From assembly GCA_013265495.1 (NCBI GenBank), contig MU057809.1, positions 436,001 through 500,000 on the forward strand: DNA of 64,000 nucleotides. The letters run 5' to 3'. This document shows positions 1 through 64,000 of this stretch, piece after piece. The DNA comes from Vicugna vicugna. Taxonomy: Eukaryota. Below the pieces are notes generated by a model that did not search any database, was not told the origin of the DNA, and saw only the letters and a program-made list of their open reading frames with translations. The position numbers and the translations under genes were made by a program. How positions within the stretch are numbered: the stretch's first letter is position 1; every line of letters begins with the position of its first letter.

Positions 1-181
1 AGGTGCCCCGTCTCCAGGCCACTGGACCCTGTGTGTGCCCTCCTGGGGGGTCATGTGCTGTGAATGACCACAGGGACGGCCGAGGGGGGAAGGGCTGGGC
101 AGAGGCTGTGGAATTGTGGAGGGGCCCCGGAGTCCAGCACCTCCCAGCACAGTGGGATCCCTACCCCCAGCCCCGGGGCGT

Positions 182-1248
182 GGTCAGAATGTTCTAGAAT
201 GTCTGAGGCTTTGTGAGAGGCCTGGGGCCGGGTCGGGGCTGAGGGGACCCCACAGGGAGATGTGGAGTCCTACCTGGATGCCTACATCCAGGGCCACAGC
301 CCCTCACCCGCCCCTGCTTCAGGCCATCCCTGGGTGGGCCTCCCCTTGCCTCATTCAGAGCATCCTGCCTGGTGCACAGCTTCCATGATGAGCCACTGGG
401 ACTGGGGAAGCAGCCCGCCCAGGGCTGGCAGGGGGTGTGGAGCTGGAATCCGAATCCGGGCCATGTGGCTCCCACGTCCGCTCTTCCCTCTCCTCCCCTG
501 GACGCCAGGAGATCCTCGCACCTGGAGATCAGGAGTGACTGGACTCCCGGGGACCTGGCCTCTCGCACTCTCCCCCTTGGGCGGCAGGCGGCAGGGGCCT
601 CACACTCCTCCACCCGAATGCCCTTGAGTGAGCACCCCGCGGCCTCGGCCTCCTTGGCAACGGCGGGGAATCCCCAGGCAGCACGTGGTCCAGAGTGGGG
701 ATAGCGCGGAGCAGGCCCTTGATAGTGGTGTGGTTACTCCGTGGTGTCCCCGAAGTCCCAGGGTGCGGACCAGGGATTTTTTTGCGTCTTGGGGGCCTCT
801 GTCCAAGACTGTCACAGACTTCCCTGGGCAGGGGCCTCATCTGATTCATTGTGTGCCCCCAGCCCAGAGCCCGGCAGAGGTGGCCTCGCTGAATCTTTGC
901 CGGAAGCACCCAGCAGTGAGAGCTCACACTCTGGTTCATCCAGCTCAGCCTGGGGCCTGAGGTGGCTTCTCTGTCACCTGGTCCAGCCACTCCAGCTGGG
1001 TGGGGGTGGGCTGGCCTGAGGCTCGGTGGCCAGGGATGTGGGGGGGCATCGGCCAGAGGGCACTTGACCTCGAGAAAGGGTCTCAGCTGTAGCATTGGTG
1101 GGGAGCGCTGACTGCTGCAGGCCGGAACGTCTGGGGAGCCTCTGACAGGGTCAGTGTGTTCTAGAGTGTCTGAGGCCTTGGGAAGGAGGTGGGGCAGGGG
1201 CGGGGCTTAAGGGGCCCCACGGAAAGACTGGAGTCCTACCTGGAGGCC
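182..1248 (+). repeat. Diverged ~100-bp direct repeat pair (182-282 and 1149-1248)
   Basis: GGTCAG..TGTTCTAGA.TGTCTGAGGC.TTG...CGGGGCT...CCCCAC...TGGAGTCCTACCTGGA is colinear at both sites. Confidence 0.85.
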
Positions 1249-1819
1249 CAGCTGATGGGTGTAGATTAGACGCAGCTGAAGGTGATGCGACGTGTCTGGG
1301 GGAGGGTCAGAAGGGGGGGGAGGAGGGTGAGAAAGGACACAGGGCTGAGATGCCAATGGGCCTGCTCTCCAGGAGGAGCCCGGGGCTCTGGCTGTGGACA
1401 GCAGCGTGCCGTGCACTGGGTGGGGGTGCTGGGGAGGGCTAAGACGCCTGTCCCTCCAGCCCACCTCCTCCCCTCCAGGACCTTCACACCCAACTGCAGC
1501 CGCTCCGTGCTTCCCAGAACTCTCCGGCCACCCTGGTCCTGGCCTCGGAGGATCAGCTCCCAGCTCCCCGAGGGCATCCGGGCCCCTGGGGAGCCCCTCC
1601 TGTTTACCAGGCTGCCACCTCCTGCCCCGCCAGGCCACAGGACCCTCCTTGGCCATCGGCGAAGCCATCTGCCACCAGGGCGGAGAGTCCGGGGCCGGAG
1701 CTGAGGCGACAAGCTGGGGACGTCAGTGCAGTTATCAGCAGAAAGCGACATCTGCCTCCCCGCCGCCGACAAGCGGGGCCACTTAGCCCGTCCCCTCCTC
1801 CCTTTAGCTGCAGACAACG

Positions 1820-2340
1820 GCTCCCTGTATTATATTTTCTCACTCAATTAGCACTATCATCCTGCTGAAATAGAGGCCAATTTACCTATAATGACATCAT
1901 TGTTAGGGAAGCGGCGGGCGGGGCGGCCCCAGGTTGCCGAGACAGGTCCGTCTCTCTCCACTAACCCTGACAGGCGCGGCCGCCGGGCGGGGAGGCCCCG
2001 GCGCCCGGCGGCCCTATCGGCGGCCACCCCGTCACCTCCGACCACAGACATTGTTTCCGACAGTTCTCAGGAGCAGTGTGGCGGAAAATTGAGTCCAGAT
2101 TCATTAGGTTTTTCAGTGTGCCGCTCAAGTCAGTTAAATTGATACATTTCCTAACGAAATTGAAGTGCTTTGTGCTGCCAGCGGAAAGCCGGGTGACCGG
2201 CCTCGGCCCGCTGAGCAGGGGAACGGGCTGAGCTGACGGGTCCATTAGGCCGCTCCCAGCGCCGGCCCCCTCTCCCTCCGTTCCCGGCCCGCGCTGTAAA
2301 TCTCCGCCAATTTCGGGCCTAATCATCATTATAACCCTTC
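1820..2340. promoter_or_regulatory. Putative conserved non-coding enhancer with a CpG-rich core
   Basis: AT-rich blocks (CTCAATTAGC, GCCAATTTACCTATAATGACATCATTGTT, GTTAAATTGATAC, CCTAATCATCATTATAA) alternate with CpG-dense spacers; no repeat recognised; conservation is inferred. Confidence 0.6.
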
Positions 2341-2675
2341 CTCTGCCCGCTCCCTCGCCCGCCTGCCTGCCCCTCGCTCACAAAACAGCCTGCGATGCGC
2401 TCAGCGGCCGGCCTGCGGGGTCAGCATCCCTGTGGGTGCGATGGAGCCCAGGGGCGGGGGACCTGAGGGGCGGGGGCTCAGTGGAGGGGCCTCCAGAGTG
2501 GACTCTGTGCCCACTCCACAGGTGGGGAAACTGAGGGTAGGTGAGGCAAACCTAGAAGATCAGGGTGAAAGGGACCCTTCGGTCTCCAGCTTGATGGAAG
2601 TACATTCGGAAAGTCCGTAAGTATCACAGGGACGGCGTGATTCGGGTTTTTTTTCCTTCTTTTTTTTTAAAATTG

Positions 2676-2801
2676 AAATAAGTCAGAAATAGACAGACAA
2701 CTACCGTATGACGTCACTTACATGTGGAATCTAAAAAAAAAAGACACAAACGAACTTATTTACAAAACAGAAACAGACCCACAGACACAGGAAACAAACC
2801 T
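2676..2801 (+). mobile_element. LINE-1 3' UTR fragment (L1MA/artiodactyl-type)
   Basis: TCACTTACATGTGGAATCTAAAAAAA...GAACTTATTTACAAAACAGAAACAGACCCACAGAC resembles the recalled L1 3' UTR. Confidence 0.8.
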
Positions 2802-2929
2802 GAGACGCTTTCTTACGTACATAGTTTTTACACCCACGGACCCCCCCACCCCGATCCAGGACGGCCCAGCACCCGGAGGCCCTCGGCCCCCTCCCACTCA
2901 GGACGGCCAGTCAGGGCAACGGCTCTTCC

Positions 2930-3190
2930 GATTTGATCCGATTAGTTTTGCTGGATTTTGAGCTTCACGTCCATAGGGTCACACAGCGTGTTCTTTCTGG
3001 GACTGGGTTTTTGGCTGAATTCACCCGTGCCTGGTTCTTTTTCATTGCTGTGTTGTAATCCGTTTCATGAGGGTCCGCGTTCCACTGTGGTTTCCAGCTT
3101 GGGGCTCTTGTGAGTATTCAGTCTCCCGTGAACATTTCTCAAATGTGTCTTTGGTGCCATGAGCATCCATCTCTTCAATCTTCTCCTGCC
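2930..3190 (-). mobile_element. Old LINE-1 (L1ME/L1MC-like) fragment, antisense
   Basis: ATTAGTTTTGC...TTTTTCATTGCTGTGTTGTAATCC...GGTTTCCAGCTTGGGGCT...GTGAACATT, typical of antisense L1 3' region. Confidence 0.65.
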
Positions 3191-3789
3191 CACATTCCCC
3201 CTATGCGTCAGCCCCACTCCTCTGAGCTGGACAGCAGATCCGTGCACTGGAGCCCGCTCCCAGCCCCCAGGGCCGGCAGCATCCGAGCCCTGGCTGGGCC
3301 CTCCCCCTCCTTTTTTCCAAACCCTCTCTCCTAGCGGGAAGGCCGCTGTGAGAAGGGTGTCTAGGTGCAGCTGAGAGATTGGCTACTTCATGGAGACAGA
3401 GCCAACTGAAGGTAACGGGGCCAGGTCTCTCATTTTCAAAGAAGGATGATACAAAATGGACGGGGAAAGCTGTTCTGCGCTCCGCATTGTGGAGTTGGAA
3501 TTGGTTTCGTGACAGGTAGATGGATAAGGGAATAAACATGAACGCCCGTGTGCATGTCCCCTGTTCTGCGTGTCCCCCAGGAGGCCTGCACACGGCAGCG
3601 TCTCAGCAGCAGTGAGCACCCCTGTGCCCAGGTCTTGGCTCCTTACCACCACCCTCTACTGGAAGGAGCAGCGGCTTCGAGGCCGGGGCCGGGGCAGGAA
3701 GGTGGACGAGCCCAGCACGTCTGCTCAGGAAGCAGGGCCGCGCTCAGTACGTGGGAGCGTGTCCAGAGCCAGCTCGAAGGGGTGCCTGC

Positions 3790-4210
3790 TAGTCAAAGGG
3801 GGACCATTTGAGCATCAGATAAATAGCAGGGTTATAACGCATGGAATGGAATAGTAACCACAGGCCCACGTGATGCAGATAAACAAACAAACACGCCGGA
3901 GGAGGGAAGGATGCGGTTTGAAAATCGCCACCATCAACCATCACAGTAATAGTCGATTCCAACAAGAACCAACATTGGATGAGGGACGCAATTTTACATA
4001 GCTTTAAAGTGTCGCCCCATCTGACCTGCGTTCACTGCTCATGAGGGAGAGTGACTTTACGGTAGAAAATCAGGCAGATCTCGGGGAGCCTCACCAAAGC
4101 TGGGACAGATCTGTATGTGCCCTTTTGTGACACCCCAAGGACACAGCATCACCCTGTGATGTTCCTGCCGAAAATGCATGTCCTTGGTCTCACCACGAGG
4201 AATCATCCGT
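3790..4210 (+). mobile_element. L1MC-like 3' UTR fragment
   Basis: GGGACCATTTGAGCATCA...GGACACAGCATCACCCTGTGATGTTCCTGCCGAAAATGCAT matches recalled L1MC3/4 3' UTR motifs. Confidence 0.7.
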
Positions 4211-5719
4211 TTCTTGAGGGCATCTGGCCCATATGAACCCCTGGGCCTTTGCACGTGAGGTTCCTCCAGATGTCAGTCTCAGGGCATCTCCTTTCCGAGG
4301 CCTCTCCTGCTCCTCAGCCTGCCCCCCTGACAGTAATTCACTGTGGACTCTGTTCAGTCCTTGTCACCCCAGCAGTCAGCTCTGTCCTGACCTGGACCTC
4401 ACCATGCTCCCACAGGCCCACAGACAGTGGATGTCAGTAAGACTGGAGAGGAAAAGGTCCCACTGCTGGTGGAAGGGCAGGACTGGAGCACAAGCCCTGG
4501 CCCAGCCTGGTTCTGGCCTCACTCTGGGGCTGAAGCCGCAGGTGGGGGTAGTGGGAGTGCTCGGCCATCAGGGGTTCCTGATGCCTGGGACCTGTGGGAC
4601 CTGTGCCTACAGGTTCCCGCCGTGGGGCCTGCGGGACGGTGATATTCTCAATCACCAAGTCCTGGTGGGGGCCGTAGGTGGTCTGAGCAGCTCAAGGGGG
4701 CCAGTGGGAGAGGTCCTGGGCCCTAGGTGGAGAAGCGCTGACACTCAGCGCCCACAGCCCGGCCTGTCTCTGTGCCCAGTTTTCTCCCAGCCTCAGCTGG
4801 CCGAGATGTCTGGAGTCGTGGAAGAACGAACGTCTCCGAAGATGGGGAAGGGCAGGGTGGGGGGCTTCCCCACCTGACACAGGGTCAGACCACGGACAGC
4901 CCACAAGTGACCTCACACCCAACAGGAGTGTTGAGGGGACTGTGCACCTGCGGTTACGGGGCGCCCGACACGCGGCCAGTGCCGTCCAGGTGCGTGGGAG
5001 GGGTCACGTGTGCACCAGACCCGCAGCTTCACGTCGGAAAGAGTAGGATGGAGCACCCCGGGTGCTGTGGGTCACCCCCAGGCCAGCCTGACAGGGAGGC
5101 ATTTGGTGGGGGCCTGGGTGTTAGGCTGGCCCAGGGCGTGGCTCCGGCTGCTTCGTGCAGCCTGCAGGCAGCCAGGGTGGGTGGGGAGCAGGGGCCTGGC
5201 CTGGCCTGGCCACCCTCCAGCCTCATCTCTGCTCCTGAGGGTGTGTGCATCTGGGGCTCCCCACCACTCCAGCCTCCACCAGCCCCAGGGAGTGTTAGGG
5301 GTAGAGCCAGGCACCTGCCAGCCCAGATGGTTCTGCCAGGCCTGGAGAGGTCAGGACACAGCCCCAAACCCCTGCCTGCTCAGAGTGGCCCCCTGGACAC
5401 CCACCAGCCAGATCTGCCTGGAACCGAGCAGGAGCTGCCTCTGTACAGAGGATCCTTGGGCTGAGGCATGGGGCCTGGGGTTAGACCCATCTCAGCCCAG
5501 GCCTCTGTTTCTCTGGTCAAAGGCTTGGGGCTGGACACACAGGCCGGTGGCTCGGGAGGGTCCTGGGGGAGCCCAGGCTCCCTGGGGTCAGACAACCAAC
5601 AGGGCTCCCTTCTGATGAGCTGGAAACCTGGTAGGTCTGGCCTTGTGTCTCCCAGGCCCCAAGCTAGCCTGGCAGAGGAGCCCTCAGGCCGTTAGCACGC
5701 CCCTCGCCCAGGCCCCGGG

Positions 5720-5890
5720 TAGACAATGTTTACAGGCGAGGCCCAGATGGAAATTTACAGTGTCTAGCAGAGAGCCTCTCGCCTGGGTTCCGGCTGGACA
5801 GGGCAAGAGGACAATATTTCCCATCGAAGGGAAGTGCAGAAGCTCTTAACAAATCGATAGCTGCATTCAGTCAATAAACCACCGAGCTTG
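5720..5890. promoter_or_regulatory. Small enhancer-like AT-rich island
   Basis: ACAATGTTTAC (SOX/FOX-like), AAATCGATAG (CUT-like) and CAATAAAC in a GC-rich background. Confidence 0.35.
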
Positions 5891-6344
5891 TGTGGGAGGC
5901 GGGAGCCCCGCCCCCGCCCGCCCCCTTCTCTTGGGCGGGGGTCGTCGAGGAAGCAGGGGCTCCGGTGGGCATAGTGGGGGCGGCAGGGGCCCAGCCGGGT
6001 CCAATCCAACTGTGCCGGGGGGCCCTTTGGAAAGAGTCAGGGGCTTCTGAGGGTCTGGGGGCAGCGTTGCTGGTCTGGGGCTCACATCTCACCTTCCAGC
6101 TGCCACCTCCCCTTTCCAGCCTGGCTGTAGGAACAATCTCTCTGGGCCCCTGGCGTGGCTCCCCCAACCCCCTCCACCTCCCACCCTGCTCCCTCCCTGG
6201 GTTCCTCCGGGGGGCCCCCCTGCCCCCTCCCCAGATCCCAGCTCAGTCTGACCTCCTCCCCACGAAGTACAGGCTCCTTCCTGCTGGACCGCCAGGAGAG
6301 GTCCCGTCACACCCACACGGCCACGTGGCGGGGGGAGGGATGGC

Positions 6345-6810
6345 TTTTCAGTTGTTCAACAGACATCTTGGGGGCTGACCCTGGGCCTGGTGCTGTCCTG
6401 GGATCGAGGATGCTGCGGTGGACAGGAGTGAGCGGGGGAGAGACACCGGGGCTCGGTATGTGATGGAGGAGGGGGTGCAGTGAGGTGCACGGTGGGCAGG
6501 GAGGGGCCCTTGGGAGGTGACACTGAGCAGAGACAGAGGGACCATCTGGGGAGGGTGGGCCAGGCAGAAGGGCCGCCCTGCAAGGGCTCCAGGTGTAGGG
6601 GAGATGTCCCCAGGACCGGGGAGGGGGCTTGAGAGGGAGGGGAGAGGGAGGGATGGAGGAGAGATGGGGATGGAGAGAGAGGAAGAGAAGTGAGGGGGAG
6701 GGGGTGGCCCATTACTGAGAAGGAGGATGACCAGGAGGGGCATTTGGGGGAAGGAGGGGTGAAAAGTAAGAATTCTGTTTTCCTGCGCTCAAGTTGGAGA
6801 TGTTTTGCCA
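6345..6810 (-). mobile_element. L2 fragments, antisense
   Basis: TTCAACAGACATCTTGGGGGCTGACCCTGGGCCTGGTGCTGTCCTGGG resembles the reverse L2 3' end; AGAATTCTGTTTT...AAGTTGGAGATG lies downstream. Confidence 0.5.
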
Positions 6811-6854
6811 CCCAGGAGAGGGACTGAATCCGCCACCTGCGGCATCGCTGACTT

Positions 6855-7150
6855 GCTAGAAGCCATGTTAAAAAAGTCAGATCCAACAGGGAACGTTCAT
6901 TTTAATGGTATTTTGTATTTAACGCGACACATGAAGAGCAGCCTCGCCCGAGCGTGTCATCTGTGTGAAGAGCACCGGGAGGAGCTCTCCGTGTGTGCCA
7001 TCTCTGGAGCCGTGTGCGCGTCCTCAGGACCACACAGCCGTCATCCCACCAACATGGCGAAGCTCCGTTTAGTCGGGGCGCTCCTGCCTCACCCCAGACT
7101 TTAAACCTAAGTCACGTTAAATACAATGGGACGTTCAGCTGACTGGCCAC
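6855..7150 (+). mobile_element. MER3/MER33-like hAT-Charlie non-autonomous DNA transposon remnant
   Basis: CTAGAAGCCATGTTAAAAAAG...CATTTTAATGGTATTTTGTATTTAAC resembles the recalled MER33 consensus. Confidence 0.6.
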
Positions 7151-9279
7151 AGTCCAGCTCCTGCTGCCCCGGGCAGAGCCCAGCAGACAGTCAAGGGTGC
7201 TTAAGGTCACAATGGCCTTTCCCTGGGAGAGGATGGCTGATGGAGGAAGGGCCGAGGCTGAGGCCGGACTGTCCCAGAAGGAGGGGGCAGGAGCCGGGAG
7301 GGGATCCCTGGCGGATGACCATGAGCAGTGAGGAGGCAGGGTCCACTGACCGGGTCAGAGGCTACTGAGAGGCCAAGCATGATGTGGCATGGGAACTGAC
7401 CGTCACTGGCCACCAAGTGAGGGCTGCTGTGGCCGCGGGGCCCGCAGCCAGAGTGCAGAGGGGTTCTAAGATCAGCAAGTCCGGCTCCTGGAGGAGTTTG
7501 CAGCAAAAAAGAGCTGAGAGATGGGGGAGGGGCTGGTGTGGTCTGGAGCTGGTGTGTCCAGTCCTCCCACTCTCCGAACGAGGCTCTTCCCCAGCTCTGT
7601 TCCTTGGTGGGGCGGGGTTCCAGGACATCTGAACGCGCTTTCCTCTCCATGCCTGGGTAGGGGTAGGAAGCCTGGGTGTCAGGCTGACTGGGCATCGGGA
7701 CCCCGGGGTCCTGGCCTTCCTGAGCCTCAGTTTCCTCCTCTGTCTGTTGGGCATCGGGCACCCTGGAGAGCTCGGGAGCAGCCAGGGAAACTCGGGCTGT
7801 TGGCCTGGCTGCAAACTGCAGAGAGCTGTGTAGGAGCTCATGCGCATGGCTGAGCAGTGGGTCTGCCCAGATCCAGGCCTCCTCCATCCCCTTCCCTTGC
7901 CAGTGGCAGAGTGGTGGGCTGCCTGCCCGGCCGGCCTCAGGGGACACCACGTGGCCAGGACGTGGCGCTCAGACTGCTTTCCATCTGGTGTGACTTGTCT
8001 CTCTCTGGACGCCCCCACCTCCTGTGGTTCCTGACCCCTCCCCTGCACAGTGAGGAGGGGAGGACACATAACCCCAGGGCCAGCCTGGCCTGGTGATCCG
8101 CCCAGGGCCCTGCTTGGACATCTGGGGCCACACTGCCACCCACAGGCCCCAGAGGAACCAGGTGGGTTCTGTGCCTTCGGCACCTCCATGCCAGCAGGCA
8201 GGGACCCCAGGATGCCCCAGGCAGCTTCCTTCCCGAAGTTCCAGCCCCCAGGACTGAGGAGCTGGGACCCACGCTGTGGAGACGCGATGGGCAGAGGAGT
8301 GTAAGGTCGCTCTGGACGTTGGAGCATCCGTGCAAGCCCCTCCCAGGGAGTCTTGGAGGCCGGGCCCTTGTTCCGTGGAACTCCTCGGTGTGTGAAGCAC
8401 CGAGAAAGCAGCTGTACCGAGATCTCTGTGCTTCCGGTCGAGAGTTCTTCCTCTGTGCTGGTGAAGCCGTCTGGTTCTCAGCAGAGCCCGGAGGGGCCCT
8501 CCCACGGGCAGAAATCAGGCCTCTGCCACACACAGCCCAAGCCTCACCCGCTTTGTTAGAAACCGGCACCCGAGAGGGGAGGGGAAGGCTCAGGGTCACA
8601 CAGCACGTGGAGGCCCCACTGCTTAGCTCCAATTTTGTCCCCGTTTCACGGATAAGAAAACCAAGGCTTCCGAGCCCAGGCTGTGCCCTGGAGCAGTGAG
8701 ACCCCAGAGGGCCTGCAGCCCCCTCCATCGGGCCTAGGAACTGCAGAAGCCAGACGGCTTGTCCGCTTGTTGCCCTGGAGATGCAAGGGGAGCTGCCTCC
8801 TTGTCTCAGTGCCAGGGCCTCGCCAGGCTCCTTGACACCCGTGTCCAGCCAGACACGGATCTGGTAATTAAATAGGGCCGTTGTGATGCCAGCTCCAGGG
8901 ACCCCATCCTGGACTGGGCTGGTAGGAAATCACGGATCCTGTGGGCACGGCCCCATGACCTGGGAGTCTGCTCTGCCTGCCCGGAGGGGGCACACAGGGC
9001 CCACCTGAGTGCCCGAGCCCCTTGAGCTGAGCAGGACCCCTTGTCCCTGCAAGCCTCACAGACCCAGCAGGACGCACCATGCCCACCTGGGGCAGAACCT
9101 GTGGGCTCCTGTCCAGACCCGAGTCTGGGAGGCAGGCCCCGGGACAGCTCCCCTTCCTTAGCAGAAACCGAGGGCACCCAAGGATGTCCTCCTGGCTGGG
9201 TTAGCCGAGGCCACGCTCCCGAAGACACTGAATCTGCAAATTGGCAGGGGCAGGGCGAGGCTCAGACACTCTTTCAGCT

Positions 9280-10230
9280 TCGTGTCCATCTAATTAGCCC
9301 TGTAATGCCCTAATTCTCCCTAGCACGGGGAAGCCCCCTGCCCGGAACCCTCGGCCCTTCCCAGGCTCCCCGGTCTGCGCTCCTTCCGCCCTCCGAATGC
9401 AGAGATGACTCTCCCTATCAAAGTGTGCGATGAAAGCAGCGAGGCCCATTTCTTTTTTCTATTTTGAATTCTGTTAACTGACAATTTAACCTAAAATCCT
9501 CTGTATTTCCAGCTTGTACAGCTGTAAATAGAGACTGACAGTTTATTTTCACGTCCCGGCTTGTGGGGGGTGGCGGTGGAGGAACCCATTTGAAATAAAT
9601 ACTTGCGGGTCCCTGACAGACTCCAGACGGGCCGTCCACGCTGGCTGGCAATCTCCGGGACCTGTCACACTCTGTGATCCGTCTTTTTACAAACACAAAC
9701 GCTGCTGATTTCTTATCAAATGTAAAACCGGCCCGGCTCTTTCTTAAATGGTTACCACGAGCATGAAATTGACATTGTGAATCACATGTGACACTGGCTT
9801 GTCTGCGCTGTAATTGATCGGTGCTTAGGACCGGGCGCCGGGCTGCCCCCAGCCCCCCAGCCCGGCCGCGCCCCCGCCCGCTGGCCAGGCCGAGCCCCAG
9901 CCCCCGCCAGCTCCGTCAGCGGGCGAAACCTCTAAGAAGATGCCGGATCTGTGTTCACGGTGGCCTCCCCCCTCCGCGATCCTCGGAGGTGTCAATTCCA
10001 ATTTCCACGGCTTCATCATTACGCACATCAAACGGCTGTAATTGGCTGCTACAGAAATTTATCCTCCAAAAGGAGAGAGGGGCAGCAGAGGAGGGAGCTG
10101 CGGAGGACGGGAAATGGTGGCGGTAATGAGATTTTGGAAGCTGCAGTGCCACCCCTGAGGTTGGCAGGGAGGGAGAGGCGGGCACCCGCTCGTGCTGGCT
10201 AACAAAGCACCGTTTGAAAACAAGTCTGGC
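9280..10230. promoter_or_regulatory. Large putative conserved enhancer cluster
   Basis: CTAATTAGCCCTGTAATGCCCTAATT, ATCAAAG (TCF/LEF), GTAAATA and ACAAACA (FOX), TGACAG (MEIS/TGIF), CTTATC (GATA), TAATTGAT, TAATTGG; non-repetitive AT-rich island. Confidence 0.7.
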
Positions 10231-13200
10231 AGAGTGTGGGTGTCACACAGCCGTCGCGCACTCACAGCACCGCTCCAGGCGCAGCCGGCCACCTTCCACT
10301 GCCGCCGCGGCCACCGTCGCCCTCACGGGGACTGTGGGCTGCACTCGCGGCCCCTGCCCCCCACCTCACAGTTTGCACAGCTGGAGACACCCTTCCCAGC
10401 ACGCCCGCCAAACACCTGTGATCGCCGTTCTGCAGAGGGGAAACCGAGGCCCAGAGCGCAGGGGCGGCTTGTCCAGGGTCCCAAAGCCAGAGCACAGGGC
10501 CTCCTTTAGGGCTCGGCCTCCAAACATCACTTGGGTCACTGTGTGACCCCGAAAGTATGTCTGCATCTTGCCGGCCTCCCCAGCCCCGGAGGCGGCCCAC
10601 CCTTTGTCCAGCGGGGACGGCCGACCCCCAGGCTGCCCATGAAATGTGAATTGGTTTTTCAGGCCATAGATTTTCTGGGGCCTCCTGGGGAGTGAGCCAG
10701 TCTGTGAAGAGACAGAGCAAAGGCCCCCGCAGGGCCCCTCCTGCTGCCCTTCCGGGCTCTCCTGCCAGGCCAGCTGCTCGGAGCTGGGCTGCCCTTCTCA
10801 CGTCTCCCCGGCCCCACCGGGACCCGCCTGACCTGGCGGCCCTGGGGACCAGAATCCCCACGGCCAAGCAGCTCCCACACTCCCTCCTCTGGGCCAACGC
10901 ACGGTCCAGCAGCTCCCCGGGCAAGGGTATTTATGTCTCTGTTTTTCCATTTGCATTTGTGACTGATGAAACAATGATGTTAAATTACACGCGCAGCGAT
11001 CATGCCTGCGGCTGGCAGGCAGCAGCCTTCCTGGATTGCAGTGACGCAGCCAGCCTCCCGCAGCCCGGCACCTCGCCAGGGCTCCCCAGCTCACACGCAG
11101 CAGGGAGCACCGCCCGTTTTCCAGGTGGGGAAACTGAGGTCTCCCGGTCGGGCCTGCAGCCTAGATGTCCAGCCCCACACACCCTCACAGGCTGCCTGAA
11201 CATCTCAGGAAGCCCATTTTATGGCACGAAGGCCTGAAGCTCCTCAGGCCTCCTAAGTGGGAAACCCACGTCCCTCCCGCCTGCCTGGCTTATTTTTCTC
11301 ACATGGGTGTTGCCAGGGGTCCAGGCAATGGAGTGTTTACCTTTTTGCCTTGGGCCCTGGGAAGCTCAGGGTCAACCACAGTCTGTGGCACCCGTGGGAC
11401 TCACTCCTGAATGCTGACCTTCTCTCCATAGCCACTCGATGGAGTTGTGGTGGCTTTTTCTCACTATTTCAAATCCTTCAGGGAACGATGTGACTGAAGT
11501 TCAGTGAAGGGGTGGGTCTGGTGTTGGGGGGCCTCCATGGGCCCACTTGCTGTGTGCCCACCCCAAGGGCTCTATGCAGCACCCATCTCGGGGCTGGTGT
11601 CAGGGCAGGTGCCTCGATAGGAGGGGAATTTGGTGTTGCTGGGAGTGGTGGGGACCTACTCTGGGCAGCTCCCCAGCACACCACAGAGAAACTGTGGGGT
11701 GATTAAAGTCCAGGTCAGCAAACCAGTTCATTTCTTTTGCCATTCTTGATGGAGAGCAGCCGCCTCCAGCACTGTGTTAAGCAGGATCCTGTGGTCCTGT
11801 CTGTGAAAGAGGGCCGTGTCCTCTGAGTGCTGCCTTCTGCTGGGCGCCGGGGTCGTTGGTCCTGCTTCGCTGACCACCCGCCTCCCCAGGGCTGCTCTTC
11901 CCTGTCCTTGTGCAGAGGATGGTCTGGGGCGCTACCAGCGGGGCTCAGAGAGGCCGGCCCCCCAGCACCTGCTGGGTTTCTCGTTGCAGGCCTTGAACGT
12001 GGGCAGCTGAGGCCACCTGTGAACAGGAATCTGAGCCTGAGAGGGGCCCTAGAGATGGGGACAGCCTGTGACATGAGATCACCAGACGTGAGAGGCCCCC
12101 CAAAGCAGCGAGGGTGGGCCAGAGCTGGGCTCTGAGGGACCCCTGGGAGGTCCAGGGGGAAGAGGCTCGGCACAGGGCCATCAAGGGCAGATGGGCCCCT
12201 GAAGGGATGGGCCAGTGCGGGAGGGTGAGCTGTGGTGGGATCCGGGACAAGCAAGTGGCCTGTCAGAGCCTCAGGGCCCCCGGCCGCCTCCTCTGCTCCT
12301 GGAGAGCCACACGGTGTCTGGACGGCAGCTCCTGGCCTGAGCATCCATGGGGAGAGGGGGTTGCCTGGAGGCCCCTGTCCTGGGGTGGGGGCCCTCTGCC
12401 AGGGGTGCCCCACGGCAGGTCAGCATGGCTCAGACAGGCAAAGCATGAGTGTCCTTACCTTGCCTGGGGGTCTCCAGACCTCAAAGCTCTGCAAGGAGAT
12501 TTTCCTACTCAGGCCTCCAATGGAGGTGCTGAGACGTGAACCACCGAGGAACATGGCCAGTGACTTTCCCTGTCTGCTCTCCTTGACGACAGCGGGGGCT
12601 GGGCTGGGCCAGCCTGGGCAGAGAGGCTCTTAGGGTCTCCACTCTTCCAAACGTCCCTGCCCATCCCGAGAGGCTCAGAATGGCTGGGGTGAAGAGCAGG
12701 CCTCGGTAAAGCCATGCTAGCCTGGCTGGACAATGGCTCCCTGGTGGACGCAGAGGCCAGAGAGGGGCGGAACCTGCCTTGGTCGCACCGCCAGAGCGAT
12801 CTGGACGCCTCCTGGGCAGGCAAGAGGGGCGCTGGGCCCATGGCATCTCCTGGATGTGCGGGTCCTGGGCCGCCGGGCTCTCTCTGGACGCCTCCTCTTC
12901 CTCACCCCTCACTCGGCAGTGCAGCTGAGACCACAAGACCACGGGCGGTGGGTTCTGCAGAAAACACCTCCTGCAGCCTCTCCCCTCCCTCCGAGGCTGT
13001 GGCCATGGGAGCTAGGGCCAGGCATGCCATGCTACCGAGCCTAGCTTCCTGGCTTCCCCGGCCCTTCCTCTAGCTCCTCCTCCTGGTGGAAGCCCAGCGA
13101 GGACTTCCGCCCGAATACTCTGCCCGCAGGCAGTGAGCTGCTTCACTGCCCAGACCCTGGGGTGGCAGGGTCCTTGGACAGGGCTGGGCCAGGCCTCTCC

Positions 13201-13279
13201 TCGCCTCCCTGTGGAGCCACCCTAAGCCGGGTGAGGCCGGGCTGGCATCTCTGAGTGAGTGGGAAGGGAGGGGGAAAGC

Positions 13280-13480
13280 CAAAACTTTAAGGTATATGAA
13301 CTGTGAAATTAAATCGAAATACTCAAATAAAGAATCTCAGAACAACATAAGCAAAGATGTTTACCAGGGCTTGAAGTTAAATACAGATTTTTTCATAAAC
13401 CCAAACACAAAATGCAATAAAGTTCTGTGGAATGTTAAATATAATTTACAGTGGAAAGAATGTTCTTTGCCATCATAAAC
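13280..13480. other. AT-rich island, probably a decayed transposon fragment
   Basis: Sharp drop in GC with A-rich composition; family not recognised. Confidence 0.3.
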
Positions 13481-16224
13481 CTGCGTGCGCAATGTCACCA
13501 TCCGGGCTTCAGGGGGCTGAGTTCTGCTGGCCTCACTGCTGGGCCCGGCACGGGTGGGCTGGGCGCCCACAGCCTGCCAAGGGGCAGCAGGGCTGGGACC
13601 CGATGGGCGGTGGGCGCTCCCTGCTGGCAGGCTGTGTTTCCCCTCCCCAGTGGGAAGTGCCACCAGCGGGTCCAGAGCCGGTGGTGGCAGCCAAACTGGT
13701 CCTGTGCTTGGCACGGTTGTCAAGCTCAGACTGGGCAGAGCTCAGGGAAGGAAATCTCTCCAAACAGAAAAGCAGGCAGTAACTGGCCACCCAGAGGCTG
13801 GCTGGTTCCTGGTCCCACCCGGTCTTGGTCCTGGGGCCCCGCCTGCCAACACGGCCAGGTACAGTTAGGTCTGGGGAGCGCCTACCCAGAGAACCAGCCC
13901 CAGGCCAGGGGATGGGGGCCGAGGCACCCAGCTTCCTTGTGCCGCCCCTGCTTCCTGTCAAATCCTTCACAGAAAGGGAGCCTTGGATAGTCATTTACAC
14001 CATAGTGAGAGAGGGCTCCTTGATTGTACCCCTCCCCAGGACAGGTGTCTTCTCTAATGCTGTGGAGTCTCTGCTGACCCTGGAAACCTGCAGGCATAGA
14101 GAGGCTGGAGAGGGGGAGGGAGTGGCCCAGCGTCACACACCCGATTCCAAGTGAGCTCTGACTAGAGTCTGAGTTCCCGGCCGGTCTTCCAGGCCTCGGG
14201 GCAGAGCAGCTGCTCTCAGTTGGGGTTCTTGGCTGTGGGCAAGTCTATCCAGAGCAGCGGCCTCCCAGACCAGAACCACAGCCTGCACTTTAGGGGTGTG
14301 CATGCAGGTATGTGTGCGAGGGTGTGTATGTGTAGCTGTTTGTGGGACACACATCTGAATGGGGGTCCCAGTGTGTCCGTGTGAATGTAAGTATGTCTGT
14401 GTGTTGCTTGAGCGAGGAAGGGGTCAGTGTGTGCCGGGGCAGCGTGGCCCCTGCCTCCCTGAGCTGTGAGGTGACCCTGCCCTGGCAGGCAGCCCGGGGG
14501 GTGTGGGTGGTGGAGCGGGGCACCTCTCCTGGCACCCTGCACCCAGGGCTACTGAAGACGGACAGAGGCCTTGCCACCCCCAGCTGGGCACCCCTCCTGG
14601 CCAGGAGTCCCTGCTGAGGGCTGCGGGCCATGGCGGGGGGTGGGGAGGGGCACTGAGTCTGTCCTTTGTGGTCACAGCTCAGTGTGAAATGAGGCCCCGC
14701 CCTCCCCCCAGGCCAGCCTTGGCCAAGGGTCTTAGGCAGGACAGCTGAGGCTGGAGGGGCCTGATGGGCTCCCCTCACCTGGACGGGTAGTTGGGTCAGG
14801 ATGGTGGGGAGAGTCCCCATTTGTCAGCAGCACACCTGGCACATGGTCAGGCCGGACTGCCCTCCCAGGCTCAGGCCCCGTAGGGAACCCACTGGGCGGA
14901 TTCAGAGTCGTCGGCCGGCGTCCTCGTCCACCAGGTGCCAGGCTGCGTGCACCCGCCAGCGCCACCTTGAGGGGAAGTGGCATCCTTACCCCGACCTGGC
15001 AGAGGGGCACTGCAGGGCCTGCATCACAGCGCCGGCTGCCCACCTCTGACCGCTGCCCCCTCCACTCTCAGCGGCCTCCAAGTGCACACAGGTGGGCATC
15101 CCTCCGCCCGCTCACCAGCTTGTGTTGAGCACCCATGGTGTGCCAGGCCCAGAGCTGGGGCTGGGACCCCAGGACCAGATGTGGCCCTTGCCCTCTGGGG
15201 ACTCCCATCGTGGGAGTGGGACAGAAGAGGCCGTCATGGTTGTGTGGCCAATCGATTTCTGTCCTCATCAGCCAGGCCCTGGGGAGGGGCTGGGCCCAAG
15301 ATGGGCCACCTGGGTCCCGGGGCCTAGGATGGGGGGTCTCTGGGGCAGCCCTGTCAGGGTCCACAGTGCCGGCCCTTCTTGGCACCCATCCTCCCGCTGT
15401 CTCTCCCAGGGCCGTGCCCGCTGCCTGCCCACAAGCCGCCTGGTCACTCGGAGCTGCAGGAGGCCCGCGTTTCTCCAGACGCCCCCTAATTTACGTGCGG
15501 CTCCTGCAGGGAGTGTTTCCTTTAAAAACAGGGTGGGTGTGAGAAAAACAACAATGCCCTGAAACCACGCCTGACAGTGGGCCGGGCTGGCTCGTTAGCG
15601 CTGAGTCACGGGACTGCAGGCCCGCCCTGGGAAGCAAAAATAAACAGCCCACCCGAGCGAGCGCTGGAGACTGGGGGGGGCGGGGGCTCCCATACTCTGC
15701 ACCCGGTGCCTGGGTCCCTGGGTCCCTGCTCAGCAAGGGCACAGGCTTCTCCGAGGGGGCTGCCGTCCTCTGCCGCCTGGGCTGGGCGCCCACCCTGGGA
15801 AAGGTCACCCGGAGGTGCTGCTCCAGAGGGGGGGGGCCTCCCAGCCCCTCCGAGGGAGGAAACCCTTTGTGGCAACTTAAACCCTGCCTGGTAATTCAAG
15901 CCTGCTTCCTCCTGCTCCATCCGCAGTGAGGATGGGGAACAGCTGGTCATCTCTCGTCTTCTAATAAATCCCATCCGACTGCACCGCCGGGGAGGGACCC
16001 ACCGGCTCTGTGGTCTGGCTGAGCCTGGCCCAAGAGGCCCAGGGCTCTGGAGTCAGACAGCGAGACCCAAGTGGGGACCTCAGCCCCCAGCAGCCCCCCA
16101 CTCGCTGCCGCCTTTGTGTGGGTGGTGGGGGCACGCTGTGCTGGTGGGAGGGCCGAGGTCTGGGGGGACGGCAGCCACTCCTTTGTGCAGCCAAGTTCCA
16201 GGCGCATTGTGTACTGGGCCGAAC

Positions 16225-16700
16225 TTTAGCTCACAATTTGGGATTAGAGCAAATCCGAGTATTTTTCTGCATGCCTGCCCGCTCCCGGGCGCCCAGAGCC
16301 TGCTGGGTAACAGCCTATTATCCGCCGGTTCCACTCCAGTGCCCTCCCCAATAAAACTTTTCATATCCTTATAAACGAACTCGATTGCCGTGTTATAAAC
16401 ATTTACACTGTGCTAACAGATCATCTCCGCACATCAGAATTGGCTAAATTCCCTTTTCCAGATGAATATATTGAAGGAGATTAGAGATATGATAGCTTTT
16501 CAGATTGCTGAACCCAGAGAAATTAGTTTAGTGAGCATTTACAGAGGCTAAATTGGAACCATTAAATAGTGGATTAAATTGATGGCACTTTCATTGTCTG
16601 TCCTTCGGTACTGCTGTAAAATCAATTAGCCGTCACCAGCCCATTCTCCATATAGTGAGATTGTCATCCTCCCTGGAAGCTGATGCAAAACCTCCCAGCG
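16225..16700. promoter_or_regulatory. Putative highly conserved non-coding element (developmental enhancer)
   Basis: ~470 bp of complex AT-rich unique sequence with GGATTA, CCAATAAAAC, CCATTAAA, GGATTAAATTGATGG and ATCAATTAG homeodomain/PBX-type sites. Confidence 0.75.
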
Positions 16701-16768
16701 GTGGCGAGGGGCGTGAAAGCACACCTATTAGGTAGCGTGGGAGGGAACAGCGTCAGGACGGCCCCGGC

Positions 16769-16814
16769 CTCGCAGCATCCCTTCTCCCAGGCTCGCAGCA
16801 TCCCTTCTCCCAGG
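16769..16814 (+). repeat. Perfect 23-bp tandem duplication
   Basis: CTCGCAGCATCCCTTCTCCCAGG x2. Confidence 0.95.
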
Positions 16815-17094
16815 CGGTGTCGAGGGGTGCCAGCAGCTCTCCCCCCAGAGGTGACAGGAGCAGGCTAGGGGATGCCTACACAGCATGGCTGGGCCCCCAT
16901 AAGTCAAACCGAAGGTGGCATGTGTCTGCAGAGAAGCAGCAGCCCCCGAGGGCGGCTGGTACAGAGAAGGTGGAGGGCCGCCTGGAGGTGGCTTCCAGGT
17001 CATGACTGAGTGTGTGCCTCTTGCTGTCGTGGGCCTTTGCCAGGAGCCCTCACTAAGCGTCAGCCGCGGATGAACAGGGGTCCCACTGAGCCCT

Positions 17095-17195
17095 CCCCAC
17101 GGTCCTGCAAGGCAGGGGTTGCTCTCGTCCCCATTTCACAGAGGAGAAAACTGAGGCTCAGGCAGCCCAGGAGCTGGCCTGAGGTCCACAGCGGG
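17095..17195 (-). mobile_element. MIR SINE core
   Basis: CCCCATTTCACAGAGGAGAAAACTGAGGCTCAG is the reverse MIR core. Confidence 0.75.
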
Positions 17196-19595
17196 CCCCC
17201 AGTGAGCACTTCCGCCTTGAGCACTTCTCCTGGGCTGAGACCCATGGACCACACCAAGGGAAGGGAAGCAGGGCCGACCTCAGTCACCAAAGTTCCGGAT
17301 CGAGTGACCCTAGGGGCGGAGAAGCAAGGTCTGGGGATGAGCATTCGGTCCAAGTGAGTGTCTGAGTGCTCACTGTGGGATGGGCCAAGGGCAGGGGTGC
17401 CCTGGGGAGTGGGGGAGGGGGCTCGGAGCAGCCCGTCTTGGGCCGGCACCCCCATCGGTCCCTGCAGAGTTCTGATGACCAGCACTGGGCCCTGGGGCCA
17501 GGCGACACACCCTCGCCTGGTACTGAAGGTGAAGCCGAGGCCCAGAAGGCAGTGAGTCCCGGTGTCTCGGGAGGTGGTGGCTGGGTGGACACGCAGCCTG
17601 CTCAGCAAACCTGGCTTGTGCTCAGCCCGCCTGGACTCAGCCAGCGCTGCGGGGCCGAAGGAGCTTACTCCAAACCCGCTCCACACACACGTTTCAGATG
17701 TGGGGCAGGGGGCGTGAGCGAGAGGTGGAGGGCAGAGGGCACGCGGCGTCTGGAGTGGGGCTGGGGCAGTGGGGCCTGAGCCCAAGGCCGCGGGTCCCTC
17801 TGTCGGTGGCACTCGGGCCCCGCTGGGGCCCCGCACGCGCTCTGCCCTCTCTCCCGCTCTGGCGCGTGGCGCAGAGGTCACCTGCCCAGGAAGGCTGCGC
17901 TGACCCCCCTCCCCCGTCAGGCCAGGAGCCCCCTCCCGGGCTCCCACGGGCTGTTGGGCTTCCCTGCATCATGGTGGCCGTGACACCAGCTAGGAAATGC
18001 TTGTCTGCGGGGAGCTGGCCTCCCATCTGCTCTGGGCCCCCCTGAGGAGTGGTGGGGGCGCGAGTCCCGCTGTGCTGAAGGCCTGGCCACCAGGCAGGTC
18101 AGTGAGAATGTAAACGGGAGGCAGCAGCAGCAGGGAGGCTGGGTCCTTCCTCGGCCCTCGCCCGGGAGAGGGAAGCTGGGTCCGGGAGCTGACCAGCAGA
18201 GGGGGCCCCTCCCAGTGGCTGGAGCTCACGTGGGGTCCTGAGGCTGCACAGGAGAGGGGCCCCAGGCCTCCTCAGGAGAGAGCCCTTTCCACAAACATCC
18301 TGACAGCACCCTGTAGGCTACAGAGTGCGTTCCCTCCCCGGACTCCATCCCACAGACAGGAAACGGGGTGGGGTCAGGTTCTCACAGCCGGGGACCCACG
18401 CCCCTCTGCCCGCCCGAGGCCTCCTCACCCTGACCTGAGCTGAGCCCCGGGTGCGTGGCCACCGGGACCCTGCCCCGAAGGCCCGGGGCGCCACAGCCCT
18501 GCCCCGTCCTCCTCTGGGCCTCAGGGATGGAGGAGGCTGGCAGACCAGTCCGCCTGTGCGACTTTTCAGAGAACTGCTTGCAGCCAGGCTGTGGAAGTAT
18601 CCTGCCAGCGGGCTGAGCCGAGGTCTGGGATTGTGCGTGGAGGCCACAGGGACCAAGAGGGAGAATGGAACAGAGTGGGCCTGTTGGGGTGGGGGCAGGA
18701 CCCCCAGATGTCCACTCCTGGGTGGGGGGCCGCTCAGCTGACCCCTTCAGAGGGTGATGGGGAGGGTGCTGAGTGGCCTGTCCCAGGAAGAGTGCAAGGC
18801 CCGCTGGACAGGAGGCCACAGGTGGAGATGGGCTGGGAGGCTCCTCCCCGGGGATGGGGGCCGGCGGCTCTGTGCACAGTTCTGGGCACACACTGCCGGA
18901 GTCACAGGCCTTAGGGCCCAGACCCCTGACCAGAGTCCCAGCACCCACCCTGTCCTCACCTTCCTGACCCCTGACCTCTGGCTGCTCTGAGAACAGGCTG
19001 GTTGAGAGGCCGCTGTTCCAGTAGATTAGTGCCCCCCCCGCAAAACACACTGCAGGTTTCATCTGAGCCCAGCAGGTGGGCCGGAGGCCTCACAACAGAG
19101 AAGCCGGGTGGTGGGGAGGGGGCAGCACCGGGCAGGTCAGGTGACGGGACGGCATGGAGACTGGGGCTCCGGGAGGTGGGAAGTCTGGGTTAGAGGCCCC
19201 TGGGCAAGGCCGCAACTCTGCCCCCAGTGAGGGCTGTGGGTGGGGGCCAGGCCGGAGTGGGTCCCCTGGGAGTCTGACAGACTCCTTGACTCCCGTGAGG
19301 CCCCCAAAGGACTCACCGTATTTTACCAATGAGGAAACTGAGGCTTGGGGAGGGAGGGGCTTGCGGGGGTCTCAGATAATGAGGGAGCGGCTCCCCTGGG
19401 ACTGCAACCCCAGGAAGCCTGCCCCTGCTTGTCTGAGCTGCAGAGCCCGGAGCCACAGCCTCATTTCTCAGATGGGCGACCATGGCCCAGAGCAGGGCTG
19501 GGGCCTGTGTCGGGCACATAGGAAGCTGGTGCAGCGGAGCAGAGACAGAGGCCGCCCCCGGCCCCAGCCTGGGCCTCTGTGCTGGGGCCGTGCAG

Positions 19596-19655
19596 CCCCC
19601 CCCCCCCCCCCCCCCCCAAAAAAAGGTGCGGGGGAGGGGGCGGGCTTGGGGAGGG
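19596..19655. repeat. Poly(C)22-A7 run followed by G-tracts
   Basis: C run at 19596-19617, A7, then GGTGCGGGGGAGGGGGCGGGCTTGGGGAGGG. Confidence 0.9.
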
Positions 19656-20999
19656 CCACAGAGGCAGGTGAGAAGGCCGGCCACGGGAAGTTCTCACGGG
19701 CAAATGGGGTGACCCGCCGCCCCCGTGGCCACTGACAACCGATATTTAGAGCAGAGGGCTGTCTGGGCACACGTGGCCCAGCTGCAGCCTGAGTCGCCCC
19801 CCAGGAAGGGGACTGGGGACCCCGGTCCTCACCCGCACTGTGCTTGGAGCCCCCCTCTGCACGGTGGGCACGTCTCCGGGCCCCCTCAGAGCTGCCAGGC
19901 CAGGATTCGGGGATCCCTCCAGGCAGTGGCCGGCAGCCGGGGAGGAGGACCCCTGCTGGGAGCCCGAGAGGTCGGCCCTTGCCACTCTGGGCCTCAGTTT
20001 CTCCTCCTGGCTGGCAGCAGGTCCCCGCCCTGCCCCCAGGAGCTGTGGGAGGAGGGAGAGCCCTGGCCCCGGCCCCGGCCCCGGCCAGCAAAGATGAGAC
20101 TACAAGGTGTGTTATGGTTGTCATGCCTGTCACAGGAGGAGCCTCATGCTCGGCCCCCGGGGACGGCGGTGGCCTGTGGGGCGGGGGCCAGGCACCTGGG
20201 GCCTTTCATCACCTGGGCCTCCGGCCCCCCCGCTCTGGACAGCGCTCATCGGGCCGTGATGAACGGCTGTCAGCTCTGGCTGGAAGGCCTGGGGGAGGGA
20301 GGCAGCCAGAGAAACCGGGCAGCAGCTCCAAGGCGTGGAAGGGGGAAGGGCCACTGTCGGTCTGTCTACCGCTCTGTCCGGGAGGCCGTCCTCCCTGGAA
20401 TGCGCACTGGGGGTGAGGTGAGGGGTTCTAGGCACACTTTCTGAAATACTTGGATGCGTGAGAGGAAACCCATGGATGGGGCCACCAGTGTCTTATGCCC
20501 AGAGGCGCCCACAGGCGGCCATGTCCGGGGTGCAGCCGGGCCCGTGGGGGCCAGGCCCAGCGGTCCCGTCTGCAGGCTCCACCCCCTCCTTCCTGCAGGG
20601 GACATCTCTGGCTCGTTTGGAGACAAGCCTTGGCCTACCTCCCGAGGACACGGGGGCCTGGCTTCCTTGGAACGCACACCAGGGCCATGTCGCACGAGCC
20701 CGGGCAGGCGGAGTGTGAGGAGCCCGGCCGCCCGGCCGCTCAGGGGGTGCAGGGGGCCGTGGTGTGGAGCACACGCGCTGTGGCCGCCATCCATCCGCGG
20801 ACTCCCGCTGCTCAGGGTCCGCTGTCAGCATCAGCAGTCGCGTCCTCGGGAAGAAGGAAGCAGGTTGGCCTCGAGATGTCCTCACAAACGGGTCGTGCAA
20901 GACTGAGCGATGGACCCGGAAGTTGTGGGCGGAAGGATGAGGATGCAGGAACCACAGTGCTCCGAGCGCCTCCCCCAAGACACTTATTACATTTTTTGT

Positions 21000-21320
21000 A
21001 CTTTTTTGGGGGGTAAAAAATACGTAGCGTTTACCACCTTAATCGCTTTTAAGTGTACAGCTCAGGGGCGTTAAGTACGTTCACCAGCATCCGTCTCCGG
21101 AACTTTCTCGTCTCCCCAGTCTGACTCGGTCCCCATTAAGTCCTAGCTCCCCCTTCTACTCTCTGTCTCTGTGAACGTGACTCCTCCAGGCCCTCGCGTG
21201 GGCGAGGTCACCCAGTGTCCACCCGGGACTGGTCTGCCGCTCTGAGCGCCGTTTCCTCCAGCCTCGCCCGCGCTGCAGCAGGGTCCACACCTCGTTCCGT
21301 TTTAAGGCTGAAAATACTGA
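21000..21320 (-). mobile_element. L1MB-like 3' end, antisense, CpG-enriched
   Basis: TTTACCACCTTAATCGCTTTTAAGTGTACAGCTCAG...TTAAGTACGTTCAC...CTCTGTCTCTGTGAAC...TTTTAAGGCTGAA. Confidence 0.8.
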
Positions 21321-21562
21321 TTAATTCCCAGGAGAAAAACAGTACCTTCAGGTGGGAGAAAGGCAGCAGGTGTCAGCAAGTGGTCAGGTTAGCACCACCT
21401 GGGGCGGGACACACGCCCCTGTCCTGACACGAGGCCCGGGAAGGCGTGACATCACTTCCGGATCTTCCTGCCCAAATCGCACTCCCCAACGTGCGGGGTC
21501 ACGAGGAGACCCCACGAAGCCAAAGCGAGGGCGTCCTGCCAAACAGCTGGCCAGCCTTCTTG

Positions 21563-21703
21563 GTGGAGGCAATTTATTTATTTGCTTATTTTTAGAGGCA
21601 ATTTATTTATTTGCTTATTTTTAGAGGAGGTGCTGGGGATTGAACCCACAACCTTGTGCATGCTAAGCATGTGCTCTACCACTTGAGCTATACCCTCCCC
21701 CTT
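21563..21703 (-). mobile_element. Camelid tRNA-derived SINE (Vic-1-like) with 15-bp target-site duplication
   Basis: Minus strand GGGGAGGGTATAGCTCAAGTGGTAGAGCACATGCTTAGCATGCACAAGGTTGTGGGTTCAATCCCCAGCACCTCC has A and B boxes; TSD TGGCCAGCCTTCTTG at 21548-21562 and 21704-21718. Confidence 0.9.
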
Positions 21704-22294
21704 TGGCCAGCCTTCTTGACAAGCTGCCAGTGTCGTAAAAAGGACTGAGACGCTGTCCCGGGATGACGGTGATGACAGGGCGTGACAGCCACGTGCACGT
21801 GAGGTCCTGGGACAGGAGTCCTGTCTACACTCAGTGTGCTGGGGTGGGCTCGGGCCGCGGGCAGGGGCGACAGGCACACAGGCTGGGTTCTGCGGACCAG
21901 CTGTAAACCATCGGGACCGGCTGCGCCGGAGTGTTTACACCATGGAAATCGGCAAGCGGCACGAGGCGGAGCTTTCTGGGGGGCTGGGGGAGAGCTTGCC
22001 GGCATACGGCCGGCTCTGTCAGCGCTGGCGTGAGGGGGCTGGGGGAGGGAGCCTGGGGTGCCACGTGTTCTTCCACAGCAGTGTCACGGGTCTGACGTTA
22101 TTTCAAAATAAAGTCTTTCTAAAAATTGTAAAACCAGAGACTCAGTTCCTGGCAAACCACTAGCTTCTCTGTGTCCTTCAGAGACATCAGGACACTCAAG
22201 TCTGACACCCTCTTCCCTCAGCCCCTGGGACACCTCGCCCTCTGGTCTCCTTCATTTCCTCAGTCCCTTTCGTTTTCTGTAGGCTCTAAGTTCT

Positions 22295-22600
22295 TTCGTT
22301 CATTCATCCACCTATCCTTCCCTCCTCCCATCTGTCCTTCCACCCACCCACCCACTCACCCACTCACCCTTGCATCCTTCCACCCACCCATGCATCTTTC
22401 CACCCACCCACCCATCCTCCCTCCCTCCTCCCTCCATCCATTCACTGTCCTTTTGCGCAGCTTCAGTGCAGGGCATTGCTCCGGTTTCTTGCTCAGTAAT
22501 GAGCAAAGCAGACAAGGCCCCTGGCCCCGTGGACTTCAGGCACCAGTGGGGAGAAAAGCAAGCCCGCAAGAAACCTGTGAATTAAACACAAAGGAAGGGA
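22295..22600 (-). mobile_element. (CCAT/CCAC)n simple repeat continuing into an antisense L2 fragment
   Basis: TTCATTCATCCACC... microsatellite, then GAGCAAAGCAGACAAGGCCCCTGG...CAGTGGGGAGA. Confidence 0.55.
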
Positions 22601-23094
22601 TGAGGGGGGAGGAGGGGAAGAGGGCGTGGACTCAGGGAGAGAAAGGCGGCGGGAGCACCAGGGCCTGACTCAGCGCCAGGGGCCCTTCGAGGGTCCAGGT
22701 GGAGACGGGAGCGAGCCGCCGGCTGTGGGTGGACTGCTGTGGAAGGAGGGGTTGTGGCTACAAAGCCGGGAACCAAGTGCACACAGACCCCCTCGCCCCC
22801 TCCCCAGCACACCCAGGGGCCGTGAACGCCACAACTCCGTCTCCCGCTCCTCCAGGAGCTCCAAGCCTGCAACTGCCCAGCCATCTGACCCAGGCCCACA
22901 GGGAGAGTGGGAGTGGACTGGGTGGTGTTCGATGGGGTCCCCTGTGTGGGCCGGACCCCAGCGTTCGAGGGCTGACAAGCTCATGGAACTGCAAGTCCCT
23001 GGTTCACGGAGGCGCAGCGAGACGGCCGCCTTGCCCGGGGGTGGGGGCGGGAGCCGGGCGGGCCCCGGGGAGTAAGTTGGCAGCATGGCCTGAG

Positions 23095-23450
23095 CGCCTT
23101 TGACCCAGCGATGCCGCATCTGGGATGCTCTTCCATGAAATTACCCAAAATATGGGGAGAGCATTAGGCCCAAAGACATTCATGGCGACATTATTTTTAA
23201 TGACCCCTCCCCCCAAAAAAACCTAAAAATTGGAAGCAGATGAATGTCCCACAGTCCGGGAGAAGTTAGGAAATCACATTCAGAGACTCACCGGAACACT
23301 AGGCGCCATTAAAAACGCTGATTGCGAAGACCGGGTGGTAAGATGCAGACGTGCCCGCAGCGTAGTGTCGAGGCGGGGAGCTGCGTACAGGGTTATGTGT
23401 ACCTTAGGGGTGCAGGGGTGTAAGAAGCTTATGCAGCAGGCAAAGTCCTG
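23095..23450 (+). mobile_element. L1ME-like fragment (ORF2 end/3' UTR)
   Basis: TTTGACCCAGCGATGCCGCATCTGGGA...AATTGGAAGCAGATGAATGTCCCAC...GCCATTAAAAA. Confidence 0.7.
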
Positions 23451-23565
23451 GACGGGGCCGGAGGCACGAGGCAGCGGACGGTGAGCGGGGGGACGGAGAG
23501 CCGCTGCTTCGTTCTGTCTTCTGACTTCTCTGCAAAGCGGGGCGTCGCGGTGGCGGTTTGACATG

Positions 23566-23991
23566 CAGGCACACCTCGCTCTGCAGGGTTTGCAGACCCC
23601 GCATCTGTCGCAAATGGAGGGTCTGTGGGACCCCGCGTCGAGCAGGGCCGTCGGCGCCCTTGTTCCAACAGCATCTGCGCACTTCGTGTCTCTGGGTCAC
23701 ATCTTGGTGAGTCTCGCAAGTTCCAGACCCTCCACCGTCGTCCAACAAAAAGACCACGACGTAAAGGCTCGGAGGGTGGTTAGTGTTTTTTAGCAATAAA
23801 GTAACTTTAATTAAGGTCTGTCCACTGTTTCTTTAGACATGACGCTGTTTGCACTTAGCAGACTACAGCGTCGTGTAAACACCGCCGTTCTCTGTCCTGG
23901 GAAACCGCGAGGTTGGGGTGGCTCAGTTTACTGCAGCACGCGCTCCTTTCTGGTGGTCTGGCGCCAATCCTGCCACGTCTCTGTGTGCCCG
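23566..23991 (+). mobile_element. Internally deleted Tigger1 derivative (TcMar-Tigger), both ends present
   Basis: Starts CAGGCACACCTCG; contains GCGTCGAGC...TCGGCGCC..TTCCAACAGCAT...CACTTCGTGTCTCTG and the 3' part TTTTTAGCAATAAAGTA..AATTAAGGT...AGACTACAG..GTGTAAAC..CTGGGAAACC..GGTGGTCTGG. Confidence 0.85.
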
Positions 23992-26179
23992 GGCTTAACA
24001 AGCAGAGTCATTGCAGGCAGCAGGGCTGCGGGGAAGTGCTTTTCTCTTTGCGCTTGCCTGGATTTTCTGCAGGTTCTCCTACCAAGAGGATTGCTCTGGT
24101 TCTGTGATGGAGAGGAGGGGTGGGGCTGAGGAATGCTGGGTGGCCACGCGGGGGACGCCACCTCTCGTGGGGTCACTGGCACAGGGATGCCATGCCTGCC
24201 CCCAGAGGGGCCGTCAGGGTGGAGGAGCAGATGTGCCCACAGGGTCTGAGGGTGGACTGGCCCTTGGCAGGAATCACAGGCTGCCCCAAAGGAAGGGCCG
24301 GGTGCCCTGGGGACAGAGGGGCCCCATCCCCGCGAGGCTTCAGGCAAAGGGTCTGGGCTGTTATGAAAGGGTCTCTACAAGGGGGATGGGGCGGTCGGAG
24401 GGCTGTGGGACTCCAGCGGACGAGGGGAATCAGCGGGAGGTGGTTCTGAGCCTGCTCTGCCCAGGTGTTACCTGCACCCACTCATTCAAGCCTCAGGAAC
24501 GCCGAGAAAAACAAGCTTGTTTTCCAAGGAGGAAATGGAGCCTCGGAGCCATCAAGTCACTTGGCCAGAACCACGTGGCTGGGAAGTGGGTGAGCAGCAC
24601 AGGAATGGCTCTCCTAGGATCGTGCAGTGTACAACTTACACCACCGTCCAGGGCCTGCATCAGGGCTCAAACCCAGGTCAACCCGCGCTGGGAGTCTGGG
24701 CTTTCCCGTGTGGCCCCAGGCCCTGTGCCAGAACCACAGAAATGAGAAGAGATTGTCCTAGCCATCAGGGGAGCTCAGAACCTCAGGGGAGAGAGGAGGA
24801 CATGGAAAGACGACGAGAAGGTGGTAACATGGTGGCGGTGGTGACAAAGGCGCTGATGCCCCTGGTGGTGGAGGCGACGGTGGCTGCAGGGGCTAGAATG
24901 GATTCAGTGCTCTCGGTGCACCGGGTACTGGGCACCAGGCAAGTCTTTCAGATGAAGTATCTGGGCAGCGACACTCTCCTGCCTGTTTGGTCTCTCAGCC
25001 AATAAAGGGCAGGGCTGATACCGTAACCTAAGTCCACGTGGTTCCGGCCCCTGGGCTAGGGAGGCCCGAGGGAGGCTGGGCGACAGGCGCCAGGCCCGGG
25101 GTATGCAGCAGGGCTGATCCATGAGGCGGGGGACTCAGGTGCGGCCCCCCCGGAGGGCGACGCCAGGCCAGCAATGAGGGGACAGACAGCCCTGGGGCAG
25201 AAAGCCTCAGGGGGCCAGGTGCCTGCAGCTGGGAAGCGGGGGCCCATGTTCCGTGTTCCATTTTTGCAGATTGTGGAGTCCTGGACCGGGGCGGCCGTAA
25301 CCGTCATGTCCCCTGTTTTCTGTCTTTTCTGATGCTCTGTCATCCTGGGGCCTTGCAGTCCAGGAAGAAACTGCCCCCCAGGGTTAGCTCACCTTAGAGA
25401 TGGTAGGTGCTCCCCCGTGGGCCCACCTGCCAAATGCAAACCAGCCAGTGCAGAACCCACGCCCCACCCTCCTCTCAGGGTCATACACCCCCAAGCCGCT
25501 ATTTCCCTGCCCGGCGTCACCTAGGCCAGGAAGCAGACAGCTGGAGACCCCTAGAGCCCAGAGCCCACCCAGATTCTTCCGTCTGTCCAGCTCTAAGCCA
25601 GCTCCACGGCTGACCCTACCACTCCCGTCCCTTCCCGAGAAAATCACAGTCGAGGCTCTGGGTGCGTCCCCCCTCCACCATGTCCCCTCTGCCTCCTGCC
25701 CTCCCGCCGTGTGGCCCTGCGTGCTGTGCCCCCTCCTCTGGGGAATTAGAAAAGTGCCACTCCCCTTCCAAGGCCGTGGTCTCCTCATCTGTCACCTTCC
25801 ATCCCTGGCACCCATTTTCAGACAGGAAGGGCGGGCCCAGGTCACACGGCAAATCGGGGTTCTGACGCCAGCCTGTGGTCCAGCTCTTCACGGGGGTGAG
25901 CAGAAGTGAGCGAGAGGGGCCTGCTGTGGTCCTGCCAGCGGGGCGAGGGGAGCAGTAGCCAGAGCTGGGCAGTGAGGCGGGGGGCCCCCCGCCCCAGTTG
26001 GCAGAGCCCCTGGCAGCGGCCACCTCACCCCTGTGCCGGCTGGCGCGGTGTCTGGCCTCAGCCCAGCTCCCCATCATCCAGCCCCGGTGCGCCCCGTCCG
26101 CTGGGCCGTCTCCCTGAAGCGTCGGCCCCCGAGCGCACGGCCATGGCCAGCCCGGCCAGCCCGACGCTGAAGCGTCCCT

Positions 26180-26300
26180 CCCGTAATTGGCAATTTTGTC
26201 ATATTTATTCACAACAGATCGGATTGTCAGGAGCTCGCCGGGCTCTCCGGAGGCCTGCCGTGAAATCGGTTTGAAATGGCGTGTCAGGTTTTTCTCTCCC
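26180..26300. promoter_or_regulatory. Small enhancer-like element
   Basis: CGTAATTGGCAATTTTGTCATATTTATTCAC, TTGTCAG and GTGTCAGG (HOX/MEIS-like). Confidence 0.45.
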
Positions 26301-26711
26301 CACTGAAGCGACCATCTGGCTGACGGGCCGGCGGCTGGGCTGAGACGCTGACCCGGGGAATCGCAGCTAAGCCACTCCCGGGGGCCCACACGCCCCTAGT
26401 GGGCTGCGGGGGAGGTGGGCGGGGCAGGGGACAGGAGGCGGGCACCACTCTGGCCATCCATCCTCAGCCAGGGTTGGCGCCTTCCCAACAGCCCTGGCCC
26501 CCGAGGCAGGCAGAGGGCATAGGGCTGTCCCAGAGAGGGACACCCTGCCCCCCCCGGTCCTCAGCCTGGGAGCTGGGCTCCTCTGGGCACAGGTGTGCGT
26601 GGCTCTGAGCACGTGCACGCACACATGCACACACATGACTCATGTGACCTGCTGTGCCTGTGTGTCCAAGCCCTGCAGACCAATGCCTGACGGCAGGGGC
26701 TGCCGGAGACA

Positions 26712-26900
26712 CCAGCTGCTGTAAAAAAACATCCCCCGAATCTCAGCGGCCGAGTGGAACCGAAGGGTGAGTTCTTGGTCACATCCCAGTTCTGTCCCAG
26801 TTCTGTCTGAGTTCTGTCCGAGTTGACTGGGGCTCTGCTCCGGCTGCCTTGCACGCCCTCAGGGTCCTTCCTTCCGGTGGGCAGCCCGGCCACCGCGGGT
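26712..26900 (-). mobile_element. MLT1 (ERVL-MaLR LTR) fragment
   Basis: GCTGCTGTAAAAAAACATCCCCCGAATCTCAGCGGC...TTCTTGGTCACAT resembles the reverse end of an MLT1J/K LTR. Confidence 0.45.
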
Positions 26901-27079
26901 GTGGTGTGGTAGCACCTGGGGCACTCCGCTGGGAGGCGGGGGAGGAGAGGACAGGCCCCACCAGACGCAAGGGGGGCTGCAAGGAGCTGTTTCTCCGGAG
27001 CCTGGAGAAGAGGGTTGGGAGCCCGCTAAGCAGACCCTCAAAAAGCAGGGGCACCAGAACTTTTTTTGGAAGAAATGTT

Positions 27080-27805
27080 ATCTCAGAAATCAAACGGGCT
27101 GCTTCGCACCTATCGGGCCGGCTTCTGTGTATCTCCAGAAAATACAGACATTGACAAGGATGTGGAGAAACTGGACCCTGTGTGGCTGTTGGTGGGAATG
27201 TAAGCTGGTACAACCAGGGTGGAAGACAGTGCAGAGATGCTGCAAAAAATTAAAAACAGAACTGCCATATGACCCAGAAATCCCTGGGTTTGCCCCCCAG
27301 AAGAACTGGAAGCTGGGACTCAAAGAGACTCCCGTGCAGACCCATCACAGCAGTGCTTCGCACAACCACCAGAAAGGGCGGGGCTACCCGGGTGTCCATG
27401 GGCGGATGAACAAAGTGCGGTCCTTCCACACAGTGGGATGTGATTCAGCCAGAAAAAGGAAGGAGACTGACGCCTACTGCACCGTGGATGGACCTCGAGG
27501 ACACGCTGCTCAGGGACATAAGCCAGGCACAGAGGACAGGCACTATGTGACTCCACTTCTGTGAGTCCCTGGAGGATTCGGATTCACAGACACAGACAGC
27601 AGGGGGCGGGGCCGGGGGCTGGGGAGGGGAGCAGTCAGTGTTTTGGGGACAGAAGCGAAGTCTGGGGAGGCGAGAACATTCTGGAGACGGCGGTGGGAAT
27701 GTTTGCACAACAAGGTGGATGTGTTTAGCACCCCTGAGCTGTTTGCTAAAAATGGTTACGGTGGTAAATTCTATGTCATATGTATTTTACCACAATAAAG
27801 AAATC
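27080..27805 (+). mobile_element. L1MB-like 3' end (ORF2 C-terminal remnant, 3' UTR and polyA signal)
   Basis: CAAGGATGTGGAGAAACTGGA...TGGTGGGAATGTAA...CCATATGACCCAG (translates ..[13 protein letters not shown]); ends TATTTTACCACAATAAAG. Confidence 0.9.
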
Positions 27806-29054
27806 AAACAGAAGCAGCACCGAGGCGGAGATGGGTGTGGCTGGTTTCTGGGGAAGGGCGGGCCAGTGCCCGTTTGATGCCCTGGGCTCTGGGCGCCCTG
27901 CTCTCTCTGCAGGGAAGGGGCTGAGTGCACCTGCTGCCCACGGCCACGCCAGGGCCCTCAGTGACCAGCAGGCCCTCGGGTCTGCTGGGCTGGGGACGCC
28001 TGGCCCTGGGGCTGGAGCCACACACTGGGCCAGGACCTGGGGACAGGGACAGGCCAGAGCAGGGGTGGCCTGCTGGGGATACCTGGGTATTTCTAATGCT
28101 GACGGCCACATCAGGAAATCCTGTTAAGCAGCAGTGGCGAGAAATTGATTGGTTTTGGAGCAAAGACCAAAAGCCAGGAGCTCAGGGGGCTGTGGGAATG
28201 GCAGGTGGACGGTCTAGCTGGCCTGCCCGTCCCGTCTGTCTGTCTGTCTGTCTGTCCTCTGGAGGAGCTGGGGTCAGGGGAGGGTCTAGGCGTTCCTGTC
28301 CTGCCCCCAGGGCCACCTGCTGGGTGTCCAGGGCTCACACTGGGTGCAGAGGCCTGTCTGAAGGTCTGGGGTCTGTCTCGGACCCCTGTGTTGGGGTGGC
28401 GGCTCCTCCCTCCCCTGGGAGGCTGGCCCGGAGCCCCTCCAGCCCCCAGCCAGCTGTTGTCTCCTCCCTGGGCCAGAGCTGGACTGCTGCCCAGCGCTGA
28501 GCTGCCTGGGGCGTCTCCCCTCACCCAGCCTGCACGCTCCCCGGAGAAGGACGTCATCGTGCACACCTGGCCTCCAGCCTCAGCATCGCTGCTCACAGGC
28601 CGGTGACCCCGGGCAGCTCGCTGACCCCGGGCAGCTCGGTTCCTGTCTCCGCAGATGGGGAAGAGAGCGCAGGCCCCGGGTGGAGACCACACCCTCCCCC
28701 CAGCCAGTCCTGGAGCAAACCAGATGTCTGCTCTGACGTCTCGGGGACGGACAAGGAGCCCCCACACTGCCCGGGGAGGGCCTGGCCAGCGCGTCTGTGA
28801 GCTGTGCTGCGGGAGACCCTGGCGAGAGCCCAGGGCCCGAGGAGAAGCCCCCACCCCGACCCCCGGTCGTCGTGCCAAGTGGGTGTTTGCACGTGCCGCC
28901 CGCCGAGCCAGGTTTGCTATTTTCCCAAGGACTAGACTCGGCCCAGCTCATTACACGCTGCGGCCTCCACTGAGCCTCGCCCGGCACCCAGCCTGCGGGC
29001 CCGGGGGGGTGAGCGGAGGTTGGGGGGCTGACCACACACGGGTCACTCTCAGGC

Positions 29055-29356
29055 CTGCCCTGTCTAAAGTGGGGGCTGCCGGCCGCTGAGCGCAGCAATG
29101 CTGCGTGTGAGCTGGGACGCGCGGACCGTGCGGGAGACAGTGGTTCCGCAGACAGGGCAGGGAAAGGACGCGGAAGGCCCCACAGCAGCCCTGCTCGTGC
29201 GCATCACGCGTGGAGACGGCAACACTTGGGAGCTTTCGGGCTACGGTAAATATTGTTCAGGTTAATTTCACCTGCTTCTTTTGGCTTTTTTCACTAAGGC
29301 TTCTAGAAAATTCCCAATTTCTGTGTGGCTTGTGCTATATTTCTTGGGACAGTGCC
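29055..29356 (-). mobile_element. MER33-like DNA transposon, strongly GC-shifted in its left half
   Basis: TTAATTTCACCTG.TTCTTTT...GGCTTCTAGAAAATT...TGTGTGGCTTG...GGACAGTGC. Confidence 0.65.
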
Positions 29357-29524
29357 GCTACGGGTAACGTTACCATGTCTGCTTTCAATGATCTAAACCA
29401 GGGCAGGACTGCAGGACGGACAGGTGGGTAGGACTGTGTGGGATGCCAGGGGTGGGGGCTGCCCCGGCCGGGAACGCCAGGCTGGAGCTTGGTCCTGTGA
29501 GAGGCGGAGGCGAACTCCCTCCCC

Positions 29525-29910
29525 TTGAATCTGGTGGCCAGTAGATGTGATAGACAATCATTTACGGTGTCTCCCTATTTTGTGGGTCAGGGATTCAGGC
29601 AGGGCTCAGCCAGCAGGCTCTCCTGTTTCACGGGTCACCATCCGAGGTCACTCGGCAGTTCTCAGCTGCCCAGGATGGGGCTGGTCCAGGCGGTGCCCTG
29701 GTGGGGCAGCCGGAAGGCTGGACTCAGATGGGACGTGGAGCTGCGTTCCCACCCGCGGCCCCCCCAGCACGGCGGCCCCGGGAGGAACCACATTTCTTCC
29801 GCGGCAGCTCAGGCTCCCAGAGAGAGGGTCCTGAGAGGAAGAAGCTGTCAGCCTTCTCATGACCCAGCCTCTGGGGTCCAGCTCTCACTTCCGTCCATGG
29901 TCATCCAGTA
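29525..29910 (-). mobile_element. MLT1F/G/H-like LTR fragment
   Basis: ACAATCATTTA..TCTC..TTTTGTGGGTCAGGGATTCAGGCAGGGCTCAGC...GAAGCTGTCAGCCTTCTCATGACCCAGCCTC. Confidence 0.65.
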
Positions 29911-30159
29911 TACAACACGACCACACAGGTATCTCATTCAGAATGTTCTAGGAGCCATGGTGGAAAAGTCAAGAGCAGGTGAAACTGATCACATAATTGT
30001 GTCACAGAATGTGATTTATGGGTGACCCAGATGGTGTCCTGAAGACGGGCCTGGGAGCCGCCCAGTCTGAGTGGGCAGCCCACCAGCACACGCCCAGACA
30101 CAAGTCCGGGGCTCTGCAGGGGGCCGCGGTGGGGGCCGCGGTTCATGCGAGCCGTCCCA

Positions 30160-30495
30160 GGGCACGTGTGTGTGTCTGCCATGTGGGTTTCCACACACCT
30201 GTGGTCTGTGTCCATGCCCACACTGTGGGGGAGCTGAGGGTCTTGGGGTACACGGAGGGTGCCTGAGAGAGGGTGAAAGCTCGAGTACACGTGCTTGTGT
30301 GCATTGGCCCATGTGTTCGCATGTCTGGGGCTGCAAGTTCACATGTGGGCCTGGGCGTGGAGTGCACCTCTGGGTGTGTGCATGCATGTTCATGTACATG
30401 TGTGGCCCCCAGGTAATTCCCAGGGTGGGAGGTGTTCAGTTTGTGTCTGAGCACATGTGTGTCTATACATGTGACACGTGTGCACACGTGCAGTG
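30160..30495. repeat. Degenerate (TG/CA) purine-pyrimidine alternating tract
   Basis: Many TGTG/CACA/CATG blocks; perfect palindrome CACGTGTGCACACGTG at 30475-30490. Confidence 0.7.
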
Positions 30496-33049
30496 ATGCT
30501 GGGCGGGGGGAGTGAGAGCTAGAGATCCCACAGAGTCACTACATTCCAGTCCCAAAAGACACTGATCCCCAGGCCCCGCCCTCCTGGGGGACACTGGGGC
30601 CTCTGCCCCTCCCGACAGCCCGGCCTCGCAAGGCCTCTGCCAGCACTGAGGATGGGGGAGGCAGGCAGATCCTGCGGCGGGGGCTGCAGTCCTGGGTTCT
30701 CCAGAAGTTTCAGTTCTCCTGACCTCGAGGCAGGACTTGCTCAGGGCTGGGGGGGTCAGTGGGCCCTGAAGTGTGACCCGTCCAGGGTGCACAGCATCCC
30801 TCAACCCCTCAAGGGACCTTGTGATGAACCCATCTACTGTCCCCAAGCTCCAGGGCTTGGGGGGCCCAGAACATGACCCTGTGGCACCTAGAGCCCCCTA
30901 CACTGTGGGGTGCCACCCCCCCTGCTTCTAGAAATTGGACAGCGAGGTGTGGAAGGACTCTTCCCATGACGTGGCTGCTGGGAGAGGGCAGGCTGCTGGG
31001 AGAGGGCAGGCTGGGGTCTCTTGGTGGTTCCAGAGGGGCCCATCACCCAAGGCCCTGCCTGCTGGGCTCAGCCCCCCGAGGTCCAAGCCAGGGAGAGCAG
31101 GAGGCGCCTGAGAGGCCCAGAGAGGTTGGAAGACTCATCCAAGGATGCACAGCAAGGGGAGGCCTGCCTCCCCAGGTTCCTGAGCAGCCCGACACTCCCC
31201 CATGCCCACTCCCACCGGCAGCATGGTCCCCTGTTGGCACCAGAGGAAAGGCTTGTGCCCAAGGCGGAGCCCAGGTGTCCACGCTGGCCACTGAGGAGAG
31301 GCTGGGCAGCCAGGTGCGTCTCCCAGCCTTCTGTAAATCGGGGGCATGGTCCAGCCTTGTCTGCTAGGGCTGGCCTGGGGGCTGCGAGGCTGCCTCCCAC
31401 TGGGCCCGAGCCTCAGGGAGTCTCCGCTCTCCCTCGGCCCTGTGCCGGGGGGACCATTGATCCTCAAGGCGGGGTGCCGTCCATGCAGGCGGGCAGACTG
31501 TCCCCCATCGACCAGCCGCGCTGTCTGCTGGCTCCCTCTGCGCTGCCTAACAAGCTGATCCGATGGTGCTGCGGGCCTAATTGGCAGGACCGGCACGTGT
31601 GTGTCTGTCTGGGAGCCCGGCTGCCGCGGCCACCCCAGCTCGAGGCGGGCAGCAGTGCTGGGCCGCCGCGCCTGCGCCCTGCCCCTCAGGCTGCCGGCTG
31701 AGGCTACCTGGTATCTGGGAGAAACGCCCAAAGGAAGGGATGTCAGCGGAGAGAAGGGGCCACTAATGAGGCGCCTGAAGGACGGGTTGGTCCCCCACCC
31801 CACAAGCCCAGAGGCAGCCTGGAGCCATCCCCCAGTGGGGGGCAGTGTGGGGGAGGCGAGGGCCTCGGGCACAGGAGGGCAAAGGAGGACCCGGGGTTAC
31901 TTGGCACGAGGAAGGAAGACGGGGGCAGATGCAGCTGCAGGTGCAAGAAGGTGCACTGGCCTTGTCAGCTCCGGTGTCCTGCCCCAGTGGCGATGAAGCC
32001 CCACCTGCTTCCCTCGGGGAGCTGCTGTGGACTTGGGTAAATGAGGGACAGTGAACTACAGCTGCCTGAAAGGTAGTGATCCACCCGTCAGTGGGGGTGT
32101 GCAAGCCAGAGGCCTGAGAGAGGATGCCTGCTCTGTGTGAGGCAGAGGGCTCTTCGAGTAGACACAGTGGACCTCAGGAGTGTCCCCTGGGGGTCTGCTC
32201 AGCTGAGCGCAGAGCTAAGGTGGATGCAGGAAACTGGGTCCTTGTCCCCAGAGACCCTTCTAAAGGCATGACCTGAAGCTGGAGGACCAGCTGGGCTCCT
32301 CACCCTGCAGTCAGCTCACCGCCTGCTTGGCTGGGGGCTCCCCATCCCAATCCCCCAACACCCTGGACCCGGCCGTGCCTCCCACAAGGCAGCCCCCACC
32401 CTAGTGCCAGTCCTGGGGGGGACCCTGATGCCCGGAGGCCGGCAGGACCAACCTGGCCCCCCCAGGGCCCCCAGCCTAGCCCTTGCTGCCCTGTCCCCAC
32501 TGCTCCGACCCCACTTCTCCCCGGACGTGTGCCTCATGCCCACAGCCCATCTGGCCCCGGGTCCTCCACGCTGCTCACTCAGGGTGATCCAGGACCTCTG
32601 GCGCAGAAGGAAGGACCAGGCAGCCGCTGGCTGAGGCCTGTCTGCACACTGGGAGGCTCCACCCTGGATGCTCCAAACCTGGACGCTCCGGCTGCACCAT
32701 TCAAAGAGCCCATTGTCCAGGGCTTGGCTGCCGAGATGTCATGATGGCAGTCAGGACCAGCCTTGGTGGGAACACTCCCCAACATGCCCGTCCTACTTCA
32801 CCTCCAATAAATGTGACTGGTGCTACTCTGCTCCCAATTTCTGGAAGAGAAACTGAAGCCCAGAAGGGAGCAGAGAGCCTGGTCTCCCCGCCTGGCTGCG
32901 GAGGACCCACTGGGGTGGCCGTGGAGCCCTGCTGCCATCACCAGGGCGCCAGGAGGCCCGGTTCCCCGACGTTTCTGTGGCCCATAGCTGGCCGGGCACC
33001 CGGGCGCCCACCGGCCCAGACAGGTGTGCGGCTGCCCCACCCACCTTCG

Positions 33050-33380
33050 GCCTGCCGCCCCATAAATCAGCCCGCTAATCTCTCACCGTCCGCCGGCCCC
33101 TCGTGGGGCGTGATGGATGGCTCCCAGCCTCGCCGGCTGCTGCGAAATCACTCAGCGGCCAGACAAGCCCTAAATCTGACGCGCGGAGTGTTGAAAGGAG
33201 GAATGTCTGTTTTCATAACCTACCTCAGTTACAATAAATATTTAAAATGCACATTAACATCCTCTCGCTGCACAATCGGCCTCTGTGGCCCCGGCCGCGC
33301 AGATTTAATTAGCTCCGGGCGTCCCCCGCCGGCCGCGCTCGCCCGTGGACGGAAGGCCCCTGTTTTCTTAAACTCCCGGC
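33050..33380. promoter_or_regulatory. Putative PBX-HOX responsive enhancer
   Basis: CCATAAATCA (reverse TGATTTATGG) at 33060-33069, TGATGGATGG at 33111-33120, TAATCT, CAATAAATATTT, ACAAT and TTAATTAG. Confidence 0.65.
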
Positions 33381-33794
33381 CACTGTAAAGACCGGCCTCA
33401 CCGTGCCCGGGCCGACACAGAGCCTTTTGTCTGGCCTCACGTCCCTCCGCCGGCCCCCAGGGCTGGGCAGGGCCTGTCCCTGGGACTCCTGGCTGCCCGG
33501 CCTGTGGGCTGGCCCTGGCCGGGGCCCCCAGATGCCCCCCAGCCCCAGAGGGGCCAGAAGCACAACCCAAAAATGAAGGCAGGGTTGCACCTCGGTCAGG
33601 AGTAGCGGCCCAGGGGCCATGCCCACCCCAGTGATGGCCCAGCACCAGGCCCACTCGCCTCCCTTCCGCCCTGGACCTCGGCTCCCGGGATGGCCGGACC
33701 CCTCTCCCATTTCAGGGGCGACTTGGAGTCTCACGTCCCCGAGGGCCCGGCACCAGGCCCTGCCAAGCCCCTTCTGGACCATCTCACCAGGTCA

Positions 33795-33885
33795 TAAGGA
33801 CCCTTGAAGTGAGGACAATGTTGCCCATTTTAGAGATGAGGAAACTGAGGCTCAGGGTGAGAAGTGACTTTCTGAGTCACCTGGA
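33795..33885 (-). mobile_element. MIR SINE core
   Basis: CCCATTTTAGAGATGAGGAAACTGAGGCTCAG..GAAGTGACTT. Confidence 0.8.
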
Positions 33886-34683
33886 TTTGCAGGGAGGCCC
33901 AGCTCTCGGAACAGCCCTGCGCTGCCTGCTGGCCCCGCAGTCTCATCCACGCCCCCCTCACTCACCATTCATTCATTCATCCTCATGCTCCTTTCACACC
34001 AGCCCGCACTCCCCACCTCCTTTCCTCCTTGCTGTGTTTAGTACCTACAGGTCTGGCACGGCCCCAGGACAGGGAGCTCTTCAATGGGGCCCCAGCACCC
34101 TCTGTGGCAGCTCACGGAGGCATCTGGGCAGGGGGCAGGCCTGGAAGCAGGAAAGCTGGAGGACTTGGGCTGAGGGCCGGCGTGCTGGAGGCCCAGATGC
34201 CAGGACAAGATGTCCAGAACTGTCTCCTGCAGGCAGGACGGAGATGGAAAGGTGGGGGTGGAGGGGGGATGTCGAGGGGTCAGGGAGGCGTGGAGGAAAG
34301 CCAGGCGTTCCTCCTGGAGGAAGTGGCTGCAGTGAGTTCCTTCTCAATCAGCACTCTGTTCCCTGGCTCCTTGGGAGGCCATTCTATCACCCAGTCCTCA
34401 CTTGGCCTCCAGGAAGGGACTGGTTGAGTTTTCCTAGCTGGGTATGCAGCCCCCTCAGGGCTGGTGTGCGGGGTGGGCACCCAGGAGAGGAGGTATGGAT
34501 CCAAGTGACGGATGTTTGGAGACAGGAGAGGCTGGGGACCCCAGGCTGAGCATGAAATCAAGGCTGGGATCAGGGCTCCTGGCACTCTCAAGAAGGGGAG
34601 GGGGCCCACTCCCCTCAGCCTTACAGGGTTGGGAAAACAGAGGTGCAGGGAGGCCGGGCCCAGGATGCCTGCTGCTGCGTGGC

Positions 34684-35130
34684 TGTTGGGGGCTGAATCA
34701 TATCCCCCAAAAGATACATCAGAACCCTAGTCCTGCTACCTGTGAATGAGGCCTTACTTGGAAAGAAGGTCTTTGCTGATGTAATGAGTTAAGATGGGGC
34801 CACACGGGGGTGGGGAGGGCCCGGGCCAAGGACTGGTGTCCTCGTAAGAAGGGGATTTGGACACAGACACACAGGAGGGGCCGGGTGATGTCGGAGGCAC
34901 AGGTTGGAGGGATGGGGCCATGACGAGGGCCACCCGGAACTGTCGGCCATGCCCAGAGGCTGGACGGGGCAGAAGGGCCCTCCCCTAGAGCCCTGAGGGA
35001 GGGCGCAGCCCTGCTCACACCCGGCTCTCGGACTTCCGGCCCCCAGAGCTGGGGGAGGAGACATTCCTGTTGATTTCACTCGCCCAGTGTGCAGGGCTTT
35101 GCTCTGGCTGGCCACCCAGGACACCGGTGT
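34684..35130 (+). mobile_element. MLT1C/MLT1B-like solo LTR, near full length
   Basis: TGTTGGGGGCTGAAT..CCCCCAAAAGATA...CCTTACTTGGAAA..GGTCTTTGCTGATGTAAT.AGTTAAGATG...CCCTAGAGCC...GGACTTCCGGCCCCCAGAGCTG. Confidence 0.85.
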
Positions 35131-35299
35131 AGTCGGGTCCCTGGTGCTGGTCCCCGTCCTGCCTCTCCTCGCCTCCTGGAGACCCCTTCTCGTCCTAGGG
35201 GAGGGGAGAGTTCCAGAAAATTCTGTTGCAGCCATCCTTGGGAAGCACACCCAGTCTCATGAAGCATCAGCCGACATTTAAGGCCCACAGGGTGAGGCC

Positions 35300-35690
35300 T
35301 GACCCCTGACTTTTGCCCTGCCGGTGTGCCAGCGTCCCTCACTGCCCTGGCCGCCCCACCCTCCCTCCTGCCACAGGGACTTTGCACATGCGTCTACCAC
35401 TGTCTCTTGGTTCACACCCACTCTCCTTCCTTCGGGGCTCTGCCCAAGGTCACCACCTCAGGGAAGCCCTCCCTGACCTCTCTGCCCTACCCCATCCCTT
35501 TCGTCAGCCTTTCTCCAGGCTTCCAGGCTCCTCCTTCAGAGCACAGGCCCATCTGTGGCTCTGCATGATGTCCAAGTTCATTATTCAGCAGAAGTCTCCA
35601 CCCCCCTCCCCCACCCCAGACCACAGGCTCCGGTCCTAAGCGTGGATCCCCGCATTCAGGAGGCGCTCAGTAAACACTTGTTAAGTGAAG
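35300..35690 (+). mobile_element. L2 3' fragment
   Basis: CAGGGACTTTGCACATGC...GTCACCACCTCAGGGAAGCCCTCCCTGACC...AGGCGCTCAGTAAACACTTGTT. Confidence 0.7.
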
Positions 35691-36994
35691 GAGAGCAGAG
35701 CACTGTGCCAGCCAGGGCCCACCAGCGACAGTGCAGGTTACCTTGCGTCTAACGCAGGCAGACGGATGCCAGCCAGATGGACGGGCAGGTGGACAGGTAT
35801 CGCAAGGAATCGGCTGATGTGAGGCCGGGCTGGCAGGCAAGCCTGCAGTCTGCAGGCAGGCCTCCAGGAGGGCAGCCGGAACTCCCCGGCACGAAACCTC
35901 TCTTCTGCTCTAAAGCCTTTAACTGATGAGACCTGGCCCACCAGGGGTCTAGAATAATCTCTTGGCCTGAAAGGCAGCTGCCCGTCCGCGCCAGCCACAT
36001 CTACCAAATGCCTCCCGGCAGCGCCTGGAAAGCCTCTGCGATGGGCCATCACGGCACGTAGCAGGCCTCACCCTCTTCCTCCTGGGTGTCTCCCGCTGGG
36101 ATGGATGCCCACATGAGCCTCCCTGGGGTCTTCCTGGGGGGCAGTTTCCTCTTGAGGGGGCAGTGCTCAGCCTTGGAGTGTCTGGGGTCCAGCTACGACG
36201 GTCCATCCAGCAAGAGAGACGGGCCTGTGGACAAATGAATGAGAAGCTCCCTGAGGAGCGCTGTAGAGGGTCCCACAGAGCAGAGGGCCAGGTCTGCTGG
36301 CGGCCGACACGACTGTGGGTGTGCGTACATGTGTGAGTGGGGGCCTGTGCGTGTGGGCATACGTGTGTTCAGCTTCAAGCAGAACAGCCTGGAAGCAGGG
36401 CAGAAGCTGCCTGCCTCATCCGACCTGGCCCCAGGAGACACAGACATCACTCCTGCATCCCCGGGGGCTCGGAGCCGTCACAAGCCAGCTCGGGTCAAGG
36501 GGAGGGGATTCAGACACCCTCCCTGAGGAACAGCAGAGCAGTGAGGGCCACTCTCATAACCACCAGAGCTGACGTGGCTGGGCAGATTTGCCAGAAAAGT
36601 CCCTCTGGCTGGGAGCCGGGAGTGGAGGCCAGAGGTGGGAGGCCTGTTAGCATTGCTCCTCTGAGCACATCAGAGCAGGTTTTGCAGGGGAGCAAACAGC
36701 AGGCCAGGGAAGGGAGAGGCGCCCTGGGCCAGAGGGCAGGGCTGAGGGCCAGACCAGGAGGCCCCGGCCAGCACGCTGAGGTCCCCGGGCCAGGGCAGGC
36801 CAGAGGGCTTCCCGAGCCGGGGGCGCCGGACAGAGACCGGGAAGGCTGGCGCTGCCCCCGGGGGTCCAGACAGACCCGTGGACAGGCCTGGACTCCTATC
36901 CCGCGGGGGCCGAGGTCCCCGCTGCGTGCGCGGCCCGGGGCCCTGACAGCCGGCTTCCCGCAGGCGCCCGAGCCAGGCTCCCACCCGCTTGTGC

Positions 36995-37165
36995 CTGTTT
37001 ATGAAGCGAAGGGTAAGTGTTTAATTAGTCGCCTAATTGCCTGGGTAATTGGGAGACGCACTCAGCTCTCCAAGTAATCAGTCGGAACAGGCCTCGAAAA
37101 TATCTGGCCCAATATTCATTAGTGTGGCTCAGTCGTTAAACAGTTCCCGTGTCTGGTTCATGACG
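36995..37165. promoter_or_regulatory. TAAT-dense putative enhancer
   Basis: TTTAATTAG, CCTAATTG, GTAATTGG, GTAATCA and CATTAG within 130 bp. Confidence 0.6.
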
Positions 37166-37869
37166 CTGCCCCGCCAACAGCTGCGCGCCCTGCAGCCCCC
37201 GCCAGCCCGGCCGGGCAGGCCGCCCGCAAGCACTGCCCGCGGCAGCGCTCCAGGGCGGGGGGTGCCGGGCCCTCCTCCTGCCCTCCCTCCACCCCCCCGG
37301 GGGTCCGGCAGCAGGGTTGCAGGGGCTGGGAGGGGTGCGAAGGGCTCGCTGCCCGGGGCTCAGTGGCGGTGGCAGTGGGCGTAGGAGGTGGCCTACCCTC
37401 AGAAACGGGCTATGGCCCATCGGTGGTACTGCCCCGTGCACAGCCCTTTATAGTTTGCAAAGCAGGTGCACCTCCACAGGTCTGACTCTGTGCAGCCCGG
37501 CAAGGTGAGGATCACAGACGCGCCCACTGTACAGACAGGGAAGCTGAGGCCAGGAGGAGCAGGCCGGCTAGGGCGGAGCCAGGCCTCCCCCGATCAGCAG
37601 GCCTCTGGTCAGTAGGCCCAGCCTGAGCAGCACAGCCACCAGCCCCCTGTCCCCAGAGCCCCGCTGCCCACCTGGAGATTTGGTCATCAGTGGAGGAAGC
37701 TTCTGGCAGCAGAGGAAGGTCAGTGGGGGCACCGGGTGCCCACGGAGGCAGGCAGCCTGCAGGCAGAGTCCTCTGATGTCTGCTGCTGCGAGTGAGCGGC
37801 CACCTGCTTCCCCAGTGCTGGTCACTCACACATCACACCCTCTGCAAGCGGCCCCTCCCCCCTGGCTCT

Positions 37870-38420
37870 GTGCTCTGCGGGGGCAGGCACATCGGTGAAC
37901 AGACGGGACCCAGCTCCTGCCCCACCAACGTCCTTGGGGCACGCAGAGGGAGGGCAACGTGCTAGGAGGGTCTTTCCCGGGAAAGTGGAACCTGGACGGG
38001 GGAGGGTTCCCCAAGCTTAAGCCAGGACCAGGAGAGGGCAGAGGGAGGGAAAAGCATCTCTGGTGGGTGGAACAGCATGTGCAAATTCCCTGAGGATGAT
38101 GGATTGACACCCTTGGGGATGATGTTGGGCGGGGGGTCAGGGTCTTGTTCTAGGAGTCGTGGGAGCCTTTCAGGAGGATTAAGGGGGCATTGAATGATGT
38201 TGTCTGGTTGGCATTTTAAAAAGACCCTCTCTAAGGAGGATAGGCAGGGTGCCGAGGGGAGGCCGGGAGACCCGTGCGGGGTCCAGGCAAGCAGCAGGGT
38301 GGAGGGAGCGCTGTGGACTCGGGCCCAGGCTCCGCCCTTCTCTGCCCTCTCTGGGCCCAGGAGGGGAGCAGGCTTCACCCCCAGCTCACTCTCTGGTTTG
38401 GGGTGGGAGATGACAGAGGT
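37870..38420 (-). mobile_element. L2 fragment, antisense
   Basis: GGAACAGCATGTGCAAA..CCCTGAGG...GGGAGCC...GCATTTTAAAAAGACCCTCT. Confidence 0.65.
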
Positions 38421-39039
38421 GAAGCACGTGTGACCCCGGCTCGGCTGGCCTCCTCTGAAGACCACGGCGCCCCTCCCGCTGTCCCCGGCCCTGGGCCCAG
38501 CCCTCCCGCTGCTCCCGGCCACTGAGCAGGACTCCTGAGTGCTTCCTCCCCTCAGTCCGGCCACACCTCCCAGAACAACTTCCTCGTTACACCTCTCTCC
38601 CGGGGTGGCACCAGCCCTCAGTGGCGCGCGTCAGTCAGCAGACTTGCCCGCATCCCACCGTGGCTGTGGTCGTGGGGATTCGGGTTCACACACTGAAAGC
38701 CCCTTGCCCTGTGGGGACAAGTACATTACCCTGTGGACGGCACACAGAAAGAGCCGGACAGGAATCGGGAAGCCAGGCTCGGATCCCAGCCTCCCTGTGT
38801 GGCCCTGGGCAGGCCACTCGCCCTCTCTGAGCCTCACTGCTCACCTGAGACAGGGAGGTGGGATTGCCGTGGGAACAGAGCTGAGGCCCTGGGTGACGGG
38901 AAGCAGTCCATGTGAGGCGGGGTGGAGCTGTGAATAGCCTCTGTTGGCGGCACCCCCAGCTGCTGCCTGGGGTCCTCACAGAAGGCCCCCATGCCCACCA
39001 ACAGCCGCTCCGCAGCCCTGCTCCTCCAGCCTCCGGCCA

Positions 39040-39225
39040 CCGCCACTCCTCTCTGTGGGTTTGCCTCTTCCGGGCACTTTGAAGGAAGGGAATCCTACGC
39101 CAGGTGTCCTTTTGCGTCTGCTCACGTCACTCAGCAGGGTGTCCTCAACGTGTCTGTGGACACCACGGTGGCCCAGGCTGTGGCAGGTGTCAGAACTTCA
39201 TCCTTTTTGCAGCTGAACCATGTTC
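39040..39225 (-). mobile_element. L1MB-like fragment, antisense
   Basis: TTTGCCT.TTCCGGGCACTT..GGAATC...CCTTTTGCGTCTG..TCACTCAGCA...GTCAGAACTTCATCCTTTTT..GCTGAA. Confidence 0.65.
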
Positions 39226-39409
39226 CACTGCGCAGCCACCGACCGTCTTTGGAGGCCAGTGTGATCATGCTCATTTTGCAGATGTAAACGCTGAGCACCA
39301 GAAAGGCTTGTCTTGTCTTCTGAGCTTGCGACGGCAGGCTGCGAGGCCTCGGAAAGGCGTGGCTGCCGTCTCCAGTGCGCCTCAGCCCTCCTGCCGGCCC
39401 GCGTTTGTC

Positions 39410-40967
39410 TGTTACTGTTTTCCTTCTGCTGGAAGCGCCTCCTTTAGCATTTCTTGTAGTTCAGATCTGCGGGTGGTGGAATCTTTCGGCTGTTGTCCGT
39501 CTGGAAACGCCTCTGTTTCACCCTCAGTTCTGAAAGGTATTTTTGCTGGGTATGGAATTCTCAACTGAGGGGTTTTTCAGTGCTTTAGAGACCCTGCCCC
39601 ACTCTCCCGGCTGGTTTACTTCCACGACAAGCCTGCTGCCATTCTGTTCCTCTGAACGTGTGTCCTTTTTCCGTGGCTGCTGTTCAGGCTTTCCTCTTTA
39701 CCGTGGCTTTTAAGCATCGGCCTGATGCGCCTCGGGAGTTTGGCTCATGTTTCTTAAACTTGGAGTATTTTGGGTTTTTATCTGTGAGTTTACAGTTTTC
39801 ATCAAATTTGGTAAATTTTCAGCCAAAGTTCTTCAAATATTTTTGCTTCCCCATTTTTCCTTCAGAAACTCCGACTACATGTACGTTGGGCCACTGGAAA
39901 GTGTCTCACAGACAACCGGTGACTTTTTCATTTTAAAATTCTTGGCTCCATTTTCATTCTCTGTAACTTCTCTTACTGTGCCTTCAAGTTCCCTGATCTT
40001 TTCTTCTACCGTGTCTAATTTGCTGTTGATCCCATCAAGTGTACTTTTCATCTGAGACACAGCCATTTTCAACTCTGAAGTTTCAATTTGCTCTTTTTCC
40101 CCACATCTTCCATGTCTCTACTTAGCCTTTCAAACAGGTAGAGTAGTTATAATAACCGATTGAATGTTTTGTCCATTCACCCTAATGCCTGTTCTAACAT
40201 CTGTGCCAGTTCTGGGTCAGTTTTAGTTAACGGAGTACACTCCTTGTTGTGGGCCGTGTGTTTCTGCTTTTTTAATGCCTGATCATCTTCGGTCAGACGC
40301 CAGACGTTGTGACTTTCACCTCGCTGCTTGCTGGATGTTTTTGTATTCCTGCAAATGTATATGAGCTCTGGTTTGGGAATGCAGTTCAGTTACTGGAAAG
40401 CTGACCCCTTCTGGCTTTGCTGTTATTGTTGACTTTGTGCACCTGGAGTAGCTCTGAGCTGTGTGCTAACTGTTCCCCACGACGAAGCAAGACCTGTCTG
40501 AAAATTCTTCCCAAGTCCCTGTGAAGGATGAGTCTGCTGGCAGGAAGGGCATGCTCCCAGTGCTGTCCGAGTACCGGGCACTGTCCTCTTCCCCTTTTGG
40601 GTGGTTCCTTCCCAGGCCTTAGATAGTTTCCCCACCTGCACGCAGGAACGGGCTCAGAGTTCTGACTCTCGCCCCCTTTGGGTGCACTGTCCTCCCAGTT
40701 CCACCTTGGTCTCCCCAGACTCTTGGCTCTGCCTCAGGGAGTTTGCCAGGCCACGTCTGGCTTCTTTCTTTCTGCCTCATGGTGTAGAAATTCTCCCAAT
40801 GGCAGGACTCATCTCATTTCTCCCCTATTTTTCTGGAATCTCTGTCCTTCACTGCCTGATGTCCAGGGTCTTGAAAATCAGTCTTTCTTATATTTTGCAT
40901 GTGTGTGTGTTTTTTTTTAAAAGATGAACCTAATCCTATTACTTGATCTTGGATGGAAGTGGAAATC
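39410..40967 (-). mobile_element. Old L1 (L1M4/L1MC-ME or HAL1) 5' UTR plus decayed ORF1
   Basis: ORF 39875..40072(-) MKSTLDGINSKLDTVEEKIRELE resembles the ORF1p coiled coil; TTTAGCATTTCTTGTAGT..GAAAGGTATTTTTGCTGGGTAT.GAATTCT resembles the ORF1 C-terminal region; minus strand begins GATTTCCACTTCCATCCAAGAT like old L1 5' ends. Confidence 0.8.
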
Positions 40968-41769
40968 CCCAGACTATTCCCATTTCAGGAAAGTCAGAAC
41001 CCAGATGTGGACCCACTGGCTGACATCTGAGCCCTGGATCAAGCCAGGCCTGAAGTGATCTATCCCAGACATTTCAGCTCTAGGAGGCAACCAATTCCCT
41101 CTTCTAAGCTGGTCAAGCTGGGCTGTCTGCCCCTTGCTACTGCCAGTTTCCTCTTCGACCACGGCTGCCCAAGGCGGCTTCCCAGAGGTGAGACAGTGGG
41201 AGTGAGTGCAAGGCTAGGCCAGGCTGGGCAGGTGCAGGGGCACGAGGTGAGTGCCGTGCTTTTGAAAACCCACCCTGGCCAGGTGAGATGGGTGGATGGG
41301 TCTGATGTTTCCTACTCCCAGTCCTCTAATGGTTTCTCAAAACGTTTAGAAGAAAGCCCGGAGTCCTCAGGGTGAAGTGACAAGGCCCGGCCTCTCTTGT
41401 CCCGTCTCCTGCCCATCCTGCAGGCTACCCGCCCACTCCCACCCCAGGGCCTTTGCACCTACTGCACCAGCTGCCTGGGCCACGCCCTTGGGTATCTGTG
41501 TGGCTCCACAGTGAGCCTTGGGGTGCCCTAGACCCCCACACAGTGAGGTAGTACCTTCCCCTCCTGAGGACCTTACACCAAGGAGGGAACAAAAGAGAGG
41601 AAGCAGTGGCCCCTCAGAGGCTCCCGTGACCCCAGAGCGTCCTAGAACAGGCCCTACTGCCAGCCCGCCTCCCTGGGGCAGGGCTGGGGAGGCATGGTCC
41701 CAGACCTCCACACTGCCCTCCCCTGCCCAATATCCCTTCCAACAGAGAGGATGGGTAGGGGGAGCGAGG

Positions 41770-41940
41770 AAGGAAAAATAATTACTTCTCAGCCTCTAAC
41801 CTTTCCGGCAAGCGACTCGGTAATAAATAATCCCCACGTCCCTCCAGTGCGATCCGTCAGCAGGAGCTCCCAATTACTTTAGACTCACTCTGAAACCGCT
41901 TCCAGTCCCACTTTCAAATAAATAAAAAATTAACATGAGA
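41770..41940. promoter_or_regulatory. Putative enhancer island
   Basis: AATAATTAC, TAATAAATAATCC, CCAATTAC and AATTAAC. Confidence 0.45.
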
Positions 41941-42914
41941 CCGGAGCAGAGACCCAGATGCAGGGGTCCCAGCCCCCTCCCCAAGTTGTGCCTGAGCCGG
42001 GGTGGGTGGTGTCCCTGGGGAGCACCAGGCCCCAGAGCAAGGCTTGAAGCCGGAGGTCAGGGGAGGAGCTGGCCACCTGCCACATCTCCCGCAGGACCCC
42101 CTGTCACATCCAGGGTCCGGACAGGGGAGCTGCCGCCCTGCAGGCCAGTGCCCGGGCCCGCCTGCGGTCCTGGGGCATTTGGTCTTGGGCCCAGTCCCCA
42201 GGCCCAGCACCGGGCAGACAAGCTGACCACAGCCTCCTTCCTCCCCAGCCCGCTCGACCGAGCCTCCCATCCAGGCCTCAGTTGTTTCCTCCATAAGGAA
42301 GCCTGGGGGGTGATGAGGTGACCCCTAAACGCCCTTGAAGCGCTGGCATTGAGCCCCCGCCCATAAGAGGCCCTGATTTTCTCTCTGCGCTGGCCTGGGG
42401 ACCCTGCTGCTCCTCTGAGCACCAACCCCCGCAGCATCAGAGCCTCTTCAGGGGAGTCTCGGAGGCAGCCTGGCCCCTCCCAGACCCGGACTGCCCAGGC
42501 TGTGACGGTTGGCGGCAGGGGCCTTCTCTGATAGTAACCAGATGGTGGTCGGAGAGGCAGAGACCAGGCTCCACCCCCGCCGGCCCCAACCAGGTCTGCT
42601 CTGCGCATCACAGCCCCCCTCCCCATCCCCCATTGTCTCGCAGCTCCTTGGCTGAAGGAGGGGAGGAAGCCCCTGCCAAGGCCCTGCCTGCTGGCACACG
42701 GCTGACAGTGGTGGGGGGGATGGGGGGGTGGCGCCCCCCCCCAGTCCCGGGCCTCCTGAAGCTGTATGCCGATTGCCCACGTGGGGCAGGGCTCTCCTCC
42801 TGGGTGTCGGGAAGGTGAGGGCCGTTGGGGTGCCCAGCAGGGCCAGGGAGCAGTGGCCAGGCAGGTGTGGAGGCAGCTGGGGGCGCATGGGCCCCTTGGC
42901 CAGGCCCTCCTTGG

Positions 42915-43050
42915 GAGAATTAATTAAACATAGCTCTCTCTGCTGCCACCAGGCGATTTCTGCTGACCTCACCAGGCCGATTAATATTTAATTAGCCTTT
43001 CAGAGGAAGGGAAAGCCCTTATTAACCTGCTACGTCAATCTGTCAGCGCC
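42915..43050. promoter_or_regulatory. Putative homeodomain-bound enhancer island
   Basis: AATTAATTAAACA, GATTAATATTTAATTAG, CTTATTAAC and CTGTCA. Confidence 0.55.
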
Positions 43051-44219
43051 CGGGCTGAGGCTTGGACGGACAGCGTTCCCAGGAAGGCGAGAAAATGACC
43101 TGGGCGCGCCAGCTCCTGGGCCTCCTGGACCCCACCCCGCCTCCTCCACGAGACCGGCTGAGACCAGTCCTTGGCCCAGGAATGACTGCCCCAACCCTGG
43201 GCTGCACGGAGATCTGAGGGCTGAGCTTGTGCTGCCCTGGCCCAGCCTGTCAGCCTGAGTCGGGTGGGCAGGGGCAGAGGACGGAGGGGGCCCTTTACCG
43301 GGCCAGGCCATCCTCTGAGCACCGTTCACGGGTCTGCTTGCAGGTCAGGGTCCCTGCTGCTCTGGGCCCAGTGCCTGCTGCCGACTTGTGGGGGAAGGAG
43401 TGTGCGGCCCCAGGATTTGAGGGGTGGCTCCACACTGAGGCCCCAAGAGCTGCGGGGACTAGGCCAGGCAGGGCCCTGCTACAATGGGAGGTGCTTCCAA
43501 ACCAAGACCAGCACCCAGCAGCCGCCGCTCGGCACCAGCTTACCATCACCCGCTGGGTCCGCCAGTGTTTCACAGGAAGCCAGAAAAGTGAGCTTCGCAT
43601 GAGCTCACCTTGACGTTCGAGTCCAGGATAACAGATGCCATCCGCCAAACACCTGGGCGAGAGTGGTAGCCCACAGGCGGAGTGAGGGACCCACGCCGGC
43701 ACCTGCAGCCCCAGCACAGAACAGGTCCTCAGCAAATTCCAGAGGATGGACCAGAGGAAGGGTGGGAGGTGAAGCGGGAGCTGGCAGACAGGAGGACAGC
43801 CCAGGCCAGCCCTGCTGCGCAGGCCTCCTTGCCTGGCCACGCCCACCTTGGCTGCCAAATCCTGGCCCGCCCCCACCCCCACCAGGTCTGCGGACCTGCC
43901 CAGACGCCCCTAGACCCCTGCGCATGCTGAATCTGCGCCAAAAGGCAGGCAGACACAGGACTCTGCCTCTGGGCACGCTCTGGGGAGGCCAGCAGGACCT
44001 GTAGGGGTGAAGGAGGAACCCCAAGACCCCTGGAGGGTGTCCCCAGTGAGATATCACCCAGATGGGGGTGCTGATCAGGGCAGAGTGGGGACACCTGGGA
44101 TGGGCTGGCATGGGGGCTGCCCGGTGCCCCTCTCGGCCAGCCGACCTCCCAGACCTCTCCTGAGCCCAGAGCCAGGCACGCGGGCGACTCTGCCAGGACC
44201 TCTCTCCCCCGTGTTAGCA

Positions 44220-44325
44220 GGCAGTGATGAAATTTTTAAATAAGGCAAAAAATATTAAAACTCCCCCGAGTTTTATTAACTAGCTAGGTAATTACAAACT
44301 GGCCTAATTAAAACCCACCCGCGGA
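44220..44325. promoter_or_regulatory. Putative homeodomain-bound enhancer island
   Basis: TTTTATTAAC, GTAATTAC and CCTAATTAAAA. Confidence 0.5.
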
Positions 44326-45379
44326 AAGCACTGGTGGGCGGCCCGGCGGGAAGGGAAGGAGGGGGAGCTTCCTTGCTCTGAGACTCGGTTTCCCCAGGCG
44401 GAACACAGGGATGATACTAACTGCTGACCCAGAAGGCTGCCGGGAAGGTGAAACGCAGAGTGTTCACCTGCTCAGAGAGGCCAAGGGCCCCGCCCAAGCT
44501 GCACAGCACTGACTGGTGGGGCTGAACTTGACCCCTGGGAAGACAAGGGCTTCTCTTCCGTGCCTGACCCACGCAGGGGTGGATGCAGAGGGTCCTGGGG
44601 ACCCTCACTGAGAAAGCATGATCATGATCGGTCAGCATGGGGTCCGGGGGCCTGTGGAACTTCCAACCCGGACACGTCTTCCCTCTGAGAAGTAGCGGTG
44701 GAGTCAGGCCTTATGGGACGAGATGGGCTTGCTCACTGCAGAAGAGGGGTCCTGGAGCGGACACGCCTGGCGGAGGGCACGGCAGAGGCCAGGGCCAGGA
44801 GGTGCGGAGGCCTGGAGGTTCTGAGAGGCTGCAGCTTGTGGGGCAGGGCTGCGAAGAGGTGGAGGGGCCACAGGGGTCATGGTCTGTCCAGCTCCCTCCC
44901 CGACCGGGGCAGCTGTGAGCACGGGCTGGAGGGTGGGCGGCAGGGTCTGGGTGGGGGTGGGCACGAGCTCACCGGTCGTGGGACTTGGAGGGATGAGACG
45001 GAGACCCCAGACGGGCCTGACACCCAGTGGGGAAACCATGGCCGGGGAGGCAGGGGGTGTTCGGGGAGGAGCCCAAGGGGAAAGAGACAGAGACAGAGAC
45101 CCACCCAGGCTCGGGAGCGGGAAGGTGCCCCTTGCAGAGACGTAACCAGTCGCCTCCACTTGTCACCCAGAGGGGGTCCAGGCCTCTGGTGGTCCCCAGA
45201 CGCCCACTCCGTCACCCCCGCAGGAATTCACAATGGGTCTTCCCCCTTACCCTGACTCCAGCCCTGATAGCTCAGGGTGTCCCCACGCCAGACCCCTAGA
45301 CCCATCTGTCCACCAAAAGGGAGAGCTCCGCGTGGCAGCAGGGACTGCAGGGAGCCTGCGGGGTCACCCAGGGCTTGGC

Positions 45380-45510
45380 CACTGGCCAGCTGTGTGGCCT
45401 TGGCGAGTCATCTGACCCCAGACTCAGTTTCTCCATCTGTCAAGTGGGGTGAGGATCCCCACCTCCTAGGCTACTGAGTATGTTAAGCACCCAGCACACA
45501 GTAGGTACCC
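45380..45510 (+). mobile_element. MIR SINE
   Basis: AGCTGTGTGGCCTTGG...CTCAGTTTCTCCATCTGTCAAGTGGGG...CAGCACACAGTAGG. Confidence 0.8.
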
Positions 45511-46374
45511 TCCCCAGGGACCTGCCTGCCACCCCCCAGCCCATCCCCTCGAGACTGGGAGTCCTGGGTTCCCCGCAGTCTGTTCTGGCTGCCGTCCCCA
45601 CAGCTCATAAACCCCTGAGCTTTGATCTGTCCTCATTCCGTCTCGGCCGGCCAGAAGAGATGGGGGCTCTTCCCAGCCCGTCCCCCTCACCCCACTGCCT
45701 CCATTAACCTCTGCACTCCTGCCGGAAGGAGCAGCTCCAGCCCTGGCCCGTTCCCATGGCGGAGGCACCTCGAGGGTGGGCTTCGAGGGGGGTCCGAGGG
45801 CCAGCCTGGGAGAAGGTCCTGCGAGGAAGAGCCCAGGGCCCGGGGTTATGCTGGGCGCCAGGAGACACAGGCTGGCAGTCGTGGACACTGGCAGCCTCAA
45901 CCCAGACCCGCAGTCTCCCAGAAAGAGCCCGGGGCAGTGTGTGGGGGAGGCAGGAGAAATCACAGGGAGGGCCCGGAGACTTCTCGGCTAAAGGTCCCTG
46001 GCTGCCGGGAGGGGAGGGGAGCAGAGGGGACATCTTCCTGTCACAGCAGTGTCACCATGGGGTCTCTGTCTCAGCTCACGTGGGGCCCGGCCCCTGCTCC
46101 CTCCCCCGCAGACCTCAGGAGGACCCCGGTCCTGCTGGCTCTGCCTCTGTGCTGTGTGACTTTGGGCAAGGCCCTGCCCTCTCTGGGCTCCTGCCCCGTC
46201 CAGGCCTCCTGTGGCCCCTGTGCTGTGAACTCCGTGGAAACTGCACCACGACCCGTCTTACCCACCTTCTCACTGAGTGCTCCGGGGGCTCCCTGTGCCC
46301 GGCACGCACTGCCCAGAGACGGCACGGAGAGGAGGAGGCCCCCACCACATCCTCACGCCCCCGACGTCGGCTCC

Positions 46375-46775
46375 ATCTGCAATCGACACATTTCCCTCCC
46401 CGACAGGATGCATGTTCTCCCTGTCGGGTTTACAAATAACTTCAAATTTTACTGTTTTCTTTCCCTAATGAATTCCCTGAACCGTGTTACAAGCTCCCCG
46501 GTAATGAATGTGGGGCGGTGGGGGCGGTGGGCCCGGTGGGCCGCGGTCCTCCACGGGCTCCCAGTGAGGCGCGGCTGAATTAGCCTCACAGCGCAGAGCA
46601 CATGGTCCTGACGCAGCCCGCTCGCCGCAATGGTGGGAATCCATTGTATTGACAACATCCATTTGTGTGATTCCTGATTCGGATTTTGTGCTGAACTGTG
46701 TTTGAAAGGCTCTGCTGCCCCTGGTTACCTCTTTAATTGTGCTTAAAAATCCAGATTAATTCAGAGGTGAAGTTG
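46375..46775. promoter_or_regulatory. Putative enhancer cluster
   Basis: TACAAATAAC, CTAATGAAT, GTAATGAAT, CATTGTATTGACAAC (SOX-like), TTTAATTG and GATTAATTC. Confidence 0.55.
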
Positions 46776-48548
46776 ACCGCGCTGGGTAGGGGCCTTGCTG
46801 GGCCCGAGCCGTCGATGGCTCCCGGGTCCCTGGAGTGGTCGCTTTCACAGGGAGCTCCCCAGTGATGCCTCCAACACACTCACAAGCCCCCTGGGAGCTG
46901 CCAGAAACCCTCTGGGTGCAGACGGGGTGGCCGGGAGCCTGGCGGGCAGGAAAGGGGGAAGGCAGCTCCTGGACATAGAGCGGGGTCCACCTATGGCTGC
47001 CTCGGTGGGCGCGCGTTCGGTGACTCCCACTTGAGAGGCAAGAAAGTTAAGGCAGAGACCCAGTTGCCCAGGGCCCTCAATCGGCGAGCGGGTGGGTCCG
47101 GGCGGAGCCCCCCTGAAGGAGGCTGGGAGGCTTTGCGCGGGCCCCAGCTCCTCCCGCCATTCACGAACCTGAGGGGTTCAAGGGTCCCCTGGTCCCACTC
47201 CCCAAAGTTACTGGTGGAGAAACGGACAGAGCAGCTGAGGGCTGCGGGTCACATGGAGGGGTGGTGACATCCGCCCAAGGTCAGCCTCTGGTTCCGCCAT
47301 CCTGTCGATTCTGGGCTGTTCTCCCACTGCGGGGGGCAGTCGCTGGAGAGGGGGAGCCGGCCAGACAGGCATCCCAGGCGGGAGCGAGGACCTGGGGTCC
47401 AGCTGAGCCAGGTCCAGATCCTGGCTCCTCCCCAACTTGCTTGGACAGTCCTTTCCCTCTTGAGCCTCAGTTTCCCCATCTGGACAGGGGAGTCCGGACA
47501 CTGAGCTGGCAGGGCTTCTGTGCAGTTGAAGGTGATGCTCGGTGGTCTGTGTCTGCATGGGGCCAGCATGCAGTGGGTGCTCAGCAGAGCTGGCTGAGGT
47601 CGAGGGCATGGCCGTCAGGGAGAGGTCACATTTCCCTGTGCTCCGCCCCTCAGGTCCCAGGAGGCTGGGGGCGGTGAGGCACTCATACCCCACCTCTCAC
47701 CAGGGGCGTCCATCCTTCCAGCACATCACACGCAGAATTTCCGGGAGGTGGGAGCACCCCCAGAGCACTGCCCCACGCCCTCAGGCAAATCTGAACCGGA
47801 CCCCTGTGTCAGGCGGGGGTGGGGTGCGAGAGCGCCAGCTGCTTCCAACCACGCCCGAGACCTGTCCAGGCCGCCTGCTCTGGAACCCAACCCCACCCAC
47901 AGGAGGCCCTGCCCTTTGCCCCCTCTGAGCCCCGTGTCTGAGCCCATCAGACCGGGATGGCCAAGCCCGAAATCAGCTAAAGGTGGGGCAGAGGGGAGCT
48001 CCGCTCCCCCAGGGGTGCACAGTGGAGGAAATACACCTGATCATGGTGACCCCCCAGCAGGGAGCAGCAGGCAAGGTGATGGGCCTTCTTGGGTGGGCCA
48101 TGCACTGCAGAGCGCTCTCAGGAGGGGCTGTGGGGGCGGGGGGAGCGGGATGACATGGGCCACAAGCTCAGCAGAGAAGTGGTCCAGCTGAGGCTGCCTC
48201 CAGGGCTTGCGGAGGGAGGGGATCGGCCCCCAGAGGTGATCTCACCTGGGGGCCTGGGGTTGGGGCGCCCGCGTCACCCGGCCACGACACAGGCTGACCT
48301 GGGGAGAGGGGTGCAAGTGTCCAAGTGTCTGCCCTTGGCCAGTGGGGGGGCGCTTCTGGGAGGGGGCACCTGTGAGCCACCAGCAGCTGGGCGAGAGGAA
48401 AGCTGTCCTGGCAAAGGGGCCCCATGCCTCCCATCACACAGGGAGGAGGTGGAGCCCTGAAATCGGGTCTGGGGCTCAGCAAAGCCAACGGCACCTCGCC
48501 TTGCTCAGCAGATGGCACGCACAGACACTCCTGGGCACAGCGCTCAGC

Positions 48549-48779
48549 GGCTCTCCTGAGATGCAAGGGGGAAAGCAAGTGCCAGGCAGGTGAGCAGGGC
48601 AGGTGGGCAGGGTGGGGGCAGCGGGGAGCCAGGAGACCTGGGTGCACTGTCCCTCGCAGGCTGAGTAGCCTCGGGAGAATGCCTGCACCTCTCTGGGCCT
48701 TTGGTGGGATGAGATGATCCCGCCTGGCTCCGAGGACCAGAGGACCAGGGGAGGAGGGGAACCAGGGCAATGCATGATG
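48549..48779 (+). repeat. Left arm of inverted duplication (partner 55139-55366)
   Basis: Manual alignment gives ~16 differences over ~215 bp; ORFs 48424(+) and 55202(-) share AGEQGRWAGWGQRGARRPGC.VPRRLSSL.RMPAPLWAFG.MR. Confidence 0.95.
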
Positions 48780-48799
48780 TGCCTCACCAGTCATGTCTC

Positions 48800-48865
48800 A
48801 CCAGTCGCAGAACTGTGCAGCCTTCACCACGGTCAGTTTCAGAGCATCTTCATCACCCCAGTAGC
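48800..48865 (-). mobile_element. Short antisense L1 3'-end fragment
   Basis: CAGAACTGTGCAGCCTTCACCAC..TCAGTTTCAGAGCATCTTCATCACCCCA. Confidence 0.6.
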
Positions 48866-49319
48866 AGCCCTTTTTTCATTAACTTGTCCCTAAGTATTTG
48901 ATTCTGTTTTTGCACACACATTTGGAAGACCTCTAGTGTTGGTTTCTGCAAGGGGTTAAAAAAATCTCATGTGGTGGAGGAGGCTGGAAAGAAGTGGGAT
49001 TTGGGTGGAGGGAGACCCCTCTATCTCTGCATAACGTTTACCCCCAAATCCAGCAGCTTGGAAGAGGCTCGGCAGAGAGGAAGTCTGCCTGTGGCTTCTC
49101 GTCCTGTCTCCAGATACCCGGACCCGGCTCCCCGGGCAGGGCCCAGGCTCCACTCTGTCCCCTAATGGAGAGCAGGCCCTTCCCCAGGGCAAGCACGCTT
49201 TCACGTCCTGGAGGGACGGAGACCTCGGCAGGCTCCCAGAGGAACCCCAAGTTTGCCCCTGACCCACAGTTCCCTCCTCCATTTACAACTGAGCTTCTGG
49301 GCAGGGTTCTGACAGCCAC

Positions 49320-49670
49320 TGGTAATTAAATGCGGGGCTCAGGGCCTCCTACCACTCCCAGCCACGGCTGCAGGGCCAGGCCTTCACCTTCCCAGGGCCG
49401 AGATGCCTCTGCCAGGAAGTCCCCCGCACACCAGCCGAGTTATTTACTTTCCTTAATAACCTTTCACGAGGGCCTCACCGTGGCCTTCAGCAGAGCAGAG
49501 GAGCCGGCTCTGAGGTCGTCCTTTGGATGTGATTTTATTAACTTAAAGTTGGGCCCCCGGCAGGTTAAGCAGCAGCCCTCCCCCAACAACCCCGGGCTGC
49601 ACCGGCTGGACGCCTGGCCCTCCTGCTCTAGTTGTGGTGTGGCTCGGCCCGGTTTAATTAAATCCTCCCT
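49320..49670. promoter_or_regulatory. Putative enhancer island
   Basis: GTAATTAAAT, TATTTAC, TTTTATTAAC and TTTAATTAAAT. Confidence 0.45.
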
Positions 49671-49859
49671 CCGCCCGGCCAAGGGCGGCCTGCACGGGCG
49701 GGAGACCCACAGCGCCTTCTAACACACGGCTGCCACCTGCCTCCTCTCCCCCACGCTCCTGCCCACCTGCCTCTGAACAGCAGGCCTGGGTTTTTTAAAT
49801 TAATCAATTGTCTATTTAATCAATCAAAATCCATCCATTTTATTTAATCCCATAATGAA

Positions 49860-50290
49860 TCAATCGTATCAAGGTATAATTTACATGTGATAGAATGTGC
49901 CTGCTTTCAGCGCACGGTTCGATGTGTTCTGACAGCTCTACACTGGTGAAAAACACCCCCACAGTCAAGGTGGCGCTGCCCTCACCAGGCAGCATGGTGG
50001 CCACGGCCACGGGGGCCGCTGAGCCCTTGAGAGGTGGCTGGTCCCGGCGAGGTGCGCTGTGCTCGTGAAACACACACTGGGTCCCCAGGACTTAGTCCGG
50101 AAAAGAAATCCCACCAAGTAGCTCACTGGTGACTTCCTCAGTGGTTTCCTGTTGAACGGTGACTTTCTGAAGGTGAAGTAACACAACACATTATTGAAAC
50201 TGACGTCACCTGTCACCTTTGCTTTTTGAGTGCACCCACGAGAAAGTTTAAAATTACACCAGTGGCTCGCGAGAGGTCCTGGGGCAGCAC
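49860..50290 (-). mobile_element. Antisense L1ME end (49860-49975) followed by a MER33-like element (49975-50290)
   Basis: AAGGTATAATTTACAT...; ATGGTGGCCAC..GAGCCCTTGA..GTGGCT...AGGACTTAGT...AAAGTTTAAAATTACA..GTGGCTCGC. Confidence 0.65.
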
Positions 50291-51019
50291 AGAGTCCCCA
50301 TGCGCTGCAGGCCTCCCCCGTTGCTGCCGTCCAGTCCTGACTGTGCCCCTCGGAGCCCCAGATCCCCATCTGTGAAGTGGGGACATGGATGCTGCCGCCT
50401 GGGCTCATCGGGGGTGCCCCAAACATCAGAGGTGATACGTCTGCAGGGCTCCCAGCACGGGTGGGCCCCCCGCACCCTGGGAACCCAGCTGGGTCCCCTC
50501 CGTGGGTTCTTGGCACTGACCCTGCCGTCCAGCTCAACATCCTGGTAAGCTCCAGAAGGTTGGAGCTGCAGGCAGGGGGAACCCCCTGTTCTCATACTCC
50601 TCAGACTTTGGCTCGCGGGGGTTATTTGCAGGCAGGGCAAGAACAAGGTCCCCAGAAACTCTCCCACAGTGTCCGTCCAGTCTCTCCCCGGCACCTGCCT
50701 ACCCGCCTCAACCCCTGAGCCCAGCGGTCTCCCTGCCCGCTGGCCCGGCCGTGAGGATTCCGGCGTCAGGGAGCCCAGCCTTGCCAACACCCTCTTCCCT
50801 CGCTGTGGAGCCAGGCCCAGAGGGGCAACACCTCACCCCACTGTGGGGGCCCCACTATGCGCCAGGCCCCCACGTGGGCACTGGGGTGGGGCGTGGCACC
50901 AGACCGCCCCAGACAGACCCCGGTTTGCTAACAGCTTCTCCGAAGCAGAGCACCCTCCGGCGCAGAGGAAGTCAGAAGTGAGGCCCCGTCGGGGAGGGCC
51001 AGTGCTGACCACGGGTCGG

Positions 51020-51670
51020 GGCGTCTGAGCGTCAGTCCACCGCGACGGTGACGTTTTGTGGCCCACGGAGTAAGAAGTCCACCCGCCAATGCTGACGCAG
51101 AAGTAAACCCGGGAGGGAGAGCGCTTCCTTAGAGCACGACCCAAATGCATAAACAACACGGGATTCCGAGAAGTTACCTCCGGCGCCAGCTTAGAAACCA
51201 AGGTTCTAGTGAGAGTCGTGGTTGACGCCGAAGCGGCAGGTGACACGGGAAACAGTGTCTGCAAGGATCTGCCCACAGGCAGCCTCACCGGTGGCCGTTC
51301 CCGGCCGGCGCCTCCTGGCTCGCGGCTCGGGAAGGACGCGGCATCCCGGCGGCTCCTGCGCAGCTCACCCGGCCCGGGGGGGGGAAGGCGCACGGACCCG
51401 GCGGGGGGCGTCCTGCCGCCGCGTGCCTGGCCTTCCGAAATGTCGATTTCACGAGAGAGAGGCCGAGGGGCACACGTGGAGGGTCCTGCGCGTGCGGACG
51501 GGGCTCGGGACGGGCGAGGCGGAGGTGCCGCGAGGCACGCGGGGTGGCCAGCCGGGCGTGAGCGCGGCAGGAGGGCTGGAGCCTCGCCCCGCGGTGTGAG
51601 GGCGCCGGCACCGCGTGGGAGACACGCAGTCTCAGGCCCCGCTGAGCGCGAATCCGCATGTTCGTAATTT
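51020..51670 (+). mobile_element. CpG-island-like segment, probably an L1MC-like 3' UTR remodelled towards GC
   Basis: Very high CpG density; colinear motifs CTCCTG..GAAGGACGCGGCATC..GGACCC..GGGGCGTCCT..CTTCCGAAATGTCGATTTCACGAGAGA..AGGCCGAGG track the recalled L1MC4 3' UTR. Confidence 0.55.
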
Positions 51671-51823
51671 TCACCTTTGACGGCTTTGTCGAGGTGACGC
51701 CCATATTTGAAGGGTACGCGTAAGTCCTGACTAACGTGCACACCCGTGAAACCATCAGCACCGTCCAGCTAAGGAACGCATCCATCCCCCGCGCAGCTTC
51801 CGGCCGCCGCCCTGTAACCGCGC

Positions 51824-51945
51824 CCGTAACCCTAACCCCGCCTCCCGTAGCCCCGCCCCGTAGCCCTAACCCCGCCTCCCGGAACCCCGCCCCGTAACCC
51901 TAACCCCGCCTCCCGTAGCCCCGCCCCGTAGCCCCGCCCCGCCCT
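51824..51945. repeat. 34-bp minisatellite (3 copies plus partial) with telomere-like hexamers and GC boxes
   Basis: CCGTAACCCTAACCCCGCCTCCCGTAGCCCCGCC-type units start at 51824, 51858 and 51892, partial at 51926. Confidence 0.9.
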
Positions 51946-53808
51946 GCCGTGCGCGCTCCCCGAAGACCCCGTTGAGCGCTAACCTGTGTCGGTAGCTTAG
52001 TTTGCGTCGCCTACAATTTCACACAAACGGAATCGTGCAGTTTGTATGTGTTTGGGTCTGGCTTATTTCACCCGCGACAATAATTTGGGGGTCCCCCTAT
52101 GTGACTGCAGCTATCAGCTGCTCACCCCTTTTCGGGGCTGAGCGGTATTCCCCCGAACGGATCCGCCGCGGCCTGTTTCCGCGCTCACCGGGGATGGACA
52201 CCCGGGGTTCAGCTCTCACATCGCTGTTCCGAGCATCTGCGGACAGTCTTCGCCTGGACAGGCCTTCTTCTCCCTCTCGGGTAAATACCTAGGCGCACAA
52301 CGGCCGGGCTGTGAAACAGGCACGTGCTCTCCATTTTAGGGACTGCAGGCTGGCTTCCAAAGCAGCCGTAGCACTTTCCGCTCTGCCAGCCGTGTGCGAA
52401 AGGTCCGTCTCTTCCAGAGCCTCACCCACGCTTTCCAGGGTAAACCGCCTTACCCGCAGCCCCCCGAGGGGTGTGGGCCGGTGTCTCACCGCGCAGTTGC
52501 ATTTCCCTAGAGACCAGTAACGTGAGACATTTTTTTCCACACTTATTTTTATTATAGTTTTTTAAGTGGATGCCTGCTAGGTGCGATAGGCTTTTTTGGT
52601 TGCTGTTTTTCTTCGTTTGATTTTTGTTTTTGTTTGTTTTCCCTTAATGGAGGTGCTGGGGATTGAGTCCCTCGTGCACCAAGCGTGGGCGCTACCCCTG
52701 AGCTCTAGCCGCCACCCACACTGACGTGGGACATGTTTTCCTGGACTTGCTTGCCATCTGTGTGTCTTCTTTGGGGAAATGTCTATTGAATATTTTACCC
52801 ATTTTCGCATGTTTTCAGTGTTTTCTTGCTGAGTTTGAGGGTTCTTTATTCTGATTTGAGTCTTTTTTCAGCTGACCCTGCCGTGCGCGCTCCCCGAAGA
52901 CCCCGTTGAGCGCTAACCTGTGTCGGTAGCTTAGTTTGCGTCGCCTACAATTTCACACAAACGGAATCGTGCAGTTTGTATGTGTTTGGGTCTGGCTTAT
53001 TTCACCCGCGACAATAATTTGGGGGTCCCCCTATGTGACTGCAGCTATCAGCTGCTCACCCCTTTTCGGGGCTGAGCGGTATTCCCCCGAACGGATCCGC
53101 CGCGGCCTGTTTCCGCGCTCACCGGGGATGGACACCCGGGGTTCAGCTCTCACATCGCTGTTCCGAGCATCTGCGGACAGTCTTCGCCTGGACAGGCCTT
53201 CTTCTCCCTCTCGGGTAAATACCTAGGCGCACAACGGCCGGGCTGTGAAACAGGCACGTGCTCTCCATTTTAGGGACTGCAGGCTGGCTTCCAAAGCAGC
53301 CGTAGCACTTTCCGCTCTGCCAGCCGTGTGCGAAAGGTCCGTCTCTTCCAGAGCCTCACCCACGCTTTCCAGGGTAAACCGCCTTACCCGCAGCCCCCCG
53401 AGGGGTGTGGGCCGGTGTCTCACCGCGCAGTTGCATTTCCCTAGAGACCAGTAACGTGAGACATTTTTTTCCACACTTATTTTTATTATAGTTTTTTAAG
53501 TGGATGCCTGCTAGGTGCGATAGGCTTTTTTGGTTGCTGTTTTTCTTCGTTTGATTTTTGTTTTTGTTTGTTTTCCCTTAATGGAGGTGCTGGGGATTGA
53601 GTCCCTCGTGCACCAAGCGTGGGCGCTACCCCTGAGCTCTAGCCGCCACCCACACTGACGTGGGACATGTTTTCCTGGACTTGCTTGCCATCTGTGTGTC
53701 TTCTTTGGGGAAATGTCTATTGAATATTTTACCCATTTTCGCATGTTTTCAGTGTTTTCTTGCTGAGTTTGAGGGTTCTTTATTCTGATTTGAGTCTTTT
53801 TTCAGCTG
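51942..53808 (+). repeat. 933-bp tandem duplication (51942-52874 and 52876-53808)
   Basis: Four ORFs are repeated identically at offset 934; one extra A at 52875 lies between the copies. Confidence 0.97.
52537..52723 (-). mobile_element. Diverged camelid-type SINE inside L1 (second copy at 53471-53657)
   Basis: TAATGGAGGTGCTGGGGATTGA...GCTACCCCTGAGCT with a T-rich tail; flanked by a diverged TSD-like pair ACGTGAGACATTTTT / ACGTGGGACATGTTTT. Confidence 0.7.
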
Positions 53809-55138
53809 TATAGTTTGCAGGTACTCCTCCGAGCTTAGAGCTGGTCGTCTTGTCCTCTTCGTGCCTCTCGAAGGGCAGATGTTTTCATTTCCATAAAGTC
53901 CCATGTATCAATGCTTCATTTTATGGACCACGGTTTTCATGTCACATCTAAGAAATCCTTGCCACCTCCAGGTTACAAAGATCTTACCCTATATTTCCTT
54001 GTAGAAGTTTTACCATTTCAGTTTCCGTTTCAGCCCATGATCCATTTTGAACCTTTATACGTGGTGTGAGGTACGGACCCAAGATCTTTTGTGCGTGTCT
54101 AGCTGCTCCAGGACTGCTGAGAAAGACCGCCCTCCCTTCTGAGGAAAGTGTTGCCTTCACACTTTCCTCAGAAATCAGCCACCCATATACGTGTGTGTCC
54201 ACCTCTGGCCTCCGTTTTGTTCTGTTGATCTCTCTCCGTCCCTTGTGCCAGGCCCACACCGTGCTGATCACCGTCACCTTATAACGAGTCAGAACCAGGC
54301 AGCATCCGCCCTCCAAGCCTGCTCTTCCCTGTCCGAGCTATCCTGGCTGGTCGAGGTCCTTTGCATTTCCACATGAATTTTAGAATCAGCCTATCAGTTT
54401 CTCCAGAAAGCCTGCTGGGATTTGGTTTCAGATTGCCCCAAACTCCCTGGAGCCTGGGACCTCCGGTGTGGTCACCAGCCCCTGGCCTCACCAGTCATGT
54501 CTCGCTGGGCACAGGAGGGAGCAGTGGGGCGGGGAGGGGGGCTCGACACCCAGGTGCGAACCCTGGCTCTGTGCCCAGCTTGCAGGCGACCTGTCACTTC
54601 CTTTCTCCAAGCCTCCTCACTGGTGACCTGGGGACAGTGGCGCCTGAGTCCAGAACGGTTGAGGACTGAGGGTGAGGATGGTGGGTGAGAGGGACTTCCT
54701 GGCCAGGGTCTCTGAGCTGCCCCTGCGGCGGGCCCCGCAGGAAGGGTCCCTGTGCTGCCCTGTCCACTGGCACCATGCTGCCCCCAAACTGTCAGCAGCC
54801 TCACCTCTGCTTAGTGAAGACAGTGCTTATGAAGGACAACTTGTGGAGGGAGCTGGACTGTCTCCCAAAGTCCACCTGTGTCCTCCAGTGAAAATAAATA
54901 AAGCAAATAGGGCGCTTACTCCTGCCCGGGTGGCGAGGGCGGGCCGCTCTGTGGACGAGAACGCTTGCAGACCCGCTCCCAGCGACTCTGTGCACTGACT
55001 TGCCGTTCCTTTGTCCACACTCTGTGTCCAGGCCCTGCAGCCACTGGGGAGGCCCGTGGCCGCACAGCCCGCCCGGCCCTGGGGGCTCCTTCCCGTGAGG
55101 CCTAGCCGGGCAGACGGGAAGCCGAGTCCCGTGGTTCC

Positions 55139-55366
55139 CATGGTGCATTGCCCCTGGTTCCCCTCCTCCCCTGGTCCTCCGGTCCTCGGAGCCAGGCGGG
55201 ATCATCTCATTCTGCCAAAGGCCCAGAGAGGTGCAGGCATTCTCCTGAGGCTGCTCAGCCTGCGAGGGACAGCGCACCCAGGCCTCCTGGCCCCCCGCTG
55301 CCCCCACCCGGCCCACCTGCCCTGCTCACCTGCCCAGCACCTGCTTTCCCCCTCCTCAGCAGAGCC
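55139..55366 (-). repeat. Right arm of inverted duplication (partner 48549-48779)
   Basis: Reverse complement aligns to the left arm at ~92% by manual count. Confidence 0.95.
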
Positions 55367-55371
55367 ACCCC

Positions 55372-55495
55372 AGCTATTTACCATGGACTCACTTAAGTTG
55401 GTTAATTTTTAATAATGTTGAAATTTCCATGTGAATAATTCAGGTAAATTATTTATTAAAGTGCGGGATTAAGGGATCAGGAGAATTACCAGGGG
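55372..55495. promoter_or_regulatory. AT-rich enhancer-like island directly next to the right inverted arm
   Basis: TATTTAC, GTTAATTTTTAATAATG, TAATTCAGGTAAATTATTTATTAAAG and GGATTA. Confidence 0.55.
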
Positions 55496-56364
55496 ACAGT
55501 GCTACCTGCACGCGGTCAGGGCGGGCGGGGCAGGCATCACACACACCCTCACCTGCCTCACAGCCCAGGACGCTTTAACCATCAGCACCCGGGCTGCAGC
55601 CACACAGGGCAGTTTTGTGCTAGTGGCAGCGAAGGGGCTTTTGGGGACACGCAGCTGGTGCACGGGGCCTGGTAGCCTGGCGAACCTGGCTCCGTCTACG
55701 CAGCTGTGCGGGGATGCGGGGCCTCAATCCAGCCCCAGGGAGAGAGGGCGCTCACGTCCCTGGGCAGCTCTGAGCAGCCCTGCATCTGTGACGTGGGGGC
55801 GAGGCCCTGCTCACCGGGAGCAGCACGGATTCTGGGTCTCACTCTGCCGGGTTCTGTGTCCTGCGGGGGCACCGAAGGAGGGCTCCCGGGAGCGGGGAGC
55901 AGGGAGGGGGCGGGCTGGAGCCAGGCCGCAGGGCTTCCACCCGGATGCCTCTGCCTGCTGACCTGGCCCCCCCCCAGCCCCTGGGTGCCCAGCTGTAAAG
56001 CCAGGATAACACCGCCTCCCGCACTGCGTGGGGGCGGGGCTTACACGCGGTAAGGATCACAGAGTGCTGCAGGTCAGGAGCAACAACACTACAGAGCCAT
56101 GAAGAGAGTCCAGCTGGAGCCACGCCGCGGCCCTGGTCCACACCAACCTCTGGTAACAGGAGGGGACACGCCCACCAGGCCCACGGCAGGCGCTCCATTC
56201 ATGGTCGTCTGCCTACAGAGGGTCCTGGCCGGGGAGGGGGCCCAGATTCAGCCCGGGACCCAACCCCTGTCAGGGCAGGACCGGGGACCGCAGGCGGGGC
56301 TAGAAGCAGGGAGGCGCTCCTGGTGACCCAGCCCCAGAGATACTCAGCCCCCAGGCAGGGCCCA

Positions 56365-56900
56365 GCAGTTACAAATCATTATTAAAAGTAACAGTCGGTG
56401 GCCCAATCAACAAAATCAAGCACTTGAAGCTTTACATGTTTCATCATTAAAAGGGAGGCCCTGCCGGTGCCCCCAGTTAAAGTGATGGGAAACTGAGGCC
56501 CAGAGAGGGGAGGGACCTGCCTGAGGTCACACAGCTGGAAGGGGCCCACAGCCAGCGAGACGTGCTCACGGGATGCCCGGGGGGTGGGGACCCCAGAGCG
56601 GGGTTGACAGCCCTTCCCCCACTTTCCTGCTCCCACTCCACGGGTGGGGCCGTTGGGAGCCCCTGGCCAGGCCCCATTTAAAGATACATTCCTGTTAGAA
56701 CCCACCCTACGTGTCTGATTTAATCACAAAGTGCTGATTCCCACAAAGTGGGGCACGACCCGGGTCATTTCGTGGAAATGAATTTCCCAGGAAAGTGGAA
56801 ATTGTCACTTTATTATGGGATTAAAAACATTCAATCCATTTGAATAATAATGGAAAATAGGGGAAGTCCAGGTCCTTCCTCTCCTCTTGTTACGGAATTA
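56365..56900. promoter_or_regulatory. Bipartite putative enhancer split by a MIR (~56480-56540)
   Basis: AATCATTATTAAA, CACTTGA (NKX2-like), CATTAAA, TGATTTAATCA, TTGTCA, TTTATTATGGGATTA, ATCCATT; MIR core GATGGGAAACTGAGGCCCAGAGAGG..CCTGAGGTCACACAGCT. Confidence 0.55.
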
Positions 56901-57239
56901 GGATCCACCAGAGGGGCGGGAGGTTCCGGAAACAGTGTCTGTGGCCCCCAGGGCTCTTCTCACGGAGGGGGTGTTTCCAGAGGAAGGGGAGGCTCCCCTA
57001 TCCCGGCCTCCCGACCTCGACACTCTGCAGGGCCCTCGCCAACCCCGGTCACCTGTGTGGTTCCCAGCTCCTGCCTTCGCCCGGGCTGTCCCCGCCCTGG
57101 GTCCTCCTGGGAGCACCCCGCCCAGCTGCCAGGCGCTGGGACCACAATTCTGCATCACCCCACGGGATGCTCAACAGACACCCGCAGACGGGTCAGCACA
57201 TCGTGAACGAGAAGCCTGTGTCACACATGTGCGCGCTCT

Positions 57240-57415
57240 GCTGCGGTACAAAACACGTAACGCGAACCGTGTCCTAACCACGTTGCAGTGCACAGTTCAG
57301 GGGCGCTGAGCACGTTCACACTGTGAGCGCGCAGCCATCACCCTGTCCGTCTCCAAGCTCTCCATCTTCCCAAGCTGACACTCTGTCCCCTTTGAACACC
57401 TCCTCCCACTGCCCC
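57240..57415 (-). mobile_element. L1MB-like 3' end, antisense, CpG-enriched
   Basis: GCGGTACAAAACACGTAAC...AGTGCACAGTTCAG..AGCACGTTCACACTG..GCAGCCATCACC..CATCTTCCCAA.CTGA.ACTCTGTCCCC. Confidence 0.8.
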
Positions 57416-60400
57416 CTCTGTGTTGTACCTTCTCTATTGTGTGATTACGTCTGTATCATATTTCCTACATCACATGTTCCGTGACGTTATGCTGGTGGAC
57501 AGGGCCCCAGCCTGGAACCCAGAGATACAAGCACGGGGTCCCAGGACCCTGATTTTCATAAGCCCCTGAGAAAGACAGCCAGGCGGCTGGACCCCGAGGT
57601 GAAAACTCCTTGCTGGAGAGGAAAAGGAGGGGCCACCCCAGCTCCGAGGGTGCAGGATGGGGAGACCCCAGCAGGGCCACCGCGATCACTGAGAGGAGGC
57701 CAGGTGCCGCCCTGGGGACGGTGGCTGGACCGTCGGCCGGAGACATGTCTGCACCCAACACCCTGTCACCTCGGGTGCCCACATGAAGGTGGTAAAAGGG
57801 AGACAGCCGCTGCCTTTTCCTGCGCGTGAGACAGCCCAGCTGCCCCAGGGGCTGCCACCTGCACCCTGTGACCACCATGGCCAGCCCCCCGGACAGGGGC
57901 TGAGCGGTGCTCTTGTCGTGACAACAGGGGAGGAGGCGGCAGAGGGAAGTCAAGAGATGAGAAGGAGGACGAGTGAGGCCCCTGCTCTGCGGAGGGAGGG
58001 AGAGGCCAGCGTGTGGACAGGGGTCGGGATGAAGACGCGGGCTGGGGCCAGGTGGGGAGTGCCTCTTCCCCTGCAGAGGTGGGAGGTCATGCCGTCCTTG
58101 GGAAATGAGAGTGAGGGACTCAGGGGTGACCTCCTGCTGCGCCCGCCGTCCTCACTCCTTCCTGAGTGTCAGGGCTGTGCTGGCCCCGAGTTGGGGTGCG
58201 CCTCCCCCACGGGTGTTTCCCACGGACAGGAGCCCCCCGAGAGCCCTGTGGTTCCTGCCAAACTCCGGCGCTCTCCAGCTGGAGTGTTGGAGAGCTCTGC
58301 TCTGGGCCCGGTCTCTGTACCCAGAAGTGGGGCTGCTCGCCTCTCCCCCAGTAGGTCTCCCTCCCAGCTCTGACCACTCTCAAGGGCCAACTTGGGCCCC
58401 CACGTGGCCTGGCATTTACACACTGTCCCGGCCAGGCTGAGCGATGCCCACTGGCATGGCCCCAGCTGCCAGCCCACCTCCGGGCAAGACTTGGGGTCTC
58501 CAAGGTGGAAACACTGTCGCACCTTTTCCCTTCCAGGGCGAGCTGTCCGCCGTGGGCAGGTGGGAGGTGTCCTGCAGGGGACTGGGGGATCAGGTCCTTG
58601 TTGCTGGGGAGGGGGCGGGGGGACAGGGCTTCGCTTTTCGCAGGCGGGGCTCACAGGGCAACACTGTGGCTGAGGGCAGGCGGGGAGAGGGCGGGAGGGC
58701 TGAATCAAGGCCCAGAACCCCCGGGGGTACCTCGGGGACTTAGCTGGTCCCCTCTGGGATGGAGAGCAGACAGGCCTGGAGCTCAGGTCCCCGGGGGCCC
58801 CACTCCCGACCCTCCCCACGGCGCCGTGCCCTCGGCCCTCACCCATCTCCTCAGGGAGCCCTTCCCAGCTGCTCTTGGCTTGCTGCCCCCGCCCCAGCTC
58901 TGCTCACCTCTGCAGGACGGGCGGGGTGAATGAGCGCCCTCCGGCCCCCCAGCCTCCAAACCCCTCCTGGGGGCCCCTGGGAGGAGAGACGCCCGTCCCC
59001 GTGGGCACCTGTGTAACCAGCGCAGGCCCTCCCAGCCAAGGCCACTGGTTCACTGGTCTTTACATCCTGAGCCCAGAGCAGGGGCTGGAGACTGGACTGC
59101 ACCCCGGGCAGTGCTGCCTGGGCTCGGGGCCGCCCCGTCCTGCCACTCCGCGCCAGGGCCCCCGCCCCCAGCTGGCACCATGCCCTCTTAGAAGTTCTTT
59201 TTGGCTCCTGTTACCAGGGTCAGCTTTGGGGGACTTCAAACCAGCGACCACAAAGCGCACAATAGGGGCTGAGAGGAAGCACATGTATGTTCTGCATCAG
59301 GCCATGGGCCTTACTCATGTCAGAGGAACGTACTGAGCGCCTGCTGTATACCAGGGACCGCTGTAGGCCCTAGGGAGAGGGCGGCCCACAGGACAGACGG
59401 GCCTGGTCCCCAGCGCAGGCGTCCTCCCGGGACAGACCCACACGGAGCACATAGCCTGGAACAAACAAGGTAATTGGAAGCAGCAGAAACCGAGCACAGC
59501 CCCGCAGAGAACCCGGAGCTGCGGGCCGAGGCAGCCCAACCCTAAACCGCCCGCCGTGCCATTGTGCAGACCAGCTCTGTGGTCGGCGGGGCAGACGGCC
59601 GAGGGCACGACCCGCGCCTGCTCCACAGTGTCGGGGCCTGAGCCCGAGGCTGCCAGGAGCTGGGGTGACTTGGCGGCGGGCTGAGCCTCCTGTGGGTGCC
59701 CTCCCTCGCGTTCCTGGGGCCCCTCCCGGCCATCAGCCAGGACCCCTCCTCGTGACTGCTGGGCCGCAGGGGCCCAGACACTCTTCAGAGCCCTTCAGGG
59801 AGGGGGCTGGAGGAGGAAACTGGGCCCAGAGAGGTGACCCCACCTTCCAGGTTCACACGGCAAGATGTGGCCAGGTGAGGTCGTGGCACCGGACAAAGCC
59901 CCAAACATCTGAGTGACCCCGGGTCTGGCCCGACGGAGGTCGCTGGCCCCCAGGCCTGGTCTGGCAGAGGGCGAGGGGCCCCAGAGCCCCAGGAGACTCG
60001 GCTCTCCCCGGGGGAGCCTGGCTGGCCGGCTGTGAGGACAACCACAGGACAGCTCACACTCAGGTGCCGCTCTGAGCGCTGACCTGCCGGAAGCCGTCAG
60101 CCCCACCAAGAAACAGGTGCAGGGAGGTGAGTGACAGCCTGGTCTCCCTCTGAGGAGGGCTGTGCGGCGAGAAGATCTGGTCCGGGCACCCCAGCCCCTG
60201 AGCCGTGGGGAGATGCCACAGCATGGTCCCCGCTCAGCCAGGAGGCGCTCCTACCAGACCGGCGGGCGAGTTCCCTAAACCCAGCACTGCCATCAGCCAG
60301 GCTGCAAGCTTCGAGAAGCAGGGCGCCCCCAGGGGCCCCCAGGAGCATAAACAAGCTGGGGGGTTCCCGTGGGAGCCAACCCAGCCCCGGGCATCCACCC

Positions 60401-60789
60401 GCCCTCCTGGCTCAGAGCCATCCTGGGGCTGGAGCCAGGACACAACCCCTTCGCTGGGTCAGGATTCCATTCCCGGCTTCTGTTCCCCTTGTGTCCCAAG
60501 GGCCGGGATTTCCAGGGCCAGAGCCCCCGCTAGGTCCTGATGTGGGCCAGGCAAGTCCCCAGTGCCTTCCCCACAGGCCGGGACCCTTCATTCCAGCCCC
60601 GTTTCCCGCCTTTGCCGTGGGACCACCGTCTCTTTGTCCTGGGTTGTCCGTGGGAGCAAGACTGACGCCCAGGGGGTTGAGCCCCTTGACCGATGCTAAC
60701 CCAGAATGCCCGGCTCGGGGTGGAGCCACACCTGCTACACATTCTGCCCCCGACCCTGCCAAGGCCTGTGCGGACCCTCCCGAACACAC

Positions 60790-61310
60790 GTGGTGGGTTT
60801 TTATTAAACTTCCTTGTTAATTGCACAAGTAATGCGCGAATACATCTGGAGTGAGTTTTAAAACAAATCCCAGACACCGTATCATTTCACTCATAAATAC
60901 TTCAGTACACAAATGGGGCTTTACAATAATTTGCTGTAGAAATGATGTTGGTTTCTCTACGACCAACACAGCTCACGCTGACAGAGGCAGTGCGACAGGA
61001 AGGCCCACCCGGTGGGGCTGTGCCGGCGCCGAGCTCGCTGTGCGGCCTGGAGCATGCTCCTCGCCCCTCTCACCCAGCCCCGGGTTAGCGCTTCCCCAGT
61101 TCACAAAAACGTCTGTCCCAAGGGCCTCCTTGGACACTGCTACTGGGTGCAATTCTTCGCGGTTATAAACACCACGCTGAACATCTTTGTGCTGGAGACG
61201 ATGTGTGGTTTTTGGATCATTCTCCACAGAGAGGTTCCCAGACTCCAGATTCCACCATCAAAGTCCTTGTCCCCAAATTGCTTTCCAAGAAGACACAAAC
61301 ACTGTTGAAA
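60790..61310 (-). mobile_element. Old L1 (L1MC/L1ME) fragments, antisense
   Basis: TTTAAAACAAATCCCAGACAC..ATCATTTCAC..ATAAATACTTCAG; TATAAACA...GAACATCTTTGTGC...CCAAATTGCTTTCCA. Confidence 0.6.
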
Positions 61311-62736
61311 CGCTCATAAATCACGGTGGGGGCAGGGGCGCGCCGATGCAAAGTCGCTGTGGCCCTGGGCTGTGACAGTGCGTGGGAAGGTGGCCGGGAA
61401 GGCTGGGATCTGCTCCTCGACTGCCCCATGGGGGTGGCTGGGCCTCCCCACCCACCGTCAGTGTCCCCATTTGTCAAGTGGGCACACATCTGTGTGGGCT
61501 GTCCGTGCCGTGTCTTGTGTGTGTCCTTGCAGGAGACCGACCCCCAGCACCCGGAGGGACAAAGGAGTGCCCGGTCCACTATGGTGTGACCGCATCTGCT
61601 CTGGAGGAACCCAGGAGAGGGGTGGGTGAGGACCATCCGCCTGAGTGGGCGCTGAAGTATAATCGTTTCACTCCCTCCTCCCTCCCTCAGGCCTCAGGCC
61701 TCCAGGGAAGGAAGGCAGCTGTGCTGAACCCAAGCAGGAAAGCTGAGATCTCAGCGTAGGGAGCCCCAGGCTTCATCTCTCCCCATTTGCTCCTTTCTCG
61801 GGGCCAAGAGAGAGCACGTGACTTGCCCAAAGACACAGAACATCTCGTAGCAAAGCTCAGATCCACGCCCCTATCCTGCTGGAACCTCCTGCTGGCTTCC
61901 TTTCAGCTCTAGAGCCAGTAATTTGAGGAATCCACCTGACCATGGACCAGGAGAGCCAGCATCTGGACCACGGGAGTCTGGTTCCTGGGAGGCCTCCAGG
62001 TGCCAGCACCTGGCCGACTCCCACCTGTCTGAGTGCCTGAGGCAGATGCTAACAGCATCCCTGTTTCACAGTCTGAAACTGAGGCTGGTCCTGGCAAGGC
62101 TGGAGCAAGGGCACCCAGCCAGTTGACCCCAGCCCGGGGGGAGAACTGGCCACAGGCTGCTCCCCCTGCCCGCTCCCCCCACCCTGGCACGAGCGCACAT
62201 TTCTGGCCATTTAACGATGTCCTGCCTGCCTGGGGAGCAGGGTGGGTTCCAGAGAGGGGCGCCAGAGGGAATAAAACCAAGCTAGGTGAGAAATCCAGGC
62301 AGAGGGAATTGGGGCGAGGTGGCAGGTGGAATTGTACCCTCCCCCTGGGAGCCCCAGGAGAGAGGAGGCAGGGTGAGATGGAGTGGGGAGGGGAGGTGAG
62401 AGGCCCTGTCCTGGGCCCACCCCTGGTGCCTTCTAGCCCACCATAAGGTGGGACCCCTGCGCTCCCTTCCCCGCAGACCTCCACCCTCCTGCAGACCCTG
62501 TCTCTGAAGACCCCTCCCCAAGGATTCCAGCTCCCCACGACCCCTCCCCACGGCCCCAGCCCCACGCAGACCCCCAGGCCCAGCCCCAGGTGCGCAGTGC
62601 CGCCATGCGGCTCCAGCTGTCAGTTGGGCGATGAATTACACGCTGTAAGAAGGTGTTGACAGGAGCAGCTGGACGCAGGCGGGTGATGAAACAAATTCAC
62701 AGCGATCCCGGCGCGGGGCCTCCAGAGCGGTTTGGG

Positions 62737-62750
62737 GCGCCCCCTGCCGG
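62737..62750 (-). promoter_or_regulatory. Candidate CTCF site
   Basis: Minus strand CCGGCAGGGGGCGC matches the CTCF core consensus, in a small CpG-rich patch next to an AT-richer element (62615-62700). Confidence 0.5.
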
Positions 62751-62779
62751 CGGCGCGAGGTACTGCCCCACCCCACTGG

Positions 62780-62825
62780 CACCTCAGTCCCATTTCACAG
62801 GTGGGGACACTGAGGCTGAGGCTGC
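62780..62825 (-). mobile_element. MIR core
   Basis: CCCATTTCACAGGTGGGGACACTGAGGCT. Confidence 0.6.
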
Positions 62826-63969
62826 CCAGTGCAGAGCATCAGGGAAGGGGCCCGCGGGAGGGGCCACAGGGCAGGGGGGACCACTCGCTTCCCCTCTGAG
62901 CTGCTGTCTGGTCACTTGTCCACCAGCAGGAGACGCCCAGTTTGCAGGGCTGGATGGGGTCACCAGGGAGCAGGGTGGACAGCACAGCAAGGACCGTTGG
63001 ACGTGGGTGCGGCGGAGAGGGGCTGGGGAAGAGGAATGGAGACCCCCCCCAGGCGCGTCATGAGCCCCAGGCCAGGTGAAGACGCTGGCTGCCTTGCTGG
63101 ACCCTCCCCATCGCACCTGCTCTCTAGTGTGGGAAGAGGGGGACCCGGGGCTCTGGGGACAGGTAGGAAGACCCCATCGGCCTCACAGCTGAGATCCCCC
63201 ACCCGCTGCATAGACACGGCTTCAAAGACGGGAAATAGAGAGAAGGCAGAGCACCATCTCAGCTGCAAGCTCACTGCCCCCACTGCCCTGCCCTGCCCCC
63301 TCCTCCCAGGGACAGAGACAGATGGAGACGTAGAGAGACAGACAGACACACAGGCAGGGTCTCAGAAACAGAGGGACAGAAACCCAGAGACAGAGGAAGG
63401 GGGCAGACTCAGAGAAATTTACATGGACGGGACAGAGAGAGGGGTTTCAGGGAAGATGGGCAAAGAGTTTCTCCCTGGGGTATTTGCACAAAGGATTTTC
63501 AAACAGTCTTTGTCTAGGACTGCCTGTGGCCCCGCCCACTGCAGCCAGCAGTGACCACCGTGTGACCCAGGCAGGGCGCGCGGCCCCGCCTCCCCTCTCA
63601 GCCCCGGCGTGGATGTCTGAGCACAGATACAGATGTTCCTGTGGCACGCGGGCCTGGGCACTGGGGAGGGCTGAGGTCCAGCACAGGCACGCTAGCCAGC
63701 TACACTGGCCTGGGCTGGAGCTCCCAGCACCCACCCTGCACAGCCGCGGAGGTGCAGAGACGCAGAACCATGGGCAGGGCCTGGGAGGGGATATTGGCCT
63801 GTGCTTGAATGCTCCCACTGATGAGGGGGTCACTATCCCCAGAGGTGGCCAAAAGAGTCAGACAGTCCATTCTTATTTGGAGACAATTCTTCCTTTCCGT
63901 CAGCCCCCTGCCTCCCAACCCTGATTTCCAACGCTGAGGTCTGGAACAATGCACACCACAGACATCGAT

Positions 63970-64000
63970 TTGACAAACATTTATCAAGCACCTGCTATGT
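63970..64000 (-). mobile_element. L2/MIR 3' end, antisense (runs off the window)
   Basis: ACAAACATTTATCAAGCACCTGCTATGT. Confidence 0.6.

Follow-up and report, generated by a model that had tools for sequence, protein, structure and literature searches.

The CpG island described here occupies 51020-52500 of the window, that is, the whole 64-kb stretch of DNA that was analysed, in a genome of 2.03 Gb. It carries 154 CpG, with an observed/expected ratio (o/e) of 0.98 and a GC content of 0.65. The first-pass annotation had singled it out as the most CpG-dense stretch of the window, and this is borne out, as equal-length windows elsewhere in the 64 kb reach at best 94 CpG or an o/e of 0.77, and the window as a whole has a GC of 0.62 and a CpG o/e of 0.44. 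Under a CpG-island cut-off of at least 500 bp, GC of at least 0.55 and o/e of at least 0.65, the qualifying sequence extends over 50671-52630 (GC 0.64, o/e 0.90). This island, of about 1.6 kb, consists of two dead, originally AT-rich L1-type repeats in which A/T has been replaced by G/C; the two fossil spans, elements A and B, cover 1394 of the 1583 bases of 50963-52545. The earlier description recognized the fossil nature of the island, and overlooked that it contains two different elements in opposite orientation, a minisatellite and an exact 933-bp duplication. The features of the locus are as follows:

50963-51471, plus strand: element A, derived from the 3' portion of an ancient interspersed repeat, placed by consensus alignment (ancestral GC 0.36-0.41, now 0.52-0.76)
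51278-51660, no strand: GC peak of the island (GC 0.77, 56 CpG, o/e 1.00)
51661-52545, minus strand: element B, 3' end (3' UTR and end of ORF2), an antisense LINE-1 fossil lying tail-to-tail with element A
51818-51934, no strand: 34-bp minisatellite, 3.4 copies, arisen from a C-rich patch of element B
51942-52874, plus strand: tandem duplication copy 1, 933 bp, whose left breakpoint lies where the minisatellite ends
52543-52720, minus strand: younger tRNA-derived SINE inserted into element B, with a diverged target-site duplication of about 20 nt
52876-53808, plus strand: tandem duplication copy 2, 933 bp, 100% identical to copy 1
53809-54435, minus strand: ORF2 part of element B, beyond the island, placed by consensus alignment

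Consensuses were built solely from paralogues in the same genome (GC 0.35 for A and 0.33 for B, one CpG each), and alignments were scored with a matrix set to local GC against a null of dinucleotide shuffles. Element A, putatively an L1MC/L1MD-type 3' UTR, belongs to a dispersed AT-rich repeat family homologous to 50963-51471, with 758 candidate copies, and is also found in the window at 3405-4207 and 21311-21810. Its consensus was derived from 35 paralogues, the duplicate loci L044, L052 and L063 having been removed before profile building. Against this consensus 50963-51277 scores 61-67 bits, with a shuffle maximum of 32 (0/200 as high), the core at 51278-51471 scores 22.5 with a shuffle maximum of -0.9 (0/200), and 51278-51690 is collinear with the family (z of 3.7-6.3 over 16 settings). 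Taken by itself, 51520-51720 does not reach significance against family A (49/300 shuffles score equally high), so 51472-51660 is assigned to A by collinearity only. The L1 homology formerly proposed for 51020-51670 thus holds against shuffles within 50963-51471 and, for element B, from 51661 onwards, and for 51472-51660 by collinearity. The two motifs on which that proposal drew are indeed present at 51334 and 4139 and coincide in position on the family-A consensus. When 51000-51700 is aligned directly to 3700-4300, the score is not significant (221/300 and 81/300 shuffles as high), and the island copy of A went undetected by blastn self-comparison, by blastn with 8 paralogues and by nhmmer with 8- and 35-copy profiles; in addition, the sole match of a genome search with 51000-51680 was the query itself, and that of a first pattern search was the window's own copy. 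The paralogues of A share more upstream sequence, and a collinear ORF2 match directly upstream was not seen in their short flanks.

Element B, which overall spans 51661-54435 and is interrupted by the minisatellite and the SINE, aligns to its consensus from 51661 on with a score of 301, against a null maximum of 40. It has been identified as LINE-1 through the frame 53987-54337(-), which matches residues 878-981 of the human LINE-1 ORF2p (E of 0.0006-0.003); the frame 54282-54479(-) shows no L1 match, and 8 short frames show no Pfam L1 match. The family is dispersed and AT-rich (441 candidates, 44 matches) and supports a collinear alignment over consensus positions 5-1604. Paralogue statistics for B come from the 37 of 63 aligned rows that passed a length filter, and its 3' UTR has a consensus coverage of 17-29 rows, with 41 further matches located outside the row set. 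At 52100-52288(-), the end of ORF2 is now an Arg/Gly/Ala/Pro-rich frame, the codon-level face of the GC shift.

The direction of the substitutions was read against these majority consensuses of mixed subfamilies, which serve as ancestral states, and 51520-51720 and 51815-51990 (minisatellite and insertion) were omitted from all counts. Compared with them, the island shows A/T-to-G/C (W->S) changes at 348/762 sites and the reverse (S->W) at 53/430, with a GC* of 0.79. The paralogues run the opposite way (W->S 0.13-0.14, S->W 0.24-0.25, GC* 0.35-0.37; leave-one-out rates over 35 copies of A and 37 segments of B). The AT-to-GC rewriting of L1-type fossils claimed by the first-pass annotation is supported, the directions being strongly W->S rather than balanced, including in non-CpG contexts: the bias persists at sites that are not CpG-prone, outside TG/CA and CpG, and in transversions (25 vs 8). 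Within element B, 51661-52545 displays W->S 207/487 and S->W 37/280 with a CpG o/e of 0.99, and 53656-54435 displays W->S 141/517 with an o/e of 0.50. The counts for B are stable at well-supported columns and under four alignment matrices, which rules out a matrix artefact for this element. GC-conservative changes are not raised (0.049 in the island, 0.052 in other fossils of the window, about 0.04 in paralogues). A W->S excess with unchanged GC-conservative changes is what GC-biased gene conversion (gBGC) predicts, as set out in PMC11161765, and from these counts we infer that gBGC is the probable cause of the bias.

Most of this W->S drive is common to the whole region and not specific to the island. 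At non-CpG-prone sites, W->S is 253/629 and S->W 60/487 over seven further fossil segments of the window, and 129/306 and 26/216 in the island (p=0.57 and 1.0, respectively), which corresponds to a GC* of 0.77 in the other fossils and 0.78 in the island; most of the rewriting is thus regional. Element B is more affected on its island side than downstream (0.36 vs 0.27), and the paralogue baseline behaves likewise (0.17 vs 0.14). The intense local hotspot previously suggested accordingly finds no support island-wide. A local excess appears only in the SINE at the island edge (p=0.002, see below) and in a 190-bp core delimited post hoc, where non-CpG-prone W->S is 26/38, compared with 31/74 when consensus positions are matched (p=0.01). 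The W->S rate of the core, 0.65, is no different from the 0.66 obtained when its sequence is shuffled, i.e., it is at saturation, so that, given homology, it restates composition. The local extras that do distinguish the island are its CpG retention, the 77%-GC core, the GC-shifted young SINE at its edge and the GC-box minisatellite. Elsewhere in the window, 3431-4090, 20441-21970, 39001-39570 and 56821-57610 also lie on fossils of family A or B and pass the CpG-island cut-off. The least GC-rich part of the window is a T-rich repeat fossil at 39400-41000 (GC 0.44-0.50, low CpG), which is about 60% identical to 4 retrieved loci.

Where the CpGs of the island come from can be read from the same columns. 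TG/CA has become CG at 56/199 positions in the island, vs 59/365 in the other fossils of the window (p=0.001) and 7/102 just downstream, and the CpG o/e within element B, 0.73-1.24 in the island, is only about 0.5 once the SINE has been passed. Swaps between TG and CA are no less frequent in the island than in the other fossils (11/199 vs 19/365), which counts against the explanation favoured below. The earlier view that the CpGs were created rather than inherited agrees with the finding that columns inferred as ancestral CpG are now CG in 4/15 cases, the same as the 47/175 of ordinary TG/CA columns, a comparison with small numbers and noisy column calls. As ancestral CpGs were not preferentially kept, the elements would have decayed first, and the island, with new CpGs, would have arisen afterwards. 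One could argue for a CpG-rich promoter of ancestral origin, or for L1 copies that already had many CpGs when they inserted and escaped decay, on the grounds that majority consensuses under-call ancestral CpGs. Nevertheless, just 37/479 of the TG/CA/CG consensus columns look like ancestral CpG, the 4/15 still CG contrast with about 10 expected had they never been methylated (p of 0.001-0.025), the bias extends beyond TG/CA and CpG, and the DNA is repeat-derived; inheritance of the CpGs is rejected by these counts, and this origin is largely refuted and extremely improbable.

The younger structures of the island are informative on how long the process has lasted. The minisatellite contains TAACCC units and four G4-type motifs on the minus strand, together with 4 of the window's 19 perfect CCCCGCCCC GC boxes (51851-51940). 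The edge SINE at 52543-52720 is presumably a vic-1-like element, which would point to a camelid. An element of the name vic-1 is listed for camels in SINEBase (PMC3531059). The core of this SINE shows W->S 8/30 and S->W 2/33; its W->S count exceeds the 31/434 of 14 paralogues (p=0.002) and the 2/33 of the window's SINE at 21.6 kb (p=0.04), with the reservation for both comparisons that copy ages may differ, and the excess suggests that the bias went on after the SINE had inserted. The 933-bp tandem duplication starts within the island and has one extra base at its junction; being exact, it may be either of very recent origin or a product of misassembly. In public runs of three related organisms, 0.73-0.91 of the words of 50500-54500 are present (20/24 rows, 7 studies); these figures are uninformative on the duplication and on SNP direction. 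Perfect short tandem duplications, of 18-29 bases, also occur in the window at 16769, 21566, 28604 and 30973, and a 100-bp direct repeat (182-282 and 1149-1248) is 79% identical. The island is also bracketed by an inverted 232-bp pair (48549-48779 and 55139-55366), 90.5% identical, with only one other match, of 40 bp, genome-wide. After the left copy come 19 bases identical to 54485-54503, an arrangement that resembles a two-piece templated insertion, and two positions are TG in one member of the pair but CA in its partner, the pattern left when CpGs decay in methylated flanks.

It could be argued that no local process is needed, and that the island is the high extreme of regional variation, heightened by two neighbouring fossils and a CpG-rich minisatellite, in which case the regional bias could even be mutational. 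Consistent with this notion, 15 stretches of the 64 kb pass the CpG-island cut-off (14 besides the island), several of them on fossils, the CpG-masked GC of the island core is equalled by 2.9% of the windows elsewhere, and the GC peak exceeds its background by a ratio of just 1.20. The distance between 154 CpG and the next best 94, and between an o/e of 0.98 and 0.77, the TG/CA->CG excess (p=0.001) and the excess in the edge SINE speak against it and render this reading improbable.

The explanation that we favour, to which we give about an even chance of being correct, is that regional gBGC, followed by local germline hypomethylation with a modest hotspot, made the island. According to this model, two AT-rich L1-type elements would have inserted tail-to-tail into a region under long-lasting gBGC. 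As these fossils were AT-rich, TG/CA-rich and far from the regional equilibrium of about 0.75 GC, many new CpGs would have appeared, and a gain of new CpGs is indeed seen in every fossil examined in the window. At the island the new CpGs would also have been kept, most likely because germline methylation disappeared from the patch at some point after the elements had inserted. The GC-box minisatellite perhaps helped in this loss, a role for GC boxes that belongs to general background knowledge. An unmethylated CpG-rich patch may in turn draw some PRDM9-independent recombination, which would account for the additional GC of the core and for the GC shift of the young SINE. The outcome would be an orphan CpG island.

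Simulations, with rough error terms, rounded o/e values for the other fossils and a bias strength B expressed relative to paralogues, are compatible with this order of events. In a constant regime, the island is fitted by a B of 1.5 and a CpG hypermutability r of 1-2 (chi2 of 1.8-5.1, rising to 25 at r=8); the same B of 1.5 with r of 5-8 fits the remaining fossils of the window. A two-phase regime with full methylation and a strong late pulse, in which B is 6 for the final 30% of the time, fits the island nearly as well (chi2 5.0, in a range of 5.0-7.6), so that in these models hypomethylation on top of regional gBGC and a late methylated hotspot perform about equally. The latter would make the locus a methylated 'BGC island', in which a late and strong local hotspot alone added CpGs faster than deamination removed them; this corresponds to the hotspot of the first-pass annotation with neither hypomethylation nor function. 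In addition to the fit, the core (26/38 vs 31/74) and the edge SINE (8/30 vs 2/33) agree with such a hotspot, and the duplication breakpoint, the minisatellite and the nearby inverted copy suggest local breaks. However, an island-wide non-CpG excess is absent, the island and downstream sides of element B both run at about twice the paralogue rate (kWS of 0.49 against 0.22 and of 0.34 against 0.17, respectively), and 51661-51815 reaches an o/e of 1.24, yet its non-CpG-prone W->S is just 12/46. We regard this late hotspot as a rather unlikely alternative. The hypomethylation and hotspot readings are not mutually exclusive, as many mammals whose PRDM9 is intact have been described to use hypomethylated loci as hotspots (PMC11161765).

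Searches for coding or structured RNA sequence yielded no Pfam match among the 60 of the window's 168 long ORFs that were searched, a search that short exons would escape, and no Rfam match in 44000-60000. The promoter or Polycomb role, and the developmental enhancers among which the first-pass annotation placed the island, find no support in the analysis. Short AT-rich patches in which the words TAAT/ATCAAT/GGGATTA recur lie in GC-rich surroundings at 49780-49900 and 55380-55480, and by eye could be conserved enhancers. Selection might have built the island and maintain it as a promoter, an enhancer booster or a Polycomb nucleation site: GC boxes are present, and species-specific orphan islands have been associated with enhancer marks, many of them overlapping gBGC tracts, in the account of PMC11170920. 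Against this, all nearby fossils show the same non-CpG bias, the searches above found no gene for the island to serve, and the sequence is highly divergent and not constrained, which makes selection a very improbable cause. The genome also contains a PRDM9-like locus, L075 (G000:C4951:30966-33270), with matches to SSXRD and to three PR-domain exons; the three exons inspected (SSXRD and two PR) are open and have GT/AG ends, and judging from these exons the lineage may keep PRDM9.

Islands made by gBGC already form a known class, and the locus is a single instance of a described process. BGC-class CpG islands are a named class in the classification of Cohen et al., as described in PMC4121359, and the island shares with them a CpG richness that would stem from biased gene conversion and not from an old unmethylated promoter. 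Unlike in that work as described, the ancestor is read here from repeat paralogues and not from orthologues, and reduced CpG decay is also indicated. In the dog, many newly gained and mostly non-genic CpG islands have been attributed to gBGC (PMC4350167), and GC peaks have been reported at CNV breakpoints (PMC4053742). Like those described in both sources, our island is new and non-genic, with raised W->S, low CpG loss and an internal copy-number breakpoint. The dog-type definition of a GC peak (GC over 500 bp at least 1.5x the 10-kb background) does not capture it, as the background of 62% GC holds the ratio at 1.20, and, unlike canids with their PRDM9 pseudogene, this genome has the PRDM9-like locus with its three inspected exons open. 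PRDM9-independent hotspots at hypomethylated loci in placental mammals, including those with intact PRDM9, are documented in PMC11161765, and resemble the island in being CpG-rich patches of 1-2 kb with high GC* that are compatible with an intact PRDM9. As far as that source goes, they differ in that non-CpG GC* exceeds the flanks here only in the 190-bp core, and in that they are conserved orthologues and not repeat-derived; camel and alpaca are absent from its main text. Finally, gBGC and transposons have been named as sources of new orphan CpG islands, with turnover at enhancers (PMC11170920), a link of orphan islands to both agents that our locus shares. The difference is that transposons bring the CpGs in the cases presented there, and AT-rich fossils gain them later here, where the evidence comes from sequence alone. 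A literature search on camelid PRDM9 or camelid CpG-island evolution returned nothing relevant, and islands written over AT-rich L1 fossils were not found in the titles and abstract beginnings of the searched literature, which included few subscription papers and supports no claim of absence.

A more general, and doubtful, proposal is that AT-rich L1 fossils in high-recombination regions of this apparently camelid lineage act as seedbeds, to which regional gBGC would add CpGs until one of them escapes methylation, perhaps triggered by a GC-box minisatellite, and becomes a self-sustaining PRDM9-independent hotspot as well as an unstable, active new CpG island. If so, the locus would display the successive stages, namely a decayed L1, a GC-shifted younger SINE, a minisatellite and a fresh duplication. 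The origin of new CpG islands and of PRDM9-independent hotspots poses a chicken-and-egg question. A repeat-derived island offers both an ancestor that can be read and, in its old L1, its younger SINE and its fresh duplication, a built-in clock, with which one methylome and one SNP set could separate 'hypomethylation first' from 'hotspot first'. Such islands need to be compared with neighbouring fossils and not with genome-wide copies, a comparison in which most of the apparent local signal vanishes here.
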